A stretch of 64,000 bases of DNA from Eubacteriales bacterium. Its GTDB lineage: Bacteria; Bacillota; Clostridia; Oscillospirales; CAG-272. The stretch spans positions 5 to 64,004 of the forward strand of contig JAZOWT010000087.1 in the NCBI GenBank assembly GCA_045659365.1, read 5' to 3'. The position numbers and the translations under genes were made by a program. The notes under the pieces were generated by a model. The model made no database searches. It was not told where the DNA came from and worked only from the letters and a program-made list of their open reading frames with translations. Below are positions 1 to 64,000 of this stretch, one piece after another. The first letter of the stretch is position 1; the number at the start of each line of letters is the position of its first letter.

Positions 1-756
1 TTCGCACTTGGCGGTAAGATCCAGCACACCGGTCTTGTTGAGATTCCTATGGGTGTTACTCTTGACACCATCATCAACGAAATCGGCGGCGGTATTCCCA
101 ACGGCAAGAAGTTCAAGGCTGCACAGGCCGGTGGTCCTTCCGGCGGTTGTATCCCCGCAAGCCTTATCAACACCGAGGTTGATTACGACAACCTTACCGC
201 ACTTGGCTGTATGATGGGATCCGGCGGTCTTATCGTAATGGACGAGGATAACTGTATGGTCGATATGGCTAAGTTCTTCCTTGAGTTCACCGTTGACGAG
301 TCCTGCGGTAAGTGTACTCCCTGCCGTGTTGGTACCAGAAGACTTCTTGAGATGCTTGAGAAGATCACTGCCGGCAAGGGCACTCTTGAGGATATCGACA
401 AGCTCGAGGAGCTTTGCTACTACATCAAGGCTAACTCCCTTTGCGGTCTTGGACAGACTGCTCCCAACCCTGTTCTTGCAACCCTTAAGTTCTTCAGAGA
501 TGAATACGTTGCTCACGTTGTGGACAAGAAGTGTCCTGCAGGCGTATGTAAGCGTCTTCTCTCCTTCGTTATCGATCAGGATAAGTGTATCGGCTGCGGT
601 AAGTGTGCTAAGAACTGCCCTGTTGACACTATTGTTAAGACCGACTACGTAGCCCCCGGCCACAAGCTTCCCTCCTACACTATCAATACCGATAAGTGTA
701 TCAAGTGCGGTGCTTGTATTGCAGGCTGTAAGTTCGGTGCTATATCCAAGCACTAA
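1..756 (+). CDS. hydB: NuoF-like NADH-binding/FeS subunit of a multimeric [FeFe] hydrogenase (HydB-type); C-terminal part only, 5' end lies outside the window
   Basis: Frame is open from base 1. NuoF-type cluster motif [11 protein letters not shown]-terminal 2x[4Fe-4S] ferredoxin motifs [12 protein letters not shown] and [11 protein letters not shown]. Sits immediately upstream of hydA. Confidence 0.85.
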
Positions 757-773
757 TGAAAGGAGTACGCGAA

Positions 774-2531
774 ATGGAAATGTTAAATGTTAAAGTTAAC
801 GGTATTGCTGTAAGCGTACCCAAGGGCTCGACCATTCTTGAGGCAGCCCGCGCAGCAGGTGTGGAGATACCCACCCTCTGCTATATGAAGGAAAAGAACG
901 AGATCGGTGCTTGCCGTATCTGTGTTGTTGAGGCTACCGGCGCCCGCGGTCTTGTTACCGCTTGTGTATACCCCGTAACCGAGGGTATGGAGATCAGCAC
1001 CAACTCTCCTAAGGTAAGAGCGGCTCGCAAGACCACTCTTGAGCTTATTCTTTCCACCCACGATATGAACTGTCTTTCCTGCGTTCGTTCCACCAACTGC
1101 GAGCTTCAGAAGCTCTGCCTTGAGTACGGCGTAGATTCTAAGGCATTCGAGGGATTCAAGCCCGTATACGAGCTTGACTACTCTACCCCCCACCTTGTAA
1201 GAGATAACAACAAGTGTATCCTTTGCCGCAGATGTGTAGCAGTTTGCGACGAGCAGGTAGTTTCGGTAATCGGTGCTAACAACCGCGGTATCGACACCTG
1301 CATCGGACAGGCATTCAATATGCCTCTCGGTGATACTCCCTGTATCTCCTGCGGTCAGTGTACTGCAGTATGTCCCACCGGCGCACTCGTTGAGCGCGAC
1401 GATACCGATAAGGTATGGGATGCTCTTGCTTCCGGCAAGCACGTTGTAGTTCAGACCGCTCCTTCTATCAGAGCAACTCTCGGTGAGTGCTTCGATATGC
1501 CTATCGGCACCAACGTTGAGGGCAAGATGGTTGCTGCACTCAGACGTCTTGGCTTTGAGAAGGTATTTGACACCAACACCGCTGCAGACTTCACTATCGT
1601 TGAAGAGGCTACCGAGCTTCTTGAACGTGTTAAGTGTGGCGGCACTCTTCCTATGATCACCTCCTGCTCACCCGGATGGGTTAAGTTCTGCGAGTACTAC
1701 TACCCCGAGCTTATTTCTCACCTTTCTTCCTGCAAGTCTCCCCAGCAGATGGGCGGCGCGCTTATCAAGACCTATTGGGCTGATAAGATGGGCTATGACC
1801 CCAAGGACATCTTCGTAGTTTCGATCATGCCCTGTACTGCAAAGAAGTTTGAAGTTCAGAGAGATGATATGAGCGCGGCAGGTGAAGGTATCGTTGACGT
1901 TGACGTTGCACTCACCACCCGTGAGCTTGCAAGAATGATCCAGCGTGCAGGTATCAAGTTCACCGCACTTCCCGACGAGGACTTCGATCCCACACTCGGT
2001 GTTGACACCGGTGCGGCAGTTATCTTCGGTGCTACCGGCGGTGTTATGGAGGCGGCACTTCGTACCGCTAACGACGTTATCACCGGTAAGGACAACAAGG
2101 AGCTCGTATTCTCCGAGGTTCGTGGTACCGAGGGTCTTAAGGAGGCTACCTACAACATCGCAGGTACCGAGATCAAGGTTGCGGTTGCATCCGGCGCGGC
2201 TAATGCGAAGCTTGTTATGGACAAGATCGCAAAGGGCGAGGCAGACTGGACCTTCGTTGAGATCATGGGATGTCCCGGTGGCTGTGTAAACGGCGGCGGT
2301 CAGCCCACTCAGCCTCAGTACGTACGTGATACCGTTGATCTCAAGGCTGTAAGAGCAAAGGCTCTCTACGACCAGGATGAGGCAATGGAGATGAGAAAGT
2401 CTCACCTCAACCCCATCATCAAAGAGGTTTACGACAACTACTTCAAGGGTGGTTACGGCTGTCATGCAGCTCACCACGCTCTTCACACCTCTTACGTTGC
2501 TCGTGAGAGATATGAGAAAGTAGGCAAGTAA
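774..2531 (+). CDS. hydA: [FeFe] hydrogenase catalytic subunit (HydA, multimeric/bifurcating-type architecture)
   Basis: N-terminal 2Fe-2S and 4Fe-4S Cys motifs. H-cluster motifs MPCTAKKFE (L2) and EIMGCPGGCVNGGGQP (L3); L1 reads TSCSPGW. I prefer the ATG at 774 (AAGGAG RBS at 760-765) over the track start at 756. Confidence 0.9.
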   Translation: MEMLNVKVNGIAVSVPKGSTILEAARAAGVEIPTLCYMKEKNEIGACRICVVEATGARGLVTACVYPVTEGMEISTNSPKVRAARKTTLELILSTHDMNCLSCVRSTNCELQKLCLEYGVDSKAFEGFKPVYELDYSTPHLVRDNNKCILCRRCVAVCDEQVVSVIGANNRGIDTCIGQAFNMPLGDTPCISCGQCTAVCPTGALVERDDTDKVWDALASGKHVVVQTAPSIRATLGECFDMPIGTNVEGKMVAALRRLGFEKVFDTNTAADFTIVEEATELLERVKCGGTLPMITSCSPGWVKFCEYYYPELISHLSSCKSPQQMGGALIKTYWADKMGYDPKDIFVVSIMPCTAKKFEVQRDDMSAAGEGIVDVDVALTTRELARMIQRAGIKFTALPDEDFDPTLGVDTGAAVIFGATGGVMEAALRTANDVITGKDNKELVFSEVRGTEGLKEATYNIAGTEIKVAVASGAANAKLVMDKIAKGEADWTFVEIMGCPGGCVNGGGQPTQPQYVRDTVDLKAVRAKALYDQDEAMEMRKSHLNPIIKEVYDNYFKGGYGCHAAHHALHTSYVARERYEKVGK

Positions 2532-2540
2532 GATAAAAAC

Positions 2541-2581
2541 AAAAACAAGGCATCCGCCGTTTGGTGGATGCCTTGTTTTTA
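2541..2581 (+). terminator. Rho-independent terminator after hydA
   Basis: Stem CAAGGCATCC (2546-2555) pairs with GGATGCCTTG (2566-2575). Flanked by an A-run and a T-run. Confidence 0.8.
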
Positions 2582-2661
2582 TTAAAGAAGAAATGAAAAA
2601 TAGGAATTGCAGTAAGATATGCGCGCTTCTATTTTTGCATTTTTCTTTATTTTATTACATT

Positions 2662-4287
2662 TTACATAGAATGAGTAAGAACGTTTGCGGTAACGACTCG
2701 GCCGTAGCAATGGTCGAGGACCGGCTCGCCCTTCTTTCTGTTTGTGAAGGTGAGAGGAAGTATTTCAGCCTCGAGCTCCTCAATCCTGTCAAGGTCACCG
2801 TTTACGTAAGCCTGGAGGCGTTTCTTACAGGATGCGATGCGCTGTGCAAGACCGCCAAGACGTGCGTCATGAACCTCAAATCCGCAGGGCTTATTGTCGA
2901 TATGCCACTGCTTTTCAAAAGCGGTATGGAATGCGCGAACGCGCTTCTCTACCTCGGTGTAGTCGGCAATAAGAGCGGACAGTGCTGCCTTGTCTCCTGC
3001 TTTATATGCAGCGCGAGTCTTGGTGCCAAGCTCGTACTTGATCTCCATTATACGGCAGAGTGCGGCAAGGGTGTTGAATACGTAACCATACTTTCTGGTC
3101 TTTTTAGCAACAGCGGAAAGAGACTCAGCATGCTTTGTATATATCTGACCTACACCGTCGGTGACGGTGTAATCAAAGAATCCGAGGAAAGGATCGGAAT
3201 AAAGCATAGTTTTTGAGGGAGCGGAGTAATCTGCCGCGGGGGTATCGGTGACGTAATTGGGAAGATCGGTCTTCATAAAGTCATCATAGTCGACACCTAC
3301 AATGCGCTTGAATTTAGCCTTGATCTTTTCCTCATCGGTGTTGCCCTTGGCACATTCGGCAATATACATAAGTGCGGGAAGCTGTGAGAAGTGGGAGCAT
3401 TCCATACCGTCGTCACCCCACATAGTCATAAATATGTTTTTGACCTTGTTCTGACGGCAAGCGGCAAGTCCCTCACGCATAGTCTTGATCGAGAACTGAT
3501 TGAGGGGAGCGAAGCCAACCCAACACCAAGCGCCGCCCGCGAACCACGTTTCGCCCTTGAACTGCTTGTGCAGTTTGATCATCGTATCATATCTATCAGC
3601 GGTTCGGCTATAATAATCCCAATATACGGGAGCTACGTTTTCCGGAACTGCCTCAACGACGTCAGCAGGCACCGTGGTAGCATCAACACCGTAATATCTA
3701 CCGTCGTTCCACGAACGGAAGAACATATCGGACCAAAGAAGAAGAGTGTAGTCATACTCCTTTGCTATCTCGCAGACCTTGGCAAGATGCTCCTTGATGA
3801 TCTCGCCGGTGGGCTTATAGCCGTGAATGTCGCAGTATCTACCCTTACCGAGCATGTGCGCCTCGTCCATACCGATGTGAATGCGGTTAGTCTTAAAGCA
3901 CTTCTTAAGGGTTTTGAACATATTGGAGATGAGCTGGTAGGTGCGCTCATCATCAACGAGGAGAATATCGTTACAATCTACGGGAACCTGCGCCCACTTA
4001 AAGAAAGTTTTCATATGCGCGAGGGTCTGTATACAGGGGATAGCCTCCATTCCGATAGAGGTACAAAACTCGTCAATTTCCTTCATTTCCTCTATTGAAT
4101 AACGTGCGCGCATATATCCGAAGTAGGGTTCACCCTCTACCTCATAGGTATCCTCCATATAGAGGAATACAGTGTTGTAGCCCATTTTGGAGATGGTGGT
4201 GAGGAATGCTTTAAGGGACGGAAGAGTCATTACTCCGTTTCTGGAGAGGTCGATCATAACACCAAGGGAATCATACTTTTTTGCCAT
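2662..4287 (-). CDS. GH20-family beta-N-acetylhexosaminidase-like protein, cytoplasmic (no signal peptide)
   Basis: N-terminal TIM-barrel pattern GVMIDLSRNGV...GYNTVFLYMEDTYEV and catalytic-type IHIGMDEAH (GH20 H-x-G-x-D-E). Start placed at MAKKYDS, which has an AAGGAG RBS. Confidence 0.7.
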   Translation of the reverse strand: MAKKYDSLGVMIDLSRNGVMTLPSLKAFLTTISKMGYNTVFLYMEDTYEVEGEPYFGYMRARYSIEEMKEIDEFCTSIGMEAIPCIQTLAHMKTFFKWAQVPVDCNDILLVDDERTYQLISNMFKTLKKCFKTNRIHIGMDEAHMLGKGRYCDIHGYKPTGEIIKEHLAKVCEIAKEYDYTLLLWSDMFFRSWNDGRYYGVDATTVPADVVEAVPENVAPVYWDYYSRTADRYDTMIKLHKQFKGETWFAGGAWCWVGFAPLNQFSIKTMREGLAACRQNKVKNIFMTMWGDDGMECSHFSQLPALMYIAECAKGNTDEEKIKAKFKRIVGVDYDDFMKTDLPNYVTDTPAADYSAPSKTMLYSDPFLGFFDYTVTDGVGQIYTKHAESLSAVAKKTRKYGYVFNTLAALCRIMEIKYELGTKTRAAYKAGDKAALSALIADYTEVEKRVRAFHTAFEKQWHIDNKPCGFEVHDARLGGLAQRIASCKKRLQAYVNGDLDRIEELEAEILPLTFTNRKKGEPVLDHCYGRVVTANVLTHSM

Positions 4288-4338
4288 TTTCAAGCTCCTT
4301 AAATTGATTTTTTCACAAAACACGGGACCCGTGTAAAA

Positions 4339-4929
4339 TTATTTGGTATTTTTGTCCTTTGTTTCAACAAAATAAGTTGCTTCGCTATCTGCGGTTGATA
4401 GAGCGAAAGCAAGGGGAAACATCTCAAATGCGGCGGAAACGTTGCGGGGATCCTCGGTAGAAGAGTAGCCCATATGGTAACGGATCGCAAACGCTTCCTC
4501 ACGAGTAAGGCGCATATAACCGGAGATTATATAAACACTCTTTTCTCCGTGACCGTACGGGAGCTTATCGTCGTACTCAAAGGTATCAACTCTCTGCCAC
4601 GTTCCCTTCTCGTCCTTAACGTTACGGAATCCCTTTTTGTAAACGTCGATCTTACAGAGGTCATGAAGCAGTGATACGATCGCGATGCTTTCGTCACTGT
4701 ATTGTGTACCGATTATATCAACGGTGCGCGGAGATTTCAGATAGCTGTTAAGACAGTCATACACGTTTACCGAGTGGTCAACGAGCCCACCCTCATACGA
4801 GGAATGAAAACGCGCGCTGGCGGGTGCGGTGAAGAAGTCAGAATTGAGGAGGTAATCAAGCAGCTTTGCCGCTCCCTCTCTTTTTATGTACTTGTTGTAT
4901 ATTTCAATAAATCTTTCCTTGGAAGTCAT
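4339..4929 (-). CDS. HD-domain phosphohydrolase (YhaM-like HD module, no OB fold)
   Basis: Motifs ASARFHSSYEGGLVDHS and LLHDLCK (H...HD). Starts 3 nt after the upstream gene's stop. Confidence 0.65.
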   Translation of the reverse strand: MTSKERFIEIYNKYIKREGAAKLLDYLLNSDFFTAPASARFHSSYEGGLVDHSVNVYDCLNSYLKSPRTVDIIGTQYSDESIAIVSLLHDLCKIDVYKKGFRNVKDEKGTWQRVDTFEYDDKLPYGHGEKSVYIISGYMRLTREEAFAIRYHMGYSSTEDPRNVSAAFEMFPLAFALSTADSEATYFVETKDKNTK

Positions 4930-4932
4930 CTT

Positions 4933-6696
4933 TTACCTCATTTCAAATTTTAACACAAAATTCTTATCCGGCTTTGTAAGAGTAAAATCAATTGCGTAGA
5001 CCCTTACCCATTCGCCCGAGTGATTACAGTGGTCAAGCTGAGTGACACCGGGGGTAACGGAGTCGGGGTATACGACGGTGAGAGTCTCCTTACCTGACTG
5101 TATCTCAACCTTACCCTCTCCAAATTTCGGGAATGAGTAAGTTATGAACCTTTCAGTCACCGTGTCGGGACACTCGTTAAAGGAATAAGTATCGGTAAGC
5201 GTTGCCGCGCCGACTTTGGCATCAAAGCGAATGTCACGCACGAGGCTCTCAAGCGAAGGAATAGCGTAAGCACGAGAGATATCCATTTTAATACCGGTGG
5301 GGTCGATGCTTACATCACTTGCGGAAAATTCCTTACCCGGGCACTGATAAGAGCCGTTGATTATCGGCAGACTGTGACCGTAGGATGCGTTGCAAAGAAC
5401 CTTATATCTCGTTTCATCCAGGAAATAATCCTTATCGTACTTGCCGCATCCGAGATCGGACAACAGCTCCTCGCCGTTTTTATATATCTCGAAGCTACCG
5501 ACGTCGTTGTGGTTGTGCGGCTCACCGTTATGCCCTGCTTTAGCGGCAAGCGAGGTGCCGTTTGCGGCAGTGGACACGTACCACTCAGCATCCTTGAGGA
5601 TATGAGTTGCAAAGCAGGTACCGTCTGTGGAGAGGGTATCGGGTGCCCAGATGAGATTACGAAGCTCAAGAGCAAATCTGCCGTCAACGTCCTCGGGATA
5701 TCGCACCGTTACGGTGTCGCGGCTCGGTATATTTATATCGGGATAGATCTCAGTAAGCTTTGCGGTTGCGAAGAGTGAGATCGTGGACCTCGTATGTCCG
5801 TCGGAGAAGCTGACGCATCTGCCACCCGGGAATATGCACTTTTGTACAAAGGATGCGATCTTATGCACTTTTTCGTCAGAAAAGAGGTTGATTTTTCCTT
5901 GAGTACGTCGGTAAAGCAATTCGGCAAACGACAGGAAGTAGCCAAAGCCGTAGCGCCAATATGCCAAACCCTCAAGGCAGGTGCCGTCGTCGGAAAAGCC
6001 ACCGAGATATCCGTGAAGAGAGTCGAGAACGGTACAAAGGATCGAGGACAGCTCCTCGCCATCGCACTCGTACATAGCGGTAATACCGACACAGCCACCG
6101 CATACGGCAACCCAGTTGTTGCTCCAATTCATCCAACGAAATCTCTCGCCCATGCGGTCAATTATTCTTTCGCGTATTGAACGGCGAGTGCGCTCTACTA
6201 CTATAGGTTGAAGCTTATCACCGATAAGAACGAGTATCTCGGAAAGAGTTTCTGCCGTTTCGGCGGCGAAGAGATCTACCATATAGCCGTCACTCTGGAG
6301 TCGCTTAAGACCGTCACCCCAGAGGTGTGCAGGTAATGCCCACGTATATTCATCAAGAACCGCCCAGATTATATCCTCGAGAGCTGAAATATCCGACTCG
6401 CGCTCATAGAGCCAGGCGCGAATGGCGAATGCCTCTAATTTGCGTCTGCGAACGAAATAGTCCGCTTCATATTCATAACGATCTCCATCTAATTCAAAGC
6501 GTTTGAAGGTAGAGAATGGTAGAGTTGGTGTGATCACACCGTCAAGCTTCTCTGCCTCGCGCACGATATCGGCAAGACGATCACTCAGAATAGGATTTGC
6601 CAACACGCGCTCGCGGTCTTTGGCATATGAGAGTATCTCGCCCTTGTCGGTTAGTTTCAGTATTTCAAGAATTTCGGATCTTGTATATTTTTTCAT
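4933..6696 (-). CDS. Heparinase II/III-like family protein, cytoplasmic (no signal peptide)
   Basis: C-terminal-half motif GHNGEPHNHNDVGSF is typical of the Hepar_II_III domain. Start placed at MKKYTRSE, which has a GGAGAA RBS. Confidence 0.65.
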   Translation of the reverse strand: MKKYTRSEILEILKLTDKGEILSYAKDRERVLANPILSDRLADIVREAEKLDGVITPTLPFSTFKRFELDGDRYEYEADYFVRRRKLEAFAIRAWLYERESDISALEDIIWAVLDEYTWALPAHLWGDGLKRLQSDGYMVDLFAAETAETLSEILVLIGDKLQPIVVERTRRSIRERIIDRMGERFRWMNWSNNWVAVCGGCVGITAMYECDGEELSSILCTVLDSLHGYLGGFSDDGTCLEGLAYWRYGFGYFLSFAELLYRRTQGKINLFSDEKVHKIASFVQKCIFPGGRCVSFSDGHTRSTISLFATAKLTEIYPDINIPSRDTVTVRYPEDVDGRFALELRNLIWAPDTLSTDGTCFATHILKDAEWYVSTAANGTSLAAKAGHNGEPHNHNDVGSFEIYKNGEELLSDLGCGKYDKDYFLDETRYKVLCNASYGHSLPIINGSYQCPGKEFSASDVSIDPTGIKMDISRAYAIPSLESLVRDIRFDAKVGAATLTDTYSFNECPDTVTERFITYSFPKFGEGKVEIQSGKETLTVVYPDSVTPGVTQLDHCNHSGEWVRVYAIDFTLTKPDKNFVLKFEMR

Positions 6697-6890
6697 GTTG
6701 CTTTCTCCAAATGTTTTGCGGACTTCAAGCACATCGGATTTTTATCCAGGTTAATATAAGTATATTGTATTTATAATAGCACTTTTCAGCGATTATTTCA
6801 ATAGAATTTGGGAAAATAATTAAAGTATAAATCCAAGATCTTCCGCGAGCATTTTTTTGAAAAAAATAGCGATTTTTTTGCGCAAAATAC

Positions 6891-6919
6891 TTTACAAGCG
6901 GGCTTTTTTCTGCTATACT
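6891..6919 (+). promoter_or_regulatory. Sigma-A-type promoter for the CofE-like gene
   Basis: TTTACA (6891-6896), 17-nt spacer, TATACT (6914-6919), preceded by TGc. Confidence 0.5.
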
Positions 6920-6977
6920 AGTACGGTGACAAAATTTTATTCCCGAATTATCGGACTTTAAAAGGAGTGATTTTCAA

Positions 6978-8171
6978 ATGAGTCGTATGGTCGGTACTGT
7001 ATCGCGCGGTGTTCGTGCACCTATAATCAGACAGGGCGACGATATCGTAGAAATCGTAACCAACTCTATACTTGATGCGGCAAAGGATGACGGAATCGAG
7101 ATCCGAAACCGTGATATAATAGCTATGACCGAGGCAATCGTAGCACGCGCGCAGGGTAACTACGCAAGCATACACGACATTGCCAATGACGTAAAGGCGA
7201 AGTTCGGCGGAGAAACCGTTGGAGTTATCTTCCCCATACTTAGCCGTAACCGCTTTGCTATCTGCCTTCGCGGAATTGCAAAGGGTGCAAAGAAAATAGT
7301 TCTTGCTCTTTCATATCCCTCTGACGAGGTTGGAAACCATCTCATAAGCCTTGATGCACTTGATGAGAAGGGTGTTGACCCTTACAAGGACGTGCTTACA
7401 CTTGAAAAATACCGAGAGCTTTTCGGCTACGAGAAGCACAGATTTACCGGTGTTGACTACGTTGAGTACTACGAGCAGCTTATTCGCGAGATGGGTGCGG
7501 AGGCTGAGATAATCTTCGCAAACGACCCCAGAGCTATTCTTGCATACACAAAGAATGTTATAAACTGTGACATACACACCAGAGCCCGTACCAAGCGACT
7601 TCTCCGTGCGGCAGGCGCAGAGATCGTTTACGGACTTGACGAGATCCTCAATAAGCCTGTTAACGGCAGTGGATACAATGCTGATTACGGTCTTCTTGGT
7701 TCCAACAAGGCTACCGAGGACACCATTAAGCTCTTCCCCCGTGACTGCCAGCCCATCGTTGACGATATTCAGAAGAAGATCTACGAGGCAACCGGCAAGA
7801 CTGTTGAGGTTATGGTTTACGGCGACGGTGCGTTCAAGGATCCCGTAGGAAAGATCTGGGAGCTTGCAGACCCGGTCGTTTCCCCCGCTTATACCGCAGG
7901 TCTTGAGGGTACACCCAACGAGCTTAAGCTCAAGTACCTTGCAGACAACGACTTCGCTTCCCTCTCCGGTGATGAGCTTAAGGAGGCTATCAAGGCGGAG
8001 ATCGTTAAGAAGGACTCAGACCTTTTCGGTCAGATGGCATCTGAGGGCACTACTCCCCGCAGACTTACCGACCTTATAGGTTCTCTTTGCGACCTCACCT
8101 CCGGCTCAGGTGACAAGGGCACTCCTATCGTTTGGATTCAGGGCTACTTCGACAACTATACCACTGAATAA
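6978..8171 (+). CDS. F420-0:gamma-glutamyl ligase (CofE)-like domain protein with a roughly 150-aa C-terminal extension
   Basis: The N-terminal ~250 aa (GVRAPIIRQGDDIVEIV...AMTEAIVARAQGN) resemble the CofE/F420-ligase fold. AAGGAG RBS upstream. Confidence 0.5.
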   Translation: MSRMVGTVSRGVRAPIIRQGDDIVEIVTNSILDAAKDDGIEIRNRDIIAMTEAIVARAQGNYASIHDIANDVKAKFGGETVGVIFPILSRNRFAICLRGIAKGAKKIVLALSYPSDEVGNHLISLDALDEKGVDPYKDVLTLEKYRELFGYEKHRFTGVDYVEYYEQLIREMGAEAEIIFANDPRAILAYTKNVINCDIHTRARTKRLLRAAGAEIVYGLDEILNKPVNGSGYNADYGLLGSNKATEDTIKLFPRDCQPIVDDIQKKIYEATGKTVEVMVYGDGAFKDPVGKIWELADPVVSPAYTAGLEGTPNELKLKYLADNDFASLSGDELKEAIKAEIVKKDSDLFGQMASEGTTPRRLTDLIGSLCDLTSGSGDKGTPIVWIQGYFDNYTTE

Positions 8172-8182
8172 TTTCCCAGGAT

Positions 8183-8216
8183 ACCCGTGCCATCATATGA
8201 GCGCGGGTGTCTTTTT
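8183..8216 (+). terminator. Possible intrinsic terminator or attenuator between the CofE-like gene and pyk
   Basis: 8-bp stem (8183-8190 pairs with 8201-8208, one G-U pair) followed by CTTTTT. Confidence 0.45.
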
Positions 8217-8264
8217 GGGTCAATATCGCCATCTCCCTCTACCGGGAGGCGGAAGGAATACACT

Positions 8265-9680
8265 ATGCGTAAAACTAAAATTATATGTACAATTGGTCCG
8301 GCATCGGAGAACGAAAAGACACTGACCGAAATGTGCCTGGCGGGAATGAACGTTGCGCGCCTTAACTTCTCACACGGAACTCACGAGCAGCACAAGGCTA
8401 AGATCGATCTCGTTAAGAGAGTCAGAGAAAAGCTGGGTCTCCCGATTCCGATTATGCTTGACACAAAGGGACCCGAATACAGAATAGGTACGTTTGCAAG
8501 CGGCAAGATCGCTCTTGCTGACGGAGACAAGTTCACCTTTACCACAGAAGATATAATCGGCGACGAGAATAGAGTTTCGGTTTCCTATAAGCGACTTACC
8601 GAGGAGCTTGTAGCCGGAGATACGATACTTCTTAACAACGGTCTTGTTATTTTTGCAGTAGACGAGATAGTCGGAAGCGATATAAAGTGCACGGTAACTA
8701 CCGGCGGCGAGCTTTCCGACAGAAAGAGCATGAACTTTCCCAACAAGCACCTGCACCAGGATTTCCTTTCTGAGCAGGACAAGTCAGATCTGCTTTTCGG
8801 CATTGAAAACGAGGTCGACTTTGTTGCGGCATCGTTCGTATCTTGCGAGGATGACATAAGATCTATGAGAGATTTCCTTGACGCTAACGGCGGTAAGGAT
8901 ATAGACATTATTGCAAAGATAGAGAACCGCGCGGGCGTTGACAACATCGACGAGATATGCAACGTGGCTGACGGTATCATGGTTGCGAGAGGTGACCTCG
9001 GTGTTGAGATCCCCTTTATGGAGGTTCCTACCGTACAGAAGCACCTTATCAAAAAGTGCAGACTGCTTGGTAAGAGAGTTATCACCGCGACCGAGATGCT
9101 TGAGTCGATGATACACAATCCCCGTCCTACAAGAGCGGAGATCTCCGACGTTGCGAACGCGGTATACGACGGCTCGAGCGCAGTAATGCTCTCGGGTGAG
9201 ACTGCGGCCGGTAAGTATCCTGTTGAGGCGGTCAAGAACATGGCCGAGATCGCGGAGTTTACCGAGCGCGGAATAGACTACAAGAACTGGTTCAAGTCTA
9301 CGGATTTCCGCATCAGAAACATTCTTGACGCGGTTTCACACGCGACCTGCGCTATGGCGATCGACGTAAATGCAAAGTGCATCGTAGTAAGCTCGCTTAG
9401 CGGCCAGACTGCAAGAATGGTAAGCCGCTTCCGTGCGCCGGCAGACATAATCGGTATGACTACCTCTGTGCGCGCATGGAGAAAGCTGAACATGAGCTGG
9501 GGTGTGACACCTGCGCTTGTCGAGGAATTCAACTCGGCAGAGGTCGTTTACTACCACGCGATGATCCAGGCGAAGAAAATTATGAAGCTTTCTAAGGGTG
9601 ACACGGTGGTTCTTACCGGAGGTCAGATAAACGGACGTCCCGGAAACACAAACACTATAAAGCTCGAAACCGTTAAGTAA
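8265..9680 (+). CDS. pyk: Pyruvate kinase
   Basis: MRKTKIICTIGPAS, NVARLNFSHG, MVARGDLGVEIP. Start taken at the ATG at 8265, which has a GGAGG RBS. Confidence 0.92.
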   Translation: MRKTKIICTIGPASENEKTLTEMCLAGMNVARLNFSHGTHEQHKAKIDLVKRVREKLGLPIPIMLDTKGPEYRIGTFASGKIALADGDKFTFTTEDIIGDENRVSVSYKRLTEELVAGDTILLNNGLVIFAVDEIVGSDIKCTVTTGGELSDRKSMNFPNKHLHQDFLSEQDKSDLLFGIENEVDFVAASFVSCEDDIRSMRDFLDANGGKDIDIIAKIENRAGVDNIDEICNVADGIMVARGDLGVEIPFMEVPTVQKHLIKKCRLLGKRVITATEMLESMIHNPRPTRAEISDVANAVYDGSSAVMLSGETAAGKYPVEAVKNMAEIAEFTERGIDYKNWFKSTDFRIRNILDAVSHATCAMAIDVNAKCIVVSSLSGQTARMVSRFRAPADIIGMTTSVRAWRKLNMSWGVTPALVEEFNSAEVVYYHAMIQAKKIMKLSKGDTVVLTGGQINGRPGNTNTIKLETVK

Positions 9681-9730
9681 TAGCAAAAATAATATTTAAA
9701 AAATATAATGAGTAAAAACTAAAGAGGTAA

Positions 9731-10774
9731 ATGGAAATGTTTCAGGCAATCATTCTTTTGATAATCGGCCTTTTGCTCCTTATTAAGGGCGGCGACTGGT
9801 TCGTTGACGGTGCTACCGGTCTTGCAAGACGCTTCAAGCTTCCCGAGATACTGATCGGTGCGACCGTCGTTTCTATCGGTACTACTCTTCCCGAGGTAAT
9901 GGTATCCGCAAGCGGTGCTATGGCAGGAAACGGTGCGATGGCATACGGTAATGCGATCGGATCTATCATTTGTAATACATCTCTTATCGCGGCAATCACT
10001 ATCGCAATCAAGCCTGCAAAGGCTGACAGAAAGAGCCTTATCCTTCCCGTAGCATTCTTCTTCGGTGCGGCAGCGTTCTATGCAATCGTGTCCTACACTC
10101 TTGGCAGGTTCTACAGATGGGTTGGTATCGTTCTTCTTTGCACATTCGTTGTTTACATGGTTCTTACCGTTCTTCGTATGAAAAAGAATCCTGACGAAGA
10201 GTCTCACGAGGATGAAGAAGAGCAGACACTTGAGAAGCTCCCCCTCGGCAAGGAGATCTGGGCGCAGGTAAGAGGTAAGAGAACTTCTGTTGTACGTGAG
10301 ATTCTTATGCTCGTTATCGGTGCGGCAGTTATCGCAGTAGGTGCAGACCTGCTTGTAGATAACGCAACGTTCATTGCAAACGAGCTTGGTGTTCCCCAGA
10401 CTGTTATCGCACTTACAATTGTAGCACTTGGTACATCTCTTCCTGAGCTTGTTACCGCTGTAACCTCCCTTATCAAGGGTCACGGCTCGCTTTCTCTTGG
10501 TAACATCATCGGTGCAAACCTTTTCAACCTCGTGCTTGTATCCGGTGTGTCCGTAGCTATCAGCCCCTTTGATGTTCCCGTAGCTGCTCAGCTCTTCGGC
10601 CAGAACGCATCCCTTGTTCTTGAGATCCCCCTTATGTTTGCCGTAATGCTTCTGATGTGCATTCCTACAATCATTCGCGGAAAGCTCTCAAGAGTTCAGG
10701 GCATCGCACTGCTTGCGCTTTATGCGGCATTCTGCGTAGCTCAGTTCGTTCTTGTTCAGCCCGTTGCTGCTTAA
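9731..10774 (+). CDS. Ca2+/Na+ antiporter (CaCA family, YrbG-like)
   Basis: Two alpha-repeat motifs, GTTLPEVMVS and GTSLPELVTAV, about 10 TM segments and an acidic central loop. Confidence 0.8.
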   Translation: MEMFQAIILLIIGLLLLIKGGDWFVDGATGLARRFKLPEILIGATVVSIGTTLPEVMVSASGAMAGNGAMAYGNAIGSIICNTSLIAAITIAIKPAKADRKSLILPVAFFFGAAAFYAIVSYTLGRFYRWVGIVLLCTFVVYMVLTVLRMKKNPDEESHEDEEEQTLEKLPLGKEIWAQVRGKRTSVVREILMLVIGAAVIAVGADLLVDNATFIANELGVPQTVIALTIVALGTSLPELVTAVTSLIKGHGSLSLGNIIGANLFNLVLVSGVSVAISPFDVPVAAQLFGQNASLVLEIPLMFAVMLLMCIPTIIRGKLSRVQGIALLALYAAFCVAQFVLVQPVAA

Positions 10775-10786
10775 AAACATATAAAG

Positions 10787-10833
10787 AAGCCCTCACTCAG
10801 TGTCAAAAACGCGACACGGGTGGGGGCTTTTTC
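10787..10833 (+). terminator. Rho-independent terminator after the antiporter gene
   Basis: Extended hairpin (10788-10796 pairs with 10820-10828, plus an inner GTGTC/GACAC stem) followed by a T-run. Confidence 0.65.
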
Positions 10834-10945
10834 ACTTTTATCCTTGGTTAATAATAGTTAAGATATTATTTGATGCTTTGTGCTTGAAGTATACGCGCGC
10901 ACGTGTTATAATACTCTCGACATTGTTTTTAACACGGAGGATGCT

Positions 10946-11692
10946 ATGTTTGGTACCACGCATATCCTGTATATGCTCATTTCCGCGATAATCAGCGCTG
11001 GTATTTTAGTATTTCTTTATGTAAAAGTAAAGGATGATGACAATAAGACACTGGCCCTGAAGCTTATGGCGGTTGTTACCGTGATCATTCACTACAGCTC
11101 ACTTTGGGTAAACTTTTTTGCTACCGGTGACAAGGCTATCGAGGAGTCACAGCTTTTGCCTATCCACCCTTGCAACGTTTGCATGTGGTTTCTTATGGCT
11201 TGCGCGTATATCAAAAACAAGGAGTCGCGCATATACAAGCTTTTATCCGAGTTCACCTTCTGGGGTGGAACGGTATGCGGAAGCATCGGTATTATAATCA
11301 ACACAAACTTTGGTAACAATCCCACTCTTGCAGACTACGACGTGCTTAAGGGTATGCTTTCACACTCTACTATGCTGCTCGGTTGTATTTACCTGCTCGT
11401 GTCGGGAATCGTCAAGATCAGAGTTACAAACGTGATCAGTGTTATTGCAGGTCTTTCCTTCTTCGTTATAGACGGCACGATCATAAACACTCTTTACACC
11501 GTATTCGGCCGTGAGGCATGCAACTCTATGTATTTACAGGAGCTCCCCTTCCCTGATATGCCCTGGCTCAACACCCTGACGATGGGTATCCTCGGCGTGC
11601 TTGTTGCATTCGTCGGAACGGTTATATATGAATTCATAGCACTTCCTGCACCTGAACGTTGGTATTCAAAGCTTAAAAGGAGATCTAACTGA
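10946..11692 (+). CDS. Polytopic membrane protein, YwaF/TIGR02206-like
   Basis: About 7 TM segments and an LPIHPCN motif (family PLHLC-type motif). GGAGG RBS before the ATG at 10946. Confidence 0.45.
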   Translation: MFGTTHILYMLISAIISAGILVFLYVKVKDDDNKTLALKLMAVVTVIIHYSSLWVNFFATGDKAIEESQLLPIHPCNVCMWFLMACAYIKNKESRIYKLLSEFTFWGGTVCGSIGIIINTNFGNNPTLADYDVLKGMLSHSTMLLGCIYLLVSGIVKIRVTNVISVIAGLSFFVIDGTIINTLYTVFGREACNSMYLQELPFPDMPWLNTLTMGILGVLVAFVGTVIYEFIALPAPERWYSKLKRRSN

Positions 11693-12480
11693 TGAGAGAA
11701 TTTGCAATTTGGCTTTTTAGTGATGACAAGCCCTTAAACATCGACGTATTTTCGCCCTTTCATATACTCTATGCCGTAGTAATAATCGGCCTTACCATCC
11801 TGCTCGGAATTTATCTTTCCAAAAAGGATGAAACGGTTCAGAATCGTGTGCTCAGCATTATCGCATTCGCGACCGCATTCCTTTACCTGTCTGATTTCTT
11901 TATTCAGCCCCTTATGCACGGCGATGCCGCCGTACAGGGCGAGATGAACATAGATAAGCTCCCCTTCCATATTTGCACGCTCCTTTGCCCTCTTATCAAC
12001 TTTGTACAGTTCAACAAGTGCTGTGAGAAGCTTATGAAGGCTATAAGAGAGCCTGTTACTATTATGGCAATAGTCGGTCCGCTTATGTACATCTGTTATC
12101 CCAACGGTGCGGTTGGAGATATTTCTCCCATCTGCTACAAGATTCTTCAGACATTTATCTATCACGGTCTTGTATTCTCCTGGGGATTCAACATGATCGC
12201 TACAAAGAAGGTTATCCCCTCTATCAAGAGAAGCTGGCGCACACTTGTGGCGCTTGGCTGTGTGGCACTGTGGGCTTCCCTCGGTAATGCACTTTACATA
12301 AACCCCGAGAAGCACTACGACTGGTTCTTCCTTACCGGAAGCTCATTCGACTTCATCCCCGCACAGTTGATGCCTGTTGTTGTTATCGGCTCGATCTTCT
12401 GCGTTTCGCTTATGGTTTACGGCATTTACTACGCGGTAATGGCAGTAAAGAAAAATGTTGCTGCAAAGAAAGCGGCATAA
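11692..12480 (+). CDS. Polytopic membrane protein, YwaF/TIGR02206-like; tandem paralog
   Basis: LPFHICT motif and similar topology. Its ATG overlaps the upstream TGA (TGATG). Confidence 0.45.
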   Translation: MREFAIWLFSDDKPLNIDVFSPFHILYAVVIIGLTILLGIYLSKKDETVQNRVLSIIAFATAFLYLSDFFIQPLMHGDAAVQGEMNIDKLPFHICTLLCPLINFVQFNKCCEKLMKAIREPVTIMAIVGPLMYICYPNGAVGDISPICYKILQTFIYHGLVFSWGFNMIATKKVIPSIKRSWRTLVALGCVALWASLGNALYINPEKHYDWFFLTGSSFDFIPAQLMPVVVIGSIFCVSLMVYGIYYAVMAVKKNVAAKKAA

Positions 12481-12489
12481 AATACAAAA

Positions 12490-12524
12490 GGACGAAAGCA
12501 TATCGCTTTCGTCCTTTATTTTTG
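12490..12524. terminator. Bidirectional rho-independent terminator
   Basis: GGACGAAAGC, loop ATAT(C), GCTTTCGTCC, then TTTATTTTTG. Lies between convergent genes. Confidence 0.75.
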
Positions 12525-12525
12525 T

Positions 12526-13503
12526 TCAAAGGAAACGCTTACGTGCCTCAATTTTTGCGTTTGGCAAATAGTCGGCAGGTGGGATATCAAGCAGCGTTTT
12601 ACATCCAATCTCACCTCTGTGTGACATTTTATGAGCTGCGCGGGCAACACTGACCATGACACTGCCGGTAAACTCCGGGTTGGAGTCAAGGCTTAGCGAA
12701 AGCTCTGCCGTATGGATGTGCTCGCCACCCTGCCCTGTCCTGCCGTTTCTTATTACGTGACCGCCGTGGGGCATAGCATAATGATACCGCCGAAGCTCAT
12801 CTAACGTTATAAAATGAACCGCAGTGTCGTAACCTGCAAAATAGCCGGGCATGGACCTTATCTCTCGCTCTATTTCATCGGTATCGGCACTATCCTCAGC
12901 GACAACATAGCACTCTCTATAGTGCATATCATTTGCAGAAAAATGCGACACGGCTCCCACCCTTGCCATTCTGATAGCATCATCGTAGGGGATAGTATAC
13001 TGCCGCGCATCGATCACACCGGGAATGTGCCGTATGGCATCAGAGTGCCCCTGACTGACTCCGCTGCCCCAGAAGGTATAGCTGTTTCCGTCCGGTAAAA
13101 AGGCAGAGAAATATGCGCGAATTATTGAAAACAATCCGGGGTCCCAGCCGGCACTTATGACGGCAACCTTGCCGCCAATTTTAGCGGCATCATCGACTGC
13201 TTCAAAATGCTCAGGGATTTTATTGTGAGCATCAAAGCTATCGACTACGTTAAAGTGTCGTGCGAGATATGGCGTCATCACGGGGAGGTCGGTGGCACTG
13301 CCGCCACATATGACGAGGACCTCAATATCATCCTTGAAATCCAGGACGGAGGAGGCAGGATAAACCGAGGCTCCGCTCAGTGATACCACCTCACCCGGAG
13401 GGCGGCGAGTGAAGATGCCAACCAGCTCGGCATCGCTACTGAGAGACGTGGCGCACTCGACTCCGCGACCGAGGTTTCCGTATCCGTATATTCCTATTTT
13501 CAA
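12526..13503 (-). CDS. ddh: meso-Diaminopimelate D-dehydrogenase
   Basis: A TTG start gives the N-terminus MKIGIYGYGNLGR (Rossmann fold). AGGAGGG lies 8 nt upstream. The track ATG at 13530 would overlap dapB. Confidence 0.85.
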   Translation of the reverse strand: MKIGIYGYGNLGRGVECATSLSSDAELVGIFTRRPPGEVVSLSGASVYPASSVLDFKDDIEVLVICGGSATDLPVMTPYLARHFNVVDSFDAHNKIPEHFEAVDDAAKIGGKVAVISAGWDPGLFSIIRAYFSAFLPDGNSYTFWGSGVSQGHSDAIRHIPGVIDARQYTIPYDDAIRMARVGAVSHFSANDMHYRECYVVAEDSADTDEIEREIRSMPGYFAGYDTAVHFITLDELRRYHYAMPHGGHVIRNGRTGQGGEHIHTAELSLSLDSNPEFTGSVMVSVARAAHKMSHRGEIGCKTLLDIPPADYLPNAKIEARKRFL

Positions 13504-13519
13504 CCTGAATGCCCTCCTG

Positions 13520-14272
13520 CTATATATCACCGCTTATAAGATTTTTCATACCGTAAAGTCCGGCCGGACACCCGATTATAAACTCTGCAGCAACGATCGC
13601 CCCCTCGGCAAAAAGAGTCCTGTTATGTGCCTCGTGCTTAAGGGTTATCGTCTGATTGGCGGTTGCTATCATTACCTCGTGCTCTCCGACCGAGCTTCCG
13701 ATCCTGATCGAGTGAATTCCTATTTCGTGCGCGGCACGTGGAGAAAGGCCGCACCTTGCACTTTTTACATATGCCTCCGGACGTATATCGCGAAGCGCGT
13801 CTGCAACCATCAGAGCGGTGCCGCTTGGGGCATCGACCTTTCTGTTATGGTGCTTCTCTACTATTTCGATCTCGGCATCGGGCATAGCGAGTGCCGCCGT
13901 CCTTGCAAGCTCCACCAGAAGAGCGACACCGAGCGCCATGTTTGCAGAGTGGAATACAGGAATGTGGCTTGCGTAGTGACGGATCAGGGCAAGCTCCTCT
14001 TCGGTATGGCCGGTGGTGGCTATTACCGTAGGTATTTTAAGCCTTGCAGCAAGCTCCAGAACCTCACCTACTGCGGCGTGATTAGAAAAATCCACTATGC
14101 AGTCCACACCACATGCAGAATCGATCATAGAGCAGGACGGATATACATTATCGCCCGCAACAGCACACCGGTCGACACCGATCAGTAATTTTGCGCCGCG
14201 ATACCCCTGAGTGCAAAGAGCCACCAACTCGCGCCCCATATATCCAAGAAATCCGTTTATAAGCAGGTTCAT
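13520..14272 (-). CDS. dapB: 4-hydroxy-tetrahydrodipicolinate reductase
   Basis: Motifs INGFLGYMGRE, EIVEKHHNRKVDAPSGTA and HSIRIGSSVGEHEV. Confidence 0.85.
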   Translation of the reverse strand: MNLLINGFLGYMGRELVALCTQGYRGAKLLIGVDRCAVAGDNVYPSCSMIDSACGVDCIVDFSNHAAVGEVLELAARLKIPTVIATTGHTEEELALIRHYASHIPVFHSANMALGVALLVELARTAALAMPDAEIEIVEKHHNRKVDAPSGTALMVADALRDIRPEAYVKSARCGLSPRAAHEIGIHSIRIGSSVGEHEVMIATANQTITLKHEAHNRTLFAEGAIVAAEFIIGCPAGLYGMKNLISGDI

Positions 14273-14304
14273 ATTATAAATTCCTACCTAGATTGTATTT
14301 TTTT

Positions 14305-14333
14305 ATTGACTTGACGGTTTTTTTGTAGTATAA
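14305..14333 (+). promoter_or_regulatory. Near-consensus sigma-A promoter for the small ORF and the rluA-family gene
   Basis: TTGACT (14305-14310), 17-nt spacer, TATAAT (14328-14333). Confidence 0.6.
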
Positions 14334-14372
14334 TATCTCCATTAAATATGTATTTATCAGGAGTATGAAAAT

Positions 14373-14519
14373 ATGATAAGAAAGAATTACGAGGCTCCCG
14401 CTATTGAGATCGTGGTAGTAGAGTGCGAGGACGTTATTACAACCAGCATTCTTCTGCCTCCTTATGAGTTCGGAACGTCTCCGAGCAACACAGAGCGCGG
14501 TGGATATGACGTTTTCTGA
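14373..14519 (+). CDS. Unannotated 48-codon ORF (MIRKNYEAPAIEIVVVECEDVITTSILLPPYEFGTSPSNTERGGYDVF)
   Basis: ATG lies 9 nt after CAGGAG and about 40 nt downstream of the consensus promoter. Its stop overlaps the rluA-family start by 14 nt. It falls below the 60-aa cutoff of the ORF track. Confidence 0.4.
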   Translation: MIRKNYEAPAIEIVVVECEDVITTSILLPPYEFGTSPSNTERGGYDVF

Positions 14520-15360
14520 CGGTGGCGACCGTATTATAACAGAAGTTGACGAGAGGTACGACGGACGGCTGATAAAGGAATTTTTAAAGGGGCGCGTCGG
14601 ACTTTCCACTACTCTTCTCTCAAAGGTGAAGTACGGCGGTGTGCGAGTATGCGGCGAGGTCGTGACAATGCGCAGGATCGTACACACCGGCGACGAGGTG
14701 GAGATCTGCCTGCCTAAAGAAAACAGCGAGAATATCAAGCCGATCGAGGGCGACTTAGACGTTCTATATGAGGACGATCACATACTCGTTGTCAACAAGC
14801 CTACAAACATGCCGGTACACCCATCGCGAGGAAATCACCTTGTAACACTCGGAAACGTGGTAATGGCATACCTAGGTGACAAAGTGGTGTTCAGGGCGGT
14901 GAACCGACTTGACCGCGACACATCAGGTATAGTAGTGATAGCCAAGCATCAGTACGCGGCAGGGCGACTGTCGGAGGATATGAAGCGCAGCGGATTTGAA
15001 AAATACTATACAGCACTTCTCGAGTGCGCGCCCGACAGTCTTAGCGGAATTATCGATGCACCGATAGAGCGAGAGGCCCCGGACAGTATAAAGCGCGTGG
15101 TACGTGAGGACGGAAAGAGAGCGGTTACCGAATACGCGATAAGAGAGGTTCTCGACGACGGACGTGCTGTTTGTGACGTAAGGCTACACACCGGCCGCAC
15201 ACATCAGATACGCGTACACATGGCACATATAGGCGCACCTCTGTATGCAGATTTCCTTTACGGCAGAAGGATCGAGGGAGAGAGCTATTCCCTTGTGTCA
15301 TCGAGAATTGTATTTAACCACCCGGTAACGGGAGAAAAAATGGATATAAGCATAAAATAA
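14506..15360 (+). CDS. RluA-family pseudouridine synthase with an S4 domain
   Basis: S4-like segment RLIKEFLKGRVGLS and catalytic block NRLDRDTSGIVVIAK...GRTHQIRVHMA. Start taken at MTFSDGG (14506). Confidence 0.85.
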   Translation: MTFSDGGDRIITEVDERYDGRLIKEFLKGRVGLSTTLLSKVKYGGVRVCGEVVTMRRIVHTGDEVEICLPKENSENIKPIEGDLDVLYEDDHILVVNKPTNMPVHPSRGNHLVTLGNVVMAYLGDKVVFRAVNRLDRDTSGIVVIAKHQYAAGRLSEDMKRSGFEKYYTALLECAPDSLSGIIDAPIEREAPDSIKRVVREDGKRAVTEYAIREVLDDGRAVCDVRLHTGRTHQIRVHMAHIGAPLYADFLYGRRIEGESYSLVSSRIVFNHPVTGEKMDISIK

Positions 15361-15390
15361 GAGCAGACACGGAATTGTGTCTGCTCTTAT
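15360..15390. terminator. Bidirectional terminator
   Basis: GAGCAGACAC (15361-15370), loop GGAATT, GTGTCTGCTC (15377-15386), flanked by A-rich and T-rich tracts. Confidence 0.8.
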
Positions 15391-15391
15391 T

Positions 15392-16147
15392 TTATATTTC
15401 GGCTTTAGCGTAAAGAGTTGCTCTGCCGCGCTTACCTATCTCGCATACAGCACCGACGGCAACAAGCAGCTTAAGTACGTAAAACGTATAACGTGACGTG
15501 CGCTTTATTGCCTTTGAAAGCTCAGATGCAGTAAACTGCATAGGGAGTGCGGGCGGAAGCTGAGATACGTAATCGTCAGTCGAAAAGAGCTCCTCCTCGC
15601 GTATTATACGAGTCGGTATCCGCTCGATACGGTTGGAGCCGCGCTTACGCGTCTTATCCCATCCGTCAAGCGCTCGGAAATCCTCTACCTGCATATGTAC
15701 AAGACGTACGGTGAGGTTTGGATGTGTAATGATCTCGCGTATGCCGAAGAGCATGCGAAAGGCATCATAGACGTTTTCGTGCTTCGGACTTTTCCTGCGC
15801 TCTGACATCTCACCTGTTGTATGATCGAGCCAACGCGTATACTTTTCGGTGGCGAGGGGACAAACAACGGTGACGGGCACGGAGGGGAGAATGCGGCGAA
15901 GCTTCGGAACAAGCCTTTCGTAGGCCTTAGTCTGCACCTCGTATATTCTTTCGTCGCACTTTACGTCGACAATCGAGCCCATATAGGCTACCTCGTGCCT
16001 GGTTGTATCGGGCTCGATATACAATTTCAGAATTTTGTGAAGCGATCGCTCTGAAAGAGTGCCTATCCCCTCCCAAGCGACGCTCTCGGAGAGGACGTCG
16101 GCTCTTGCTGTCTGAAAGCGGGCTTCGTCCGTTATTATCTCGGGCAT
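15392..16147 (-). CDS. Hypothetical protein; tentative restriction-endonuclease-like N-domain plus C-terminal winged-helix-like region
   Basis: Start at MPEIITDE, 10 nt after the BY-kinase stop. Segment IVDVKCDERIYEVQTK resembles a D...E-x-Q/K nuclease core. The C-terminus FTASELSKAIKRTSRYTFYVLKLLVAVGAV looks HTH-like. Confidence 0.55.
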   Translation of the reverse strand: MPEIITDEARFQTARADVLSESVAWEGIGTLSERSLHKILKLYIEPDTTRHEVAYMGSIVDVKCDERIYEVQTKAYERLVPKLRRILPSVPVTVVCPLATEKYTRWLDHTTGEMSERRKSPKHENVYDAFRMLFGIREIITHPNLTVRLVHMQVEDFRALDGWDKTRKRGSNRIERIPTRIIREEELFSTDDYVSQLPPALPMQFTASELSKAIKRTSRYTFYVLKLLVAVGAVCEIGKRGRATLYAKAEI

Positions 16148-16157
16148 TGACTTAAGC

Positions 16158-17687
16158 TTACACTGTTTTGTCAGTGCGGTAGGGAGTGTAGTACGCGCGA
16201 GAGCTGTACTTACCCTTTTTAGCATAATAATATGCAGATCCGGACTTGAGATCCACACCGTTTACAACATAGCCGACAATACGGCCGTTTACACCCTTGA
16301 TAAGCTCCTCGGACGTATCAATAGCATCAACGTCGGAGTAGTTGCTTCTGGCAACCATTACCGTACCGGTAAGAACCTGGGAAATAACACCGATATCCGA
16401 AACCTCGAATGCGGGAGGAGTATCGATTATGATGAAATCGTACTTTTCCTTTGCACTTGCTATGAGCTCCTTCATCTTCTCGCTACCGAGAAGCTCGGAG
16501 GGATTGGGAGGAATGCAGCCGGAGAAAATTATATCAAGGTTTTTATTGTACTTGTATATAACATCGTCCTCGGAGGCAACGTTACCACTGAGAATTTCAG
16601 ATACACCGAACTTTGCATCAGCGGCAAAGATTCTTACAATCTCGGGACGGCGCAGGTCACAGTCAAGAAGAAGGGTGCGCTTACCAAGTAAGGAAAGGGA
16701 GAGTGCGACGTTGGATGAAATAACACTCTTGCCGGCACCGGAGAAGTCAGAGGTGACCGCGAACACGGGACACTTCTCTGCCGCGGTCGAATAGCAAAGG
16801 TTGGTACGCAGAGTGTTGAATGCCTCGGAGACTGCAAAGGGGGTATCCTTGCAAAGTAGCTTGCCGGTATAATCACGGTTGCGGCCGAGGTCTATCCTGC
16901 CATGCTTCTTACGTGAGGACTTCTTGCCGTTCTCACCCGATCCCCATTCGGGAATAATACCTATAACGGGTGAGGTGAAGCGGGATTTTATAGTTGAGTC
17001 ATCATAAACCTTGGTATCGTTTATGTAAACGAGGAATGCTACGACATAGCTCACAACGAATGCAGCCGCCATACCGACAAGGGCATACTTAACTGCGGAG
17101 CTACGAACCTCGCGCACGTCATCTATGCTCTCGGTTTTTGCAAGGGGCTTAATCGTTGTGGATATTTTACTGCTTTCGGTAAGCGTGTACATATCCTCTA
17201 CAACACCGGGAAGAACCGACTGAACCGCGGTAATAACGTCGTAGGTCTGCTGAATGTCATATGAGGTTACGGTAACGGTAAATATAGCCGAGTCGGCAGA
17301 GGGCTTGCCTGCGCTTACCATAGAGGCGACCTTGCTGATAGCGGTAGATCTGTCAACGCCGAGAGCCTTATCGAGTCTATGCTGATCAACCGCCTCTGCT
17401 ATCACGCAATCCTCACGGATTATGTCAACACAGTTGTCGGCAATAGCCTCGGCCGCGGTGAGCATCGTTACGTCGATGTATTCCTTATCGGGAAGAACGT
17501 TTATGACGTTAAATCTGGCGCTTGCAGAGTATCTGGTACGTGTAAATAGCTTAACGTACGCGCCTGCCAGAGCACCCACGAGCACGGTTATGATCGCGAT
17601 CACAATGACAAATTTCTTTAAAACGTCCAAAAGCAATGAAAACTTAATTTCGGATCGCTTCTTTGCGCTTTTCACTTCGTTGTTCAT
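16158..17687 (-). CDS. Fused Wzz-type chain-length-determinant domain and bacterial tyrosine (BY) autokinase
   Basis: Two TM segments flank an extracellular domain. Walker A SGAGKSV, Walker A' LLLDCDLRRP, Walker B DFIIIDTPP. C-terminal Tyr cluster SAYYYAKKGKYSSRAYYTPY. Confidence 0.85.
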   Translation of the reverse strand: MNNEVKSAKKRSEIKFSLLLDVLKKFVIVIAIITVLVGALAGAYVKLFTRTRYSASARFNVINVLPDKEYIDVTMLTAAEAIADNCVDIIREDCVIAEAVDQHRLDKALGVDRSTAISKVASMVSAGKPSADSAIFTVTVTSYDIQQTYDVITAVQSVLPGVVEDMYTLTESSKISTTIKPLAKTESIDDVREVRSSAVKYALVGMAAAFVVSYVVAFLVYINDTKVYDDSTIKSRFTSPVIGIIPEWGSGENGKKSSRKKHGRIDLGRNRDYTGKLLCKDTPFAVSEAFNTLRTNLCYSTAAEKCPVFAVTSDFSGAGKSVISSNVALSLSLLGKRTLLLDCDLRRPEIVRIFAADAKFGVSEILSGNVASEDDVIYKYNKNLDIIFSGCIPPNPSELLGSEKMKELIASAKEKYDFIIIDTPPAFEVSDIGVISQVLTGTVMVARSNYSDVDAIDTSEELIKGVNGRIVGYVVNGVDLKSGSAYYYAKKGKYSSRAYYTPYRTDKTV

Positions 17688-17753
17688 TTAAAACTCCATT
17701 CCGTCGCCGGATGACGACTATGCAAAGGTTATGCTTCGAGCCATAGCCCGTAG

Positions 17754-18470
17754 TTACTCTGTGGTTTTGCCCTCTACGAAGGCACTGTACGCAACGCGCG
17801 CAGCCTCGGGATCCATATTGCACTCAAGCTCATACAGAGGTACCGTCGAAAGTATTTCGTCAGCAATTCGCATTGAGCGAGCTATCGAAAGGCCGCTGGT
17901 CTTTGAAATGTATATCTGGTTCATAAGGCGCATGGAAACCTGATCGGGTGTCGCCTTGCGCGATCTGTTTGTTATGCCTCTTGAGAGAAAGGCAATACCG
18001 CCAATGGGGAGCATAGCATTATAGCCATAGCCCTCCTTCCCTCTCCAGGGAGTTGAGCAGGCATAGGGTACACCGTCTATTATTCTGAAGATCGGCTTAT
18101 CTCCGTTGAGTATTTTCACCTTGTCTCCGAACTCGGAGAGCCAAAGGCGGGTATGTGTTGTTTTACCGACTCCGCTATGGGCGGTCACGGCATATGCGCG
18201 ACCGTCATATTCAAGTATCGCACCGTGAAAAACAAGTGCGGAAAACTCAGACAGGCGCTCGGCTATCTTGCGGTACATAACTACGTTTTCGACGTATTGA
18301 TCAGGAAGTGTGACACCGGACATCTTGCATTCGTACTCAATGTCGGCATCGGTTGAGGATACAGTGAAGAGCGGCTGCTCATCACACACAAACTCGGAAA
18401 CGTATTTCTCGGTATATTCGAATCTTGCATCGATCCCTATTGGGATACCTGCTATTTTTATTGTAACCAT
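17754..18470 (-). CDS. HprK-related P-loop kinase-like protein
   Basis: AHSGVGKTTHTRLW...ILNGDKP resembles the P-loop and downstream DD region of the HPr kinase C-domain. Starts 9 nt after the LRR gene's stop. Confidence 0.45.
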   Translation of the reverse strand: MVTIKIAGIPIGIDARFEYTEKYVSEFVCDEQPLFTVSSTDADIEYECKMSGVTLPDQYVENVVMYRKIAERLSEFSALVFHGAILEYDGRAYAVTAHSGVGKTTHTRLWLSEFGDKVKILNGDKPIFRIIDGVPYACSTPWRGKEGYGYNAMLPIGGIAFLSRGITNRSRKATPDQVSMRLMNQIYISKTSGLSIARSMRIADEILSTVPLYELECNMDPEAARVAYSAFVEGKTTE

Positions 18471-18479
18471 ATGCCCTCC

Positions 18480-21386
18480 TTATTTTCCGTTTTCATAAGC
18501 GTAGACTATCACGCCGTTTCCTGCAAGGAAGGTGATATACGAAAACTGGGTTTCGTTGCCGTCATAGTTAACTGTGGTTACGGATACACAACCGTAAAAC
18601 GCGTCCGCGTAAACGGTATGCAACGTCAACGGCAGGTATACCTTAGTAAGGGAGGTGCAGGCATAAAAGGCATTCTCGCCTATTGTACGTACTCCTGTGG
18701 GTATATCGACCGTGGTAAGCGCGGTACAGCCATAGAACGTGGCGGTAGGAATATTATCAAGGGAGGTTGAAAGAGTTACGCGGTCAAGCTTTGTGCATCC
18801 GCGGAAGACCTCAACACCCATTTCGGTAATAGAATTCGGCAATACGACTCTTTCCAAGGAGGTTGACTCGAAGAACACTCCCTCTCCAAGCTCTTCAACA
18901 CCGTTGGGGAGCTCTATTACATGAATAGACGTGAGGTATGCAAATGCCCTGTCGCCTATGTAAAGAGGAACACCGGACCACTCTATCTCAGAGAGAGATC
19001 TCGCGTTTGCAAACGCGCCTGCGCCTATGTAGTCGCACTGCTCGGGGATCTCGATCTTTTCAATTTCAATGCAGCTTGTAAATGCCGATGCACCGATTGC
19101 ATACACGTTATCGTGCATGGTAACGCGCTCGAGCGCGTTACAGTTATAAAAGGCATAGCCGGGGATGTAATTGAGCGTTTGGGGTATTTTCACTGAGGTG
19201 AGCGAGGTGCATGCGGTGAAGGCATAGTCACCAAGCTCGGTGAGATCATCAAGCTTAATTTCGGAGAGTGCGGCACAGCCGTTGAATGCATGCGCGCCTA
19301 TCGAGGTAACGTTACCTAAGCTTATGCTCTCGAGCTTCTGATTTGCGAAGAATGCATAGTCACCGATTACGGTAATGCCGGTGGGAGAGCCGATAGAGGT
19401 GAGCGCGGCGCAGGCCTCAAACGCGGAGTCACATATCTCGGTAACACTGTCGGGCAGGCTTATAGAGGTAAGTGCCTTACAGTCAAAGAATGCTTCCCTG
19501 CCGATCGAGGTATAGGAGCCGTGAAGATCGACATCCGAAAGAAGAATCGAGCCCATAAATGCACCGTCGGGGATCGCGGCAATTCCACTACCTACACTGA
19601 CGGATACAAGAGAGCGACAAACCATAAAGGAATACGCGCCAAGGTGTGTAACGGTGTCGGGGACAGTAACACTTTCAAGACCGGAGTCCATGAAGGCATA
19701 GTTCCCTATTGATCTGACCGATGCGGGAATGTTGATGCCTTTAAGCGCTCTTGTGAGGCTGAATGCATAATCTCCGATAGCGGTGACACCGCTTGTGATG
19801 TTGACGTCGGTCAATGCGGTACACTCGGAGAACATGTAGCTTCCTATTGTGGAGAGCGATGACGGAATATTTACTGAGGTAAGCGAGTAACAGTCAAGGA
19901 ACACCTTTTCGCCAACCTCGGTAAGGGTACCGGGGAGATCAATTTCGGAAAGGCGCTGGCAGTTTTCAAACGCGTTGTCGCCTATATAGGCTACCGACGA
20001 ATCGGAGAAATCAACGGTGGTAAGGTAGGTTGCATGCCAAAAGCCGTAGTCCTCGATGCGAGTAAGCGACTTTGGAAGCTTAACGTTTATAAGCGCATCA
20101 CAGCTTGCAAAGGCAGATGAGATGCTTTTGATACCCTCGGGAAGAGTCAGGGTGACACCGTAAAGGCGCTGCTGCTCTACCCCGCCGACGGTAACCGTGC
20201 GGTACACGAGCTCGGCATAGTCGGTAGCGACCACCGGTGCGGGAGACTGAGTGTTGTCGCGAACGGGATTGTATTTCAAGAGGATACCGTCACCGACGAT
20301 TACAAGCTCGTCGGTAAGGCTCTTATAATAAGCGGAGCCGGAAAAGGCAAGACCGCCGATGTATTCCACACTGTCGGGGATATTGACCGTAGCCAGGTTA
20401 TCGCAAAAATAGAATGCATACGTACCGATGCGCTTAAGTCCCTCGGGAAGTATGACCGAGGTGAGCGACTGACAGTTACGGAATGCGTACTCCTCGATCG
20501 AGGTTACGTGAGCCGGAACGGTGTATGAGGTAAGGGGAGTTGCGGCGGGCATTATAACAACTGTGTGCGAATCGAGATCGACAAGTGCGCCGCCGTCAGT
20601 TGAGTAACGGACGTTACCATCGGCTACGGATATTGTGGCCAAGGCATTGCAGGAATGGAATGCCGACTGGCCGAGGGATGAAAATCCGGAGCCAAGAGAG
20701 ATGTCGGTAAGCGCGGAGCATCCTGCAAAGGCGCGCGCGCCAATGCTGACAAGAGATTCTGTACCGGTGATTTGTGCAAGCGCTGAGCATCCCTCAAAGG
20801 CAGATCCGCCTATCGAGGTGCAACTGGACGGAAGAGCGATTTTGGTTATCTTCTCACAGCCGTAGAATGCGCCGTCACCTATATTGGTAACCGAGCTTGA
20901 GATCGTCACATCCGAGAGCTTGACGCTTCCGTAAAATGCAGCGGCGCCGATCGACGTGACAGTATCGGGGATGACAACCTTTTCAAGCAAGGTGCAGGTA
21001 GAAAAGGCATTTGAACCTATTATCTCAAGCGAGTCACCAAACGAGATCGAGGTCAACGAAGCGCATCCGCTGAATGCTCCGTCACCGATCTCGGTAACGA
21101 AGACACCGAGACGAACAGATTTGACCGAGGTCTTACTGAACGCGCCCTTGCCTATTTTAGTTACCGGATTACCGCCTATGGCAGACGGGACGGATACGTC
21201 TGTATCATCATCGAGGTAAGCGAGGATGGTTACACTACCGTCGTCGAGCAGAGTGTATTTGTAGTCGGCGGTATAGTATATTTCTCTTTCCGGGGTGGTG
21301 TTGCCACCGAGGGTAAGTATCAAGATGATTGCAACGGCGGCGACAAGAAGCACCAGAGCCGAGGCAATAATTATTTTTTTCTTCAT
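18480..21386 (-). CDS. BspA-type leucine-rich-repeat cell-surface protein (968 aa), N-terminal membrane anchor
   Basis: Start at MKKKIIIASALVLLVAAVAIILIL (ATG at 21386). Dozens of ~23-aa repeats of the form xVTSIGxxAFxxCxxLxxVxIP. Confidence 0.85.
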   Translation of the reverse strand: MKKKIIIASALVLLVAAVAIILILTLGGNTTPEREIYYTADYKYTLLDDGSVTILAYLDDDTDVSVPSAIGGNPVTKIGKGAFSKTSVKSVRLGVFVTEIGDGAFSGCASLTSISFGDSLEIIGSNAFSTCTLLEKVVIPDTVTSIGAAAFYGSVKLSDVTISSSVTNIGDGAFYGCEKITKIALPSSCTSIGGSAFEGCSALAQITGTESLVSIGARAFAGCSALTDISLGSGFSSLGQSAFHSCNALATISVADGNVRYSTDGGALVDLDSHTVVIMPAATPLTSYTVPAHVTSIEEYAFRNCQSLTSVILPEGLKRIGTYAFYFCDNLATVNIPDSVEYIGGLAFSGSAYYKSLTDELVIVGDGILLKYNPVRDNTQSPAPVVATDYAELVYRTVTVGGVEQQRLYGVTLTLPEGIKSISSAFASCDALINVKLPKSLTRIEDYGFWHATYLTTVDFSDSSVAYIGDNAFENCQRLSEIDLPGTLTEVGEKVFLDCYSLTSVNIPSSLSTIGSYMFSECTALTDVNITSGVTAIGDYAFSLTRALKGINIPASVRSIGNYAFMDSGLESVTVPDTVTHLGAYSFMVCRSLVSVSVGSGIAAIPDGAFMGSILLSDVDLHGSYTSIGREAFFDCKALTSISLPDSVTEICDSAFEACAALTSIGSPTGITVIGDYAFFANQKLESISLGNVTSIGAHAFNGCAALSEIKLDDLTELGDYAFTACTSLTSVKIPQTLNYIPGYAFYNCNALERVTMHDNVYAIGASAFTSCIEIEKIEIPEQCDYIGAGAFANARSLSEIEWSGVPLYIGDRAFAYLTSIHVIELPNGVEELGEGVFFESTSLERVVLPNSITEMGVEVFRGCTKLDRVTLSTSLDNIPTATFYGCTALTTVDIPTGVRTIGENAFYACTSLTKVYLPLTLHTVYADAFYGCVSVTTVNYDGNETQFSYITFLAGNGVIVYAYENGK
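18537..21164 (-). repeat. Two blocks of tandem ~69-nt LRR coding repeats (diverged at the DNA level)
   Basis: The periodic IG(D/x)xAF...C..L motif recurs throughout the translated protein. Boundaries are approximate. Confidence 0.65.
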
Positions 21387-21426
21387 ATAATACGTGCACC
21401 TGCGTGTATAATGTCTATTAAAATCA

Positions 21427-21455
21427 ATTATACAACAAGCAAGCATTTTTGTCAA
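21427..21455 (-). promoter_or_regulatory. Consensus sigma-A promoter for the LRR/kinase operon
   Basis: On the minus strand: TTGACA (21450-21455), 17-nt spacer, TATAAT (21427-21432). Confidence 0.6.
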
Positions 21456-21564
21456 CAAGAAAATGTGAGCGGCAGGCTGTATAAAACGGGCAGATGATGA
21501 AAAAAATAGAAATGCACCAAAATTTGAAATGCCGTCACTTATGGCGGCGGATGGGAGATAATTA

Positions 21565-22851
21565 ATGAAAAAGGGCTTTAAGAGGGCTATGCTTGTAGCG
21601 AGTATGCTTATCGTGGCGCTTATGGTCGGCGGAGTGAGTGCTTTTGCCGATTTTGGCAGCGGTGTTGCGGCGATGGCGGAGGGCACCGAGATCATCAAGA
21701 CGGCTATTTCGGGAAAAAAGATCGTATTCTCCGACGTTGATTTCAAGCAGGGGCTTTGCATTACCGACTTTGACCAGATCGAGATCACCGCGGTACCCGA
21801 GAGCAATCAGGGTACCCTGATGCTTGCAGGCCGCAGAGTGGGTGTGGGAACAGTGATCAAGCGCAAGAACATAGGGGCGCTCGTATTTATTCCTGCAAGC
21901 CGTGAGGTAAGTGAATGCCGCTTTAAGTTTAAGACCGACGACTATGCCTCGGGGGCAGAGGTGGATTTCGTATTGAAATTCACCGAGAAGGTCAACTACG
22001 CGCCGACAGTGTCCGCAAAGAGTGACGGCGAGCTTGTAACACAGCGTGAGGTAAGCATTTACGGTACGATGCGCGCCGATGACGTTGAGTCTGATGATAT
22101 CGAATACCTTGTCATAAGCTATCCCACGGCCGGGGTTCTCAATGTTTTAGACAAGAAAAACGGTAAATTTCTTTACACGCCCCCCACTGATTACACCGGA
22201 GAGGTCTCCTTTACCTTCGTTGCCAGAGATGAATGGGGCAACTTCTCAAAACCCGAGAAGGTAGCGATAAGCGTGGTGGAAAGAATGAGCGAGGTTGTGT
22301 ATGAGGACCTCAAGGGTCACAAGGATTACAACGCGGCAATAGCGCTTACTGCAATCGGGGCGGCTGACGGCAGACTTATCGGCGACGGAGTATATTTCAT
22401 GCCGGAGGATAAGGTGAGTGTTGCCGAGTTTGTAACCATGGCAATGAAATGTGCGGGCATATCGGCAGACAAGTCGCTTACAGAGACCTATTTTGACGAT
22501 GACAAATACATTCCTGCACCTATGAAAAGCTATATCGCAACTGCGCAAAAATACGGCATCGTGCAGGGAAAATTTGAAAACGGGGGTCTTTTTTTGTACC
22601 CTAACAAGGCTATAACGAGATATGAAGCGGCTATGGTCATGGCGATGCTGGTAGACTCATGCGAGGGGGCATCTATCCCCACGTTTTCTGACAGTGATAC
22701 CCTGCCCGTTTGGGCTGAGGCGGCGGTGGCAGAGATGTGCGCTATGGGGATTTTTGACGGTGAGTGTGAAACCATCGGTGGCACTGACGAGCTATCTAAG
22801 ATCGAATGCGCAGCATATCTTTACAAGATGTACAGTTCTATCGATAGATAA
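21565..22851 (+). CDS. Secreted cell-wall-anchored protein: cadherin/Ig-like domain plus three C-terminal SLH repeats
   Basis: Signal peptide ending VSAFA. Segment VNYAPTV...YTPPTDYTGEVSFTFVARDEWGN. SLH-like segments begin at YEDLKGHKDYNAAI, YFDDDKYIPAPMKSYI and FSDSDTLPVWAEAAV. Confidence 0.75.
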   Translation: MKKGFKRAMLVASMLIVALMVGGVSAFADFGSGVAAMAEGTEIIKTAISGKKIVFSDVDFKQGLCITDFDQIEITAVPESNQGTLMLAGRRVGVGTVIKRKNIGALVFIPASREVSECRFKFKTDDYASGAEVDFVLKFTEKVNYAPTVSAKSDGELVTQREVSIYGTMRADDVESDDIEYLVISYPTAGVLNVLDKKNGKFLYTPPTDYTGEVSFTFVARDEWGNFSKPEKVAISVVERMSEVVYEDLKGHKDYNAAIALTAIGAADGRLIGDGVYFMPEDKVSVAEFVTMAMKCAGISADKSLTETYFDDDKYIPAPMKSYIATAQKYGIVQGKFENGGLFLYPNKAITRYEAAMVMAMLVDSCEGASIPTFSDSDTLPVWAEAAVAEMCAMGIFDGECETIGGTDELSKIECAAYLYKMYSSIDR

Positions 22852-22855
22852 AAAT

Positions 22856-22892
22856 AAGGGGCGACACCGCAAAGCGCGGTCGCCCCTTTTGT
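22856..22892. terminator. Bidirectional terminator
   Basis: GGGGCGAC (22858-22865) pairs with GTCGCCCC (22879-22886), with an inner CGC/GCG stem and AA/TTTT flanks. Confidence 0.8.
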
Positions 22893-22895
22893 TAT

Positions 22896-23420
22896 TCAAT
22901 TTCTTTTAACGAGTGTTGAAATTATGACGTACAGTGCATAGACAACAAGCAGTACTCCGAAAACCAGTGCGGCAAAGTCGGCCCAGTTTTCAATAAAGAG
23001 GACGCCAAAGCCTACAAGAGAGATGAGTGCGCCTACGGAAATCTGGGTAGCAAGCATTCTGCCACCGATACTTCTGTAAAGGAAATAACGAAGAAATGCA
23101 TCGGCTATTACAAGCGCGCCAACCGAGATCATTATCCATGGGATAAACGAGAGCAAAAGTCCGGCGAGGTTGTGAACGATGATCATGGTGCCGAGCGCAC
23201 CGAGAACTACACCAACAAGTCCGTTAGTGGTAAGAAGGAGGTGGGTTCTCACGATCGAGTTGATGACAAACAGGACACCTATGAATATAACAAATCCGCC
23301 GAGAAGGTAGCTGAGCGCCCATGCACCGAATCCACAAAACAAAACTCCTAGCACAAATATAGCACAGGCAAAAATTATAGTGCTGATATCATTAGAGCTT
23401 AACTTTTTAATCGACATCAA
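22896..23420 (-). CDS. Small polytopic membrane protein (HdeD/DUF308-like)
   Basis: Six predicted TM helices with repeated G-rich helix pairs. No other recognisable motif. Confidence 0.4.
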   Translation of the reverse strand: MMSIKKLSSNDISTIIFACAIFVLGVLFCGFGAWALSYLLGGFVIFIGVLFVINSIVRTHLLLTTNGLVGVVLGALGTMIIVHNLAGLLLSFIPWIMISVGALVIADAFLRYFLYRSIGGRMLATQISVGALISLVGFGVLFIENWADFAALVFGVLLVVYALYVIISTLVKRN

Positions 23421-23445
23421 AATGCTTCCCTTTCACGAGGCAAAA

Positions 23446-24282
23446 TCAGGCCTTCTCAAAGCCTATGATAAGACCGCCGCGCTCTGCATAGAATGAGCAA
23501 AGACCACGGAGGGGATAGACGCTGACGTCGGTAGCACCAAAGGTATCGGTTACCATTTTTGCAAGAGAGGTAGCGAGCTGCTCGTTTACACAGTGAGCTA
23601 TTCTGATAGCGCCACCCTTATATCCAAGAGAACGAAGCTGCTCGATTACACCGGTGAGTGTATTACGCTCGCCACGGGGCTTGGAAAGCATCTCAAGCTC
23701 ACCCTTATCGCTTGCGCGACCTATAACACGGATTCCGAGTATGCCGGCAAGCTTAGCGACAACAGGACTTACACGACCGTTGTTGGCAAGATTGCGCATA
23801 GATTCAAGGACGAACAAAAGACCTGTGTGGCGGCTATATTCGTCGACTGCGGCAGTGATCTCATCAAATGAGCGGCCCTCAAGGATAAGAGCGCGCATTC
23901 GCTCGATGAAAAGCGCCATCTCGGGACCGGTGGAGAGCGAGTTAAGGACGTACACACGACGACCGGGATGCTCCGCCTCGTAGGTGCCTTTAGCAAGAAC
24001 GGCAGAATTGTAGCTGCCGGAGAGAGAGCCGGTAATAGTGGTACAAAAGACCTCGTCGGCATCTCCGAACGCGCGAAGATAATCATCCGGGTTAGGACAG
24101 GAGGTCGAGGACTTGCCCTTGTATGTGGCAAGGTCGTTTACCATTCCCTCAACGTCGAGGGTGGCATCATCGATATATATTTTTTCGGAGGTGACTATTT
24201 TAAGAGGTGCACTTTCAAAGGCGATATTCTCTACAGAAAGAACGTCGGATGCGGAATCGGTTACAATTTTGATTTTTCTCAT
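23446..24282 (-). CDS. DegV-family fatty-acid-binding protein
   Basis: MRKIKIVTDSASDV start and the family-typical length and layout. Confidence 0.85.
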   Translation of the reverse strand: MRKIKIVTDSASDVLSVENIAFESAPLKIVTSEKIYIDDATLDVEGMVNDLATYKGKSSTSCPNPDDYLRAFGDADEVFCTTITGSLSGSYNSAVLAKGTYEAEHPGRRVYVLNSLSTGPEMALFIERMRALILEGRSFDEITAAVDEYSRHTGLLFVLESMRNLANNGRVSPVVAKLAGILGIRVIGRASDKGELEMLSKPRGERNTLTGVIEQLRSLGYKGGAIRIAHCVNEQLATSLAKMVTDTFGATDVSVYPLRGLCSFYAERGGLIIGFEKA

Positions 24283-24308
24283 ATGCTTCTCCTTTGTTTT
24301 ATAATTCT

Positions 24309-24337
24309 ATTTTACCATTAAAAAGTTTATTTGTCAA
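24309..24337 (-). promoter_or_regulatory. Sigma-A-type promoter for the degV-family gene
   Basis: On the minus strand: TTGACA (24332-24337), 17-nt spacer, TAAAAT (24309-24314). Confidence 0.5.
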
Positions 24338-24350
24338 TCTGCCAGATATA

Positions 24351-24379
24351 TTGAATTCTTTATCGGACTATGCTATAAT
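24351..24379 (+). promoter_or_regulatory. Sigma-A promoter with extended -10 for the HAD hydrolase gene
   Basis: TTGAAT (24351-24356), 17-nt spacer, TGcTATAAT (-10 hexamer at 24374-24379). Confidence 0.55.
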
Positions 24380-24415
24380 CTGAATATATGATAATTGAAA
24401 AGAGGTTATACAAAA

Positions 24416-24988
24416 GTGAAAAAGGTAGTTCTCTTTGATTTCTTCGGAGTTATAGGATATGAGCTTTCTCCGGTATGGTTCAGACGTTATTTTGATGACA
24501 GTATCGCTGATGCAACAAAGCACCGCTTGGTTAATCCGGGCGACCTCGGAGCGATAAGCGAGGAGGAAATGTTTGAAAATATCGGCAGAGAGGTTGGTGT
24601 AGATGCAAAGCAGGTGCGCCGCGAGTGGATGGAGCTTGTAACCATCAACGAGGAAATGGTAAATTTCATCAAAGAGGTTAAAAAGTCTTACCCCGTGTAT
24701 CTTTTATCCAATGCGCTCAGCGGATTTCTGCGCGAGATACTCGAGAAAAACGACCTTTATCAGCTTTTCGATGAGGTGTACATCTCTGCCGAAATTCACC
24801 TTGCAAAGCCGGATCCCGAGTTCTTCCGCGAGTGCCTTGAAAGAATAGGTGCTAAGGCAGAGGAAACCGTGATGATCGATGACAATGCAAAAAACCTCGA
24901 GGGCGCAAGAGAGGTCGGAATAGACACGATACTCTTCACCGACAACAGAAGCTTTCAGGCCGAGTTCAAGAACTATTATAACGTATAA
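24416..24988 (+). CDS. HAD-superfamily hydrolase (subfamily IA-like)
   Basis: Motif I VLFDFFGV, then LLSNA, then C-terminal MIDDNAKN. The GTG at 24416 follows AAGAGG; the track start at 24395 is a TTG. Confidence 0.75.
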   Translation: MKKVVLFDFFGVIGYELSPVWFRRYFDDSIADATKHRLVNPGDLGAISEEEMFENIGREVGVDAKQVRREWMELVTINEEMVNFIKEVKKSYPVYLLSNALSGFLREILEKNDLYQLFDEVYISAEIHLAKPDPEFFRECLERIGAKAEETVMIDDNAKNLEGAREVGIDTILFTDNRSFQAEFKNYYNV

Positions 24989-24996
24989 AAGCAAGT

Positions 24997-25028
24997 GGCA
25001 AGCACACGTGTGCTTGCCATTATTTTTT
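24997..25028. terminator. Bidirectional terminator (perfect 22-nt palindrome)
   Basis: GGCAAGCACAC/GTGTGCTTGCC (24997-25018), flanked by TAAAA and TTATTTTTT. Confidence 0.75.
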
Positions 25029-26606
25029 GTATTTTTTTACGATTGAGAGCGCTACGCGTACACCGTCGGTCGCAGATGACACGATACCACCGGAATATCC
25101 TGCTCCCTCACCTGTGGGGTAGAGCCCCTTCAAGCTTACAGATACGTAATTTTCATCACGTAAAATTCGCACGGGTGCGGTGGAACGGGTTTCGGCACCG
25201 GTCAGGACGGCATCGCGAAGAAGGAAGCCGGGCATCCATTCATCAAAGTCGTATATTGCCGCGCGCAAGGACTCGGTGATATAATCGGGAAGATATTTTT
25301 CAGTGGCACAAGGCGTAGTGCCTACCGGATACGTTGGCTCGACCGAGCCGAGGGAGGTTGGCGCCTTGCAGTCGAGGAAGTCGCCCATTGTGGTGACGGG
25401 GGCATGATAATTCGAGCCACCGGCAACGAAGGTGCGCTTCTCTATTTCATCCTGGAGGGCGAAGCCGCCAAGGGGAGATGAATTTGGAAAATCAGCGGGT
25501 GTAACTGAAACAAGGAATGCGGCATTGGAATTTTTGCCATCGCGCAGATACTCACTCATACCGTTGGTGACAACACCGCCGAGGACACTGGTTGCCGGGA
25601 CAACAGTGCCGCCGGGACACATGCAAAAGCTATACACACTTCTGCCGTTATCAAGGTGAGTAACAAGATGATATGATGCGGTCTCAAGGCGGGAGTCGTA
25701 TCCCTTTCCGTACACGAGGTCGTTCATATACTCGCGCGGGTGCTCGATCCTGACACCGATGCCGAAGCCCTTGGCCTCCATTTTTACACCGTTGTCATAA
25801 ATTTTCGCTATCGTATCGCGCGCACTGTGACCAATTGCAAGAATAACGTCACTTGCAGGGAGGGTAATTAATTGCCCTTCCTTTTCATATTTTACCGCAC
25901 TCAGAGTACCGTTATCGCTTATTACGTCTACAAGCCTTGATGAGTAGGAGATCTCGCCGCCGAGGGATATAATCCGCTCACGGATGGCGGCAACTATGTC
26001 GGAAAGCTTATCCGTGCCGAGGTGGGCGGTGGAGGAATAAAGGATGTCCTCGCTCGCGCCTGCATCGACAAAGGTATTAAGCACCTTCATCTTATATTTA
26101 TCCATACTGCCGACCTTAAGCTTGCCATCGGAGTAGGTGCCGGCACCTCCCTCACCGAACTGAACGTTACACTCGGTGTCGAGCACACCCATACGGGCAA
26201 AGAGGTCGACCTTTTCCCTTCTCTTCTCTACCGGGAGACCGCGCTCAAGGACGATAGGACACGCGCCGGACTCAGCTAGCACCAAGGCGGCAAAAAGACC
26301 TGCGGGACCTAGGCCGACAACAACGGGTCTGATGGAAAAATCGGCCGCAGGAACTGTCAACGTGTAATCGGGAACCGAGGCGACCTTCTTGCGCATTTTT
26401 AAAAGACCTGCCTCACGATCCTCGGAAAGCGATATTCCCACGGTGGCACGGTACTTTATATTCGACTTATCGCTAAGATCGAGCGAGGTGCGAAGAAGTC
26501 GGAGGTCGGAAAGCTCATCAGAGGAAACAGGAAGACGCTCGCACACGGCGGCCTTGATATCCGCGGTCGTATAACCTATCGGAAGATATATTTCGGTTTT
26601 GATCAT
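25020..26606 (-). CDS. FAD-dependent oxidoreductase (COG2509-like uncharacterised dehydrogenase)
   Basis: Dinucleotide-binding motif VVVGLGPAGLFAALVLAESG and C-terminal GLYPTGEGAGYSGGI. Start at MIKTEIY, which has an AAAGGAG RBS. Confidence 0.75.
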   Translation of the reverse strand: MIKTEIYLPIGYTTADIKAAVCERLPVSSDELSDLRLLRTSLDLSDKSNIKYRATVGISLSEDREAGLLKMRKKVASVPDYTLTVPAADFSIRPVVVGLGPAGLFAALVLAESGACPIVLERGLPVEKRREKVDLFARMGVLDTECNVQFGEGGAGTYSDGKLKVGSMDKYKMKVLNTFVDAGASEDILYSSTAHLGTDKLSDIVAAIRERIISLGGEISYSSRLVDVISDNGTLSAVKYEKEGQLITLPASDVILAIGHSARDTIAKIYDNGVKMEAKGFGIGVRIEHPREYMNDLVYGKGYDSRLETASYHLVTHLDNGRSVYSFCMCPGGTVVPATSVLGGVVTNGMSEYLRDGKNSNAAFLVSVTPADFPNSSPLGGFALQDEIEKRTFVAGGSNYHAPVTTMGDFLDCKAPTSLGSVEPTYPVGTTPCATEKYLPDYITESLRAAIYDFDEWMPGFLLRDAVLTGAETRSTAPVRILRDENYVSVSLKGLYPTGEGAGYSGGIVSSATDGVRVALSIVKKYKK

Positions 26607-26739
26607 ATGCGGCGCTCCTTTCACAAATATCATTACTATTTTACCACCAGCGCGACGCTTTTGCAATAGAAATTGCCAAATTGGGTATATGAATTGATTT
26701 TTATGGAAAAATACCTTCAACAATGGATATCAGAAGGCG

Positions 26740-27816
26740 GTGATTTGTTTGAAAAAAATATTAATTCTTGCATTAGTGCTTATAATGACGGTTATTCCCA
26801 TCACATCCTGTGGATGCACCGAGACGGGTGAGGTGTCGGTTTTTTATTACAGCTTCAGTGACACTTACATTTCCGGTGTTCGCGGAGCTATGGACACAAT
26901 GCTTGGCAAGGCCGGTGTGAGCTATCACAACTACGATGCAAACAGCAGTCAGGCAACACAGACCGAGCAGATAGATACAGCGATAGCAAAGGGAGCGACG
27001 ATGCTTATTGTCAATATTGTCGATTCCGGATCTGACGATGCGGCAAAAACAATAGTTAAAAAGGCAAAGGATGCGGATATACCCCTGATCTTTTTCAACC
27101 GTTCGGTCAAGGAGGAGATAGTTAAGAGCTATGACAAGTGTGTATTTGTTGGCACGGATTACGAGCTGGCGGGCAAAATGCAAGGCGATCTTATAGGAAA
27201 TTACGTGTCAAAAAATTACACGGGTCTGGATATAAACGGTGACGGCGTAATAACCTACTGCCTTTTCAAGGGTGAGCAAGGAAACGCGGAAGCCGAGGCG
27301 AGAACGCGATATGCGGTGGAAAATGCGAATGCTATTCTGCGCGAGGCGGGAAAGCCATCACTTGTTTTTTACGATAAGGCGAATACGAACGGATACCTTG
27401 TCGACCAGAACGGAAACTGGTCGAACGCGGCGGCAAACAACTATATGAAAACGATACTCTCGGCATACAACGAGAAGAACGGTAATATGGTCGAGCTTGT
27501 AATCGCGAACAATGATGAAATGGCGCTCGGAGCAATATCAGCGCTTACGGAAGCCGGATATAACAACGGAAAGGGGCGCACGATACCCGTGTTCGGCATC
27601 GATGCAACATCTGCCGCGGTGAGCAAGATCAATTCGGGCGCAATGACCGGTACGATAAAGCAGGACGGCGAGGGCATGGCAGAAACGATCACGAGGATAG
27701 TGACTAACCTGGAGAGCGGAAAGAACGCACTATACGGAGTTGACGAGAAGAACAAGGTCGGCGAGTGGAGAGTAAATATCCCCTACTCTACCTACACGAG
27801 CGAGGAAAATCCGTGA
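26740..27816 (+). CDS. CUT2 sugar ABC transporter substrate-binding lipoprotein (MglB/RbsB-like)
   Basis: Lipobox ITSCG and a periplasmic-binding-protein type I pattern. The start may instead be the TTG at 26749. Confidence 0.8.
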   Translation: MICLKKILILALVLIMTVIPITSCGCTETGEVSVFYYSFSDTYISGVRGAMDTMLGKAGVSYHNYDANSSQATQTEQIDTAIAKGATMLIVNIVDSGSDDAAKTIVKKAKDADIPLIFFNRSVKEEIVKSYDKCVFVGTDYELAGKMQGDLIGNYVSKNYTGLDINGDGVITYCLFKGEQGNAEAEARTRYAVENANAILREAGKPSLVFYDKANTNGYLVDQNGNWSNAAANNYMKTILSAYNEKNGNMVELVIANNDEMALGAISALTEAGYNNGKGRTIPVFGIDATSAAVSKINSGAMTGTIKQDGEGMAETITRIVTNLESGKNALYGVDEKNKVGEWRVNIPYSTYTSEENP

Positions 27817-29312
27817 GCGATATTCTCTTGAAAATGGAGGGGATATGCAAGTCCTTTTCCGGAGTTCGCGCGCTTGATGGCGCCCGGCTCACCCTCAGGC
27901 GCGGCAGTGTGCATGCGCTTATGGGAGAAAACGGCGCAGGCAAGTCTACCCTAATGAAATGCCTTTTTGGAATATACAAAAAGGACTCGGGAAGGATAAT
28001 GCTTAACGACGAGGAGGTTGAGCTTCAAAGCACGAGGGATGCACTCGAACACGGGGTTGCTATGGTGCATCAGGAGCTCAATCAGGCGCTTGATTTATCC
28101 GTAATGGACAACGTTTTCTTAGGACGTATACCAAAAATTATGTCATTTCTCCCCTTTACCAGCGAAAAAAGGCTATACAATGAGACAAAGAAAATATTCG
28201 ACGAATTGGGGCTCGATATTGATCCGCGCGCAAAAATGGAGAGTCTGTCGGTGTCAAAGCGGCAGATGATAGAAATAGCAAAGGCGGTATCATACCGCGC
28301 GAGGGTGATCGTTTTTGACGAGCCGACATCCTCACTGACGGGCCCCGAGGCAGAGCGTTTATTTAAGATAATCGAGCTGTTGAAGCGCGACGGATGCGGC
28401 ATCATATACATTTCGCACAAGATGGACGAGATACTGCGCATAAGCGACGAAGTAACAGTCATGCGCGACGGCAGGCATATTGCAACGCGTCCGTCGTGCG
28501 AGATCGATATGGATGAAATAATACGTCTGATGGTTGGACGGACGATTGAGGACAGGTACCCGGAGAAGACTAACCGCCCCGGTAAGGCACTTCTGCACGT
28601 GCGCGGTCTATCGTCGAGGAGCTCGGGACTAAAAAACGTTGAGTTATCTCTTAAAAGAGGTGAGATACTCGGCATAGCCGGACTTGACGGCTCGGGAAGA
28701 ACTGAGGTTTTGGAGAGCATTTTCGGACTTAAAAGGGTCGATTCGTGTGAGATCACGCTTGATGGAAAGAGGATAGAAAACCGGACACCAAGGGGTGCGA
28801 TAGCCAACGGATTTGCCCTAGTAAGCGAGGAAAGACGTGCCGACGGCATCTTTCCTATACTGTCAATTCTCGAAAATACAGTGATTTCAAGCCTTAAAAG
28901 ATTTAACACGGGTCCTATTCTTTCATCAAAGGCGATGAAAAAAGCGACGATCGAGAACATCGCGAGACTTGGTATTCGCACACCGAGTGAAAGAGCCAAG
29001 ATAGAGTCGCTATCGGGCGGAAATCAGCAAAAGGTGATCATCGGCAGATGGCTTCTGACAGAACCGACGGTGATGATGTTGGATGAGCCGACACGAGGCA
29101 TTGACGTGGGGGCGAAGTACGAGATATACAAGCTGATAATCGAGATGGCTTCAAGCGGCAAGGGGATCATTATGGTTTCCTCGGAGATGCCGGAGCTACT
29201 CGGTATATGTGACAGGATAATCATAATGTCGGGCGGTCGCGTGGCCGGAGAGCTCACGCGCGAAGAGGCGACACAAGAAAAAATAATGGCACTTGCGGCC
29301 AAATTTGCATAG
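27813..29312 (+). CDS. CUT2 sugar ABC transporter ATP-binding protein (tandem NBDs)
   Basis: Walker A GENGAGKST, signature LSGGNQQK, and a second NBD. GTG start overlaps the upstream TGA (GTGA). Confidence 0.9.
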   Translation: MSDILLKMEGICKSFSGVRALDGARLTLRRGSVHALMGENGAGKSTLMKCLFGIYKKDSGRIMLNDEEVELQSTRDALEHGVAMVHQELNQALDLSVMDNVFLGRIPKIMSFLPFTSEKRLYNETKKIFDELGLDIDPRAKMESLSVSKRQMIEIAKAVSYRARVIVFDEPTSSLTGPEAERLFKIIELLKRDGCGIIYISHKMDEILRISDEVTVMRDGRHIATRPSCEIDMDEIIRLMVGRTIEDRYPEKTNRPGKALLHVRGLSSRSSGLKNVELSLKRGEILGIAGLDGSGRTEVLESIFGLKRVDSCEITLDGKRIENRTPRGAIANGFALVSEERRADGIFPILSILENTVISSLKRFNTGPILSSKAMKKATIENIARLGIRTPSERAKIESLSGGNQQKVIIGRWLLTEPTVMMLDEPTRGIDVGAKYEIYKLIIEMASSGKGIIMVSSEMPELLGICDRIIIMSGGRVAGELTREEATQEKIMALAAKFA

Positions 29313-29322
29313 ACGAGGCTAT

Positions 29323-30429
29323 ATGAAAAAACTGTTTAACTGCCCTATGGAGGGTATGAAGGAAAAGATGAGGCGAGCAAAGGGTAAGATGCGCGAATTT
29401 CTCGAGCTCGATAAAGCCGCAAAGGTCAAAAGAGTTACGGAATTTGTGCTTGACAATGCTATGGTCATTATAATACTTATCGCTATTTTCACAATAGCCA
29501 TAGTACGTCCGCGCTTTCTTTCGGTATCCTCTGTTATAAATATAATATCGCTGACTGCAGCCAAGCTGCCGATAGCGCTTGGAATAGGCGGTGCAATTGT
29601 TCTTTCCGGAACCGATATATCGGCAGGACGTGCAGTGGGGCTTACGGCCTGCATAACCGCTTCACTATTGCAATCAACGGGATATGCGCACAAGATGTTC
29701 CCCGCACTTCCAACACTTCCTATCCCATTGGTTTTGCTTATAGCGATGATGGTTGGCGCGGTGATTGGAGTTATAAACGGTTTTTTCGTTGCTAAGTTCA
29801 AGCTGCATCCGTTTATAGTTACGCTCTCGACACAGCTTGTTATTTTCGGTGCCACCCTATTATATTTACAGATCGGAGACAACGGCGGGCAGACACTGTC
29901 AGGTCTTGACGAATCCTACGTGAGCTTCATAAGTGGACCGCTGTTGAGAGTGAGCGGGATCCCTGTGCCGAGATACGTGCTTTATGCTATAATTATAACC
30001 GCTATAATGTGGGTGATATGGAACAAAACAACGTTTGGTAAGAACATGTTTGCGGTCGGTTCCAATGAGGATGCGGCGAGAGTTTCGGGCGTTAGCGTAT
30101 TCAAGACAATAATTCTGGTATTTATGCTTGCGGGAATTATGTACGCGATAACCGGATTTATCGAGGGCGCGAGAATCGGATCGATCGCATCCTACACCGG
30201 TCTTAACTACGAGAGCGATGCTATTGCGGCATGCGTCATCGGTGGCGTATCATTCGTTGGAGGTACGGGACGGATAAGCGGCATTGTGATCGGTGTGCTT
30301 CTTTTACAGATCATATTTGTAGGACTCAACTTTTTATCAGTCGATCAGAATATGCTGTATATCATCAAGGGACTCATAATCCTGCTTGCCTGTGCGGTGG
30401 ATATGAGAAAGCATTTAAAAAGAAGATGA
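29323..30429 (+). CDS. CUT2 sugar ABC transporter permease (MglC/RbsC-like)
   Basis: About 10 TM segments, family-typical GIDLSVG-like segment GTDISAGR, and a basic N-terminal extension. Confidence 0.85.
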   Translation: MKKLFNCPMEGMKEKMRRAKGKMREFLELDKAAKVKRVTEFVLDNAMVIIILIAIFTIAIVRPRFLSVSSVINIISLTAAKLPIALGIGGAIVLSGTDISAGRAVGLTACITASLLQSTGYAHKMFPALPTLPIPLVLLIAMMVGAVIGVINGFFVAKFKLHPFIVTLSTQLVIFGATLLYLQIGDNGGQTLSGLDESYVSFISGPLLRVSGIPVPRYVLYAIIITAIMWVIWNKTTFGKNMFAVGSNEDAARVSGVSVFKTIILVFMLAGIMYAITGFIEGARIGSIASYTGLNYESDAIAACVIGGVSFVGGTGRISGIVIGVLLLQIIFVGLNFLSVDQNMLYIIKGLIILLACAVDMRKHLKRR

Positions 30430-30446
30430 TAATATAAAAAAACAAA

Positions 30447-30476
30447 AGAAAAAGCTCCGTGATGGAGCTTTTTCTT
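30447..30476. terminator. Terminator between convergent genes
   Basis: AGCTCC (30453-30458) pairs with GGAGCT (30464-30469), extended by A-run/T-run pairing. Confidence 0.6.
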
Positions 30477-30491
30477 GTATTTACTGGAGTT

Positions 30492-31373
30492 TTAGTCGTT
30501 TTTGACGTGCACGTCGAGCTGGTTGTAGGGGATCTCGATACCGTTCTTATCGAACTCTGCTTTAACGCTTTCAAGAACGTCGAAGTACACAGTCCAATAA
30601 TCAGCGCTATTTACCCAGACTCTTGCGGCAATGTCGATCGAGCTTGAGTTGTGTGTGGATACGCGTACGGTTGTAGCCTTATCCTTGAGTGTAAGCTCGT
30701 GCGAAGCAAATACCTCGTTTATGATTGCCTTTGCCTTTTCAAAATCGTTGTTGTAGCTGATCGAGAAGGTGAAGTCAACACGGCGAAGATCGTTTTCGGA
30801 GTAGTTTACAATATTGCCGTTAGCAAGCGCACCGTTGGGGATATAAACCACCTTGTTATCGGGAGTGAATATTCTCGTATTGGTGAGACGGATATCCTGG
30901 ACGGTACCGCTATATCCCTGCGCCTCGATGTAGTCATCGATCTTGAAGGGTCTGGTGATAATAATGAGAAGTCCGCCGGCGATATTCGAAACCGCGCCGT
31001 TAACAGCAAGACCGAGGCAGACACCAAGGGAAGCGATAAGAGCGGTGATGGCGCTGGTATCAATACCAAGGTAGCCAATAAGACAAACGAGAACAATACT
31101 CTTTGCGCCTATCCTTACAAGGTAAGCAAGAGTCTTCATTATCGTTTTGTCACGTTTGGGAAGCTCGCCGCTGCGCTGAATTCTTTTCGCGATAACGTTT
31201 ATTATCTTAAACGAAATGAACAGCACAATAAGAGCTATAATAACCTTTATTCCGGTGGTAAGAACCCAGTTAACAACGTTGTTAAGAAGCTTTGACCAGT
31301 CTATTGACACGTCGGGTACAACTGTTTCAACCTCTGTGGTGCCTGCATCAGCAGTAAGAAGCATTTTGTACAT
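30492..31373 (-). CDS. Small-conductance mechanosensitive channel (MscS family)
   Basis: Three N-terminal TM segments, then the MscS beta-domain pattern FKIDDYIEAQGYSGTVQDIRLTNTRIFTPDNKVVYIPNG. Confidence 0.85.
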   Translation of the reverse strand: MYKMLLTADAGTTEVETVVPDVSIDWSKLLNNVVNWVLTTGIKVIIALIVLFISFKIINVIAKRIQRSGELPKRDKTIMKTLAYLVRIGAKSIVLVCLIGYLGIDTSAITALIASLGVCLGLAVNGAVSNIAGGLLIIITRPFKIDDYIEAQGYSGTVQDIRLTNTRIFTPDNKVVYIPNGALANGNIVNYSENDLRRVDFTFSISYNNDFEKAKAIINEVFASHELTLKDKATTVRVSTHNSSSIDIAARVWVNSADYWTVYFDVLESVKAEFDKNGIEIPYNQLDVHVKND

Positions 31374-31440
31374 ATTACTTTGATTTATCCTTTCTTTTAA
31401 TATAAATAGATTATATCACTGTATCGATAATTTGTCAATA

Positions 31441-31470
31441 AAAAAGTCGGAGCACCGAAGTGCTCCGACT
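31441..31470 (-). terminator. Rho-independent terminator closing the 13-kb operon
   Basis: GTCGGAGCAC (31446-31455), loop CGAA, GTGCTCCGAC (31460-31469). A T-run follows on the minus strand. Confidence 0.8.
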
Positions 31471-31483
31471 GAAAAATGTTTTT

Positions 31484-32536
31484 TTATCCTACAAGACCGG
31501 AACGCTCAATACCCTGTACAAGGTACTTCTGACAGAACAGGTACATAATTACAAGCGGGAATATGATCATTATTGCCGCGGTATTACGGATAGCTGTCTC
31601 GTACAGCGATCTACCTGCAAAGTTTTCATAGGTAAGTGAGGGAGGGATCTTGCTGAGCAGGTCGGGCATAAGATACATCTTATTTCTACTGATCATGAAG
31701 AAGATCTGAGTGTAGAAGTTATCCGTCCACTGCCAGGAGAAGGAGAAGAGGAAGATCGTGATCATCATAGGTACGGAAAGAGGAATGATGATCGAGAAGA
31801 AGGTTCGGAAGGTGCCCGAGCCGTCAACGTAAGCGGACTCCTCAAGCTCATCGGGAACGCCCTTGAAGAACTGACGCATAAGGTATATGTAAAGTCCGTT
31901 CTTAAAGGCAAGACCGAAGATGGAAAGTATGATAAGCGGCCAGAACGTGTTAGACAAGTCGAGCTGAGCGCCATCAAGGATGATATCCATAATTCCACGG
32001 TAGCTCCAAGCATTGACCTTAAGGAAGTCAAAGTCGGTGAAGTGCTGAATAAGTGACATTCTCATTGTTCTATGAGGAATTACCATCGTAAGGACAACGG
32101 CTGCCATCAAGATCTTATTACCCTTGAACTTGAACTTTGCAAGTCCGTAACCGATAAGGCAGGCGATAAGAGTCTGAATAATAGCACAGAACAGGGAGAG
32201 GAGCGCGGTGTTAAGAAGCGCTTCGAAATATCTGTTCTCTGTTATCATGTACTTATAGATATCAATAGTGAAATGCTTAGGGATAATTGCAACGGTTGCG
32301 TCAACAACGTCTTCCTTGCTCATGAAGGATCCGGCAATCTTAGTTACGAAGGGGAAAATGATTACGTAGGAAACGCCAAGCATGAGTATAAAACGGAACA
32401 GGTTAATGACAGCCTTGATCCAGGTGTTAGAAGCCTTAAGCTTCTGCTTCATTCTTTCCTGCAGAGAGAGCTTGCCTTCGTAATCAACGCGGATCTTATT
32501 TTTGGTTTCTTTAGTTACTGTAGTTTTAGAATCCAT
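31484..32536 (-). CDS. CUT1 carbohydrate ABC transporter permease (MalG/LplC-like), second pair
   Basis: EAA loop EESAYVDGSGTFRTFFSIIIP, six TM segments and a ~40-aa basic N-terminal extension. AAGGAGG RBS. Confidence 0.85.
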   Translation of the reverse strand: MDSKTTVTKETKNKIRVDYEGKLSLQERMKQKLKASNTWIKAVINLFRFILMLGVSYVIIFPFVTKIAGSFMSKEDVVDATVAIIPKHFTIDIYKYMITENRYFEALLNTALLSLFCAIIQTLIACLIGYGLAKFKFKGNKILMAAVVLTMVIPHRTMRMSLIQHFTDFDFLKVNAWSYRGIMDIILDGAQLDLSNTFWPLIILSIFGLAFKNGLYIYLMRQFFKGVPDELEESAYVDGSGTFRTFFSIIIPLSVPMMITIFLFSFSWQWTDNFYTQIFFMISRNKMYLMPDLLSKIPPSLTYENFAGRSLYETAIRNTAAIMIIFPLVIMYLFCQKYLVQGIERSGLVG

Positions 32537-32548
32537 GTTGACACCTCC

Positions 32549-33487
32549 TTAATCTCTTCTCTGATAGAATATGAACGACGATGCCACAGCTGCAACGACA
32601 ACAATTATCAGTACAACTATTATGAAGTAAATCCAGGACATCGCAATAGACGATTCGGCATTAACCGTAGCGATATAAGACATAACCGTATTGGTGTCAC
32701 GGGTGAACGCGTCTATAATCGTATATGCGGCATTTACAAGAATCATGGGAGAGATCATCGGGAAGGTTATCTTCCAGAAGGTTTCCCAACCGGTTGCACC
32801 GTCGATGGTACAAGCCTCGTAAATTGCAGGAGAGATAGACTGAAGACCCGCAAGGAATATAAGCATCTGTACACCGGAGTAGTTAATGATGTTATAAATA
32901 TCATTAACCAGACCTACAACGCTTGTTACAATTTCCGATCCGAAGCCCAGCTCGGCAAACATCTCCTGAATATCCATTACGGATACGATATCGTTTGCAG
33001 AGGAGCCGGAACCGTCATCGATACCGCCGGACATAATATTCTGCATAGCGTCGGATGCGTTGATCGTTTCCATAATACCGGTTGCGATAATAACGGGAAC
33101 GAAGAAGATCGCACGGAACGCTGCTCTACCAAGCATCTTCTGGTTAAGAACAACTGCAATAAACAGAGAGAATATGATAACCGCGGGAACCTCAAGCACG
33201 AGCTGCTGAAGTCCGGCAAGAAGTGCGGTAACGAAGTCGGGAGTATCGAATGCGTCCTTGTAGAACTCAAGGCCAACAAACTCGATAACGGTGGTGGGCA
33301 TACCGTTTACCATAGGTCCGTCGATCTCACGGTTAAAGGAGAACCAGATCGAGTCGAGAAGGATGGGAAGGTAAACAAGGAATATACCGAGAATAAAGGG
33401 GAGAGTGAAGAGGTAGCCTGCGCGAGCTCTTCTAGCGTCGAGCGATTTTCTTCTTCTAGGAAGCTTAAGAGAAATTTTCTTATCCAT
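32549..33487 (-). CDS. CUT1 carbohydrate ABC transporter permease (MalF/LplB-like), second pair
   Basis: EAA loop YEACTIDGATGWETFWKITFP. AAGGAGGAG RBS. Confidence 0.85.
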   Translation of the reverse strand: MDKKISLKLPRRRKSLDARRARAGYLFTLPFILGIFLVYLPILLDSIWFSFNREIDGPMVNGMPTTVIEFVGLEFYKDAFDTPDFVTALLAGLQQLVLEVPAVIIFSLFIAVVLNQKMLGRAAFRAIFFVPVIIATGIMETINASDAMQNIMSGGIDDGSGSSANDIVSVMDIQEMFAELGFGSEIVTSVVGLVNDIYNIINYSGVQMLIFLAGLQSISPAIYEACTIDGATGWETFWKITFPMISPMILVNAAYTIIDAFTRDTNTVMSYIATVNAESSIAMSWIYFIIVVLIIVVVAAVASSFIFYQRRD

Positions 33488-33506
33488 TTTTTACTCCTCC
33501 TTATCC

Positions 33507-36500
33507 TTAAATTTTCTTATATTCGTACTTGCCAAGGGTATAAACCTGGCCGTCAATACGAACATTTACAGTGTAGATATTGTAGTTAAGAATGAAGCGA
33601 ACAACACTATCACCCTTCTGGTAGGTAACGATTGCTACCTTGCCGTTGTCAAGAGTGTACTCGGTTGTTGTGTAAACGCTGTCATCCTCAAGACAATCGG
33701 AGAGTGTGTAGAAGCAATAGTTAGATGCATAGTTATCCATAGCACCGATGTTAACGTCAACATTGAGAGCCTCGGTTTCGGAGCCGGGATACTGAGTGGT
33801 GTAGGACTCAATAAGAACTGCGAGCTTAGTAGTGAAAGAATCCTGGTTAAAGACGGACTCAAGATCCTGCTCGGAGAACTGCTTGCCTACAGCATCGTTC
33901 TTGAACTGATTAACGATAGCATCGATATCAAATACTACTCTTACTCTCTCGTCGTACTTGCCCTCTGCCTTAAGCTGTGCGAAGGTTGCATTGATCTTAG
34001 CAACAATGTCAGCCTCAAGGAACTCGAGGTACTCTTTCTCAAGAGCATTGTAGTCGGAGCGCTTTTCACCCTCTTCTCTGCTACGCTCTACGATTACGGT
34101 CTTGTGATCTACGATCTCGTAATCCTGGAGAGAACCGATCTGAGTGTTAAGCTCGTGATAGGTCTTGAGCATATCAGCATACCATGCGTCATAGTTAACA
34201 CCGTAGTACTTGTTGAGCAGCTCATCCTCCTTCATGTAGGAGGTATTCTGATAACAAAGAATGAAGTAAGGTGAGGCACCGTTCTCGATAGAACGAAGGA
34301 TCTCGTAGTCGATAGAGCCGCTGTAGTTGATGGGGCTGCCAGCGTAGTTAACGTGGCCGTGAAGGATCATACCAACGAAGGGTACTGCATAAGACGAGAA
34401 CTGGAAATGGCTGGAGTCAGTAGCAACGTTGAGAATGTGCTCAGCGTACTTAACTGTGTAGATATTTCCGGCATCGAGCATAAGGCTGTATCCGTCGGTG
34501 TTGGCGATTCTGTCAAGAAGCGCGATAACGTCTGCTCTTGCCTGGTCACGGTTAATGGAGTTATCCTTATCGAAGTTGGAGTTGATGTCAGAGCCAAGGG
34601 TAGATGCGGAGAGGTTCTTGATATCGTACTTGGAGTAGTCTTCATGGAAGTCGGAGTAAAGAGAATCAAGTGCATCGGAGGAGATAACGAGAGTGAAGAA
34701 GTTTTCATACTTCTGAAGCACTGCGTTGTACGTCTGCTTGGACGCGTAACGGTTATCAACCATTCGGGATGCGGTATTTCCCTTTCTTATACCGTCGAAC
34801 GCCGAGGTGTTCGTGATATACATGAAGTCGAATTCAGGATATACAGAGAAGTTGATACCCTCCTCTGCAGATACAGAGTTGGTGGTTGCAACAAGATCTC
34901 TAAAGCCATCTTTACCACCGCACTTACGCTCCCACTTTACCTTGGAGGGGTAGGTGTAATACATACCGTCGTTAGCAAAGCCGGTAAGACGGTAGTTGAT
35001 GTTCTTGATGTCACTGATCTTGGTGAGAAGATCCTCATACTCTGCTGCCTGACGGCGGTAGAGCTCCTTATCGGACTCCTCCTCTGCCGCCTCTACGTTA
35101 GCATAGCACTCGTCAATGAGGCTCTGCACGTGCTCGGTAGCATTTGCAAGCTCGTTGTACATAGTTACTACGTCTTCAAAGGTGGTAAGAGGAATGGTAG
35201 TTTCAACAGGGAAAGTAAGGACCTTCTTGAGTATGCTCATAGTACCGAACGTTTCGAGATAAAGAGGAATGTTGCCCTCGCTCATAATCTCAAGCGCACC
35301 GAGAGTTCCATCGGCCTTAAGATAGTTACGGTAGTAGGAAGCCATACCTGCATAGGTAGTGTTGTAGTAGTTGCCGGCGCCATAAAGAGTCGTACCAACG
35401 TTGTCATCAACAAGCATGGTGTATCTGGTTATGTAAGAGCCGGTGTACTTAGACTCGGAAACTATGGTGTAGGTACCGAGAGAACCAACCGAGAGAGTCT
35501 TGGAAAGGTCATACTCGTCGGAGGGATAGGGAGAATAGGATGCGAATACGTTAACAAACTTGTGAGAGGAACCACCGGACGAGAAGTTAAGCTGTGCAAG
35601 AGTTGCACCCTCCTCAAGGATCGCAAAGTAACCGGTCTCGGTCTTTGCACCGGAGGTGGAGCCTGATGCAGCAAGCATATCCGCAGTGGTCTGGTTAGTG
35701 TTAAGCTGAGTTACGAGGCCGTATACGGGCATGGTGATCTGCTGACGGTGTGCACCGGTGATGGTGGAGTAGCAGTAGTCATGGCCGAAAACTTCTGCGT
35801 AAAGGGAGAGGTTGATCTTCTTACCGGTTGCTTCACTGTAGAAGTCGTCGAAGCTGATAACGGTACCGCTACCATCGGGGAAGAAGAAGAAACCGTCCTC
35901 GGACATATCACCGCAACCAAAATACTGGAGGGGAGTTATGTTCTCGAGAGTGTAAACCGTTTCATCAAAAGAAACGGAGTTTGCGGGAAGACGCACACTG
36001 AGAGAGCCATCCTCGTTGAAGGTGTACTCAAGAGCACATCTGAGAACGAGCTTCTGCTCCTCGCTGTGGACGTATCCACACTCTTCCTCATCATCGTACA
36101 TGTCGATGATGTCGTATTCAGGACAAAGAGTCTTGATATAGTTGGAATACTGCTTCTTGATAGAGTTATCAACGGTCATATCGAATACGTATACTGCAGT
36201 GCCGTTTGCGGTGATGGGAAACTGCTTGTTGATAGTAGCAAGAGTCTCCGGATCATCAGCGTACATTGCGGGATCCTTAAGCGAATATGCGTTGGAAAGA
36301 AGCATTATGGGTTTGATGTAGTTGTCGTACAGCTGCTTATTGCTGGTGTAGGTCTGTACCTCAGTGATATAGCCCTGGAGCTTAGTAAACTCGATATAAC
36401 CCTTGTTTTCGATATCGTCATATCTACTGCCTACAAAATCAAATGCGGAATTAGGCTCAACCTCCTCAAACTTATCACCGAGCGCCTCAAGCATGGGAAG

Positions 36501-37100
36501 AATGATGTCGTTGGTGAAATCCTCAGCGGTAATGATACCGGGGAGAAGATATCTTGTTGAGGTATCACCGAGTGTGTAGTTAACACGAAGGCCACCTGCA
36601 ATCTCGGTTACGCTGATCTGACCGTACATAGATGCCCAGTGAACACTGTTGTAGTTGAACTGGTTAGACGAAACGGAGGTCTCGTACATCTTGATGCTGA
36701 TCTGGCTCATGATCTCCTCAGCGAGGTTGCCGGTAATGTTGGTGTATGCGGGATTTACCGGGTTACTGGTGAGGATCTGGCCGGAAAAATTGTTGCGGTA
36801 GTAGAGGAAACCGGTGTAACGGTTTACATATATGGTGTAAAGTCCGTCAACGCTGGTGGAGTGGTCAAGGTAACCAGCCTCAAGCTCGTATGCGAGCATT
36901 TCCTCTGCAGTGTCGAAGTTGTACTTAAGATACACATCTGAGATGTATGTCTTTATCTCGTCGAGAGTCATCGTTGCCTCCGATACGGAGGTGGAGGGGG
37001 AGTAAGCCGCCTCCGCCTCAGTCGCGGGAATCACAACGGAAACCGCCGTGAAAAGCAATACAAGCACCAAAGCAGTCGATAATATTCTTTTAATTTTCAT
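33507..37100 (-). CDS. 1197-aa secreted or membrane-anchored protein of unknown function
   Basis: Signal peptide MKIKRILSTALVLVLLFTAVSVVIPATEAEA and an AGGAGG RBS. I recognise no catalytic motif. From memory it may correspond to DUF5696-type proteins; unverified. Confidence 0.8.
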   Translation of the reverse strand: MKIKRILSTALVLVLLFTAVSVVIPATEAEAAYSPSTSVSEATMTLDEIKTYISDVYLKYNFDTAEEMLAYELEAGYLDHSTSVDGLYTIYVNRYTGFLYYRNNFSGQILTSNPVNPAYTNITGNLAEEIMSQISIKMYETSVSSNQFNYNSVHWASMYGQISVTEIAGGLRVNYTLGDTSTRYLLPGIITAEDFTNDIILPMLEALGDKFEEVEPNSAFDFVGSRYDDIENKGYIEFTKLQGYITEVQTYTSNKQLYDNYIKPIMLLSNAYSLKDPAMYADDPETLATINKQFPITANGTAVYVFDMTVDNSIKKQYSNYIKTLCPEYDIIDMYDDEEECGYVHSEEQKLVLRCALEYTFNEDGSLSVRLPANSVSFDETVYTLENITPLQYFGCGDMSEDGFFFFPDGSGTVISFDDFYSEATGKKINLSLYAEVFGHDYCYSTITGAHRQQITMPVYGLVTQLNTNQTTADMLAASGSTSGAKTETGYFAILEEGATLAQLNFSSGGSSHKFVNVFASYSPYPSDEYDLSKTLSVGSLGTYTIVSESKYTGSYITRYTMLVDDNVGTTLYGAGNYYNTTYAGMASYYRNYLKADGTLGALEIMSEGNIPLYLETFGTMSILKKVLTFPVETTIPLTTFEDVVTMYNELANATEHVQSLIDECYANVEAAEEESDKELYRRQAAEYEDLLTKISDIKNINYRLTGFANDGMYYTYPSKVKWERKCGGKDGFRDLVATTNSVSAEEGINFSVYPEFDFMYITNTSAFDGIRKGNTASRMVDNRYASKQTYNAVLQKYENFFTLVISSDALDSLYSDFHEDYSKYDIKNLSASTLGSDINSNFDKDNSINRDQARADVIALLDRIANTDGYSLMLDAGNIYTVKYAEHILNVATDSSHFQFSSYAVPFVGMILHGHVNYAGSPINYSGSIDYEILRSIENGASPYFILCYQNTSYMKEDELLNKYYGVNYDAWYADMLKTYHELNTQIGSLQDYEIVDHKTVIVERSREEGEKRSDYNALEKEYLEFLEADIVAKINATFAQLKAEGKYDERVRVVFDIDAIVNQFKNDAVGKQFSEQDLESVFNQDSFTTKLAVLIESYTTQYPGSETEALNVDVNIGAMDNYASNYCFYTLSDCLEDDSVYTTTEYTLDNGKVAIVTYQKGDSVVRFILNYNIYTVNVRIDGQVYTLGKYEYKKI

Positions 37101-37117
37101 TCTATTTACCTCCTGCT

Positions 37118-39292
37118 TTAAACTCTGTTTCCGATTTCCGTGAAAATCGAAATTACGAAGGTAACCATCTTGGCAACAAGGCTGAAGAAGAGTACTGCGA
37201 TGAACGCGATAACAAGCATAGCAACGATTGTACCGAAAATAGTTACGATGTTCTTTTTAAGTGAGTAGTCATGAGTTACGAGAGTACCGAAGTACAGAAG
37301 GATACCAACCCATACATAACCTATGGTTGTGATAAGGGTGATCATCGACTGGGAGCTCGTGGTCATGAAGTTGGTGAGTACGGTGGATGCAACAAGGAAG
37401 ATCGGAAGGGGTGCGAGGGAGTAACCAACCGCGATGTAGATATCCTTGAAGCTACCTTCACCCTCGAAGAGGGTTGTAAGACACCAGTTAGATACTACGA
37501 AGAGGAAGAGGATCAAGCATACAACCGCGATTACGGCGAGAATGTTAACCGTTTCTCCTCTGGGGTTAAACGCGTAGCCTTCACCTATCGACTGATAGAA
37601 GAATGCAAGGATAGTGATTGCGATAATGGTAGATGCTGCCTTTACCGAGCCGCGCTTCTCGTGCTTCAAATCCCAGAAGCCGTCGAAGGGGTGGAATACA
37701 AGGTGGAATGAGAACAGAAGCTCTTCCCAATAGGTCTTCTTGCCGACCTTGAGGGCGGTTGCCTTGTTCTTCTTCTTTGCATATCCGAGGAACTTTGCAA
37801 CAAGAACGAGGGCCACGATTGCAAGGATGATGATAGGCAGGAGCCACTTGGAAACGATGTCCTTGTTTGCTGCTGCATGTGCATCAGACCAAACCTTGGT
37901 TTCATACGCGCTCTCGAGATATTCCATCGCGTCAGCGTATTTACCCTGGTTGTAGAGCGCCTTACCTATACCGATATAAGCAAGGTCGAGGTTGTTGTTA
38001 AGGGTAAGAACTCTTTCCCAGCTATCCTGAGCCGAGATGTAATCGTGCTGGTTCTCGTTAGAGAGAGCATGGATAAGTGAGTAGTAGTAATCAGTGGGGT
38101 CATAAACAGTAACCTTAGAGCCGCTGCTTGCAGTATCAAGAGCAACAAGGCGGTAGGTACCGTCAACAACCTGATAGGTTATTGCAGTGAAGGTTGCACC
38201 GTGGCCAAGCTGGTCACCCTTACCGCCAAAGGCGAAGAGGAGGTTACCGTTCTGGTCGTAGGTGAAGAAGCGGGAACGGGACTGGTCAAGAAGAGTCCAA
38301 GTACCCTCTGCACCGAGTGCAACGTCCTTGATCTGAGAAATATCAGCAACGTTAATAACAACTTCTCCACCGGGATCAAAGAAGCCGTTACGGTTCATGA
38401 TCTCCTTACCCTGAGAGTTAAGCTTCTTAACAGGAGAGTAAGTAGCCTTCTTGGTCTTTATAGAGGAGAGCTGATTCTTCTGCTCCTCGGGATCAAGGGG
38501 ATACATAGTGACGTAAACGAATCCGTCGTCGTCAACTGTGATGTTATTGTAGGGGGTAGCAAGCTTAAGCTCCTGAGTAAGACGGTTATCGGCAGACTGG
38601 AACTTAGCCCAGATGATGTCGATAAGGCTGTAGGAAACCTGCTGTGCACCGATGAATCCGGTGAAATCACCGTCACGAGTAAGAACGATTACACCCTCGT
38701 ATGCGGAGGGAGATACGATGAAGATTCGGCCGTAAATATCAACTGCGATCGCAGTGGGGTCGAACGCACCGTCACTAAGTATAGCACTGTCGGGCTTATA
38801 GATAGTTCTTATGTAATTGTACTCGCGGTCGAATACTACGACACGCTTATTACCTGTATCACAGATGTAGATGTAGCTGGAGTTATCGGAGGTCTTGCTT
38901 GCGTCGGTAACGTAAAGACCTGAGGGACTGTTAAAGGTCTGCGCAACGCCGTTCTCGTCAACGTAGCTCTCGATGATTGCGGTTGCTTCGTAGAACTTAT
39001 TGAGAACAACGATACGGTTATTACCCTTGTCGGCGATGTAGAGGTTTGCCTGATCGTCGCAGAAGATATCACTTGCAGTAGCAGAAAGACCTGCAACCGA
39101 GCTAAGCTTGGATATGTTCATATCGATCGAGTCAAAGTCGTCAACTGACGAGTATGCGTGAGGTGACTGAACTACCTCACCGTCGATGGAGTAGGTGTAG
39201 GTATCATAGGGCTCTGCTGCGGAGGAGTAAACGGTGCCGAAAAGCATAACCGCTATGAGTGCCATAATCAATATTTTGGTTATTTTCTTCAT
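37118..39292 (-). CDS. Fusion protein: signal peptide, NHL-repeat beta-propeller, TPR-like segment, TM, Yip1-type polytopic membrane domain
   Basis: NHL-like repeats DKGNNRIVVLNK, DTGNKRVVVFDR and QSRSRFFTYDQNGN. TPR-like GIGKALYNQGKYADAMEYLESAYE. Yip1-like entry FHLVFHPFDGFWDLKHEKRGS followed by 5 TM segments. Confidence 0.75.
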   Translation of the reverse strand: MKKITKILIMALIAVMLFGTVYSSAAEPYDTYTYSIDGEVVQSPHAYSSVDDFDSIDMNISKLSSVAGLSATASDIFCDDQANLYIADKGNNRIVVLNKFYEATAIIESYVDENGVAQTFNSPSGLYVTDASKTSDNSSYIYICDTGNKRVVVFDREYNYIRTIYKPDSAILSDGAFDPTAIAVDIYGRIFIVSPSAYEGVIVLTRDGDFTGFIGAQQVSYSLIDIIWAKFQSADNRLTQELKLATPYNNITVDDDGFVYVTMYPLDPEEQKNQLSSIKTKKATYSPVKKLNSQGKEIMNRNGFFDPGGEVVINVADISQIKDVALGAEGTWTLLDQSRSRFFTYDQNGNLLFAFGGKGDQLGHGATFTAITYQVVDGTYRLVALDTASSGSKVTVYDPTDYYYSLIHALSNENQHDYISAQDSWERVLTLNNNLDLAYIGIGKALYNQGKYADAMEYLESAYETKVWSDAHAAANKDIVSKWLLPIIILAIVALVLVAKFLGYAKKKNKATALKVGKKTYWEELLFSFHLVFHPFDGFWDLKHEKRGSVKAASTIIAITILAFFYQSIGEGYAFNPRGETVNILAVIAVVCLILFLFVVSNWCLTTLFEGEGSFKDIYIAVGYSLAPLPIFLVASTVLTNFMTTSSQSMITLITTIGYVWVGILLYFGTLVTHDYSLKKNIVTIFGTIVAMLVIAFIAVLFFSLVAKMVTFVISIFTEIGNRV

Positions 39293-39304
39293 ATTTCCTC
39301 CTTT

Positions 39305-40186
39305 TTAGTCCTTCATACCCGAGGATCCCATCGTTTCAACTATCTGGCTCTGGTTCAGGACGAAGATGAGAATAGGAACTATCATCATGATAACCGTTGC
39401 GGCAGCGCCGGCACCCGAACGTGCGATACCACCGTTAACGATCTGCTGAATAGCGTAGTTGAAGGTTTTAAGCTCCTCTGAGTGGATGTAAATAGATGCA
39501 CCTGTGTTCCAAAGGCCCTTGAAGCACTCGATGATAAGTGTCATCCATGCGGGCTTAACCATGGGCATCGCGATGGTCAGGTAGATTCTGAACTCGCTTG
39601 CACCGTCAAGTCGCGCGGACTCAAGAACGGTATCAGGAACAGATGTTTCCATGAACTGCTTCATAAGGTAAAGACCCATCGTACCTGCCAAGGAAGGAAC
39701 TATGATAGAAAGATAAGTATCGATCCAACCGAAGGAAGAAAGAATGATGAAGTGAGTTACCTGGTTAACAGTAGAGTGGAACATAAGAGACATAACTATG
39801 ATCTGGAAGATAATGTTTCTTCCGGGGAATCTAAGCTTGGAAAGCGAGTAAGCTGCCATCGAAGCGAAGATAAGGTTACCGAGAGTACCGCAAAGAGTAA
39901 TGAATACAGTATTGAATATGTATCTTGAGAAGGGTACCCACGAGTCACCCATAAGGGTTACAAGATCTCTGAAGTTATCAAATGTAGGGCTCTTAACGTA
40001 GAACTTAGGGGGGAACATGAAGAGCTCATCAAGAGGCTTAAGAGACTGAATTACAACGTAGTACATGGGGATGAACATGAACGCGCCCATGAGAATGAGT
40101 ACGAAGGTAATACCGGTATCACCGCCGGCAGAACGGTTAAGGACAACGCGGTGACCGCGTGTTCTGAGCTTTTTCAGTTTTGCCAT
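39305..40186 (-). CDS. CUT1 carbohydrate ABC transporter permease (LplC/MalG-like), first pair
   Basis: EAA loop LESARLDGASEFRIYLTIAMP. I prefer the ATG at 40186 (MAKLKK), 1 nt after the upstream TAA. Confidence 0.85.
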   Translation of the reverse strand: MAKLKKLRTRGHRVVLNRSAGGDTGITFVLILMGAFMFIPMYYVVIQSLKPLDELFMFPPKFYVKSPTFDNFRDLVTLMGDSWVPFSRYIFNTVFITLCGTLGNLIFASMAAYSLSKLRFPGRNIIFQIIVMSLMFHSTVNQVTHFIILSSFGWIDTYLSIIVPSLAGTMGLYLMKQFMETSVPDTVLESARLDGASEFRIYLTIAMPMVKPAWMTLIIECFKGLWNTGASIYIHSEELKTFNYAIQQIVNGGIARSGAGAAATVIMMIVPILIFVLNQSQIVETMGSSGMKD

Positions 40187-40187
40187 A

Positions 40188-41138
40188 TTACTCACCTACC
40201 TTCGCAAGTGCCTTCTTAATAATTATGTTGGAAGAAAGCATGATTATGAAGAGGATAACTGCTATTGCAGAAGCATAACCGATCTCATAACGTGCTCCAC
40301 CATAGTCATCAAGATGGTGCATTATTGTGTGTGCTGCATAATCGACTGAGGGGAATCCGCAAAGCGCGGTAACGACACCACCAAAGCCGAAGGAGTTGGT
40401 GATCGCAAGAACGGCACCGAACATCACCTGAGGACGCATGGTCGGAAGCGTGATGTACCAAAGCTCCTCCCTACGGTTCTTAATTCCGTCAACGGCTGCT
40501 GCCTCGTACATCGAGCGGTCGATGGTCTGGAAGCCCGCGATGAACGACAGGAATGCCGTACCAAGTGAGGTCCAGAGTGCAACCACGATACAAAGACCCA
40601 TTACGTACTTAGCATCCTCGAACCAAAGGATCGGGGTGTTGATAATACCAAGGTCGATAAGAGTTGCGTTTGCCCAACCATAAGAGTCAGAGGAGAACAG
40701 AGTCTTCCAAATAAGGTAAACCTGACCGGAAATGGAGGGAGCGTAGAAGACAAGGGTTACTACGGCACGGATCTTAGGTGGAAGCTCGTTGATGAACCAC
40801 GCGATCAAAAGAGAAAGCAGGTAAGAAACGGGACCGGTAACCGCTGCGAAGATAAGCGTGTTCTGGCACGCGAGGAGGAATATTTCATCCTCCGTGAAAA
40901 GTCGCGTATAGTTTGCAAGGCCCTGCCAGCCGGGCATCTGGAGCATGTTAAAGTCTGTAAAGCTAAGAATGATCGAAAGGAATACAGGGAGAACCGTGAA
41001 AATTATGAAAAGGAGGAAGAAGGGGGCAAGCATAAAGTAAGCTGTCTTGTTCTTTTTCATTTCCTTCCATGTCCACTGAAGCTTCGACATTTCAGAACGC
41101 TTTACAGGACGCTTTGTCGCTGTATTTTCTTGTGACAT
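40188..41138 (-). CDS. CUT1 carbohydrate ABC transporter permease (LplB/MalF-like), first pair
   Basis: EAA loop YEAAAVDGIKNRREELWYITLP. AAAGGAGAA RBS. Confidence 0.85.
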   Translation of the reverse strand: MSQENTATKRPVKRSEMSKLQWTWKEMKKNKTAYFMLAPFFLLFIIFTVLPVFLSIILSFTDFNMLQMPGWQGLANYTRLFTEDEIFLLACQNTLIFAAVTGPVSYLLSLLIAWFINELPPKIRAVVTLVFYAPSISGQVYLIWKTLFSSDSYGWANATLIDLGIINTPILWFEDAKYVMGLCIVVALWTSLGTAFLSFIAGFQTIDRSMYEAAAVDGIKNRREELWYITLPTMRPQVMFGAVLAITNSFGFGGVVTALCGFPSVDYAAHTIMHHLDDYGGARYEIGYASAIAVILFIIMLSSNIIIKKALAKVGE

Positions 41139-41164
41139 TACTTATTTCTCCTTTCTGTAATTCC

Positions 41165-44100
41165 TTAGTTAGTGGGGTTTCTCTTCTCCGGAGGGATGTA
41201 CTCCTCACCGGTCTGAAGAACGGCTAGACCAAACTCCTGACGCTTACGAGTGATCTCGGAGTTCATCGCATCGATGTACTGGCTGAGAGCCTCAACTGCG
41301 TTAGCGCCGTCATTTACTGTTTCAAGGAAAGCAAACTTCATGTATCTATCCTTAATATAAGAGCCGGGGTAGTTAACGATGGAGGACATGTGCTCCATCT
41401 GGTCTCTGATTGCTGCGTGCTCGCTAGCAGTCCATGAGAGGTAGTCGATTGCATTCTTGTTAGCTGCATTGTACTTTGCAGAGGGACCGATAAGAGCAAC
41501 CATCTTGTTACCGTAGTTACCCTGTACCTTTGCAGAGGTCTGCCACTGGAGGTATGCCCATGCAGCAGCGGTGTTATCACAGCCGTGAAGCATTACGGTA
41601 GCGCTTACGCCGGCAAGAGAGTTGTAGTTGATGATCTCCTTGCCATCCTCGTCGTACTCACCGGTTTCACTTCCGGGCAGCGGGCAGAACTCCCACAAGC
41701 CCTCAATCTCAGTTGCATAAACTGTAAGAGTGTTGTATGTACCAACGTAGTCACCTACAACGATGGGCATCTCACCGGTTCTGAAACGGTTAGGTGCATC
41801 GTAGGATACGGGGAACGAGTAGTCGGTGTAAAGACGGCAAACGAATGCGAACGTATCAAGCGCAACGGTGGAGTCGAGGTCGATTCTGGCACCTGCGTAC
41901 TCAGCGTCATCCTCGTACTTCCAAAGGCTTCCGCCCTTCTGGTAAAGCATGAAGTCGAGTGCTGCAATATAGCTTACACCAACCTGCATGTTGTTAGCCT
42001 GAAGAGTAGGAAGAATGGAGAGAAGGTCAGACCATGTCTCAGGAACCTCCTGACCGAGATCGGCAAGGATGTCCATGCGGTAGAACATCATAGCAAAGCT
42101 CATCTCGGAGGGAACGCCGTATACGATACCGCCAAGCTCGAGAGTATCGGTTGCGGCACTTACGTAGTTATCACCCTGAACCTTATCGAAGGTTTCGGAA
42201 ATGAATGTGAGCTTACCCTTGCTGGGATCAAGTTCGTTGGTGTAAGAATAGGTTTCAGTCTCTTCATCATAATAGATGTAGCTTTCAGTATTGAACACAG
42301 CCTTGGTGGGATCGTTACGGAACGCCTCTACTGCGGGAACGTCGTCATGGGTGCTACCAATACTCATTACCGCGTCACGAATAGCGTAGTTAATAACGTC
42401 AGATGAACCAAGACCCATATATATATCGGGGCCCTTACCTGCAAGGATTGAGGGAAGAAGAGTACCACCGGTAACGAGCTTAAGGTTTACACCGTAGCCC
42501 GTCTGATCGGTAAAGCCTTCCTTCGCGTCAACCATGGTACGCCAGATGTTAGACTGGTCACGACCGGTTGCAAGCCATACGTCAACCGATACGGTGTCTT
42601 CATCAGGCTCAACGGTCAAGCCCATCGCATCGTAATCAATGATGAAAGAATATATGAAAGATCTGATTTCGAACCAAAGTGAGCTGAAGAATCCCGCCTT
42701 TGCCTTCGGGAGATCGTCACTGCTGGTATCGGAGGGAACGATAGAAATGCTATCTACGATAAGAGTTCCCTTCTTGGAGTTGTTGATCCAAGTACCGAGC
42801 GTACCGAGGTACGATTTAAGGTTAGACATATTAGCGGCAACGTCGTCACCGTTATTCTGACCCATTTTATTGAGAAGGATAGCGATAGTTTCAAGTGTAG
42901 CTACGTGAGAACCGTTGGTTCCGCAAAGCTCGATAAGCTCTGCCTGAACGTCCATAAGCTCCTTCGACTGATTGATAAGGTTTACAAGAACCTCAGGAAT
43001 GATAGCGAAGAACTGGTAGTCACGGTATTCGTCAGGAGAAGAGCCGGTAAGCTGAAGAATGGTAAGATAGCTCTCGTTTACAGAGCTAAGAACCGCCTCA
43101 ACTCTCTGGATAAGGTTCTTAAGAGAACCGAGAGAGCACTCAAGGTAAAGAGTGTACTCTACGCCCTTTTCGAAGTAGAACTCAAAGGCATCAATGTTTC
43201 CGTCACCAACGTAGTCGGACTGCCAGTTCTTGTCGTAGTTGAACTGTGCACTGTATGCCTCAACGAAGGGAGCGGTGGGAGTTCCGTCTGCAAGACCGTA
43301 AGAACCGCCGGCAAGCTTGATAGCACGACAGATGTACATACCCTGAAGAGCACTCTGCATGTAACGCATGCTGATCTTGTAAAGACCGGTCTCGGTTACG
43401 GTGAACTTATAAGCAGCCCACTGACCTACGGTGTTATAGCTGTTCTCACCTATTACGTTGTAAACCTGCGCATTGGGGTGAGAGGGGTAGGTAGCGGAAG
43501 AAGAGTTGTCGTTGGTCGCGTAAACCGAGGAGTCGGATACGAGATCGGGGAACTCAGCCTGGATGTTGATGATGCTACCGTTGGTTGCAGCGGTATAGCC
43601 CTTGTCCTCATACTCCTTCTTAACCTCATCGTAAGTGGGGAGGTCAATCTCGGTAGAGGTATCTGCCTCAGCACCCTCGTAGCCATAAGGAATGAGCTCG
43701 ATGGCCTTGATGATAACAGGCTCGCGCTCTGCCTCAAGGGTGATCTGGTGAGAACCGTTGAGAAGATAGAAGGTAAAGAAGCCATCATAGTAACCGGTAG
43801 AGTCCTGGCAGTAGTAGGTATTCCAAGAAGGGATAGCCTGTACGTTAGGAAGCATAGAGTTACCGTTGATATCCTCAGTGATGGTGTAGGTCTTTACAGT
43901 CTTAACGCCATCCTTAACGGTAGTAACCACCTTCTGATAGCCTGCATCGGCATCATCATAGTAGCTGACGTTATAGGAGTCTTCTTCATCAGTCTCGGTA
44001 ACCTCTTCGTTAACGTAGGTGAACTCCCACGACTTATCGAAGGTAATGTTACTGGACTCATCAAAGGGAACCGCGCCGTCTATAAGAAGCTTACGCTCGA

Positions 44101-44611
44101 TAGAGCTTATGCTGCTAGGGCTTCCTACGGGCTTCTGATCGTCGCCACTGATGTTACAGCTGTAATACACGATTTTGATGTAGTAGTATCCAGATGCATT
44201 ATCAGGAAGGGTGAATGTCCAGGTGGACTGTCCGGAAGAGGGCAGGTAAACAGAAGAAGAGCCATTCTCTTCCCCGAAGTTATGCCACAAATCAGGATTC
44301 TTGTCCTTCGCTATATCACAGTCCTGGCTAGCATCGGGCGTCTGCGCGCTGCTACCCGGAATGAGATTATTAACGATGTCGACCTTGATGATTTCTGCAT
44401 TGGGATTGGCGATCACCGCGCCATGCTCTTCGAGATACTCGTCGTAGGACGATACACCTACGAGCTGCTTCATCTCCTCAAGTGAGGAAGCGGTGTCGCG
44501 GTTAGTGCCACGGTCGGTATCAGCCGCCATAGCAGTGATCGCAATCACGCCGAAGAGCGTTGTCGCAGAAAGAATCAGACAAAGGACTTTCTGTAACAAT
44601 GATTTTTTCAT
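41165..44611 (-). CDS. Giant (1148-aa) extracellular solute-binding protein: ~640-aa N-terminal extension with two beta-sandwich (CBM-like) modules plus a C-terminal family-1 SBP domain
   Basis: Signal peptide ending TAMAAD. CBM-like strings STWTFTLPDNASGYYYIKIVYY and WAAYKFTVTETGLYKISMRY. SBP part starts around VDVWLATGRDQSNIW...AGKGPDIYMG. Confidence 0.8.
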   Translation of the reverse strand: MKKSLLQKVLCLILSATTLFGVIAITAMAADTDRGTNRDTASSLEEMKQLVGVSSYDEYLEEHGAVIANPNAEIIKVDIVNNLIPGSSAQTPDASQDCDIAKDKNPDLWHNFGEENGSSSVYLPSSGQSTWTFTLPDNASGYYYIKIVYYSCNISGDDQKPVGSPSSISSIERKLLIDGAVPFDESSNITFDKSWEFTYVNEEVTETDEEDSYNVSYYDDADAGYQKVVTTVKDGVKTVKTYTITEDINGNSMLPNVQAIPSWNTYYCQDSTGYYDGFFTFYLLNGSHQITLEAEREPVIIKAIELIPYGYEGAEADTSTEIDLPTYDEVKKEYEDKGYTAATNGSIINIQAEFPDLVSDSSVYATNDNSSSATYPSHPNAQVYNVIGENSYNTVGQWAAYKFTVTETGLYKISMRYMQSALQGMYICRAIKLAGGSYGLADGTPTAPFVEAYSAQFNYDKNWQSDYVGDGNIDAFEFYFEKGVEYTLYLECSLGSLKNLIQRVEAVLSSVNESYLTILQLTGSSPDEYRDYQFFAIIPEVLVNLINQSKELMDVQAELIELCGTNGSHVATLETIAILLNKMGQNNGDDVAANMSNLKSYLGTLGTWINNSKKGTLIVDSISIVPSDTSSDDLPKAKAGFFSSLWFEIRSFIYSFIIDYDAMGLTVEPDEDTVSVDVWLATGRDQSNIWRTMVDAKEGFTDQTGYGVNLKLVTGGTLLPSILAGKGPDIYMGLGSSDVINYAIRDAVMSIGSTHDDVPAVEAFRNDPTKAVFNTESYIYYDEETETYSYTNELDPSKGKLTFISETFDKVQGDNYVSAATDTLELGGIVYGVPSEMSFAMMFYRMDILADLGQEVPETWSDLLSILPTLQANNMQVGVSYIAALDFMLYQKGGSLWKYEDDAEYAGARIDLDSTVALDTFAFVCRLYTDYSFPVSYDAPNRFRTGEMPIVVGDYVGTYNTLTVYATEIEGLWEFCPLPGSETGEYDEDGKEIINYNSLAGVSATVMLHGCDNTAAAWAYLQWQTSAKVQGNYGNKMVALIGPSAKYNAANKNAIDYLSWTASEHAAIRDQMEHMSSIVNYPGSYIKDRYMKFAFLETVNDGANAVEALSQYIDAMNSEITRKRQEFGLAVLQTGEEYIPPEKRNPTN

Positions 44612-44682
44612 TTGTTTTCCTCCAAATATTCTTTTTCAGCACATGTTATACAATAATAATATAAAAATGCCTATTTGCAACG

Positions 44683-44711
44683 ATTATATCACACGAAACG
44701 GCAAAAGTCAA
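44683..44711 (-). promoter_or_regulatory. Near-consensus sigma-A promoter of the 13-kb operon
   Basis: On the minus strand: TTGACT (44706-44711), 17-nt spacer, TATAAT (44683-44688). Lies about 70 nt upstream of the SBP ATG (RBS GGAGGAA). Confidence 0.6.
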
Positions 44712-45020
44712 TACATCTAATTATATACGGGCGAGCGTTAGATAGGGCTCTAATTTATTAGAATTATGGCATCGCGCACCAAAATGTAAAGTATTATTTA
44801 CATTACGTTTTATGTTTTTTGATTGATTTGAAAATATGTAACTCAAAATCATCATTTTTGCCCCAAAAAATCTGGTTTTTCCTCGTTTTGGCTGCATATG
44901 GTAAATTAGAGTTACTTTTTTAACACTATTTCAAGCAATTTGACACTTGTAAAATGGTTAACAAACATTTTGTGCATAATATACAAAAACTCGATGTTTT
45001 TTTCTACACCAGATTTTTTA

Positions 45021-45077
45021 GTAAAAAAGCAAAAACAGGGTGCAAAACGGCATGTTTCATCCATTTTGCACCCTGTT
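45021..45077 (-). terminator. Rho-independent terminator after mnmA
   Basis: 14-nt stem AACAGGGTGCAAAA (45034-45047) pairs with TTTTGCACCCTGTT (45064-45077). On the minus strand it is followed by TTTTGCTTTTTT. Confidence 0.75.
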
Positions 45078-45084
45078 TGGCGCG

Positions 45085-46122
45085 TTATTCACCATCTATA
45101 AAGCCGCCTGCGACCACAGTATCGGCATCGTAAAGCACCGCCGACTGGCCGGGAGTAAGCGATCTTGCGGGTTCGGAAAGCACCAGCTTTGCCCTGCCCT
45201 GACCCAAGAATTTAACTGTACAATCTATTGGCGGAGCCTGATATCTGAGCTTAACGAAAAGGCGTTTTTCCTCACCGGGATCCGGCTCTGAAATGCCCGA
45301 AAACACCATGCCTGAAACGGTTACAGTACCGGACATAGGTGCCTCAAGAGATATAATAACACGATTGGTCGTGGGATCTATTTCCTTTACAAAAGCGCGG
45401 GCACCGAGCGATATTCCAAGGCCCTTGCGCTGTCCGACAGTGTAATTGATTATACCCTCGTGCTTGCCGATCACCCTGCCCTCTTCGTCCACAAAATCGC
45501 CCGGCATTGACTTGCCGATGCGATCCTCGATATATCCGGCATAATTGCCGTCGGGGATAAAGCATATCTCCTGGCTATCAGGAGAGTCCGCAGAAGAAAG
45601 TCCGTGCGCACGTGCCTCGGCGCGAAGCTGCTCCTTGGTCATATCGCCAAGAGGAAGCATGAGCTTTGAAAGAACGTCCTGTGGCAAGCGCCAGAGCATA
45701 TATGTCTGATCCTTTTTGCCATCATCAGCGCGTTTAACGGCATAGCGGACACCCGACTCGGTATCTACCTTAATAATATTAGCATAATGGCCTGTTGCAA
45801 TCGCGTCAAAGCTGTTTTTCACCGCGTAATCGTGCAAAAGCCTGAACTTTACGTCACTGTTACAAACTATACAGGGGTTCGGGGTACGGGCGCGGGAATA
45901 TTCCTCAGTAAAATCAGGTATAACACATTTATTGAAGCTATCTCTTGCATCAATAACGACAAGCGGTATGCCCACCGACTCGGCAGCGGCCCTTGCCGCG
46001 GTGATATCTGTATATTCGTGCATAATGAGGACGGCGCCCTCAACAGTATGACCCTGCTCCTTCAATCTGAAGGCCGCATAAGTGCTGTCGACGCCGCCGC
46101 TCATTCCTATAAGTATTCTCAT
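45085..46122 (-). CDS. mnmA: tRNA 2-thiouridine(34) synthase
   Basis: PP-loop motif GMSGGVDS plus the family-typical pattern and length. Confidence 0.9.
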   Translation of the reverse strand: MRILIGMSGGVDSTYAAFRLKEQGHTVEGAVLIMHEYTDITAARAAAESVGIPLVVIDARDSFNKCVIPDFTEEYSRARTPNPCIVCNSDVKFRLLHDYAVKNSFDAIATGHYANIIKVDTESGVRYAVKRADDGKKDQTYMLWRLPQDVLSKLMLPLGDMTKEQLRAEARAHGLSSADSPDSQEICFIPDGNYAGYIEDRIGKSMPGDFVDEEGRVIGKHEGIINYTVGQRKGLGISLGARAFVKEIDPTTNRVIISLEAPMSGTVTVSGMVFSGISEPDPGEEKRLFVKLRYQAPPIDCTVKFLGQGRAKLVLSEPARSLTPGQSAVLYDADTVVAGGFIDGE

Positions 46123-46538
46123 TATTCCTCGTGATGCGAGCGCTCGATCACAAAATCGACAGGTCTGCCAATTCTGTTGTAGTAATCGGCAACAGCGGTC
46201 TTAACCGCCTCCTCGGCAAGAACGGAGCAATGCACCTTTACAGGGGGAAGTCCCTCAAGTGCCTCAACAACAACGGAGTTGGTAAGCTTAAGTGCCTCCT
46301 CGATGGTCTTGCCCTTTATGAGCTCGGTTGCCATAGACGAGGTAGCGATTGCCGCACCGCATCCGAACGTCTTGAACTTGCAGTCAACTATAACGTCGTT
46401 TTCATCTATTTTGAGATACATCTTCATGATGTCGCCGCACTTCGCATTACCTACCATGCCGACGCCGTTTGCATCCTCGATCTCACCAACGTTTCTGGGA
46501 TTGGTGAAATGATCCATTACTTTTTCACTATACTGCAT
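46122..46538 (-). CDS. nifU: Fe-S cluster assembly scaffold (NifU/IscU N-domain type)
   Basis: Motifs NPRNVG, GNAKCGDIM, FKTFGCGAAIATSS and HCSVLAEEA. Confidence 0.9.
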   Translation of the reverse strand: MQYSEKVMDHFTNPRNVGEIEDANGVGMVGNAKCGDIMKMYLKIDENDVIVDCKFKTFGCGAAIATSSMATELIKGKTIEEALKLTNSVVVEALEGLPPVKVHCSVLAEEAVKTAVADYYNRIGRPVDFVIERSHHEE

Positions 46539-46559
46539 TTTTGTAAACTTTCCTTTGCA

Positions 46560-47738
46560 TTATTTATTGTTTTTAACTACTTCCTCCCACAGAGGGCTCA
46601 TGTTACGCAAGCGCTCTACAACTGCGGGAACTGTTTCGATAATATAGTCGATTTCCTCATCGGTATTATCGTGAGAAATCGAAAGACGGAGGGACCCGTG
46701 TGCTTTTTCGTGGGGTACGCCCATAGCAAGCAGGACGTGTGATGCCTCAAGAGAGGCGGACGAGCATGCCGAGCCGGTAGAGGCACAAATGCCCGAAATA
46801 TCAAGCCAGAGAAGCAAGCTTTCGCCCTCAATGAACTCGAAGCCGACGTTTACGTTTCCGGGGAGTCTGTTTGTTCTGTGACCGTTGAGCTTTGCGTAGG
46901 GGATTTTCTCAAGCGCCTCGATAAGTCTGTCGCGCATTTTTGTTACACGGGGTAGGTCATTAAGCTTTTCCTTGGCGATTTCAAGCGCCTTTGCAAGGCC
47001 TACGATGTAGGGGAGGTTTTCGGTACCGGATCTGCGACGTCTTTCCTGTCCGCCACCGTCAATAAGGTTGGGGATAACCACGCCCTTACGGATGAAGAGC
47101 GCACCGATTCCCTTGGGTGCATGAAGCTTATGACCGGAGAGTGCAAGCATATCTACCTTAAGCTCAGCAAGGTTGATATCGACCGCACCGACCGCCTGAA
47201 CTGCATCGGTGAACATAAGTGCGCCATGCTCGTGCGCGATCTCGGTTATTTCTGCGATGGGCTCGATTGTACCCACCTCATTATTTGCATACATTATTGC
47301 AACAAGAGCGGTCTTGTCGGTTACTGCCGCACGAAGCTCATCAAGCTTTACAACTCCGTCCTCATCAACACCTACGTAGGTAACGGTAAAGCCCTGGCGC
47401 TCAAGAGCGGCGCAGGTATGCAGAACTGCATGATGCTCTATCGCACTGGTGACTATATGGGTACGGCCCTTGGCCTTCATTCGCATAGCTGCGCCCTTTA
47501 TAGCCCAGTTATCCGATTCGGTACCGCAGGAGGTAAAGTAAATTTCGCCGGCCTCACATCCGAGCACGTTTGCGATGCGTGATCTTGCATCGTCAAGAAG
47601 CGCCTTTGCCTCCCTTCCCTTTGAATGAAGGCTGGAGGGGTTACCCCATACCGTTTCAAAGGCGGGTGCCATAGCGCTTATAACCTCGGGACTTACCGGG
47701 GTTGTTGCCGCATTGTCGACATATATCAGCTTTGACAT
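46560..47738 (-). CDS. nifS: Cysteine desulfurase (NifS type)
   Basis: PLP-lysine region LSGHKLHAPKG and active-site loop ASTGSACSS. Confidence 0.9.
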   Translation of the reverse strand: MSKLIYVDNAATTPVSPEVISAMAPAFETVWGNPSSLHSKGREAKALLDDARSRIANVLGCEAGEIYFTSCGTESDNWAIKGAAMRMKAKGRTHIVTSAIEHHAVLHTCAALERQGFTVTYVGVDEDGVVKLDELRAAVTDKTALVAIMYANNEVGTIEPIAEITEIAHEHGALMFTDAVQAVGAVDINLAELKVDMLALSGHKLHAPKGIGALFIRKGVVIPNLIDGGGQERRRRSGTENLPYIVGLAKALEIAKEKLNDLPRVTKMRDRLIEALEKIPYAKLNGHRTNRLPGNVNVGFEFIEGESLLLWLDISGICASTGSACSSASLEASHVLLAMGVPHEKAHGSLRLSISHDNTDEEIDYIIETVPAVVERLRNMSPLWEEVVKNNK

Positions 47739-47788
47739 TTTCTATTCCTTTTCAAGCCCTTTTCGGGGCATTTTTTATCTTCCGATAT

Positions 47789-47817
47789 ATTGTATACTAA
47801 ATTTGTGTATTTTTCAA
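47789..47817 (-). promoter_or_regulatory. Candidate promoter for nifS-nifU-mnmA
   Basis: On the minus strand: TTGAAA (47812-47817), 17-nt spacer, TACAAT (47789-47794). Confidence 0.45.
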
Positions 47818-47946
47818 TAGGTTTATAGACGTCATTTGTTAACTTTGTGTGAACAAGAGGCCTTTTCCCGCTATTTCGGGCACTTTTCGGCCACTTTTGG
47901 CATTTCGTATTCACAAACTCTTTAAATTATATTTAAAGATTATTTG

Positions 47947-47975
47947 TTGATGTTATGGCGCCATCTGAGTATAAT
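47947..47975 (+). promoter_or_regulatory. Candidate promoter for the peptidase gene
   Basis: TTGATG (47947-47952), 17-nt spacer, TATAAT (47970-47975). Confidence 0.5.
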
Positions 47976-48028
47976 TATTATGTATACTTGCGAAAATGTG
48001 CATTTGCACGTTATTAAACGGAGAATTT

Positions 48029-49885
48029 ATGTATTATAGATTGATTTCCCTGCTTTTGGTATTGTCGATGCTATTTGGCGGAGCACTTGCTCTCTCCGGC
48101 TGCGGCAGTGACACCCCGGACGATGGTATCCCACCGTCAGTGAGCGGCGACGATGGCGAGACCAACAAAAGCGTTATCGTACCCGAGTTTAAGGTCTACG
48201 ACAAAAAGACGGTACGCTTTGACGAGATAGAATATGCGCGCCCTGATGCAGAAAAGCTTATATCCGATTTCTCGTCAGTAACCGACATCATAACCGCGAA
48301 TGAGATTCCGTACGACGACCAGCTCGGAGCAATAATTTCACTGGAAGACGGATATCTTACGTTCAGAACCATGTATAGCTACTCAAACATCCTTATGTCA
48401 AAGGATACGAGAGACACCTACTGGTGCGATGAGTATAGCTACATTTCGGGCTTTGTCCCCCTCTTTACCAGCACGATTGAAAAAATGTTCGTTGCGGCGG
48501 CACAGTCTGAGCATGCATTAAGGTTCGAGGAGGACTACTTTGGCGACGGACTTATCGAGGAGTACTCTGAGGGCGGTATATATACCGATGCGCTTGTAAA
48601 GCTTATGGAGGAGGAGACGGAGATCGAGAACCGATACTCTTCCCTTTCAACCGCGAACGTGGTCATAACCTATAAGAGCATGACCGACACCTTTGATAAC
48701 ATCGTTGCCTTCTTCATCGAGGCATACGGCGAGGGCACACTCACCTATTCTTTGGCGCTTGAGGAGTGCGAAGAGATTTATCAGGCGCGTGTGAACGAGC
48801 TATCCCGCGAGATGCTTGTTGACCTCTTCAAGGTCAGAAAGAGGATCGCAAACGAGCTTGGATATACAAGCTATGCGGATTATGCATACGAAACGATATA
48901 CCACGATTACACCAAGGAGCAGATGCTCAGCTTTATAAATGACGTATCAGAATACGTGATACCGGTTTATTACAACGTCAGCTACTACGTTTTGTGGCCG
49001 TATTTTGACCAGCTTGATCAGATGCCACTTGTTGACAGGATCGACCTTATCAACACGCTTTACTACGCGTATGAGGATATGGATGCCGAGCTTCACGACA
49101 TTTATTCCTACATGCTTCAATTCGGGCTTTATGACATAGACGGCGGAAGCGAAAATCGTTTTGATGGCTCGTTCTGCACATATCTTGACAGCTTCGAGGC
49201 TCCGTACATTTTCATGTCGGCAGGCGGTGGCTGTGAGGACTATATGACGCTTGCGCACGAGTTTGGACACTTCGTTGACTCATATATCAATAACGATGCA
49301 TCTACCTCAATGGATCTGCTCGAGGTTTCAAGCCAGGCGCTCGAGTATCTCACCCTGACCGAGATCAGAGATGATATTACCGAGGAGGAATACAAGTTCC
49401 TGCTCTACTCTCAGATTTCAAGCACCTTTGACGTATTGCTCTTCCAGAGCTTTTATGCGTTGTTTGAGCACTATGCCTACGACATCGCCTACGACTCGAT
49501 CACCGAGGAGGAGCTGGTCAGCGCTATGAAAAGAGCGGCAGAGGATATGGGAATGTCAAGCGACTACTTTGACACGCTCGACCACGTTATTATTCCTCAC
49601 ATCATGCTTTATCCGTTCTACGTGCAGTCTTACACCGTTTCGGCTTCGGTTTCACTCGAGATCCATTACGTTGAGCTGGCCAATGACGGAGCGGGACTTA
49701 GGGCATATCTTGAGCTTGTAGACCGAGATGACGATACGCTTACACTGGAGCAGAATCTTCACGAGTCCGGGCTCACCTCTCCATTTTCAAAGAATTATCT
49801 TAAAGCACTGGCAGACATGATACATTACGATATCATGGGCGCACACTTCTATAAGGAAAGCACCGGCCAGGATAATGCAGCATAA
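48029..49885 (+). CDS. Lipoprotein zinc metallopeptidase (HEXXH; M3/PepF-like)
   Basis: Lipobox LALSGCGS and HEFGHFVD with a downstream Glu (EVSSQALE). Start at MYYRLISLL, which has a GGAG RBS. Confidence 0.65.
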   Translation: MYYRLISLLLVLSMLFGGALALSGCGSDTPDDGIPPSVSGDDGETNKSVIVPEFKVYDKKTVRFDEIEYARPDAEKLISDFSSVTDIITANEIPYDDQLGAIISLEDGYLTFRTMYSYSNILMSKDTRDTYWCDEYSYISGFVPLFTSTIEKMFVAAAQSEHALRFEEDYFGDGLIEEYSEGGIYTDALVKLMEEETEIENRYSSLSTANVVITYKSMTDTFDNIVAFFIEAYGEGTLTYSLALEECEEIYQARVNELSREMLVDLFKVRKRIANELGYTSYADYAYETIYHDYTKEQMLSFINDVSEYVIPVYYNVSYYVLWPYFDQLDQMPLVDRIDLINTLYYAYEDMDAELHDIYSYMLQFGLYDIDGGSENRFDGSFCTYLDSFEAPYIFMSAGGGCEDYMTLAHEFGHFVDSYINNDASTSMDLLEVSSQALEYLTLTEIRDDITEEEYKFLLYSQISSTFDVLLFQSFYALFEHYAYDIAYDSITEEELVSAMKRAAEDMGMSSDYFDTLDHVIIPHIMLYPFYVQSYTVSASVSLEIHYVELANDGAGLRAYLELVDRDDDTLTLEQNLHESGLTSPFSKNYLKALADMIHYDIMGAHFYKESTGQDNAA

Positions 49886-49931
49886 AAAAAGCAGATACGT
49901 ACCGATTTTTTTCGTACGTATCTGCTTTTTT
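49884..49931. terminator. Bidirectional terminator
   Basis: GCAGATACGTAC (49891-49902) pairs with GTACGTATCTGC (49914-49925). Flanked by A7 and T6. Confidence 0.8.
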
Positions 49932-49934
49932 GTT

Positions 49935-51851
49935 TTATTGCTCGGCAGAAATATAATGCTGTGCCTGAGTGGTGAAGAGCTTGTAATACTCGCCGCCGTG
50001 GGCCATAAGCTCCTCGTGTGTACCCATTTCAACAAGTCGGCCGCCACCGATAACAACGATCTTACCGGCAGTTACGGCATTGGAAAGACGGTGTGAAACG
50101 AAGACACTTATCTTGCCCTTGGCAAGCTCGGAGAACTGATTGAATATCTCCTCCTCGGCTATTGCATCCAGAGAGGACGTGGGCTCGTCGAGGATAAGTA
50201 TGTCTGACTTTTTGTAGAACGCGCGGGCAACCGAAAGCTTCTGCCACTGGCCGCCGGAAAGCTCGACACCGTTTTCCTCAAACATTCTTGTAAGGGGGGT
50301 ATCGTATCCGTCGGAGAGGCTTGAAATAAATGAATCTGCATTGCCGGATAATGCCGCGGCCTTTACCGCCTCCGGGGTGTGGTCACGATCTATATCGCCA
50401 TAGCGGATATTCTCACCGGCCGTTTCAGCATACTTGCCAAAGTCCTGGAAGATTATACCGAACAGGTCGTAATATTCCTCGGGAGAATATTCCTTAATGT
50501 TACGCCCGTCAAGCAGTATCTCACCCTCGGTGACGTCGTAAAGACGGGTAAGAAGCTTGATGAGTGTGGTTTTGCCCGCTCCGTTAAGGCCGACAAGAAC
50601 GACCTTTTCACCCGAGTTAAGTGTAAGGTTAAGTCCGTCTATGACCTTTTTATCGGTTCCGGGGTAGGAGAACGAAACGTTGCGGAATTCAATGGTATGA
50701 GGAGCACCGCGCTTAGGGATAGCGGGCTCTTCAAGTGTAGAGATAACGGTACGCTTTTCCTTCATAAACTCTATCATATTATCGATGAAGAGCGTTCCCT
50801 CGTAGATAGTTGCGGTGGCGGTAACGAGGGTGGTAACATAGGTTGCTACCGATGTAAGCGAGGTAGTATAGAGTGAGTAATCACCGATCTGTCCGTCACG
50901 AAAGACAACGTCATATGCAACGTATCCGAAGAGCATACAGGTCGCAACGGTGAAAAGGAGACTGACTACCATTCGCCAGATCGTCTCGTTGATAACCAGC
51001 TTCTTCAGTCCGGCGAAATACTTTTTGAATACGATTTTATACTTAGCGATAAAGGTGTCGGACAGGCCGAGGATCTTTATCTCCTTGACGTAGTCCTTGT
51101 TTACCATAAGGTCGGAGTAGTAGTTCATCGCGCGACGATCCTTGGAATGCATGCGCATGTAACGGAAATTGCGACGACGGTAATAATAATTCACAACAGC
51201 GCCCGGAACCGCCGCTACTATAATGATGACGGGAGCGATCGGGCTGAGGGTGATAAGAACGATAATGTAGGAGACAATGCTGATGATCGCGCTTATGACC
51301 TTGAAGGTTGCGTTGAGTATGTTGATCGGGCGCATACCCGCCTCACGGTTAGCATTCTCAAGCTTTTCGTAAAACTCGGGAATATCGAACGAGCGCATAT
51401 CAACTGTTTTTGCCTTGGTTATTATTTTCAGCTTTATGTGATTAACAACAAGCTCACCGGCTACGGCATTCACCATTGCATTGAGGCGCGCGAGCACCCT
51501 GGTGATGAACTGATGAATGAACAAAAACAGGAAAAGAAATAACACGGGGCGCAGGGTAACGAATACATCGGTGTAGACATTGCCCGACGTGGTGGAGCCT
51601 AAAAGCCCCTGTATGCCGTTAAGAAGATCCTTGGTTATATAGGAGCCAATGACGGGAAGAACACCGTCAAGGATACAGAGAGCGACCATACCGATAAAGA
51701 GCAGCGGTGCAGTCTCCCAAACCAGAGATACTATGTAAAAAAGACGACTGAGTAAGCCCTTGACAAGGCCGAAGGCATATGGGAAGAATGCCTTAAATCC
51801 CTTTGGACGCTCAGGGCGCTTCGAGGCATGACGCATTGTCGGTCCCATCAT
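49935..51851 (-). CDS. ABC exporter, fused TMD-NBD half-transporter (MdlB/MsbA-like)
   Basis: Six TM segments. Walker A GLNGAGKTT, signature LSGGQWQK, Walker B ILILDEPTS. Confidence 0.85.
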   Translation of the reverse strand: MMGPTMRHASKRPERPKGFKAFFPYAFGLVKGLLSRLFYIVSLVWETAPLLFIGMVALCILDGVLPVIGSYITKDLLNGIQGLLGSTTSGNVYTDVFVTLRPVLFLFLFLFIHQFITRVLARLNAMVNAVAGELVVNHIKLKIITKAKTVDMRSFDIPEFYEKLENANREAGMRPINILNATFKVISAIISIVSYIIVLITLSPIAPVIIIVAAVPGAVVNYYYRRRNFRYMRMHSKDRRAMNYYSDLMVNKDYVKEIKILGLSDTFIAKYKIVFKKYFAGLKKLVINETIWRMVVSLLFTVATCMLFGYVAYDVVFRDGQIGDYSLYTTSLTSVATYVTTLVTATATIYEGTLFIDNMIEFMKEKRTVISTLEEPAIPKRGAPHTIEFRNVSFSYPGTDKKVIDGLNLTLNSGEKVVLVGLNGAGKTTLIKLLTRLYDVTEGEILLDGRNIKEYSPEEYYDLFGIIFQDFGKYAETAGENIRYGDIDRDHTPEAVKAAALSGNADSFISSLSDGYDTPLTRMFEENGVELSGGQWQKLSVARAFYKKSDILILDEPTSSLDAIAEEEIFNQFSELAKGKISVFVSHRLSNAVTAGKIVVIGGGRLVEMGTHEELMAHGGEYYKLFTTQAQHYISAEQ

Positions 51852-51854
51852 TTT

Positions 51855-52499
51855 TCATTCACCGCCTTTCCTTTTTCTTTTAGATCTACCGATCCTCGTC
51901 TTTCCGGTAAGGCACGACCAGATGATCACTATCACCTGAGCGGGGATCCCTACGAGGAATATAGGCCACGTATTTAAGCCGAATATAACTAACAGAGTCA
52001 TAAATGCCGCAAGCAATACCGACCAGATCAGAACGGATATGATCAGGTAATTTACCTTATACCTGCCCCAGATCGAATTGAAGACAAGTGCGACGATCGA
52101 GCTTACGGGGATCGCATATACGAACATAAGCCAGGGACGAAGCACTATGTCGGGACAGAAGATAAGCATGCCGACAAAGGCAAGTGTGGCGATAAGCCAG
52201 ACGAGTGATGTTGCCAAGATTGAAACGACCAGGCGATTGCGCGTTGTAGCACCGGTGTGCTCTGTCATTTGTTCAGTGCCTTGCGTGTGCTCATCCTCAA
52301 GAAGATAATCGACACTCACACCGAAATAATCTGCGATGCGCTTCAGCATAAATATATCGGGCACGGACTCGCCGCGTTCCCATTTTGAGATAGCCTTATC
52401 CGAATAGGATAGCACCTCTGCCAGGGCTAGCTGTGTCATTCCTGCACCTGTGCGAAGATCACATATATTTTTGGCTATCGTGTCACGAAGTTGTGTCAT
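51855..52499 (-). CDS. XRE-family HTH regulator with a C-terminal 4-TM membrane domain
   Basis: HTH_3 segment MTQLALAEVLSYSDKAISKWERGESVPD, followed by hydrophobic helices. Confidence 0.8.
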   Translation of the reverse strand: MTQLRDTIAKNICDLRTGAGMTQLALAEVLSYSDKAISKWERGESVPDIFMLKRIADYFGVSVDYLLEDEHTQGTEQMTEHTGATTRNRLVVSILATSLVWLIATLAFVGMLIFCPDIVLRPWLMFVYAIPVSSIVALVFNSIWGRYKVNYLIISVLIWSVLLAAFMTLLVIFGLNTWPIFLVGIPAQVIVIIWSCLTGKTRIGRSKRKRKGGE

Positions 52500-52562
52500 T
52501 TCCGTATCCTTTCTGAAGAATTAATGTATATAGGTGGCACCCGTGTGCCGAAAAAATCAAAA

Positions 52563-53054
52563 TCAAACAAACCGACCATGAGAAAAGAGAGGTGCTTTAT
52601 CAAGCATTACAATACCGTACGAGGGTGTGTATCCCGAGGCCGGGCCGGGATTGAAGAGATAGAACGGATGCTCATCATCCGGAACGTACTCCTCGTGCGG
52701 AGTGTGGGTATGACCGAAGAGAACTATATCAGCTCCCTGCTCTATCGCAAGGCGCTTTAAGGCAGCGGTGCCGTACTTGGCACTGTAATGGTGGCCGTGG
52801 GTTGCAACTATCCTGAATCCCGAAAGAGTGATCGACTCAAGCTTTTCTACCGCGGCACCACGGAAATATGCGGCATAGTCGTTATTTCCCCGCACGACTA
52901 TCCATGAAATGTCAGGAAACATATATGCAAGCGTATCGACGTCCTCGACACCGTCACCGAGGAAAAATACCGCCTCGGCATCCCTATGCATATTGAGTGC
53001 CTTGCGCATAAAAAACGTGGTTCCGTGAGAATCGGAAAAAACTAGAATTTTCAA
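52563..53054 (-). CDS. YfcE/MJ0936-family metallophosphoesterase
   Basis: Motifs MKILVFSDSHG, FLGDGV, GNND and GHTH. Confidence 0.8.
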   Translation of the reverse strand: MKILVFSDSHGTTFFMRKALNMHRDAEAVFFLGDGVEDVDTLAYMFPDISWIVVRGNNDYAAYFRGAAVEKLESITLSGFRIVATHGHHYSAKYGTAALKRLAIEQGADIVLFGHTHTPHEEYVPDDEHPFYLFNPGPASGYTPSYGIVMLDKAPLFSHGRFV

Positions 53055-53132
53055 GTTAAGGTGCTCCTGCTTTCACAACAAAATTACGATCTGCATACAT
53101 TGAATACAAAAGACAAAAAAGGAGACTGTGCT

Positions 53133-53354
53133 ATGCAGATAAATCGCGAGATGCTTGCCAAAATGGCGACAATGAACGACACCGAGTTATGGAAACAAAT
53201 ACGCGCGGTGGCGAAAAATTACGGATACGAGCTATCCAATAAGCAACCAACACACCAGGAGCTTGAGAAAATGCGCTCACTTATGCGGGGCGACGTGCAG
53301 ATAAGCCCGATTGATGCAATGCGTCTTATAAACCAGTACAAAAGCAAGGGTTGA
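53133..53354 (+). CDS. Small hypothetical protein (73 aa)
   Basis: AAAGGAG RBS before the ATG at 53133. First gene of a tightly spaced trio. Confidence 0.55.
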   Translation: MQINREMLAKMATMNDTELWKQIRAVAKNYGYELSNKQPTHQELEKMRSLMRGDVQISPIDAMRLINQYKSKG

Positions 53355-53359
53355 TAGAT

Positions 53360-53665
53360 ATGGCAGACACCGATATTTCAAGAGTTGTAAGCCTGATCAT
53401 GGAAAACCCAAAGCTTATAGAGGAAATAAAGGGACTGGTTGAAAAGGATAGCGGCACTGAGAGTCCGGCAGGCGCAAAGGAGCCTGAGCCTATGCCAGCA
53501 CGGACAGAGGCGCCACTTGAGATAAGCAACCCGGAAATGCGACACAAGAAGCGGCGACAGGATCTTTTAAGCGCACTGAAGCCGTACATATCAGACGAGC
53601 GCAGAAAGGCCGTCGAGTCCTTTGTTACGATTGCCGATATTCTCGATATGATGAGGGAGAAATGA
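53360..53665 (+). CDS. Small hypothetical protein (101 aa): helical ends, Pro/Glu-rich centre
   Basis: ATG lies 5 nt after the upstream stop. Its stop overlaps the next ATG (ATGA). Confidence 0.55.
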   Translation: MADTDISRVVSLIMENPKLIEEIKGLVEKDSGTESPAGAKEPEPMPARTEAPLEISNPEMRHKKRRQDLLSALKPYISDERRKAVESFVTIADILDMMREK

Positions 53666-54012
53666 TGTATACCGGTAACTATTTTTCAAAGGAAAAGGAA
53701 ATAAGTGTGCCGCTTGATTACAGCGGCAGTGCATTCACCGAAGAGAACACTGCAGACTCACCGTCCATGAATGACGATGCTGAAGCAACTATGGCGGGTG
53801 TCAGGAGCGGCGGGATATTCGAAGCAATCACCTCGATCTTTCCCATCGGGAGGATATTACCCGATGGGATGAAGAATGCCCTGCACCTTGAAAAATTCAA
53901 GATCGGAACCGAGGAGCTGCTTATCATCGCGCTTGCGCTGTTTTTGTTTCTCTCAAAGGAGGGCGACAAGGAATGCGCGATAATACTGTTTTTGCTTCTT
54001 TTTGTCAACTAA
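53662..54012 (+). CDS. Small hypothetical protein (116 aa) with a C-terminal hydrophobic hairpin
   Basis: GAGGGAG RBS. C-terminus LLIIALALFLFLSKEGDKECAIILFLLLFV. Confidence 0.55.
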   Translation: MMYTGNYFSKEKEISVPLDYSGSAFTEENTADSPSMNDDAEATMAGVRSGGIFEAITSIFPIGRILPDGMKNALHLEKFKIGTEELLIIALALFLFLSKEGDKECAIILFLLLFVN

Positions 54013-54062
54013 TGTAAACTTTGTTTTACACAATTCGCAGATACAACGTATCCCGTGTAAAA

Positions 54063-57000
54063 TTAAAAGAGTGTGAACTGGTTCGTTTCGGAAAGTCCGT
54101 CAAGCACGTGATTTCGTCTTAAAACCTCTATAACGGTCTTTGAAATACCCGAACGCTCGCGCAATTCCTCGACTGAATAGATGTTGTAATTATCACGGGC
54201 ACGTATGATCTTTTCGGCGGCACCGTCACCAAGACCGGAGAGTGAATTGAAGGGCATTCTTATCTTTCCGTTTTCGGGCAGGAATGCCGTTGCATCCGAC
54301 TTTTTAAGATCTACGTTAAGGAACTGTACGCCTCTGGCAAGTGCCTCGCGCACGAGGTAAAGGGTGGCGAGCAGTTCCTTATCCTTTTGAGATGCCTCCT
54401 GCTTGCTTTCCTTTTCCTCAAGGTCCTTTATGGCATTATTTACACCCGGGTAACCGCCACCGACGATCTCCGCATCGAAGCCTGCGGGGGCAACGGTGAA
54501 GAAGGCGGCATAGAACTCCATGGGGTAGTATATCTTGTACCAGCCAAGACGTATAGCCGACATATCGTATGCAGCCGCGTGTGCCTTGGGGAACATGTAT
54601 TTGATCTTCTTACACGACCAGATGTACCAATCGGGTACACCGTGCTCTATCATGATCTTTTCCCAGTCGGGGGTAAGTCCCTTACCCTTTCTTACCGACT
54701 CCATTATCTTGAACGAGGTGGAGTCGTCAAGTCCCTTCTGGATGAGGTAAAGCATGATACCGTCACGCGTTCCCACAACCTCAGAAATGGTAGCCTTGCC
54801 CTGTTTGATAAGCTCCTGCGCGTTACCGAGCCATACGTCGGTGCCGTGGGTAAGACCGGAGATCTGGAGAAGGTCGGCAAAGGTCTTGGGCTGTGCATCA
54901 AGAAGAACCTGCTGAATGAATCTTGTACCCATCTCGGGGATACCGTACGTGCCGAGCAGACATCCACCGATATCCGCGGGAGTTATACCGAGGGGAGCTG
55001 TGGATGCAAAAAGCTCATAGACCGAGCGGTCGTTCATCTTAACGTCAAGAACACTGGTGTTAGTATAGCGCTCAAGCATTTTATACTTGGTCGGCATATC
55101 GTGGCCAAGCTCGTCAAGCTTCAGTATCGTATCGTGAAGATACGAGAACTGGAAGTGGGTGGTGATTATATCTGAGTTAGGGTCATCTGCCGGGTGCTGT
55201 ACGGGAGTGAAATCATAGATCTCATACTCCTTAGGTACAACTATGATACCTCCGGGGTGCTGGCCTGTGGTACGCTTGATACCGACAAGCTTTGTGACCA
55301 TATGCGCGGTTTCGGCCTTTGGTATCTTTATCTTGCGCTCCTCGAGGTACTTGCTTATATATCCCCATGCGGTCTTGTCGGCAAGAGTACCAATGGTTCC
55401 GGCACGGAACACGTGTCCCTCACCGAAGAGCTCCTCGGTGTATTTATGGACCCTGCCCTGCACGTCACCGGAGAAGTTAAGGTCTATATCGGGTGATTTG
55501 TCGCCCTTGAATCCGAGGAAGGTTTCAAAGGGGATATCCTGTCCGTCGGGGAAAAGGGGCTCTCCGCAGACAGGACATGCCTTATCAGGCAGGTCAAAGC
55601 CCGAGCCGACAGATCCGTCAGTGAAGAACTCTGAGTACTTACACTTGGGGCATCTGTAATGGGGCGGGAGGGGGTTAACCTCAGAGATACCGGACATTGT
55701 TGCAACGAGCGAGGATCCAACCGATCCACGCGAGCCGACAAGGTAGCCAAGGCTCTCCGAATATGCAACAAGCTTTACCGATATCATATAGAGGCCGGCA
55801 AAGTTGTGTTTAATGATAGAGTCAAGCTCCTTTGTAAGGCGCTTCTCTACTATTTCCGGAATTTTCTCGCCATACCAGTCATGCGCACGGTTCCAGCAGG
55901 ATTCGGTAAGCTCCTCGTTTGCACCGGGCATAATGGGGTCAAAACGGCCCTCAGGTATAGGACGGATCTTATCGCACATATCTGCGATCTTGTTTGGATT
56001 CTCTATTACTATCTCGCGCGCAACGTCCTCGCCAAGGTAGGAGAACTCCTCAAGCATCTCGTCAGTCGTGCGCAAGTAAATAGGTGTAGACTCGTCCGCA
56101 TCCGAGAACTTCATACCGGCAAGAAGTATGCTACGGTATATCTCATCCTCTTTATTAAGGAAATGCGCGTCACAAGTAGCACAAACAGGCTTGCCAAGCT
56201 TTTTACCTAGCTCGTATATCTGTCTGTTGAGGGCGCGCAGACCGTCATCATCCGCAATCTTTCCCTCTCTTATAAGGAAACGATTGTTCGCGATGGGCTG
56301 CACCTCGAGGTAGTCATAGAATGATGCAATATCCTCTATTTCCTGCGTGCTTCGTCCGTCAAGAATTGCACGGAAGAGCTCGCCTGCTTCACACGCGGAG
56401 CCGATTATAAGTCCCTCTCTGTACTGCTCAAGCACCGATTTGGGAATACGCGGGAATCTCTTATAATAATTAAGATAGCTAAAGGATATAAGCTTATAAA
56501 GATTGCGAAGACCGTCACGTGTCTTTGCAAATATTATCATATGGTAGGGGCGAAGCTTTAATGGGTCAGAGCTTTCACTCATCGCCTCAAGCATTTCCTC
56601 AAACGTTCCGATACCGTCACTGCGCATACGCGACTGCATAACAAAGAATATCTCGGCAAGCACGCGTGCATCATCAGATGCTCTATGGTGGTGGAAGTCC
56701 TCGAGTGCGTAATGCTTTGCTATGGTATCAAGCTTATGATTTTTAAGCTCAGGGTTTACAAACTTGGAAAGTCCGACTGTATCAAGGAACGTGTTGGTAA
56801 AGGGGAGTCCGTGTCGCTCTGCAGCTACGCGGATAAATCCAACGTCAAAGTTGGCATTATGAGCAATAAGCATACGGTCGCCTGCAAAGGCAAGGAACTG
56901 TTCAACCGCCTCTCGCTCTTTAGGTGCGCCCGCAACCATATCGTCGGTGATTGACGTAAGCTCGGTGATCTCGGCAGGAATGGGCATTTCGGGATCGACA

Positions 57001-58475
57001 AATATGTCCATCTCATCGATGACCTCACCGTTTTTGATCTTTACCGCGCCTATTTCAATTATCTTACAGGTTCGGTTCGAAAGACCGGTGGTCTCGATAT
57101 CGAATACTACCATCTCGTCTTCAAAGGAGGGATATACCGAGCCGAACATACATCTTGCGGTATCGTTGACGAAATATGCCTCGATGCCGTAGAGCACCTT
57201 AAGATCGGTGTTGCCGGACTTTTCGAGTGCAAGCATTACCTCGGGGAAGGCCTGTACGTTACCGTGGTCGGTGACGGCAATAGCCTTATGTCCCCACTTG
57301 ATAGCCGTATTGATGATCTCGGCAGGAGTGATGAGCGCGTCCATCTGCGACATGTTTGAGTGCAGGTGAAGCTCTACTCTCTTCTCGGGTGCGGTATCCA
57401 AGCGGTCTACCTTTTTAAGAGATTTGATGCCTTTGAATGAAACAAAGGGCTCGTTATCAAACTTGTCGCGTATTACACGGCCGAAGATGGCAACGTGTGC
57501 GCCGGACTTAAACTTCTTTACCCAGTCAAGCTCCTCTGCGGTAAGCGACTTTTTTGCATAGGTAGCGCTTGCGCCATCGGAGATGCCTATGGTAACGGTA
57601 GTTTTATCACCGGTACGTGTTTCCTTTGTTTCGACGGAGAAAACCGTACCAAAGAAGGTTGCGTTGCCGTGTGCATCCTCTATATCGGAGAGGGGTGTGG
57701 GACCGGAAAGGTCAAAGTCCTCACCGTATACCACGTCGGAGGATGCTATGCTATATGTAGTAGCGCCTACCTTAAACTCGGTTTCGCCAACCTTTTCATA
57801 GGTTCCGGTAACGCTTGAAATACCTGATTTTTTATCGAAATCGTAGTGAGGATCGCTCTGACGTGCGGCCTCCTCTCTATCCTTGGCAGCCTGCTCACGA
57901 TCACGGATGAAGTTCTCACGGCTTTGTCTTTCCGCCTCCTCCATACGTCTTTCACGGTCGGCGGCGAGCTTGCTTGCGTGCTGCTCAACGGTGGCGGTAT
58001 CACCGGAGGATATTTTAATATTGCGCTTTATTCCGTATCTGCTTTCGAGTATACGGGAGAGGATAGCCTCGGTGTCTGCATTTTTCACAAAGTCAACACC
58101 GAAAAGGCTGAACGGAAGATACGCGGTAATCGTTTCACCGTCGTCATCATATTCTGCATTTGAGAAGAAGCCGTTGGTCACAGCACCGCAAAGAGCCGCC
58201 TCGGCAGTTATCTCGTCAAAGCGGGAAATATTGAACTCAGATGAGGGAAAATGCGGTATTATCTTGAAGGACTCCGCACCGTAAAACTCGCGGCACTCGT
58301 CCTCAATTTCATATATCAGCTCGGGGTCCTCGTGCTTATCAAAGGTGAGCTGTACCTCTACGCGCATAGGATCCTTTGCATATCTGAATATAGCACTATG
58401 CCCCCGCTCAAGCATAGCACGCTTCTCGGGGGTGGGGTTATATTTTGAAAATACGTCAAAAAATCCTTTTTCCAT
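54063..58475 (-). CDS. polC: DNA polymerase III alpha subunit, PolC type
   Basis: 1470 aa. PHP domain, inserted DEDDh exonuclease (VVFDIETTGL...AHNANFDVGF), zinc-finger motif CPKC...CPVC, and C-terminal polymerase core. Confidence 0.95.
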   Translation of the reverse strand: MEKGFFDVFSKYNPTPEKRAMLERGHSAIFRYAKDPMRVEVQLTFDKHEDPELIYEIEDECREFYGAESFKIIPHFPSSEFNISRFDEITAEAALCGAVTNGFFSNAEYDDDGETITAYLPFSLFGVDFVKNADTEAILSRILESRYGIKRNIKISSGDTATVEQHASKLAADRERRMEEAERQSRENFIRDREQAAKDREEAARQSDPHYDFDKKSGISSVTGTYEKVGETEFKVGATTYSIASSDVVYGEDFDLSGPTPLSDIEDAHGNATFFGTVFSVETKETRTGDKTTVTIGISDGASATYAKKSLTAEELDWVKKFKSGAHVAIFGRVIRDKFDNEPFVSFKGIKSLKKVDRLDTAPEKRVELHLHSNMSQMDALITPAEIINTAIKWGHKAIAVTDHGNVQAFPEVMLALEKSGNTDLKVLYGIEAYFVNDTARCMFGSVYPSFEDEMVVFDIETTGLSNRTCKIIEIGAVKIKNGEVIDEMDIFVDPEMPIPAEITELTSITDDMVAGAPKEREAVEQFLAFAGDRMLIAHNANFDVGFIRVAAERHGLPFTNTFLDTVGLSKFVNPELKNHKLDTIAKHYALEDFHHHRASDDARVLAEIFFVMQSRMRSDGIGTFEEMLEAMSESSDPLKLRPYHMIIFAKTRDGLRNLYKLISFSYLNYYKRFPRIPKSVLEQYREGLIIGSACEAGELFRAILDGRSTQEIEDIASFYDYLEVQPIANNRFLIREGKIADDDGLRALNRQIYELGKKLGKPVCATCDAHFLNKEDEIYRSILLAGMKFSDADESTPIYLRTTDEMLEEFSYLGEDVAREIVIENPNKIADMCDKIRPIPEGRFDPIMPGANEELTESCWNRAHDWYGEKIPEIVEKRLTKELDSIIKHNFAGLYMISVKLVAYSESLGYLVGSRGSVGSSLVATMSGISEVNPLPPHYRCPKCKYSEFFTDGSVGSGFDLPDKACPVCGEPLFPDGQDIPFETFLGFKGDKSPDIDLNFSGDVQGRVHKYTEELFGEGHVFRAGTIGTLADKTAWGYISKYLEERKIKIPKAETAHMVTKLVGIKRTTGQHPGGIIVVPKEYEIYDFTPVQHPADDPNSDIITTHFQFSYLHDTILKLDELGHDMPTKYKMLERYTNTSVLDVKMNDRSVYELFASTAPLGITPADIGGCLLGTYGIPEMGTRFIQQVLLDAQPKTFADLLQISGLTHGTDVWLGNAQELIKQGKATISEVVGTRDGIMLYLIQKGLDDSTSFKIMESVRKGKGLTPDWEKIMIEHGVPDWYIWSCKKIKYMFPKAHAAAYDMSAIRLGWYKIYYPMEFYAAFFTVAPAGFDAEIVGGGYPGVNNAIKDLEEKESKQEASQKDKELLATLYLVREALARGVQFLNVDLKKSDATAFLPENGKIRMPFNSLSGLGDGAAEKIIRARDNYNIYSVEELRERSGISKTVIEVLRRNHVLDGLSETNQFTLF

Positions 58476-58485
58476 CTTTATCCTT

Positions 58486-59568
58486 TCACTTGTCTAAAAG
58501 CTTTATCTCCCTGATAAGCTCGTCCACAAGCTCATTTTCTTTTATTTTTCGTATTATTTCGCCCTTTTTGAAGAGCAATCCCTCGCCCTTTCCACCTGCG
58601 ATTCCTATATCGGCCTCGCGCGCTTCACCGGGCCCGTTTACAACACAGCCCATAAGAGCGACTTTAACGTTCATTTTATCGATGCCCTCTGCCTTGGCGC
58701 GGTTTTCAAACTCCTCGACAAGGTGTATGAGGTCGATCTTCGTTCTGCCGCAGGTGGGACAGGAAACTATATCCATACCCTTTTCCGCATCGAGATCGAG
58801 AGCACGCAAGATTTCACGTGCGGCATATATTTCCTCGGTAGGATCCTCGGTAAGAGAAACTCTGACGGTATCACCGATACCGCGGGAAAGAAGAGATCCT
58901 ATACCGATACTGCTTTTTACAACTGCGCGACGGCGCGCACCTGCCTCGGTAACTCCGAGGTGAATGGGGTATGCGCATTTTTCGGCAATTATAGAGTTCG
59001 CGGCTATCATTGTAGGCACGTCGGATGCCTTTACCGACACTGCGATATCGTAAAAATCGAGGTCCTCAAGTATTGACACGTGATAAAGTGCGCTTTCTGC
59101 AAGCGCCTCTGCCGTCGGAGAGCCGTACTTTTCAAGTATCGATTTCTCGACAGAGCCGGAGTTGACTCCTATACGAATGGGAAGTCCGCGCTCGCGACAG
59201 GCCTTAACGACTGCCTCGGTCTTATCGCGACTGCCGATGTTACCGGGATTTATACGTATCTTGTCAGCACCTGCCTCGATAGCGGCAAGAGCTATTTTAT
59301 AGTCAAAGTGGATGTCCGCTACGAGCGGGATCGTAACTCCCTCTCTTTTAAGCGCGGAAAAGGTAGCCGCCGCATCGATATCCGGAACCGCGAGGCGCAC
59401 TATATCACATCCTGCAGCCTCAAGCGCCCTGATCTGCTTAAGGGTTGCGGCTACGTCGTGCGTATCGGTATTGGTCATCGACTGAACGGTTATAGGAGAG
59501 GTGCCACCGATATTCACACCGCCTACGGTGATCATTCTCGTTTGTCTTCTGAAATCGTTGTATTTCAT
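58486..59568 (-). CDS. ispG: 4-hydroxy-3-methylbut-2-en-1-yl diphosphate synthase
   Basis: Motifs [18 protein letters not shown] and CPTCGRT...[10 protein letters not shown]. Confidence 0.92.
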
Positions 59569-59578
59569 ACGTCTAACC

Positions 59579-60664
59579 TCAAATTATGAGTTGAATTACG
59601 TCCTTTACCATAACAACAAGCGAAAGGCCGAGCAGGAGCGCAAGGCCGACTGCATTTATAATACCCTCGACCTTGGGAGGAACTCTCTTTTTAGTGATCA
59701 TCTCAAAGAGAACCGTGATAAGTCTGCCACCGTCAAGCGCGGGAATGGGAAGCAGGTTCATAACACCGAGGTTGATGCTTATGAGAGTTACCATGCTGAG
59801 AAGCGAGGCAAAGCCTGCCTGTGCGGCATCACCGATTGCGGACGAGATACCAACGGGGCCGGACACAGCACCAAGAGTGTATCTGCCCGTGATGAGATCG
59901 TAAAGGGACTCCCATACCATACGGACGATAAGACAGGAATTTCTGAACGAATAGGAAAGCACCGAGCCAAGGTTCTTATCTGCGCGCTTTACTCTGAAGT
60001 CGATGGTGCCAAAAAGCTGGCCCTGTGACTCAACAGTAGGAAATACGACATCCTCTATTACCATCTCCTTGCCGTCTCTTATAACGGTAACATCGATGGG
60101 CTCGTATCCCGAGCGCATTATTTCGTAGGTAAGCTCGTCGTATATAGTGATACGCTTATCGCCTATTTTAATGATTTCATCGCCGACACGAATGTCGGAG
60201 TCGGCAACGCTGACCTCGTAGCCAAGCTTATCCTTGAGGAGGGTGCCGTCATCAAGGGCATACGAGCCGATGGTGGTTGAGGGCATGATCGTGATTGCGG
60301 TGACGATTATCATGGCGAGAAAGCCTGCCACAATATTTACTGTTGCACCTGCGGCTGTTATTATAAATCTCTGCCATGCCGGCTTCTTGTCAAAGCGGTT
60401 GGGGTCGTCGATCGGATTCTTTTCATCCTCCTCACCGTTTTCACCCGCCATGGCAACAAAGCCACCGATAGGCAACAGTGCAAGCGAGTAGCGGATGCCG
60501 GTCTTCTTGGACACGCGCGTGAGAATGCGGGGGCCCATGCCGATAGAAAACTCGTTGACCGTTACGTTAAACATACGCGCAGTCGCAAAGTGACCGAGCT
60601 CGTGTATAAATATGAGAAAGCCGAATACAAGTACGGCTATTATTATCGTGGTTGCGGTTGTCAA
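59579..60664 (-). CDS. rseP: RIP metalloprotease RseP (M50 family)
   Basis: HELGHF in the first TM segment, a PDZ-like middle region, and [11 protein letters not shown]. Confidence 0.9.
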
Positions 60665-60677
60665 AATATATCTCCTG

Positions 60678-61829
60678 TTATTTCGCGGTTAATATAAGGT
60701 CTTTTGCTATTATCCTCGCCTCGCGGTCTGCCGCAACAAGCTCGTCAACACTTGACGCGCCTCTGCCGGACATACGCTCATAGGTGTTCATAACAACCTC
60801 TGATATGCCAAGGAAGGAAAGCTTCTCCTCAAGGAATGCGGCAACTGCCACCTCGTCGGCGGCATTGACTATGGCGGGCATTGCTCCACCGTCTGTCATA
60901 GCGCGCTTTGCGAGTGCGAGAAGCGGAAATGCCTCTGTATCCGGTGCACGGAACGTGAGTGCGCCAACAGAGAAAAGATCGAGCTCGTCAGATGAGGTGG
61001 GGCATCTGTCGGGATAATCGACGGCGTACTGAACGCACATGCGCATATCCGGAACGGAGAGCTCACCGATTACGGTATTATCAACATATTCCACTGCGGA
61101 GTGAAGTATGCTTTCGCGGTGGATGAGCACCTGTATTTTATCGGCAGGTGTGCCGAAGAGGTGTGCGGCCTCTATTATTTCAAAGCCCTTATTCATAAGG
61201 GTTGCGGAGTCGACGGTTATCTTTTTGCCCATTTTCCAGGTAGGGTGGGCAAGTGTGTCAGCAAGGGTAACCGATGCAAGCTCCTCCCTGCTCTTACCGA
61301 AGAACGGGCCACCGGATGCGGTGAGGAGAATGCGCTTTATCTCGGACTGCTTGCCGGATTTCAATGACTGGTAGATCGCGGAATGCTCACTGTCAACGGG
61401 GAGTATATCAACACCGCGCTCACGCGCACGCGCCATCACGATATCGCCCGCTATGACAAGCGACTCCTTGTTAGCAAGTGCGAGGCGCTTGCCGGAATCG
61501 ATAACGGCAAGGGTGGGCTTAAGACCTGCCTCGCCTATTATGGAGTTAACTACGACGGAGGCATCGGAGAGAGAGATTCCCCCAAGGACTCCCGCCTCAC
61601 CCGAGAGGACGGTGACGTCGGTATCTGCAAGCGCACATTTAAGAGCGCGTGCCGACTCCTCATCGGCCATGGCAACGTATTTAGGCTTGAATTCACGCGC
61701 AAACGCCTCCATATCCTTGGTAGCGCGGTTGGCACTTATATAATCAACACGGTAGCCACGTGAGCGTGCCACGTCGAGCGCCTGCGTTCCTACTGAGCCT
61801 GTGGCACCGAGAACGGCAATTGTTTTCAT
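60678..61829 (-). CDS. dxr: 1-deoxy-D-xylulose 5-phosphate reductoisomerase
   Basis: Motifs LGATGSVG, LANKESLV, PVDSEHSAI and HPTWKMG. Confidence 0.93.
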   Translation of the reverse strand: MKTIAVLGATGSVGTQALDVARSRGYRVDYISANRATKDMEAFAREFKPKYVAMADEESARALKCALADTDVTVLSGEAGVLGGISLSDASVVVNSIIGEAGLKPTLAVIDSGKRLALANKESLVIAGDIVMARARERGVDILPVDSEHSAIYQSLKSGKQSEIKRILLTASGGPFFGKSREELASVTLADTLAHPTWKMGKKITVDSATLMNKGFEIIEAAHLFGTPADKIQVLIHRESILHSAVEYVDNTVIGELSVPDMRMCVQYAVDYPDRCPTSSDELDLFSVGALTFRAPDTEAFPLLALAKRAMTDGGAMPAIVNAADEVAVAAFLEEKLSFLGISEVVMNTYERMSGRGASSVDELVAADREARIIAKDLILTAK

Positions 61830-61910
61830 AGCTGCCTCCTTCAGGTATAAAATGATGCTGGTAATAGATTTGTAGGGCGACCCGCGAAGTGTAGGCAGGT
61901 CGCCCGGATT

Positions 61911-62741
61911 TTATACAAACGGCGGGAATAACATGCAAATGGCGAAGAGGATAGGTGCTACCGCGAGGGCGGAATCGAACCTGTCAAGCACGCCACCGTG
62001 ACCCGGAAATATAAAGCCGTAATCCTTTACTCCGTGCTCACGCTTGATAAGTGAAGCGACAAGGTCGCCAAATATTGAAACGATAGAAAGGAGAAGTCCG
62101 AGAACGGCAAGGACGATATAATTCGGTCTTACATCGGTAGTAGCAAGCGATACGATTATACCGTAAGCAAGGAATGCGACAACGGTGAAGAACACGCCGC
62201 CGATAGCCCCCTCCCAGGTCTTTTTAGGGCTGATCTCGGGGATCATCTTATGCTTTCCTATTGCACAGCCGACGAAGTATGCAAACACGTCGGACACCCA
62301 GCTTCCGACAAAGATCATCGCGAAGCAGTAAAGTCCGTACGGAAGATATCTTACGAGAGTAATGGCTGTAAAGGAAACGGTGATATAGGTGAACGTGGTA
62401 AAGTGAACGGCAACGTCTGAGAACTTCAAGCTGCCGCGACAAACGACCGCGTAGCCGAAGAAATAGAGCATGAGCGCTACGATAACCACAAGGCCGACAA
62501 ATATAAAGTCGGTTACTCTATCGCTGAAAATGTATGCGAATATCGGTGATGCGAGGCCAACTACATATGCAGGGACAGTAAGAGCGAGGTTTTTGCGAAC
62601 ACCGATAACCCCTGCCATTTCATACAGCGCAAACACTGCAAGAATACCTGCGGCAATCGGATATACGATGTACTGCGAGAAAATGAGGATCGGTATGCCT
62701 ACGATAGCCATCACAATGGCAGTAAGAATTCTGGTCTTCAT
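61911..62741 (-). CDS. cdsA: Phosphatidate cytidylyltransferase
   Basis: Polytopic protein with C-terminal signature SLIKREHGVKDYGFIFPGHGGVLDRFDS. Confidence 0.9.
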   Translation of the reverse strand: MKTRILTAIVMAIVGIPILIFSQYIVYPIAAGILAVFALYEMAGVIGVRKNLALTVPAYVVGLASPIFAYIFSDRVTDFIFVGLVVIVALMLYFFGYAVVCRGSLKFSDVAVHFTTFTYITVSFTAITLVRYLPYGLYCFAMIFVGSWVSDVFAYFVGCAIGKHKMIPEISPKKTWEGAIGGVFFTVVAFLAYGIIVSLATTDVRPNYIVLAVLGLLLSIVSIFGDLVASLIKREHGVKDYGFIFPGHGGVLDRFDSALAVAPILFAICMLFPPFV

Positions 62742-63475
62742 TTCTTATCCCCCTTTCCAAGACCACCAAAGCGACGGTCACGCTTGTAAAACTTGCGCAC
62801 GCACTTCATTATCTGGCGGTCACCGAAATCGGGCCAGAGCGTTTTGAGAACGATGTACTCGGAGTAGGCGCCCTGCCACAAAAGGAAGTTAGACACACGG
62901 AAGTCACCGCCCGTTCTGATGATCATATCGGGGTCGGGGCTCTTCGAGGTGTACATATACTTTGAGAGTATCTCCTCGGTCAGGACGGTATGTCCGTCGG
63001 CATAAGCAGAGTTTGCGGCATGGACGATCTCGTCGCGACCACCGTAGTTGAGCGCAACGTTACAGGTAAACTCGCGATCTCCTGCCATATTCTCCACCTC
63101 ATAGCACTTGGAGCGCAAAGGCTCGGGGAGCTTATCCTTATCACCGAGGAATTTCATACAGAAGCAGGGATCCTTTTTGATCTTTTCGATAACGACCTCG
63201 TCAAGATACCTGTATATGAGCTTCATGAGTCCGTCGACCTCCTCCTGAGGACGCTTCCAGTTCTCAGTTGAGAATACATAGACGGTCACGTGGTGGACAC
63301 CGATACGACGGAAGGTTTCAAGGATAGGCTCAATTCTTTTTGCGCCTGCTATATGTCCCTCGGAGCGAATAAGACCGCGCTTGGTCGCCCAACGTCCGTT
63401 ACCGTCACATATGATAGCGACAGAGTTGAGGCGGTCATCGGTCATTATATCCTTGGTTTTTCTAAAAAAAGACAA
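62738..63475 (-). CDS. uppS: Isoprenyl transferase (undecaprenyl diphosphate synthase)
   Basis: Motifs IICDGNGRWA, FSTENWKRP and RTGG..R.SNFLLWQ. TTG start at 63475 follows AGAGGGA; an alternative ATG lies at 63445. Confidence 0.9.
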   Translation of the reverse strand: MSFFRKTKDIMTDDRLNSVAIICDGNGRWATKRGLIRSEGHIAGAKRIEPILETFRRIGVHHVTVYVFSTENWKRPQEEVDGLMKLIYRYLDEVVIEKIKKDPCFCMKFLGDKDKLPEPLRSKCYEVENMAGDREFTCNVALNYGGRDEIVHAANSAYADGHTVLTEEILSKYMYTSKSPDPDMIIRTGGDFRVSNFLLWQGAYSEYIVLKTLWPDFGDRQIMKCVRKFYKRDRRFGGLGKGDKK

Positions 63476-63499
63476 TTTATTTCCCTCTTTTGAAGAATA

Positions 63500-64000
63500 T
63501 TAGATCTCCATGATCTCCTTGGTCTTGCTTGCAGTGATGGTGTCGATTTCCTTGATGTACTTGTCGGTAAGATCCTGGATAAGCTTATCGGACTGCTTTG
63601 CCTCGTCCTCGGTCATCTCGGAATCCTTCTTCATAGCCTTGATCTTATCGTTTGCATCACGGCGGATGTTACGAACTGCAACCTTGGAATCCTCACCCAT
63701 CTTGGAGATCTGCTTGGAAAGGTCGCGGCGGCGCTCCTCGGTGGTGGGGGGGAAGGAGAGGCGGATCGCAGATCCGTCATTCTGGGGGTTGATGCCAAGG
63801 TTGGAGGTGAGAATAGCCTTCTCAATTCCCTTCATTGCCGACTTATCCCAAGCGGTGATAACGATGGTACGTGCATCGGCAACCTTGATCTCTGCAATAG
63901 AGGATATAGGAGTGGGCGAGCCGTAATAATCAACGTTGATTCTCTTAAGAACGTCGGGGTTTGCTCTGCCCGCTCTGATGGTGGAGAGGTTCTCGTTGTA
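63500..64000 (-). CDS. frr: Ribosome recycling factor; 5' end lies outside the window
   Basis: The frame stays open upstream of the track's Met. Translation reads ...STIRAGRANPDVLKRINVDYYGSPTPISSIAEIKV...EERRRDL.K. Confidence 0.9.
   Translation of the reverse strand, partial: YNENLSTIRAGRANPDVLKRINVDYYGSPTPISSIAEIKVADARTIVITAWDKSAMKGIEKAILTSNLGINPQNDGSAIRLSFPPTTEERRRDLSKQISKMGEDSKVAVRNIRRDANDKIKAMKKDSEMTEDEAKQSDKLIQDLTDKYIKEIDTITASKTKEIMEI

What the first reader, a model, noticed from the sequence alone, without database searches (positions are those of the whole stretch)
15392..21455. Four-gene operon joining an LRR surface protein, an HprK-like P-loop protein, an orphan fused BY-kinase and a nuclease-like/wHTH protein
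Seen in the sequence: a consensus TTGACA-17-TATAAT promoter (21427-21455) followed by four co-directional genes with 9, 66 and 10-nt gaps, ending at a bidirectional terminator (15360-15390). Established knowledge: BY-kinases with a Wzz domain normally sit in capsule/EPS loci alongside a phosphatase (CpsB/PTP), an initiating glycosyltransferase, a flippase and a polymerase. None of those is present within 64 kb. Firmicute BY-kinases are also usually split into two polypeptides (CpsC/CpsD type); here the modulator and kinase are fused. Inference: the kinase may act on a non-EPS target. Two putative kinases with different folds, next to a 968-aa BspA-type adhesin and a putative DNA-binding/nuclease-like protein, could form a surface-linked signalling or modification module.
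Basis: partly seen in the sequence, partly recalled or inferred. Interest (0 to 1): 0.55.

Follow-up and report, generated by a model that had tools for sequence, protein, structure and literature searches.

The report
Surface-protein operon with a dispensable tyrosine kinase
The four genes are real and probably transcribed together, but related gut bacteria show a loose assembly: a conserved surface protein plus small kinase, an optional tyrosine kinase and an independent DNA-binding-type gene.

Summary
There are four co-directional genes with 9, 66 and 10 nt gaps. There is a perfect TTGACA-17-TATAAT promoter, a 20-bp bidirectional terminator hairpin, and no capsule/EPS genes or tyrosine phosphatase in 64 kb.

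The domain calls hold:
- a BspA-type LRR_5 protein with one N-terminal membrane segment;
- a cytoplasmic kinase-like protein with the HprK/PEPCK fold, weakly matching Pfam ScmC;
- a fused Wzz plus BY-kinase with intact Walker A, A', B motifs and a tyrosine-rich tail;
- a DUF8091 protein with a PD-(D/E)xK-like motif and a winged helix.

The "four-part surface signalling module" reading is not supported. I examined 80 related species, all uncultured gut Clostridia.
- The stable block is a divergently transcribed Big_9/SLH wall protein, the LRR protein and the small kinase, together with the conserved perfect promoter.
- The BY-kinase is intact in 27 of 73 loci, decayed to a pseudokinase in 6, split in 1 and absent in 39.
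- DUF8091 drifts in position and occurs alone in other lineages.
- Only 14 of 59 loci keep the window's arrangement.
- Housekeeping flanks are conserved about as well, so synteny alone does not show a functional link.

Fused BY-kinases, including ones outside EPS loci, also occur in other Firmicutes. This is ordinary, with small curiosities.

The parts
21427..21455 (-). Perfect sigma-70/sigma-A type promoter, TTGACA-17-TATAAT, upstream of the LRR gene
   Evidence: 12 of 12 matches. Two exact matches in 64 kb against 0 in 100 shuffles. The same perfect hexamers lie upstream of the orthologous LRR gene in 45 of 58 related species, and at 10 of 12 or better in 56 of 58.
18480..21386 (-). 968-aa BspA-type leucine-rich-repeat protein with a single N-terminal membrane or signal-anchor segment; predicted to face outward
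   Evidence: Pfam LRR_5 674.7 bits with 8 matched stretches. HupY/LrrG 303.9 bits against a cut-off of 1250, so not that equivalog. Hydrophobic segment at residues 1-32. The short basic tail plus membrane segment is conserved in orthologues.
17754..18470 (-). 238-aa cytoplasmic P-loop protein with the HprK/PEPCK fold, a weak match to Pfam ScmC (PF27840); putative Ser/Thr kinase acting on a peptide or protein
   Evidence: AlphaFold pLDDT 95.8. Foldseek top hits are ATP-PEPCK and HprK/P at E 1.8e-7 to 1e-5. Invariant SGVGKT, NGDKP and TPWxGxE motifs. Weak ScmC, HprK-related kinase A/B, PEPCK and HprK matches across family members. No membrane segment.
16158..17687 (-). 509-aa fused Wzz-like membrane domain (two membrane segments flanking a loop of about 150 aa) plus BY-kinase catalytic domain
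   Evidence: TIGR01007 158.6 bits against a cut-off of 108. Walker A SGAGKS, A' LLLDCDLRRP, B FIIIDTPP, and 8 Tyr in the last 40 residues. Wzz 22.9 bits, sub-threshold. Membrane segments at 14-49 and 198-225.
15392..16147 (-). 251-aa DUF8091 protein: N-terminal PD-(D/E)xK-like domain (by motif and topology only) plus C-terminal winged helix-turn-helix
   Evidence: PF26351 (DUF8091) is recorded for the identical protein and all homologues. Invariant E33, H37, E52, D61, E70-x-Q72. AlphaFold pLDDT 91.8. Only the C-terminal 60 aa matches ArsR/eS25-type winged helices, weakly, at E 0.02-0.1.
15351..15396 (.). Bidirectional intrinsic terminator hairpin between the operon and the convergent rluA-type gene
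   Evidence: 20-bp perfect stem, dG -28.7 kcal/mol, z = -11.5, 0 of 200 shuffles as stable. A-run and U-run flanks read from the sequence.
21565..22851 (+). Divergently transcribed 428-aa secreted Big_9/cadherin-like protein with an SLH-like C-terminus; the most constant neighbour of the LRR/P-loop pair
   Evidence: Pfam Big_9 32.7 bits, Cadherin_5 29.8 bits, SLH 20.7 bits against a cut-off of 20.8. Signal-type hydrophobic N-terminus. Present divergently upstream in 61 of 66 related loci.

Best explanation
This is a composite transcription unit, not a dedicated four-part machine.

Shown:
- A perfectly consensus housekeeping promoter, conserved base-for-base across most related species, precedes the gene for a membrane-anchored BspA-type LRR surface protein.
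- The next gene, for a cytoplasmic ScmC-like kinase of the HprK/PEPCK fold, follows after 9 nt. In many relatives the two genes overlap by 4 nt.
- These two genes and a divergently transcribed Big_9/SLH wall protein form the stable block in this lineage of uncultured gut Clostridia.
- The fused Wzz-BY-kinase occupies a variable slot downstream. In the window it has every catalytic motif and a tyrosine-rich tail.
- Across relatives the kinase is intact, decayed to a pseudokinase, split or missing.
- DUF8091 stays in the neighbourhood but moves relative to the other genes, and it occurs alone in other lineages.

Inferred:
- The strong promoter makes the LRR protein an abundant envelope protein.
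- The small kinase phosphorylates a serine or threonine on a peptide or protein. This is by analogy with HprK/P and the lasso-peptide kinases, and with family members fused to PqqD, S24-peptidase or nucleotidyltransferase domains.
- The BY-kinase is a self-phosphorylating, Wzz-coupled kinase that acts in trans on polysaccharide or envelope machinery, or on other proteins, encoded elsewhere. It rides on the operon's transcription.
- DUF8091 is an unrelated DNA-binding or nuclease-like housekeeping gene.
For: Transcription unit: gaps, ribosome-binding sites, no internal terminator, a 12 of 12 promoter and a strong terminator. The promoter is conserved at 12 of 12 in 45 of 58 species while the flanking bases vary.

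Context in 80 species-representative loci:
- LRR adjacent upstream: 58 of 70.
- Big_9/SLH divergent upstream: 61 of 66.
- Kinase: fused and intact 27, pseudokinase 6, split 1, none 39, of 73.
- DUF8091 within 4 kb downstream: 39 of 56, at offsets from -106 to +3645 nt.
- Window-like four-gene order: 14 of 59.

Other points:
- The pseudokinase clade has lost Walker A and B and the Tyr tail.
- At least 7 presence/absence changes map on a P-loop neighbour-joining tree.
- DUF8091 occurs alone elsewhere.
- The kinase motifs are intact in the window.
- P-loop fold and family placement. Fusions to Peptidase_S24, PqqD and NTP_transf_5. Radical-SAM, S26-like peptidase and ABC neighbours in a distant member.
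- HprK homologues phosphorylate the C-terminal Ser of lasso precursors (PMC8498205).
- BY-kinase gene context is known to vary between genomes (PMC4007543).
Against: - Co-transcription is predicted, not measured.
- All 80 loci come from one lineage whose housekeeping flanks are also syntenic (YjeF upstream in 35 of 56). Conservation of the LRR/P-loop/Big_9 block may therefore itself be inertia rather than function.
- No substrate for either kinase is identified. The LRR protein has essentially no cytoplasmic part for a cytoplasmic kinase to act on.
- The kinase was never found where the LRR gene is missing (0 of 6 against 28 of 53; Fisher p = 0.025, not corrected for phylogeny). This hints at some dependence between them.
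- DUF8091 overlaps or abuts the preceding gene in many loci, which would fit a functional link as well as simple compaction.
Confidence: 0.55

Rival explanations
1. One reading: the four proteins cooperate as one surface-linked signalling or modification module. For example, the LRR ectodomain contacts the extracytoplasmic Wzz loop and sets BY-kinase activity. The kinase then phosphorylates the small kinase and/or the DUF8091 DNA-binding protein to change gene expression or envelope modification.
For: - Tight co-directional spacing under one promoter and one terminator.
- The arrangement recurs in 14 of 59 related species and in a large clade on the P-loop tree.
- The kinase gene is never present where the LRR gene is absent (0 of 6 against 28 of 53, p = 0.025 uncorrected).
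- Firmicute BY-kinases such as PtkA have non-EPS substrates and alternative activators (abstract of PMC5035731).
Against: - The kinase is absent in 39 of 73 loci and catalytically dead in 6, while LRR, P-loop and DUF8091 persist.
- DUF8091 and the P-loop family each occur without the others in other lineages.
- Unrelated genes (an FAD-dependent protein, a tRNA_edit protein) are inserted between the members in many relatives.
- Housekeeping flanks are conserved about as well as the module.
Confidence: 0.12
2. Displaced EPS/capsule kinase: the BY-kinase is the chain-length regulator and autokinase for a polysaccharide or wall-polymer locus elsewhere in the genome. That locus lacks its own kinase, and the position here is accidental. 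This overlaps with the best explanation's 'acts in trans'.
For: - The protein passes the polysaccharide-biosynthesis autokinase model (TIGR01007) and carries a Wzz-type co-polymerase domain.
- The next-closest fused kinases (26-29% identity) sit either in a canonical EPS locus with a CpsB phosphatase (L086) or as a kinase-CpsB pair among housekeeping genes (L087).
- The neighbours are envelope proteins, LRR and Big_9/SLH.
Against: - No cognate phosphatase is adjacent, here or in any of the 80 related loci at single-sequence sensitivity.
- Repeated loss and decay of the kinase suggests it is not essential for a core polymer.
- The rest of the genome could not be inspected.
Confidence: 0.28
3. 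The small kinase and DUF8091 form a two-gene unit of a kinase and a nuclease-like DNA-binding protein, for example a toxin-antitoxin or defence pair. The LRR and BY-kinase genes would be bystanders.
For: - DUF8091 directly follows or overlaps the P-loop gene in at least 8 loci that lack the kinase, and lies within 4 kb in 39 of 56.
- There is P-loop-only similarity to the zeta toxin PezT at E 0.079.
Against: - No meaningful PADLOC match for any of the four proteins. The only match is the P-loop protein at E 0.019 (12.4 bits) to PDC-M01B, which is not significant.
- The locus is stable in the chromosome, with housekeeping synteny and uniform base composition, and shows no sign of mobility.
- Each family is found without the other outside this lineage.
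- The PezT hit is not significant.
Confidence: 0.05

Closest known systems
BY-kinases (Wzc, CpsC/CpsD, CapA/CapB, TkmA/PtkA)
   Same: Walker A, A' and B motifs, a C-terminal tyrosine cluster, and an N-terminal Wzz-type two-pass membrane domain. It passes TIGR01007. Like B. subtilis PtkA/TkmA, it lies outside a classical EPS operon.
   Different: - It is fused in one polypeptide, as in Proteobacteria. It lacks the long periplasmic and GNVR region of Wzc (509 aa against about 720).
- It has no adjacent phosphatase or sugar genes.
- Its orthologues in sister species are often lost or decayed.
HprK/P and HprK-like peptide kinases (lasso-peptide kinases such as the paeninodin kinase; ScmC; HprK-related kinases A and B)
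   Same: PEPCK/HprK-type P-loop fold, a GxGK[ST] loop and a conserved Asp-containing NGDKP motif. Family members are fused to, or adjacent to, PqqD, nucleotidyltransferase, peptidase and radical-SAM genes, as in RiPP clusters.
   Different: - The window protein is below threshold for every curated model (ScmC 15.6 bits against 125; no Hpr_kinase_C hit).
- No precursor peptide, PqqD protein, radical-SAM enzyme or peptidase is encoded next to it here.
- Its constant neighbour is an LRR surface protein instead.
BspA-type LRR_5 surface proteins (BspA; HupY/LrrG)
   Same: Long arrays of LRR_5 repeats in a secreted or surface-exposed protein.
   Different: - The score is far below the HupY/LrrG equivalog cut-off.
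- It is anchored by an N-terminal membrane segment rather than an LPXTG motif, an SLH domain or a lipobox.
- No adhesion data exist for it.
Pfam DUF8091 (PF26351)
   Same: The window protein and all 109 homologues are assigned to it.
   Different: The family has no described function, and no paper in the library mentions it. The nuclease-like reading is my inference from motifs and topology.

Membership tests
BY-kinase (polysaccharide biosynthesis tyrosine autokinase) | Score above the curated family cut-off | tested here: met
   TIGR01007 scores 158.6 bits against a cut-off of 108.05.
BY-kinase (polysaccharide biosynthesis tyrosine autokinase) | Walker A, Walker A' (DxDxR) and Walker B (hhhhDxxP) motifs | tested here: met
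   SGAGKS, LLLDCDLRRP and FIIIDTPP, aligned with orthologues.
BY-kinase (polysaccharide biosynthesis tyrosine autokinase) | C-terminal tyrosine cluster | tested here: met
   8 Tyr in the last 40 residues, including YYY and YY.
BY-kinase (polysaccharide biosynthesis tyrosine autokinase) | Wzz-type membrane activator domain with two membrane segments | tested here: inconclusive
   Pfam Wzz scores 22.9 bits against a cut-off of 25.5, and TIGR01006 32.9 against 296. Two hydrophobic segments at 14-49 and 198-225. PF02706 is recorded for many orthologues.
BY-kinase (polysaccharide biosynthesis tyrosine autokinase) | Usual context: EPS/CPS genes and a cognate phosphotyrosine phosphatase nearby (typical, not strictly defining) | tested here: not met
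   None in 64 kb. None within 10 kb in 80 related loci at single-sequence sensitivity.
BY-kinase (polysaccharide biosynthesis tyrosine autokinase) | Tyrosine autophosphorylation activity | not testable with these tools
   Needs biochemistry.
HprK/PEPCK-like P-loop kinases | PEPCK/HprK C-terminal domain fold | tested here: met
   Foldseek against PDB: ATP-PEPCK E 1.8e-7 to 1e-5 (TM 0.5 on the query) and HprK/P E 7e-6 (TM 0.46-0.50 on the target). The model has pLDDT 95.8.
HprK/PEPCK-like P-loop kinases | P-loop GxGK[ST] and a downstream conserved Asp | tested here: met
   S99-G-V-G-K-T-T-H and N122-G-D124-K-P are invariant or nearly invariant across 37 and 51 sequences.
HprK/P proper (Pfam Hpr_kinase_C; TIGR00679) | Score above the family cut-off | tested here: not met
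   No hit for the window protein. Only 1 of 51 relatives touches TIGR00679, at E 0.002.
ScmC (SynChlorMet cassette protein; TIGR04249 / PF27840) | Score above the equivalog cut-off, and cassette context (radical SAM/SPASM enzymes and a peptide) | tested here: not met
   15.6 bits against a cut-off of 125. PF27840 is recorded only as 'weak'. 35 of 51 relatives hit TIGR04249 weakly, best at 3.3e-10. No radical-SAM genes lie near it in the window.
LRR_5 / BspA-type repeat proteins | LRR_5 repeats above the cut-off | tested here: met
   674.7 bits against 27.7, with 8 matched stretches.
HupY/LrrG adhesin equivalog | Score above the equivalog cut-off | tested here: not met
   303.9 bits against 1250.
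DUF8091 (PF26351) | Pfam assignment | tested here: met
   Precomputed PF26351 on the identical protein P0121 and on all homologues. Named DUF8091.
PD-(D/E)xK nuclease superfamily (for gene 4) | Alpha-beta-beta-beta-alpha-beta core with D...(D/E)xK-type catalytic residues, and a fold match | tested here: inconclusive
   Invariant E33, E52, D61 and E70-x-Q72 lie on predicted strands of matching order. No significant Foldseek or sequence match to any nuclease was found.
Operon (single transcription unit) | Co-transcription of all four genes | not testable with these tools
   Only predicted, from spacing, one promoter and one terminator.

The most novel reading that the evidence does not exclude
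The conserved pair, not the BY-kinase, may be the interesting part. A cytoplasmic ScmC-like kinase of the HprK fold could be functionally tied to a highly expressed, membrane-anchored BspA-type LRR protein. It might modify the LRR protein, or a partner, before export, or modify an as yet unseen small peptide. The Wzz-BY-kinase would then be an optional regulator that needs the LRR protein, since it is never found without it. This would be a new use of the RiPP-type peptide kinase family in envelope biogenesis.
Probability: 0.1. Interest if true: 0.55.

Novelty: new member of a known kind. Interest (0 to 1): 0.25.

Why it matters
The evidence instead shows an accessory BY-kinase that is gained, lost, split or inactivated within one lineage. 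That is a modest but clear example of how freely these kinases move and decay outside polysaccharide loci.

Two by-products may be useful:
- A large uncharacterised ScmC-like kinase family: 6209 clusters (50% identity) at E up to 0.001, with fusions pointing to peptide modification.
- A base-perfect consensus promoter conserved across dozens of species. It marks the LRR protein as a probable major envelope protein of an uncultured gut lineage.

Tried and rejected
- PADLOC gave no meaningful match for any of the four proteins; the only match was the P-loop protein at E 0.019 to PDC-M01B. I dropped a defence-system reading.
- Sequence search of the P-loop profile against PDB gave only a non-significant P-loop match to the zeta toxin PezT, E 0.079. 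I do not use it.
- Foldseek of the DUF8091 model against PDB and BFVD matched only the C-terminal winged helix, weakly. The nuclease call could not be confirmed.
- Looking up the window's own contig by exact protein failed, and the cluster look-up gave no names or accessions. The source genome and its other loci could not be inspected.
- I looked for a cytoplasmic part, or a conserved C-terminal Ser, in the LRR protein as a possible kinase substrate and found none.
- I looked for kinase remnants in the loci that lack the kinase, using tblastn, and found none. The losses are clean or old.
- A literature search for DUF8091 returned nothing.
- My first motif regexes for Walker A were too strict and gave false negatives. 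I replaced them with alignment-based columns.
Full report
**1. The observation**

All four genes lie on the minus strand.
- LRR gene: 18480-21386, 968 aa.
- P-loop gene: 17754-18470, 238 aa.
- Wzz/BY-kinase gene: 16158-17687, 509 aa.
- Fourth gene: 15392-16147, 251 aa. The ORF could start at a GTG at 16258, but the alignment of 35 homologues supports the ATG at 16147.

The gaps are 9, 66 and 10 nt. AGGAGG and GGAG ribosome-binding sites lie ahead of genes 2 and 3.

The promoter at 21455-21427 matches TTGACA-17-TATAAT at 12 of 12 positions. The exact pattern occurs twice in the window and never in 100 shuffles.

A perfect 20-bp hairpin at 15351-15396 lies downstream (dG -28.7 kcal/mol, z = -11.5). 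It sits between the operon and a convergent pseudouridine-synthase gene, and its A-run and U-run flanks fit a bidirectional terminator. Base composition is uniform across the window and there are no tRNA genes.

**2. What the four proteins are**

Gene 1 is a BspA-type LRR_5 protein (674.7 bits). It is not the HupY/LrrG adhesin (303.9 bits against a cut-off of 1250). It has one hydrophobic segment at the extreme N-terminus and nothing that would stay in the cytoplasm.

Gene 2 has no hit in the local Pfam copy.
- Its AlphaFold model is very confident (pLDDT 95.8). Its best PDB matches are ATP-dependent PEPCK and HprK/P (E 1.8e-7 to 1e-5).
- The public index assigns relatives weakly to Pfam PF27840, named ScmC.
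- Of 51 diverse relatives, 35 touch the ScmC model, 13 the HprK-related kinase A model and 11 the kinase B model, all below cut-off.
- SGVGKT, NGDKP and TPWxGxE are invariant or nearly so, as expected of an active enzyme.
- It has no membrane segment.

Gene 3 passes the BY-kinase model (TIGR01007, 158.6 bits against 108).
- It has Walker A, A' and B motifs, and 8 tyrosines in its last 40 residues.
- Two membrane segments flank a loop of about 150 residues with sub-threshold Wzz similarity.

Gene 4 is Pfam DUF8091.
- Its model is confident (pLDDT 91.8).
- The last 60 residues or so resemble ArsR- and eS25-type winged helices, but only weakly.
- The N-terminal part has invariant E33, E52, D61 and E70-x-Q72 on strands in the order typical of PD-(D/E)xK nucleases. 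No structural or sequence match confirms this.

'Nuclease-like' remains the least secure.

**3. The rest of the window**

I scanned 37 further ORFs, covering the remaining large gene-sized ORFs of the window, against Pfam. I found hydrogenase subunits, glycoside hydrolases, pyruvate kinase, lysine-pathway genes, sugar ABC transporters, PolC, isoprenoid genes and others. There is no initiating transferase, glycosyltransferase, flippase, polymerase or tyrosine phosphatase. A tblastn search with EPS-locus proteins from another Firmicute was also empty.

**4. Relatives**

The P-loop protein has 1168 close homologues in the word-indexed search. It has 6209 clusters (50% identity) at E up to 0.001 in the exhaustive search. 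DUF8091 has only 109 homologues.

A scan of species-representative genomes found 417 species with a P-loop relative. I analysed the best 80, at 42-82% identity. All are uncultured gut Clostridia or Eubacteriales MAGs, many from ruminants. I called ORFs and searched them with the window's proteins. The results, among loci with enough flanking sequence:

| Feature | Count |
|---|---|
| LRR gene directly upstream of the P-loop gene | 58 of 70 |
| Divergent Big_9/SLH gene upstream | 61 of 66 |
| Wzz-kinase fused and intact | 27 of 73 |
| Wzz-kinase decayed to pseudokinase | 6 of 73 |
| Wzz-kinase split into two genes | 1 of 73 |
| Wzz-kinase absent | 39 of 73 |
| DUF8091 within 4 kb downstream (offsets -106 to +3645 nt) | 39 of 56 |
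| Window's four-gene arrangement kept | 14 of 59 |

- The LRR and P-loop genes often overlap by 4 nt.
- The pseudokinase clade keeps the Wzz domain but has lost Walker A (for example AASFADPDA), Walker B (LVILSLPS) and the tyrosine tail.
- DUF8091 sometimes overlaps the P-loop gene. Sometimes it is separated from it by an FAD-dependent protein and a tRNA_edit protein.
- On a neighbour-joining tree of the P-loop proteins the kinase is clade-structured, with at least 7 presence/absence changes.
- No kinase remnants were detectable where the kinase is absent.

As a control, unrelated housekeeping genes are also syntenic. YjeF, with a cytidylate-kinase-like gene beside it, lies upstream in 35 of 56 loci. 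Adjacency in this lineage is therefore weak evidence for function.

Outside the lineage the families part company.
- DUF8091 sits alone next to a DUF308 protein and a DinG-type helicase, or between a thiolase and an aminotransferase.
- Distant P-loop relatives are followed by an S24/S26-like peptidase. In one case two radical-SAM genes and an ABC transporter flank them.
- Other distant relatives are fused to Peptidase_S24, PqqD or NTP_transf_5 domains.

**5. The promoter**

The perfect TTGACA-17/18-TATAAT upstream of the LRR gene is present at 12 of 12 in 45 of 58 related species, and at 10 of 12 or better in 56 of 58. The spacer and flanks differ freely. This phylogenetic footprint supports a real, strong promoter. 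I infer that the LRR protein is highly expressed.

**6. The BY-kinase among its kin**

Its homologues fall from 34-38% identity for the most distant members of its own clade to 26-29% for the next group. That next group is also made of fused Wzz-kinase proteins of about 500 aa. I looked at two of them.
- One closes a textbook EPS locus (Bac_transf, glycosyltransferases, a flippase, epimerases) and is followed by a CpsB-type phosphatase (L086). The contig carries sporulation genes, so it is from a Firmicute.
- The other is a kinase-CpsB pair among housekeeping genes in a dockerin-bearing Clostridium-like genome (L087).

So fused BY-kinases, and BY-kinases outside EPS loci, occur in at least these other Firmicutes. 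The literature states the split arrangement as the Firmicute rule (abstract of PMC5035731). It also reports that BY-kinase gene context varies considerably between genomes (PMC4007543). What sets the window's kinase apart is the lack of any adjacent phosphatase, here and in all 80 related loci at the sensitivity used.

**7. Mechanism**

Shown:
- a plausible single transcription unit;
- an intact BY-kinase catalytic set;
- an HprK/PEPCK-fold enzyme with invariant active-site-like motifs;
- an outward-facing LRR protein;
- the comparative pattern above.

Inferred:
- The small kinase phosphorylates a serine or threonine of a peptide or protein. Every characterised member of the HprK branch does this, including the lasso-peptide kinases that act on the precursor's C-terminal Ser (PMC8498205). 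The family's fusions point the same way.
- The BY-kinase autophosphorylates and acts in trans on machinery encoded elsewhere.
- DUF8091 is an independent DNA-binding or nuclease-like protein.

I could not find a substrate link between the cytoplasmic kinase and the exported LRR protein.

The kinase gene is never present where the LRR gene is missing (0 of 6 against 28 of 53, p = 0.025). The LRR-less loci are few and related, and the test is not phylogenetically corrected.

**8. Verdict**

These are new members of known families in a lineage-specific, partly conserved arrangement. Interest is low to moderate. The small points of interest are the decay series of the kinase, the base-perfect conserved promoter, and the large uncharacterised ScmC-like kinase family.

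Noticed in passing
window 21427-21455, and the orthologous position in L007-L085: The perfect TTGACA-17/18-TATAAT promoter upstream of the LRR gene is kept at 12 of 12 in 45 of 58 related species, while the surrounding bases vary. This is a clean phylogenetic footprint and suggests very strong expression.
   Followed up: yes
L004 10711-12015, L014 10727-12034, L016 3488-4777, L021 10695-12014, L050 9971-11350 (also L015, L030): One clade keeps the Wzz domain, but its kinase domain has lost Walker A, Walker B and the tyrosine tail. This is a BY-pseudokinase in the same slot.
   Followed up: partly
L083 8311-15023; L080 10713-11183; L077 9112-9597; proteins P0270, P0273, P0283, P0326, P0365: Distant members of the P-loop (ScmC-like) family are followed by an S24/S26-like peptidase. 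In a Candidatus Blautia MAG, two radical-SAM genes and an ABC transporter flank the gene. Other members are fused to Peptidase_S24, PqqD or NTP_transf_5. This looks like a peptide-modification system.
   Followed up: partly
window 31484-44611 (- strand): A large sugar-uptake-like cluster: four BPD_transp_1 permease genes, a 1197-aa DUF5696 protein, a 724-aa NHL/TPR/Yip1 membrane protein and an unusually large 1148-aa solute-binding protein.
   Followed up: no
window 31410-31438 (- strand): The second exact TTGACA-17-TATAAT in the window, just upstream of an MscS-type channel gene (30492-31373).
   Followed up: no
window 10880-12480: Two tandem TMEM164-family genes (270 and 262 aa).
   Followed up: no
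window 25020-26723; L004 12122-13525: An FAD-dependent protein (FAD-depend_C) lies 3.5 kb away from the operon in the window. In several relatives it sits between the P-loop gene and DUF8091, which shows local gene shuffling in this region.
   Followed up: partly
window 22896-23420 (- strand); L005 10819-11388: A 174-aa multi-pass membrane protein next to the Big_9/SLH gene has no Pfam hit. In an unrelated lineage, DUF8091 lies directly next to a DUF308 membrane protein and a DinG-type helicase.
   Followed up: no
L012, L033, L051, L052, L059, L061, L072: Seven related species lack the LRR gene, so the P-loop gene sits directly beside the divergent Big_9/SLH gene. None of the seven has the Wzz-kinase.
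   Followed up: partly

What the first reader, a model, noticed from the sequence alone, without database searches (positions are those of the whole stretch)
33507..37100. 1197-aa signal-peptide protein with no recognisable catalytic motif at the centre of the transporter operon
This is the largest ORF of the operon. It has a clear Sec signal (…VIPATEAEA) and a strong RBS, and it sits between the Yip1 fusion and the second permease pair. Reading the sequence, I found no familiar GH, PL, CE, peptidase or binding-module signature. Its size and position fit an uncharacterised depolymerase or a scaffold. A protein of this length that cannot be annotated, inside a tightly coupled transport operon, is a good candidate for a new enzyme family.
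Basis: inference. Interest (0 to 1): 0.6.

Follow-up and report, generated by a model that had tools for sequence, protein, structure and literature searches.

The report
GH129-like DUF5696 protein in transporter operon
The large "unannotatable" secreted protein belongs to the uncharacterised Pfam family DUF5696, is a distant relative of GH129/GH101 sugar-cleaving enzymes, and is a fixed part of a seven-gene sugar-transporter module found across Firmicutes, but the usual catalytic residues are not in their usual places.

Summary
A 1197-aa ORF (33507-37100, minus strand) with an AGGAGG RBS and a signal-peptide-like N-terminus lies between the NHL/TPR/Yip1 gene and the second permease pair.

It is annotatable. 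It matches Pfam DUF5696 (E 1e-111), a family of about 4,500 clusters at 50% identity. I found no paper that mentions DUF5696.

An AlphaFold model (pLDDT 84.6) best matches the GH129-like enzymes DagB (5OPQ, E 9e-19) and NagBb (5WZN, E 4e-17), then GH101 and GH31. The fold is an N-terminal beta-sandwich plus a (beta/alpha)8 barrel. A sequence bridge also exists: a NagBb fragment scores above the DUF5696 gathering threshold, and a Paenibacillus DUF5696 protein hits NagBb by phmmer.

The protein never occurs alone. The order giant SBP, two permeases, NHL/Yip1, DUF5696, two permeases holds in about 120 loci, from gut Clostridia to Butyrivibrio and Paenibacillus.

In the better-supported alignment, the GH129 nucleophile Asp435 aligns with Ser831 (Ser in 141 of 150 sequences). 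The acid/base Glu478 aligns with Gly878/Asn879.

My best reading is a cell-surface glycan-processing subunit with non-canonical catalysis. A non-catalytic glycan-binding accessory subunit is a serious rival. I rate it a new variant of a known kind, of moderate interest.

The parts
44683..44711 (-). Promoter-like site of the seven-gene operon (TTGACT, 17 nt, TATAAT, with an extended TG)
   Evidence: Scores 11/12 in the consensus scan. It lies about 70 nt upstream of the SBP start, after the mnmA terminator. No Rfam element was found in the leader.
41165..44611 (-). Giant solute-binding protein (1148 aa): signal sequence, two beta-sandwich domains (about residues 120-310 and 345-493), a helical bundle (495-613) and a MalE-like SBP domain (614-1126)
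   Evidence: Pfam SBP_bac_1 matches only residues 692-1030. The AF2 model has pLDDT 79.6. Top Foldseek hits are oligosaccharide-binding proteins (MalE, the beta-1,2-glucooligosaccharide binding protein, GacH) at E about 1e-14.
40188..41138 (-). ABC permease 1 (316 aa, BPD_transp_1)
   Evidence: Pfam match. It is 81-97% identical across 68 loci.
39305..40195 (-). ABC permease 2 (296 aa, BPD_transp_1); overlaps permease 1 by 8 nt
   Evidence: Pfam match. It is 81-98% identical across loci.
37118..39292 (-). Membrane protein with a signal sequence, an extracellular NHL beta-propeller, TPR repeats and a C-terminal Yip1 multi-pass domain (724 aa)
   Evidence: Pfam Yip1 at E 1e-13, plus weaker sub-threshold NHL and TPR matches. 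The gene is split into separate NHL and YIP1 genes in Butyrivibrio.
33507..37100 (-). The finding: a DUF5696 protein of 1197 aa
   Evidence: Pfam PF18952 at E 1.3e-111. AF2 model with pLDDT 84.6 and pTM 0.78. Foldseek hits to GH129-like structures.
37008..37100 (-). Residues 1-31: Sec-type signal peptide or signal anchor (AEA|AYS)
   Evidence: Read from the sequence. Modelled as helix 3-23. AxA motif conserved. Whether it is cleaved was not testable.
36066..36995 (-). Residues 36-345: a small N-terminal beta domain followed by a poorly conserved helical insertion (192-345)
   Evidence: Secondary structure. Conservation is 0.27 over residues 201-300. Part of this region is present in Butyrivibrio.
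35301..36053 (-). Residues 350-600: beta-sandwich domain carrying the family-wide motifs F[YF]PDGSG (Asp409) and YGxDY (Asp441)
   Evidence: Secondary structure. Asp409 and Asp441 are conserved in 147 and 146 of 149 clade members and in 22 and 19(+3 Glu) of 25 distant members.
34083..35285 (-). Residues 606-1006: (beta/alpha)8-like barrel with a 50-residue helical insertion (641-692) and a loop subdomain (758-806)
   Evidence: Secondary structure. Fold matches to 5OPQ, 5WZN, GH101 and GH31. Conserved residues include Glu616, Asn710, Asp758, Asp782/Arg784, Tyr791, Arg851, Asn879, His914, Glu939, Asn952/Lys957 and His999.
34608..34610 (-). Codon TCC = Ser831, the residue aligned with the NagBb nucleophile Asp435
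   Evidence: MAFFT --add and hhalign -glob both give this pairing. The ungapped spacing to Arg851/Asp852 equals Asp435 to Arg455/Glu456. The column holds Ser 141, Ala 6, Asp 1 out of 150. An alternative alignment instead pairs Asp838 with Asp435.
33510..34073 (-). Residues 1010-1197: long helices followed by a C-terminal beta-sandwich
   Evidence: Secondary structure. The helical part is poorly conserved (0.22-0.37) and the final beta-sandwich is conserved (0.60).
32549..33487 (-). ABC permease 3 (312 aa)
   Evidence: Pfam BPD_transp_1. It always follows DUF5696 directly.
31484..32536 (-). ABC permease 4 (350 aa)
   Evidence: Pfam BPD_transp_1. Its position is conserved.
31445..31470 (-). Intrinsic terminator that ends the operon
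   Evidence: An 11-bp stem with 7 GC pairs and a T tract, 13 nt after the permease 4 stop codon.

Best explanation
The ORF encodes an extracytoplasmic member of Pfam DUF5696. This family is a remote branch of the GH129/GH101 glycosidase superfamily, with an N-terminal beta-sandwich followed by a (beta/alpha)8 barrel.

The protein is the glycan-processing subunit of an ancient, self-contained seven-gene module:
- The giant SBP captures an oligo- or polysaccharide at the cell surface. It has beta-sandwich domains in front of a MalE-like oligosaccharide-binding domain.
- The DUF5696 protein is held near the membrane, either by its own N-terminal segment or by the NHL/TPR/Yip1 membrane protein. 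It binds a sugar residue in a GH129-like pocket and cleaves or trims the glycan.
- The two permease pairs import the products.
- The transporters are powered by an MsmX/UgpC-type ATPase encoded elsewhere. In Paenibacillus that ATPase gene lies next to the module.

Catalysis, if it occurs, is not the canonical GH129 Asp/Glu double displacement. It would use other conserved carboxylates (candidates Asp409, Asp441, Glu616, Glu939, Asp758, Asp782). DagB, the GH129-like enzyme, is a precedent: its machinery differs from NagBb's and includes an Asp from the N-terminal domain.

Shown: family membership, fold, homology to GH129, module conservation and operon structure. Inferred: location, substrate class, catalytic activity and the flow of products to the permeases.
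For: - Family: Pfam DUF5696 at 374 bits.
- Fold: AF2 model with pLDDT 84.6. Foldseek gives 5OPQ DagB at E 8.8e-19 with TM 0.60, NagBb at 3.5e-17, GH101 at 5e-8 and GH31 at 8e-8.
- Sequence bridge to GH129: Paenibacillus DUF5696 hits NagBb by phmmer at E 8e-4. NagBb residues 219-358 score 42.9 bits on the DUF5696 HMM, above its cut-off of 25.6. hhalign of the clade against a GH129 orthologue gives probability 77% and E 2e-6.
- Pocket features retained in the alignment: the stacking Trp398 aligns with Tyr791, Asp389 with Asp782, Asp263 with Glu616, His520 with His914 and Arg455 with Arg851.
- Family-wide carboxylates never replaced by amides: Asp409, Asp441, Glu/Asp616 and Glu/Asp939.
- Conserved residues are enriched in barrel strands and their C-terminal loops (23-25% against 9-11% elsewhere).
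- The module order is conserved in 79 GTDB species loci, in 38 metagenome loci of distant members, in other contigs, and in Butyrivibrio fibrisolvens and Paenibacillus cellulosilyticus at 22-24% identity.
- In Butyrivibrio the module follows a histidine kinase, a response regulator and a GH43 gene. In Paenibacillus it follows a ugpC-like ATPase gene.
- No other extracellular enzyme is encoded in the module.
- DagB precedent for divergent catalytic residues: PMC5698469.
Against: - In the better-supported alignment, the canonical nucleophile position is Ser831 (Ser in 141 of 150 sequences). The Glu478 position is Gly878/Asn879, and Asn879 is present in 149 of 150.
- Asp842, which is Asp in 20 of 25 distant members, is Asn in this protein.
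- No acidic residue on the nucleophile strand is invariant.
- hhalign confidence is low in this stretch, and a second MAFFT run gives Asp838 aligned with Asp435 instead. Residue mapping therefore remains uncertain.
- No activity, substrate or expression data exist.
- In this gut lineage the module sits at a fixed core-genome position with no regulator. That is unusual for a nutrient-specific utilisation locus.
Confidence: 0.45

Rival explanations
1. The protein is a pseudo-glycosidase: a catalytically inactive GH129-like ectoprotein that keeps a sugar-binding pocket. It would act as an obligatory accessory or receptor subunit of the transporter, for example delivering ligand to permeases 3 and 4 in place of a second SBP, or scaffolding the SBP and the NHL/Yip1 protein at the permeases.
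For: - Ser831 sits at the Asp435 position, Gly878/Asn879 at the Glu478 position, and Asn842 where most of the family has Asp. Changing the nucleophile to Ser is the classic way to abolish hydrolysis in retaining glycosidases (established knowledge of glycosynthases).
- The stacking platform and other pocket residues are retained.
- The gene always lies directly upstream of the second permease pair, where an SBP gene normally sits. The window operon has only one SBP for two permease pairs.
- The protein is never found outside the module in the loci examined.
- Long, poorly conserved helical insertions (192-345, 641-692, 1010-1103) would suit protein-protein contacts.
- Eukaryotic precedent from established knowledge: the SLC3 heavy chains 4F2hc and rBAT are GH13-like ectodomains that serve as transporter subunits.
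Against: - Four carboxylates are conserved family-wide with only Asp/Glu exchange, which is more typical of catalysis or metal binding.
- Butyrivibrio and Paenibacillus orthologues carry Asp at the 831 position, and many distant members carry Glu at 833. The ancestral protein may therefore have been an enzyme.
- Butyrivibrio has two extra SBP genes after permease 4, so DUF5696 is not needed there as a receptor.
- The residue mapping itself is uncertain.
Confidence: 0.3
2. The protein is a conventional retaining alpha-glycosidase of the GH129 type, with Asp838 as nucleophile and Asp876 as acid/base, trimming alpha-linked Gal- or GalNAc-type residues such as host mucin O-glycan cores or plant alpha-galactosides.
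For: - An alternative MAFFT alignment pairs NagBb Asp435 with Asp838. An ungapped comparison pairs Glu479 with Asp876.
- Both residues are Asp in the window protein and are well conserved among close orthologues (57/69 and 66/69).
- All the closest structural relatives are alpha-glycosidases.
- The lineage is restricted to animal guts.
Against: - Asp838 is Asp in only 91 of 150 sequences and Asp876 in 78 of 150 within the clade. Both are absent in distant members, where position 838 is Leu/Gln/Met. Catalytic residues should be invariant.
- This alignment needs two compensating indels of about 7 residues. The Ser831 alignment is ungapped over 45 residues, with anchors at both ends.
Confidence: 0.12
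3. The module does not forage nutrients. It is a housekeeping system that recycles or remodels a polymer of the cell's own envelope or matrix, with DUF5696 acting on that polymer.
For: - The operon is at a fixed chromosomal position after nifS-nifU-mnmA in about 40 species, and has no regulator.
- Permeases 1 and 2 are 81-98% identical where MnmA is only 47-82% identical.
- The operon has a sigma-70-type promoter and no riboswitch.
Against: - In Butyrivibrio the module is on a 243-kb plasmid beside a sensor kinase, a response regulator and a GH43 gene. In Paenibacillus it is on a megaplasmid. Both settings are typical of accessory carbohydrate utilisation.
- The SBP domain resembles SBPs for dietary oligosaccharides.
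Confidence: 0.1

Closest known systems
GH129 alpha-N-acetylgalactosaminidase NagBb of Bifidobacterium bifidum (PDB 5WZN/5WZP/5WZR)
   Same: Both have an N-terminal beta-sandwich plus a (beta/alpha)8 barrel (Foldseek E 3.5e-17, TM 0.59). Weak but real sequence homology exists through DUF5696. The aromatic platform, Asp389, His520 and Arg455 have aligned counterparts (Tyr791, Asp782, His914, Arg851).
   Different: - Identity is about 10%, and there is no direct phmmer hit.
- The nucleophile Asp435 aligns with Ser831, and Glu478 with Gly878/Asn879.
- The NagBb metal-site residues His320 and Asp322 are Arg and Thr here.
- NagBb is cytosolic, about 630 aa and stand-alone (PMC7232152). This protein is exported, 1197 aa with large insertions, and locked into a transporter operon.
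DagB (ZGAL_3152), the GH129-like alpha-1,3-(3,6-anhydro)-D-galactosidase of Zobellia galactanivorans (PDB 5OPQ)
   Same: It is the best structural match (E 8.8e-19, TM 0.60). It has the same three-domain plan. Like this family, it lacks NagBb's acid/base, and it uses an Asp from the N-terminal domain (PMC5698469). That parallels the invariant Asp409 and Asp441 in the beta-sandwich here.
   Different: DagB keeps the Asp435-equivalent nucleophile (Asp486). It is periplasmic, in a Bacteroidetes carrageenan locus, and 659 residues long. No sequence-level link was tested because its sequence could not be obtained.
GH101 endo-alpha-N-acetylgalactosaminidases (SpGH101, PDB 5A58; EngBF)
   Same: Barrel and beta-sandwich are related (Foldseek E 5e-8). 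GH129 fragments hit both the GH101 and the DUF5696 Pfam models. These enzymes are extracellular.
   Different: The window protein does not match Pfam Glyco_hydro_101 even at E 10. TM-score is only 0.26. GH101 enzymes are wall-anchored and stand-alone.
GH31 alpha-glycosidases (for example E. coli sulfoquinovosidase YihQ, PDB 5OHT)
   Same: Same overall fold class (Foldseek E 8e-8). There are loose motif resemblances: WMADFGE against YPEFDF, and WAGD against xGGN. These come from my own reading and are speculative.
   Different: hhalign of the family against YihQ finds nothing (probability 0.1%). There is no Pfam GH31 match.
CUT1-type ABC sugar importers of Firmicutes that share an MsmX/MsmK ATPase
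   Same: The module has an SBP_bac_1 binding protein and BPD_transp_1 permease pairs. No ATPase gene lies in the operon in the gut lineage, while a ugpC/msmX-like gene is adjacent in Paenibacillus.
   Different: Here there are two permease pairs for one 1148-aa SBP, plus two invariable extra components (NHL/TPR/Yip1 and DUF5696). I found no description of this arrangement.
SLC3 heavy chains (4F2hc/CD98hc, rBAT) of eukaryotic heteromeric amino-acid transporters
   Same: This is an analogy for the rival reading only: a glycosidase-fold (GH13-like) ectodomain without catalytic residues that serves as a transporter subunit (established knowledge).
   Different: They are eukaryotic, partner with SLC7 carriers rather than ABC permeases, and have no demonstrated homology to this protein. 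No physical association was tested here.

Membership tests
Pfam DUF5696 (PF18952) | HMM score above the gathering threshold (25.6 bits) | tested here: met
   374.5 bits, E 1.3e-111, in two stretches that cover the beta-sandwich and the barrel. All 120 listed homologues carry PF18952.
CAZy GH129 | Significant sequence similarity to the catalytic module of a characterised GH129 enzyme (NagBb) | tested here: inconclusive
   There is no direct hit. The clade profile against NagBb gives E 0.9, and hhalign gives probability 77%. The link is transitive only: Paenibacillus DUF5696 at E 8e-4, and a NagBb fragment scoring 42.9 bits on the DUF5696 HMM. The dbCAN/CAZy model was not available.
CAZy GH129 | Beta-sandwich plus (beta/alpha)8 catalytic barrel fold | tested here: met
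   Foldseek to 5WZN at E 3.5e-17 with TM 0.59, and to 5OPQ at E 8.8e-19 with TM 0.60, using a model with pLDDT 84.6.
CAZy GH129 | Catalytic nucleophile Asp435 (NagBb numbering; PMC5698469) | tested here: not met
   Asp435 aligns with Ser831 in MAFFT --add and in hhalign-glob. The alignment is ungapped over residues 412-456 against 808-852. The column is Ser in 141 of 150 sequences. Caveat: a second alignment gives Asp838, which is not invariant.
CAZy GH129 | Acid/base Glu478 (assignment recalled from Sato et al. 2017; the numbering was reproduced in the rebuilt orthologue) | tested here: inconclusive
   Glu478 aligns with Gly878 and Glu479 with Asn879. An ungapped comparison through Butyrivibrio puts Asp876 next to it. 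Asp876 is Asp in 66/69 orthologues but only 78/150 of the clade.
CAZy GH101 | Match to Pfam Glyco_hydro_101 (PF12905) | tested here: not met
   No match at E up to 10. Only fold-level similarity was found (E 5e-8, TM 0.26).
CAZy GH31 | GH31 sequence signature or profile similarity | tested here: not met
   No Pfam GH31 match. hhalign against YihQ gives probability 0.1%. Only fold similarity was found.
Seven-gene DUF5696 ABC module (defined here) | Gene order: giant SBP, permease, permease, NHL/Yip1, DUF5696, permease, permease on one strand | tested here: met
   The window has this order. So do 79 GTDB loci, 38 metagenome loci, plasmids of Butyrivibrio and Paenibacillus and other contigs. Each protein's best match is its positional counterpart.
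Type I ABC importer (CUT1) | A dedicated nucleotide-binding subunit | tested here: not met
   There is no ABC_tran gene in the operon and no MsmX-like gene in the window. A ugpC-like gene is adjacent in Paenibacillus-type loci. A shared ATPase elsewhere is inferred.
Sec-exported protein | Cleavable N-terminal signal peptide | not testable with these tools
   The sequence shows n-, h- and c-regions with AEA|A, and the motif is conserved. The 18-residue h-region could also be a signal anchor. No predictor was available.

The most novel reading that the evidence does not exclude
DUF5696 proteins of this clade are natural nucleophile-less GH129 relatives that no longer hydrolyse glycans. Instead they serve as obligatory extracellular subunits of a dual ABC importer. 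This would be a bacterial counterpart of the glycosidase-like SLC3 heavy chains. Together with the NHL/TPR/Yip1 membrane protein and a giant SBP, they would form a previously undescribed multi-component uptake machine that is conserved from Bacilli to Clostridia.
Probability: 0.25. Interest if true: 0.75.

Novelty: new variant of a known kind. Interest (0 to 1): 0.55.

Why it matters
DUF5696 is large: about 4,500 clusters at 50% identity. In the lineage sampled here it is found in many uncultured gut Clostridia, including a lineage present in ruminant, human and chicken guts. Yet I found no paper that mentions it.

Linking it to GH129/GH101 gives it a structural and mechanistic frame. Showing that it is always embedded in the same seven-gene transporter module turns an orphan ORF into a defined system that can be tested genetically. 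Cultured hosts are available for that: Butyrivibrio fibrisolvens D1 and Paenibacillus cellulosilyticus.

If the protein is active, it would found a new glycoside hydrolase family or subfamily with relocated catalytic residues, and it could reveal a glycan niche of abundant gut bacteria. If it is inactive, it would be a rare bacterial example of a glycosidase fold recruited as a transporter subunit.

Tried and rejected
- **NCBIfam scan:** no family matched.
- **PDB sequence searches:** the full protein, its core region and the orthologue profile gave only chance hits.
- **hhalign of the family against E. coli GH31 YihQ:** nothing found. No GH31 homologue was present in the fetched loci to build a profile from.
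- **Model coordinates:** these are not exposed, so I could not do a superposition or a pocket analysis.
- **Profile search:** the first attempt failed because the profile had 1201 positions. It was repeated with a trimmed set.
- **Domain fusions:** very long family members (1,900-2,500 aa) carry no extra Pfam domain that would hint at a substrate.
- **Rfam:** no riboswitch or leader element in the window.
- **Literature:** searches for DUF5696, PF18952, IPR043751, and YIP1 together with sugar ABC terms found nothing relevant. The NagBb structure paper is not held.
- **Retrieving full-length NagBb:** the protein database returned only fragments. I rebuilt an 84%-identical orthologue from a frameshifted contig instead.
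- **Polar invariant residues in C-terminal barrel loops:** the enrichment was not significant on its own (Fisher p 0.24).
- **Asp838/Asp876 as the canonical catalytic pair:** considered, and ranked low because neither residue is conserved across the family.
- **MscS as part of the operon:** rejected. A terminator and a perfect promoter separate it, and it is absent from most loci.

Full report
**Observation.**
- The ORF at 33507-37100 (minus strand) is real. It starts with ATG, encodes 1197 codons and ends in TAA.
- It is the longest gene of its operon. AGGAGG lies 8 nt upstream of the start.
- The N-terminus (MKIKRILSTALVLVLLFTAVSVVIPATEAEA|AYS) looks like a Sec signal. Its AxA motif is conserved in 69 orthologues. 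I could not run a signal-peptide predictor, and the 18-residue hydrophobic core could also act as a signal anchor.
  - a 1148-aa protein with an SBP_bac_1 domain;
  - two BPD_transp_1 permeases;
  - a 724-aa NHL/TPR/Yip1 protein;
  - the ORF itself;
  - two more permeases.
- Gaps between the genes run from -8 to 26 nt.
- A TTGACT-17-TATAAT promoter lies at 44711-44683 and a strong terminator at 31470-31445. These delimit a seven-gene transcription unit.
- The downstream MscS gene has its own perfect consensus promoter and is not part of the unit.
- No Rfam element is present anywhere in the window.

**Family.**
- The claim that the protein cannot be annotated does not hold. It matches Pfam DUF5696 (PF18952) with 374.5 bits and E 1.3e-111.
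- NCBIfam gives nothing, and direct PDB sequence searches give nothing.
- The family is large. A profile of orthologues finds 4,465 clusters at 50% identity with E<=1e-3, and 1,738 with E<=1e-30.
- The closest relatives are all about 1,200 aa and are labelled 'hypothetical'. They come from uncultured Clostridia in ruminant hindgut, human (Hadza) and chicken gut metagenomes.
- No paper in the library mentions DUF5696, PF18952 or IPR043751.

**Fold.**
- An AlphaFold2 model built on 69 sequences has mean pLDDT 84.6 and pTM 0.78. Its parts are:
  - residues 36-190: a small beta domain;
  - residues 192-345: a poorly conserved helical insertion;
  - residues 350-600: a beta-sandwich;
  - residues 606-1006: a beta/alpha barrel with a 50-residue helical insertion and a loop subdomain after the strand at 750-757;
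  - residues 1010-1103: long helices;
  - the end of the protein: a beta-sandwich.
- Foldseek against the PDB gives the following best matches:
  - DagB of Zobellia, the GH129-like 3,6-anhydro-D-galactosidase (5OPQ): E 8.8e-19, target TM 0.60;
  - GH101: E 5e-8;
  - GH31 YihQ: E 8e-8;
  - GH36, GH27, GH13 and GH66 further down.
- The protein is therefore not a purely structural repeat protein. It has the beta-sandwich plus barrel architecture of alpha-glycosidases.

**Sequence bridge to GH129.**
- The window protein does not hit NagBb directly.
- A distant DUF5696 protein from Paenibacillus cellulosilyticus does hit it, at phmmer E 8e-4 for 5WZQ and 0.012 for 5WZN.
- NagBb residues 219-358 score 42.9 bits on the Pfam DUF5696 model, above its gathering cut-off of 25.6. 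The same fragment scores weakly on Glyco_hydro_101.
- Fragments of NagBb orthologues in the protein database carry precomputed PF18952 and PF12905 hits.
- DUF5696 and GH129 are therefore homologous in sequence as well as in fold.

**Catalytic residues.**
- I rebuilt an orthologue 84% identical to NagBb from a frameshifted contig. Its numbering reproduces three published residues:
  - the stacking Trp398 (PMC8106489);
  - the nucleophile Asp435 (PMC5698469), in the motif AYLD435VF;
  - Glu478 (assignment from my memory of Sato et al. 2017), in SSSE478EV.
- *Preferred alignment.*
  - Adding this sequence to the family alignment with MAFFT and aligning it with hhalign -glob (probability 77%, E 2e-6, low local confidence) gave the same result.
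  - Asp435 aligns with Ser831, Glu478 with Gly878, and Glu479 with Asn879.
  - This alignment is ungapped from NagBb 412 to 456 against window 808 to 852.
  - It is anchored at both ends: Pro412 against the family's conserved Pro808, and Arg455-Glu456 against the invariant Arg851 and Asp/Glu852.
- *Occupancy of these columns in 150 family members.*
  - Position 831: Ser in 141, Ala in 6, Asp in 1. The single Asp is the Butyrivibrio protein.
  - Position 879: Asn in 149.
- *Alternative alignment.*
  - A second MAFFT run, on a mixed set with 25 distant members, pairs Asp435 with Asp838 instead.
  - That alignment needs two compensating indels of about 7 residues.
  - Asp838 is Asp in only 91 of 150 clade members and is Leu, Gln or Met in distant members.
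  - I prefer the Ser831 mapping but hold it with only moderate confidence.
- *Conclusion on the canonical pair.* Under either alignment, no acidic residue on or just after the nucleophile strand is invariant. Asp842, which is Asp in 20 of 25 distant members, is Asn in this protein.
- *What is conserved family-wide.*
  - Asp409, in the motif F[YF]PDGSG;
  - Asp441, in YGxDY;
  - Glu or Asp at 616, at the end of the first barrel strand, aligned with NagBb Asp263;
  - Glu or Asp at 939;
  - Arg851, Asn879, Tyr881, Pro907-Phe908, His914 (aligned with NagBb His520), Asn925 and His999.
- *Pocket counterparts.* NagBb's Trp398 platform aligns with the conserved Tyr791, and Asp389 with Asp782.
- *Distribution within the barrel.* Conserved residues are enriched in barrel strands and their C-terminal loops (23-25% against 9-11% elsewhere). 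The enrichment of polar residues alone is not significant.
- *Untested.* I could not inspect the model coordinates, so spatial clustering of these residues is untested.

**The module.**
- DUF5696 does not occur alone in any locus I examined. The gene order was always giant SBP, permease, permease, NHL/Yip1, DUF5696, permease, permease. It was seen in the following places:
  - 79 loci from GTDB species representatives, wherever the contig allowed;
  - other metagenome contigs of more distant members;
  - 38 metagenome loci of very distant members at 20-30% identity;
  - two cultured organisms at 22-24% identity, Butyrivibrio fibrisolvens D1 plasmid pNP243 and a Paenibacillus cellulosilyticus megaplasmid.
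- Each of the seven proteins finds its positional counterpart as its best match. This includes the whole length of the giant SBP and of the NHL/Yip1 protein.
- The flanking genes differ between hosts:
  - In Paenibacillus-type loci a ugpC/msmX-like ATPase gene precedes the module.
  - In Butyrivibrio a histidine kinase, a response regulator and a GH43 gene precede it, and two ordinary SBP genes follow it.
  - In the gut lineage of the window no ATPase gene or regulator is nearby. The module sits after nifS-nifU-mnmA in about 40 species.
- The giant SBP was modelled at pLDDT 79.6. It has two beta-sandwich domains and a helical bundle in front of a MalE-like domain. The best structural relatives of that domain bind oligosaccharides.

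**Interpretation.**
- The most economical reading is a cell-surface machine that captures, processes and imports a glycan. DUF5696 would be its only candidate enzyme.
  - *For catalysis:* the fold, the homology to GH129, the conserved carboxylates, the Asp or Glu on the nucleophile strand in distant members, and the DagB precedent. DagB is a GH129-like enzyme whose catalytic residues differ from NagBb's and include an Asp from the N-terminal domain.
  - *Against catalysis:* Ser at the nucleophile position, Gly-Asn at the acid/base position and Asn842 in this clade.
- These substitutions keep a second reading alive: a non-catalytic, glycan-binding accessory subunit, possibly serving the second permease pair. 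Its gene sits where an SBP gene would normally be.
- I give the readings the following confidence:
  - non-canonical enzyme: 0.45;
  - pseudo-enzyme: 0.30;
  - canonical Asp838/Asp876 glycosidase: 0.12;
  - housekeeping role in envelope recycling: 0.10.
- The substrate is unknown. All the closest structural relatives cleave alpha-linked (axial) glycosides, and the Butyrivibrio context (GH43) points to plant glycans. Neither clue is decisive.

**Novelty and verdict.**
- The protein belongs to a catalogued but uncharacterised Pfam family that is a divergent branch of a known glycosidase superfamily. I therefore rate it a new variant of a known kind, not categorically new.
- Three things appear to be unreported:
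  - the link between DUF5696 and GH129;
  - the apparent loss or relocation of the catalytic pair;
  - the strict seven-gene module with two permease pairs and an NHL/TPR/Yip1 protein.
- Interest is moderate (0.55). The target is well defined, widespread and testable, and cultured hosts are available. No function has been shown.

Noticed in passing
window 39305-41138 (permeases 1 and 2) compared with loci L001-L083: Permeases 1 and 2 are 81-98% identical across species in which the housekeeping enzyme MnmA is only 47-82% identical and DUF5696 only 37-84% (tblastn best-HSP identities). That is unusually strong constraint for sugar ABC permeases. Permeases 3 and 4 are much less conserved (56-94%).
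   Followed up: partly
window 30492-31373 and 31410-31438; L090:403-876: An MscS-type mechanosensitive channel gene with a perfect TTGACA-17-TATAAT promoter follows the operon terminator directly. MscS is next to the module in 11 of 83 loci, and an MscL gene lies near it in L090. This may be coincidence.
   Followed up: no
window 41165-44611, protein residues 1-613: The N-terminal 600 residues or so of the giant SBP have no Pfam match. They are modelled as two beta-sandwich domains (about 120-310 and 345-493) and a four-helix bundle (495-613). This extension is conserved as far as Butyrivibrio and Paenibacillus (25-28% identity over about 1,000 aa). Its fold relatives were hidden behind the SBP hits in the fold search.
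   Followed up: partly
window 44612-45084: A 470-nt AT-rich intergenic region lies between the mnmA terminator and the SBP start. The promoter is only about 70 nt from the start codon, and no Rfam family matches. The role of the remaining roughly 350 nt is unknown.
   Followed up: partly
window 45085-47738 and loci L001-L083: The module sits directly downstream of nifS-nifU-mnmA in about 40 species of this lineage. That is a fixed core-genome position, in contrast with its plasmid location in Butyrivibrio and Paenibacillus.
   Followed up: partly
window 18480-21806 (minus strand): A 1108-aa protein consists almost entirely of BspA-type leucine-rich repeats (LRR_5, 681 bits, 8 stretches). It is probably a surface adhesin.
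   Followed up: no
window 54063-58475 (minus strand): A 1470-aa PolC-type DNA polymerase III alpha subunit with PHP, an inserted exonuclease and finger domains. It confirms that the window comes from a Bacillota chromosome.
   Followed up: no
window 26740-30429 (plus strand): A second, unrelated ABC transporter of the ribose type (Peripla_BP_4, a double ABC_tran ATPase and BPD_transp_2). It converges on the MscS gene and is conserved next to the module in L001/L002.
   Followed up: no
L091 (Butyrivibrio fibrisolvens pNP243) 9198-11293: In Butyrivibrio the NHL propeller and the YIP1 membrane domain are two separate, overlapping genes. In the window and in Paenibacillus they are fused. The two parts therefore function together but need not be covalently linked.
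   Followed up: no
L093:94-1721: The GH129 (NagBb-like) gene on this low-coverage Bifidobacterium-type contig is broken by a frameshift near codon 415. The protein-database entries for it (P0389, P0392) are consequently fragments with wrong C-termini.
   Followed up: yes

What the first reader, a model, noticed from the sequence alone, without database searches (positions are those of the whole stretch)
37118..39292. Unusual fusion: extracellular NHL beta-propeller and TPR joined to a Yip1-type polytopic membrane domain
Seen in the sequence: a signal peptide, then about 430 aa with NHL-like blades (DKGNNRIVVLNK, DTGNKRVVVFDR, QSRSRFFTYDQNGNLLFAFGG). A TPR-like helix pair follows (GKALYNQGKYADAMEYLESAYE), then a TM helix and a basic loop, then a Yip1-like entry motif (FHPFDGFWDLKHEKRGS) with five TM helices. 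Bacterial Yip1-domain proteins are essentially uncharacterised. Linking one to a ligand-binding propeller inside an ABC importer operon suggests an accessory membrane component, for example substrate hand-over, gating or sensing. That is not part of the canonical ABC importer model.
Basis: partly seen in the sequence, partly recalled or inferred. Interest (0 to 1): 0.6.

Follow-up and report, generated by a model that had tools for sequence, protein, structure and literature searches.

The report
Propeller-Yip1 membrane protein in sugar-uptake cassette
The gene is real and encodes an outward-facing NHL propeller joined to a Yip1-type membrane domain; it is a fixed, unstudied component of a seven-gene sugar-uptake cassette found in many hundreds of gut Clostridia, and it probably organises that transporter rather than being a one-off fusion.

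Summary
The protein has a signal peptide, a six-bladed NHL propeller, a short TPR-like helical region, one tether helix, a basic cytoplasmic loop and a five-helix Yip1 domain. The fusion is not rare. 1,247 cluster representatives (clusters at 50% identity) match at E<=1e-30, and the best 150 are mostly full-length. It occurs at 582 or more loci in species-representative genomes.

It sits in a fixed cassette: giant SBP, two permeases, NHL-Yip1, DUF5696, two permeases. That order held in every locus where the contig allowed it, including loci fetched through DUF5696 (57 of 57). It also held in cultured Paenibacillus and in Lachnospiraceae. Lachnospiraceae carry the protein as two overlapping genes, split in the cytoplasmic loop.

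DUF5696 folds like GH129, GH31 and GH101 glycosidases. It and the giant SBP are secreted but mostly lack lipid anchors. The cytoplasmic loops of the Yip1 domain are the most conserved part of the protein.

Best reading (inferred, about 0.4): a membrane organiser that holds the anchorless extracellular partners and docks onto the transporter, comparable to YknW in the YknWXYZ exporter. No publication on the cassette was found.

The parts
44683..44711 (-). Promoter-like site upstream of the cassette (TTGACT, 17 nt, TATAAT, with a TG extension)
   Evidence: 11 of 12 consensus matches, 72 nt upstream of the SBP start codon. This is a consensus match only.
41165..44611 (-). Giant solute-binding protein, 1148 aa. 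It has a type-I signal peptide and no lipobox, an N-terminal extension of about 690 aa, and a CUT1 SBP domain at residues 692-1030.
   Evidence: Pfam SBP_bac_1 E 1.6e-14. The best solved relative is the Lin1841 sophoro-oligosaccharide SBP, E 8e-27. The extension hits Golvesin_C in 6 of 29 homologues and CBM_35 in 2 of 29. 93 of 104 homologues lack a lipobox.
40188..41138 (-). Permease A (MalF/UgpA-like, 316 aa)
   Evidence: Pfam BPD_transp_1; NCBIfam sub-threshold hits to UgpA and GlcT.
39305..40195 (-). Permease B (MalG/UgpE-like, 296 aa); overlaps permease A by 8 nt
   Evidence: Pfam BPD_transp_1; NCBIfam sub-threshold hits to UgpE and MalG.
37118..39292 (-). The finding: the NHL-TPR-Yip1 protein, 724 aa
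39218..39292 (-). Signal peptide, aa 1-25, ending in the SSA|AE site
   Evidence: Hydrophobic core at 3-27; A25 is invariant in the 32-sequence alignment.
38093..39217 (-). Extracellular six-bladed NHL beta-propeller, aa 26-400, with helical insertions at about 223-242 and 268-280
   Evidence: 54 of the 340 positions at 61-400, plus 9 of 35 at 26-60, are at least 95% identical across 83 sequences.
37889..38092 (-). TPR-like four-helix region, aa 401-468, extracellular and next to the membrane
   Evidence: Pfam TPR_2 24.3 bits, below its cut-off of 27; consensus TPR proteins hit at 416-469; helices at 401-461.
37784..37846 (-). TM1 tether helix, aa 483-503; the least conserved segment of the protein
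   Evidence: mean top-residue frequency 0.48.
37640..37783 (-). Cytoplasmic loop, aa 504-551: a basic stretch followed by the near-invariant HPFDGFWDLKHEKRGS motif. Lachnospiraceae split the gene within this loop.
   Evidence: 11 Lys/Arg. Conservation is 0.92 over 529-551, with 15 of 23 positions at least 95% identical. Split point.
37145..37639 (-). Five-helix Yip1 membrane bundle, aa 552-716. Its cytoplasmic loops (609-617, 673-684) are highly conserved and its outer loops are variable.
   Evidence: Pfam Yip1 530-698.
33507..37100 (-). Secreted DUF5696 protein, 1197 aa, with a glycoside-hydrolase-like fold, a type-I signal peptide and no lipobox or C-terminal anchor
   Evidence: Pfam DUF5696 E 1.3e-111. 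The AlphaFold model has pLDDT 80.6. Foldseek top hits are GH129 NagBb at E 2e-16, then GH31 and GH101. 143 of 149 homologues lack a lipobox. No anchor domains were found in the longest variants.
32549..33487 (-). Permease C (UgpA/MalF-like, 312 aa)
31484..32536 (-). Permease D (MalG/UgpE-like, 350 aa)
31445..31470 (-). Intrinsic-terminator-like hairpin closing the seven-gene unit
   Evidence: 11-bp stem with 7 GC pairs and a T-run, 14 nt after the permease D stop codon.

Best explanation
The NHL-TPR-Yip1 protein is an obligate structural subunit of a conserved seven-gene glycan-uptake cassette of Bacillota: giant SBP, two CUT1 permeases, NHL-Yip1, a secreted glycosidase-like DUF5696 protein, and two more CUT1 permeases. 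Shown: it is co-inherited with all six partners, in fixed order, over deep divergence. It spans the membrane with a conserved ectodomain outside and a still more conserved face inside. Inferred: it acts as a membrane-anchored organiser. Its propeller and TPR region would hold the two large secreted partners at the cell surface next to the translocators, because those partners mostly have cleavable signal peptides and no lipid anchor. Its Yip1 bundle, through the near-invariant cytoplasmic loops, would dock onto the permease pairs or the shared MsmK/UgpC-type ATPase. This would assemble or couple the two importers, much as the Yip1-family protein YknW modulates assembly of the YknXYZ ABC exporter.
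For: 1. Synteny. All 80 genome loci fetched through this protein carry the collinear cassette wherever the contig reaches, down to 43% identity. In 80 metagenome loci fetched through DUF5696 instead, 57 of 57 with room upstream have NHL-Yip1 directly upstream, and 56 of 57 have the second permease pair downstream.
2. The same cassette occurs in cultured Paenibacillus cellulosilyticus, there with a UgpC ATPase gene directly upstream. It also occurs in Butyrivibrio fibrisolvens, Anaerotaenia torta and other Lachnospiraceae.
3. In Lachnospiraceae the protein is two genes, NHL-TPR-TM1 (491-501 aa) and Yip1 (206-213 aa), overlapping by 22 nt. This arrangement is stable over at least 120 sequence clusters. 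The two halves therefore work together, and the cytoplasmic loop is a domain boundary.
4. The genes form one tight unit, with gaps of 12-26 nt or overlaps, strong SD sites, and a promoter-like site and a terminator at the ends.
5. The giant SBP (93 of 104) and DUF5696 (143 of 149) lack a lipobox and a C-terminal anchor, and have conserved AxA cleavage sites. Ordinary SBPs in the Butyrivibrio locus do have lipoboxes.
6. Conservation is highest on the cytoplasmic face: 0.92, 0.90 and 0.75 for the three loops, against 0.48 for TM1 and 0.53-0.66 for the outer Yip1 loops. The ectodomain is also well conserved at 0.64-0.66.
7. NHL propellers and TPRs are established interaction modules.
8. Precedent: YknW is a Yip1-family accessory protein that affects assembly of an ABC transporter (PMC4887032, PMC4338810), and Yip1 proteins accompany ABC genes in bacteriocin clusters (PMC10707071).
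Against: The precedents involve MacB-type exporters, not type I importers, and those Yip1 proteins have no ectodomain. The signal peptides of the SBP and DUF5696 might stay uncleaved and act as anchors. About 10% of the SBPs have a lipobox-like Cys. High conservation of the cytoplasmic motifs may partly be a general structural feature of Yip1 domains rather than a partner interface. The structure model is only moderately confident in the membrane part (pLDDT about 55-80). The substrate is unknown.
Confidence: 0.4

Rival explanations
1. Surface glycan-binding protein. The propeller itself binds the polysaccharide or oligosaccharide substrate and hands it to the DUF5696 enzyme or the SBP, in the way SusE/F-type surface glycan-binding proteins do. 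The Yip1 part would serve only as a membrane anchor.
For: The ectodomain is extracellular and well conserved. The cassette is otherwise glycan-directed: a CUT1 SBP with CBM-like extensions, a GH-like DUF5696, and GH43 neighbours in Lachnospiraceae.
Against: A single TM helix would be enough for an anchor, so this does not explain a five-helix Yip1 domain whose cytoplasmic loops are the most conserved part of the protein. The closest structural matches of this propeller are RNA-binding TRIM71, Brat and Lin41 NHL domains, designed Pizza proteins and a lyase; none is a carbohydrate binder. No CBM signature was found.
Confidence: 0.2
2. Transmembrane regulator or sensor. The ectodomain senses substrate, or the occupancy of the SBP or enzyme. 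The conserved cytoplasmic face then gates the ATPase or the permeases, switching import on or off, without any role in assembly.
For: The protein has conserved surfaces on both sides of the membrane joined by a variable tether. A basic loop and an invariant motif face the cytoplasm. The PknD sensor domain is an extracellular NHL propeller. The 2019 YIPF review proposes a receptor role for prokaryotic Yip1 homologues (PMC6682643).
Against: The protein has no recognisable signalling domain. The Oscillospirales cassette carries no regulator. In Lachnospiraceae a separate histidine kinase and response regulator, or a LacI-type regulator, is already present. This reading overlaps with the best explanation and cannot be separated from it by sequence alone.
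Confidence: 0.15
3. Enzyme. The six-bladed propeller is catalytic, for example a lyase, lactonase or esterase of the SGL or Vgb type, and modifies the substrate before import.
For: The model matches virginiamycin B lyase at E about 1e-8. Some homologues carry precomputed SGL (PF08450) hits. A tblastn hit fell on an SMP-30/gluconolactonase family protein.
Against: These are fold-level resemblances with 8-11% identity. The best matches are non-catalytic NHL domains. No metal-binding or catalytic motif was identified. This reading does not explain the Yip1 domain.
Confidence: 0.08
4. The Yip1 bundle is itself a channel or transporter for a solute linked to the pathway, and the propeller acts as its gate or receptor.
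For: The YIPF review speculates that Yip1 domains may be channels or transporters, given the polar residues in their TM helices and the formation of oligomers (PMC6682643). Polar residues N602, T606 and H674 are conserved at the membrane boundary.
Against: Two complete permease pairs already provide translocation pathways. The conserved residues cluster in the cytoplasmic loops rather than along the helices. No transport activity has been shown for any Yip1 protein, to my knowledge.
Confidence: 0.05
5. The protein has an unrelated function and is merely adjacent to the transporter genes.
For: None beyond the lack of experiments.
Against: Gene order is fixed in every one of about 160 loci where it could be scored, across Oscillospirales, Lachnospiraceae and Paenibacillus.
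Confidence: 0.02

Closest known systems
YknW of Bacillus subtilis/amyloliquefaciens (Yip1-family subunit of the YknWXYZ four-component ABC transporter)
   Same: It is a bacterial Yip1-domain polytopic membrane protein encoded in an operon with ABC transporter genes. It acts as an accessory subunit that modulates complex assembly rather than as a translocator (PMC4887032, PMC4338810).
   Different: YknW partners with a MacB-type exporter plus a membrane-fusion protein; here the partners are type I CUT1 importer permeases. YknW has no extracellular domain. No HlyD or FtsX-type genes are present in this cassette. Sequence relatedness to YknW beyond the shared Pfam family was not tested.
Yip1-family proteins of leaderless and circular bacteriocin clusters (for example BawG)
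   Same: A five-TM Yip1 protein encoded next to ABC transporter components (PMC10707071).
   Different: These are about 220 aa with no ectodomain, sit in an export and immunity context, and have no demonstrated function.
Eukaryotic Yip1/YIPF proteins
   Same: The same Pfam domain (PF04893), with five TM helices, an N-terminal cytoplasmic segment and the C-terminus on the non-cytoplasmic side. They behave as adaptors in hetero-oligomeric membrane complexes (PMC6682643).
   Different: They are ER and Golgi trafficking factors that interact with Rab GTPases. They have no extracytoplasmic domain, are only distantly related, and their molecular function is still debated.
PknD sensor domain (Mycobacterium tuberculosis)
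   Same: An extracellular six-bladed NHL beta-propeller tethered to the membrane by one TM helix; the family profile hits it at E 3.7e-9.
   Different: PknD's cytoplasmic part is a Ser/Thr kinase, whereas here it is a Yip1 bundle with no catalytic domain.
Canonical CUT1 ABC importers (MalEFGK2, UgpBAEC, the Lin1841 sophoro-oligosaccharide system) and Gram-positive polysaccharide utilisation loci
   Same: SBP_bac_1-type binding protein, MalF/MalG-like permease pairs, an ATPase that is often encoded elsewhere and shared, and glycosidase genes nearby.
   Different: The canonical model has one SBP, two permeases and two ATPase subunits, and its SBPs are lipid-anchored in monoderms. This cassette has two permease pairs, one mostly anchorless giant SBP, a giant DUF5696 protein and the NHL-Yip1 protein, all always together.
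Sus-like 'utilisome' complexes of Bacteroidota
   Same: A functional analogy only: glycan-binding, glycan-cleaving and transport components held together at the cell surface.
   Different: The proteins are entirely different (SusC/D TonB-dependent transporters in an outer membrane) and there is no homology. The existence of a complex here is a hypothesis.

Membership tests
Yip1 domain (Pfam PF04893, clan Yip1) | Significant match to the family profile over its full length | tested here: met
   E 1e-13, 52 bits against a 28.6 cut-off, model positions 2-171 of 173 at residues 530-698. PF04893 is precomputed for all 120 listed homologues.
Yip1 domain (Pfam PF04893, clan Yip1) | Five TM helices preceded by a cytoplasmic N-terminal segment, with the C-terminus on the non-cytoplasmic side | tested here: met
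   Hydropathy and the positive-inside rule give five helices at 552-716 after a loop with 11 Lys/Arg. The AlphaFold helices agree. There is no experimental topology.
NHL-repeat six-bladed beta-propeller | NHL repeat sequence signature | tested here: met
   Pfam NHL whole-protein score 27.4 against a cut-off of 20, although no single repeat is significant on its own. The family profile hits Pizza, PknD, TRIM71 and Thin NHL domains at E 2e-17 to 1e-5.
NHL-repeat six-bladed beta-propeller | Six-bladed propeller fold | tested here: met
   Foldseek against the PDB: TRIM71, Lin41, Thin, Brat and Pizza6 at E 7e-13 to 1e-9, with target TM-scores of 0.72-0.80. The propeller region of the model has pLDDT mostly 80-94.
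Tetratricopeptide repeat (TPR) | Match to a TPR profile above threshold; tandem helix pairs | tested here: inconclusive
   TPR_2 scores 24.3 bits against a cut-off of 27. The profile hits consensus TPR proteins at 416-469, but those E-values are inflated by the repetitive targets. The model has four helices at 401-461. At most about two repeats are present.
CUT1 (carbohydrate uptake transporter 1) type I ABC importer, for the operon | SBP_bac_1/8 binding protein plus MalF/MalG-like BPD_transp_1 permease pair | tested here: met
   The operon has two permease pairs and one SBP.
CUT1 (carbohydrate uptake transporter 1) type I ABC importer, for the operon | MsmK/MalK/UgpC-type ATPase | tested here: not met
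   No UgpC-like gene is present in the window or within 10 kb of the cassette in the 80 genome loci. One lies directly upstream in Paenibacillus. Shared ATPases encoded elsewhere are common for CUT1 systems in Firmicutes; this last point is from general knowledge.
YknWXYZ-type four-component exporter | Yip1 protein together with a membrane-fusion protein (HlyD/YknX), a MacB/FtsX-type permease and its ATPase | tested here: not met
   None of the seven cassette proteins matches HlyD, FtsX or MacB families; all four permeases are BPD_transp_1. The protein may work like YknW, but the system is not a member of that family.
Glycoside hydrolase clan with GH129/GH31/GH101-like architecture (for the DUF5696 neighbour) | N-terminal beta-sandwich plus (beta/alpha)8 barrel fold | tested here: met
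   Foldseek: GH129 NagBb at E 2e-16, GH31 at 1e-8, GH101 at 4e-8, all with probability 1.00. The model has pLDDT 80.6.
Glycoside hydrolase clan with GH129/GH31/GH101-like architecture (for the DUF5696 neighbour) | Sequence membership of a CAZy family and identified catalytic nucleophile and acid/base residues | tested here: not met
   There is no sequence hit to any solved GH and no Pfam hit other than DUF5696. Invariant D409, D441, D769 and E939 exist but could not be mapped onto catalytic positions. Enzymatic activity cannot be tested with these tools.
Bacterial lipoprotein SBP (the usual state of SBPs in monoderms) | Lipobox Cys at the end of the signal peptide | tested here: not met
   The window SBP has an AMA|AD site and no lipobox. 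93 of 104 homologues lack one even with a lax pattern, whereas the ordinary SBPs in the Butyrivibrio locus have AAGC and ISGC.

The most novel reading that the evidence does not exclude
The NHL-TPR-Yip1 protein is the organising subunit of an undescribed class of Gram-positive cell-surface glycan machine. In this machine two CUT1 translocators, an anchorless CBM-bearing giant SBP and a new glycosidase family (DUF5696) are held in one supercomplex. A Yip1 domain couples them across the membrane to the ATPase. This would be the first defined molecular role for a prokaryotic Yip1 domain in import, and an addition to the canonical type I ABC importer model.
Probability: 0.25. Interest if true: 0.8.

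Novelty: new variant of a known kind. Interest (0 to 1): 0.62.

Why it matters
The canonical type I ABC importer has no accessory membrane subunit. Here one is co-inherited with the transporter genes in every locus examined where the contig allowed, at 582 or more loci in species-representative genomes. Some carriers are very common gut Lachnospiraceae: one Yip1 variant alone was seen on 606 contigs.

The cassette also contains two large uncharacterised proteins. One is a probable new glycosidase family, DUF5696, which no paper in the searchable library mentions. The other is an SBP with a 600-700 aa extension. Working out the cassette's substrate would therefore fill a gap in how gut Clostridia harvest glycans.

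The molecular role of Yip1 domains is also still debated in eukaryotes. A bacterial family with a fixed, interpretable set of partners, and with cultured hosts (Butyrivibrio fibrisolvens D1, Anaerotaenia torta, Paenibacillus cellulosilyticus KACC 14175), makes that question testable.

Tried and rejected
- The plus-strand reading of the given coordinates has no open frame.
- Sequence searches of DUF5696 against solved structures, as a single sequence and as a profile, gave nothing meaningful. Only the fold search was informative.
- BLASTP of the SBP against DUF5696, to look for shared domains, found none.
- Relaxed Pfam scans of the SBP extension and of the two DUF5696 halves gave nothing usable for the window proteins.
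- Pfam scans of the five longest DUF5696 variants, looking for cell-wall, SLH or sortase anchor domains, found none.
- A search for a UgpC/MsmK-type ATPase in the window and in the locus flanks found none.
- An Rfam scan of the whole window found no regulatory RNA.
- Literature searches for DUF5696, for PF18952, and for Yip1 together with solute-binding protein and glycoside hydrolase found no paper on the cassette.
- The primary YknW paper (PMC3416220) is not held, so YknW facts come from two papers that cite it.
- I considered and rejected the idea that the Butyrivibrio two-gene form is a sequencing frameshift. More than 120 distinct clusters share the 206-213 aa Yip1-only gene with the same 22-nt overlap.
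- I considered DUF5696 as a stand-in binding protein for the second permease pair. This stays open but is weakened, because Lachnospiraceae cassettes carry ordinary lipoprotein SBPs after that pair.
Full report
**1. What is at the coordinates**

The interval 37118-39292 holds one 724-codon ORF on the minus strand. The plus strand is closed by stop codons. The ORF starts five bases after a strong ribosome-binding site, AAAGGAGG.

Pfam gives a full-length Yip1 match at residues 530-698: E 1e-13, 52 bits against a cut-off of 28.6, covering model positions 2-171 of 173. It also gives an NHL match above the whole-protein cut-off, and a TPR_2 match just below its cut-off. A profile built from 32 homologues hits designed and natural NHL propellers (Pizza, PknD sensor domain, TRIM71, Thin) down to E 2e-17. 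It hits consensus TPR proteins at residues 416-469.

The AlphaFold model has a mean pLDDT of 72.7, with the propeller mostly at 80-94. It shows a propeller at 31-399, four helices at 401-461, a long helix containing TM1, and a helical bundle. Foldseek matches the propeller to TRIM71, Lin41, Thin and Brat NHL domains at E about 1e-12, with target TM-scores of 0.75-0.80.

Hydropathy and charge give the following topology:
- signal peptide 1-25, ending SSA|AE
- acidic ectodomain 26-482
- TM1 483-503
- cytoplasmic loop 504-551, with 11 Lys/Arg
- five helices at 552-716
- C-terminus outside

**2. The surroundings**

The gene is the fourth of seven tightly packed minus-strand genes, separated by gaps of 12-26 nt or by overlaps:
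- a 1148-aa solute-binding protein, with its SBP domain only at residues 692-1030
- two CUT1 permeases
- the NHL-Yip1 protein
- a 1197-aa DUF5696 protein
- two more CUT1 permeases

A near-consensus promoter-like site lies upstream of the first gene and a strong hairpin terminator follows the last. The cassette has no ATPase gene, and there is no UgpC-like gene anywhere in the window. The flanking genes are housekeeping: mnmA, a class-V aminotransferase, PolC and mscS.

**3. How common the fusion is, and whether the linkage is real**

The fusion is not rare.
- The word-indexed protein search found 2,788 relatives. The best 120 are all 716-872 aa, nearly all of them full-length, and all carry Yip1.
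- The exhaustive search of cluster representatives (clusters at 50% identity) found 1,247 at E<=1e-30. The top 150 are mostly 690-750 aa and mostly aligned end to end.
- A scan of one genome per species returned at least 582 loci. All listed hosts are uncultured gut Clostridia or Oscillospiraceae.

In the 80 loci kept, tblastn with the seven window proteins shows the same collinear cassette wherever the contig extends far enough, down to 43% identity for this protein.

As an independent test I fetched 80 metagenome loci through DUF5696 instead. Of 57 with room upstream, all 57 have NHL-Yip1 directly upstream. Of 57 with room downstream, 56 have the second permease pair.

The plasmid collection supplied cultured carriers:
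- Paenibacillus cellulosilyticus has UgpC, SBP (986 aa), two permeases, a 719-aa 'YIP1 family protein', DUF5696 and two permeases.
- Butyrivibrio fibrisolvens has a histidine kinase, a response regulator, GH43, SBP (977 aa), two permeases, NHL (498 aa), YIP1 (206 aa), DUF5696, two permeases and two ordinary SBPs.

**4. The split form**

In Butyrivibrio the NHL gene encodes the signal peptide, propeller, TPR and TM1. The next gene overlaps it by 22 nt and begins just before the FHPFDGFWDLK motif. This is not a sequencing error. A search with the 206-aa protein returned 512 relatives, and the best 120 are all 206-223 aa at 65-100% identity, from Butyrivibrio, Anaerotaenia torta and other Lachnospiraceae. 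Two further contexts show the same split inside the same cassette, again preceded by GH43. Fused and split forms of one unit show that the two halves act together. They also mark the cytoplasmic loop as the domain boundary.

**5. The partners**

DUF5696 has no sequence relative among solved structures. Its model (pLDDT 80.6) matches GH129 alpha-N-acetylgalactosaminidase NagBb at E 2e-16, then GH31 and GH101 enzymes. It is therefore glycosidase-like in fold. Residues D409, D441, D769 and E939 are invariant even when the Paenibacillus and Butyrivibrio sequences are included. Catalysis is not shown.

The SBP domain is closest to the Lin1841 sophoro-oligosaccharide-binding protein, at E 8e-27. Its long N-terminal extension hits Golvesin_C or CBM_35 in some homologues.

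Both giants have type-I signal peptides with conserved Ala-X-Ala sites. Even with a lax lipobox pattern, 93 of 104 SBPs and 143 of 149 DUF5696 proteins lack a lipobox, and none has a C-terminal anchor or a known wall-binding domain. The ordinary SBPs of the Butyrivibrio locus, by contrast, have classic lipoboxes. In a monoderm cell an unanchored SBP would diffuse away, so something must retain it.

**6. Where the protein is constrained**

I measured conservation as the mean frequency of the commonest residue across 83 sequences, including Paenibacillus and Butyrivibrio.

| Segment | Side | Conservation |
|---|---|---|
| Cytoplasmic loop 529-551 | in | 0.92 (15 of 23 positions at least 95% identical) |
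| Cytoplasmic loop 609-617 | in | 0.90 |
| Cytoplasmic loop 673-684 | in | 0.75 |
| Outer Yip1 loops | out | 0.53-0.66 |
| TM1 | membrane | 0.48 |
| Propeller and TPR | out | 0.64-0.66 (66 positions at least 95% identical over residues 61-468) |

The protein thus has one conserved surface outside and an even more conserved one inside, joined by a variable tether.

**7. Most likely mechanism**

Shown: this is an obligate, co-inherited component of a seven-gene glycan-uptake cassette.

Inferred, at about 0.4 confidence: it is the cassette's membrane organiser. The propeller and TPR would retain and position the anchorless SBP and the DUF5696 enzyme next to the two translocators. The Yip1 bundle would dock through its cytoplasmic loops onto the permeases or the shared ATPase.

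[quoted passage not shown] Yip1 proteins also recur beside ABC genes in bacteriocin clusters (PMC10707071). This is a functional analogy, not family membership. No MFP or MacB-type genes are present, and the permeases are type I importer components.

The rivals are:
- a surface glycan binder (0.2)
- a transmembrane gate or sensor (0.15), which overlaps with the best reading
- a catalytic propeller (0.08)
- a Yip1 channel, as speculated for prokaryotic homologues in PMC6682643 (0.05)
- chance adjacency (0.02)

**8. Novelty and verdict**

Databases already label the protein 'YIP1 family protein'. However, no paper in the library mentions DUF5696 or PF18952, and none was found that describes the cassette. 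The 2019 YIPF review states that no function is known for prokaryotic Yip1 homologues (PMC6682643).

I rate this a new variant of a known kind: a CUT1 glycan-uptake locus with an undescribed, obligate accessory module. Its claims that the fusion is unusual and that bacterial Yip1 proteins are wholly uncharacterised do not.

Interest is 0.62. The conservation, the abundance in gut Clostridia, the two uncharacterised giant partners and the open question of Yip1 function all make this worth experiments. Cultured hosts exist for doing them.

Noticed in passing
window 33507-37100 (-): The DUF5696 protein (1197 aa, secreted) has no sequence relative among solved structures, but its model matches GH129, GH31 and GH101 glycosidases. 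It is a candidate new glycoside hydrolase family with invariant D409, D441, D769 and E939.
   Followed up: partly
window 41165-44611 (-): The giant SBP carries an N-terminal extension of about 690 aa before the SBP domain. Homologues of 950-1522 aa keep it, and a few hit Golvesin_C or CBM_35. Most lack the lipobox that SBPs of monoderm bacteria normally have.
   Followed up: partly
L081 11989-14084; L163-L166: Lachnospiraceae encode the NHL-TPR-TM1 part and the Yip1 part as two genes overlapping by 22 nt. The cassette there is always preceded by a GH43 gene and followed by one or two ordinary lipoprotein SBPs, with a histidine kinase and response regulator or a LacI-type regulator nearby.
   Followed up: yes
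L082 6098-7207: Only the Paenibacillus cellulosilyticus cassette has a UgpC-type ATPase gene directly upstream. In the Oscillospirales loci the ATPase must be encoded elsewhere.
   Followed up: partly
window 31399-31438 (-) and 30446-30476: The mscS gene (30492-31373) has a perfect consensus promoter, TTGACA, 17 nt, TATAAT, with a TG extension, right after the cassette terminator. A bidirectional terminator hairpin sits between mscS and the converging ABC permease gene.
   Followed up: no
window 26740-30429 (+): A separate CUT2-type sugar ABC system lies next to the cassette: a Peripla_BP_4 binding protein, a tandem ATPase and a BPD_transp_2 permease. The first two ORFs overlap by about 50 nt as listed.
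   Followed up: no
window 18480-21806 (-): A 1108-aa protein is built almost entirely of BspA-type leucine-rich repeats (Pfam LRR_5, E 2.5e-208). It is probably a surface protein.
   Followed up: no
window 54063-58475 (-): A PolC-type DNA polymerase III alpha subunit (PHP, exonuclease and pol III domains) is consistent with a Bacillota origin for the window. The closest cassette relative, at 90% identity, is an uncultured Eubacteriales MAG (L001).
   Followed up: no
L046, L058, L078 (DUF5696 genes): Some DUF5696 homologues reach 1639-1981 aa through C-terminal extensions that match no Pfam family.
   Followed up: partly
L015 (contig CAVEOF010000005.1): One locus is labelled Coriobacteriaceae, yet it is nearly identical in arrangement and in identity to the query (55%) to an Eubacteriales MAG locus (L022). 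This is probably a binning or labelling error rather than a true actinobacterial carrier.
   Followed up: no
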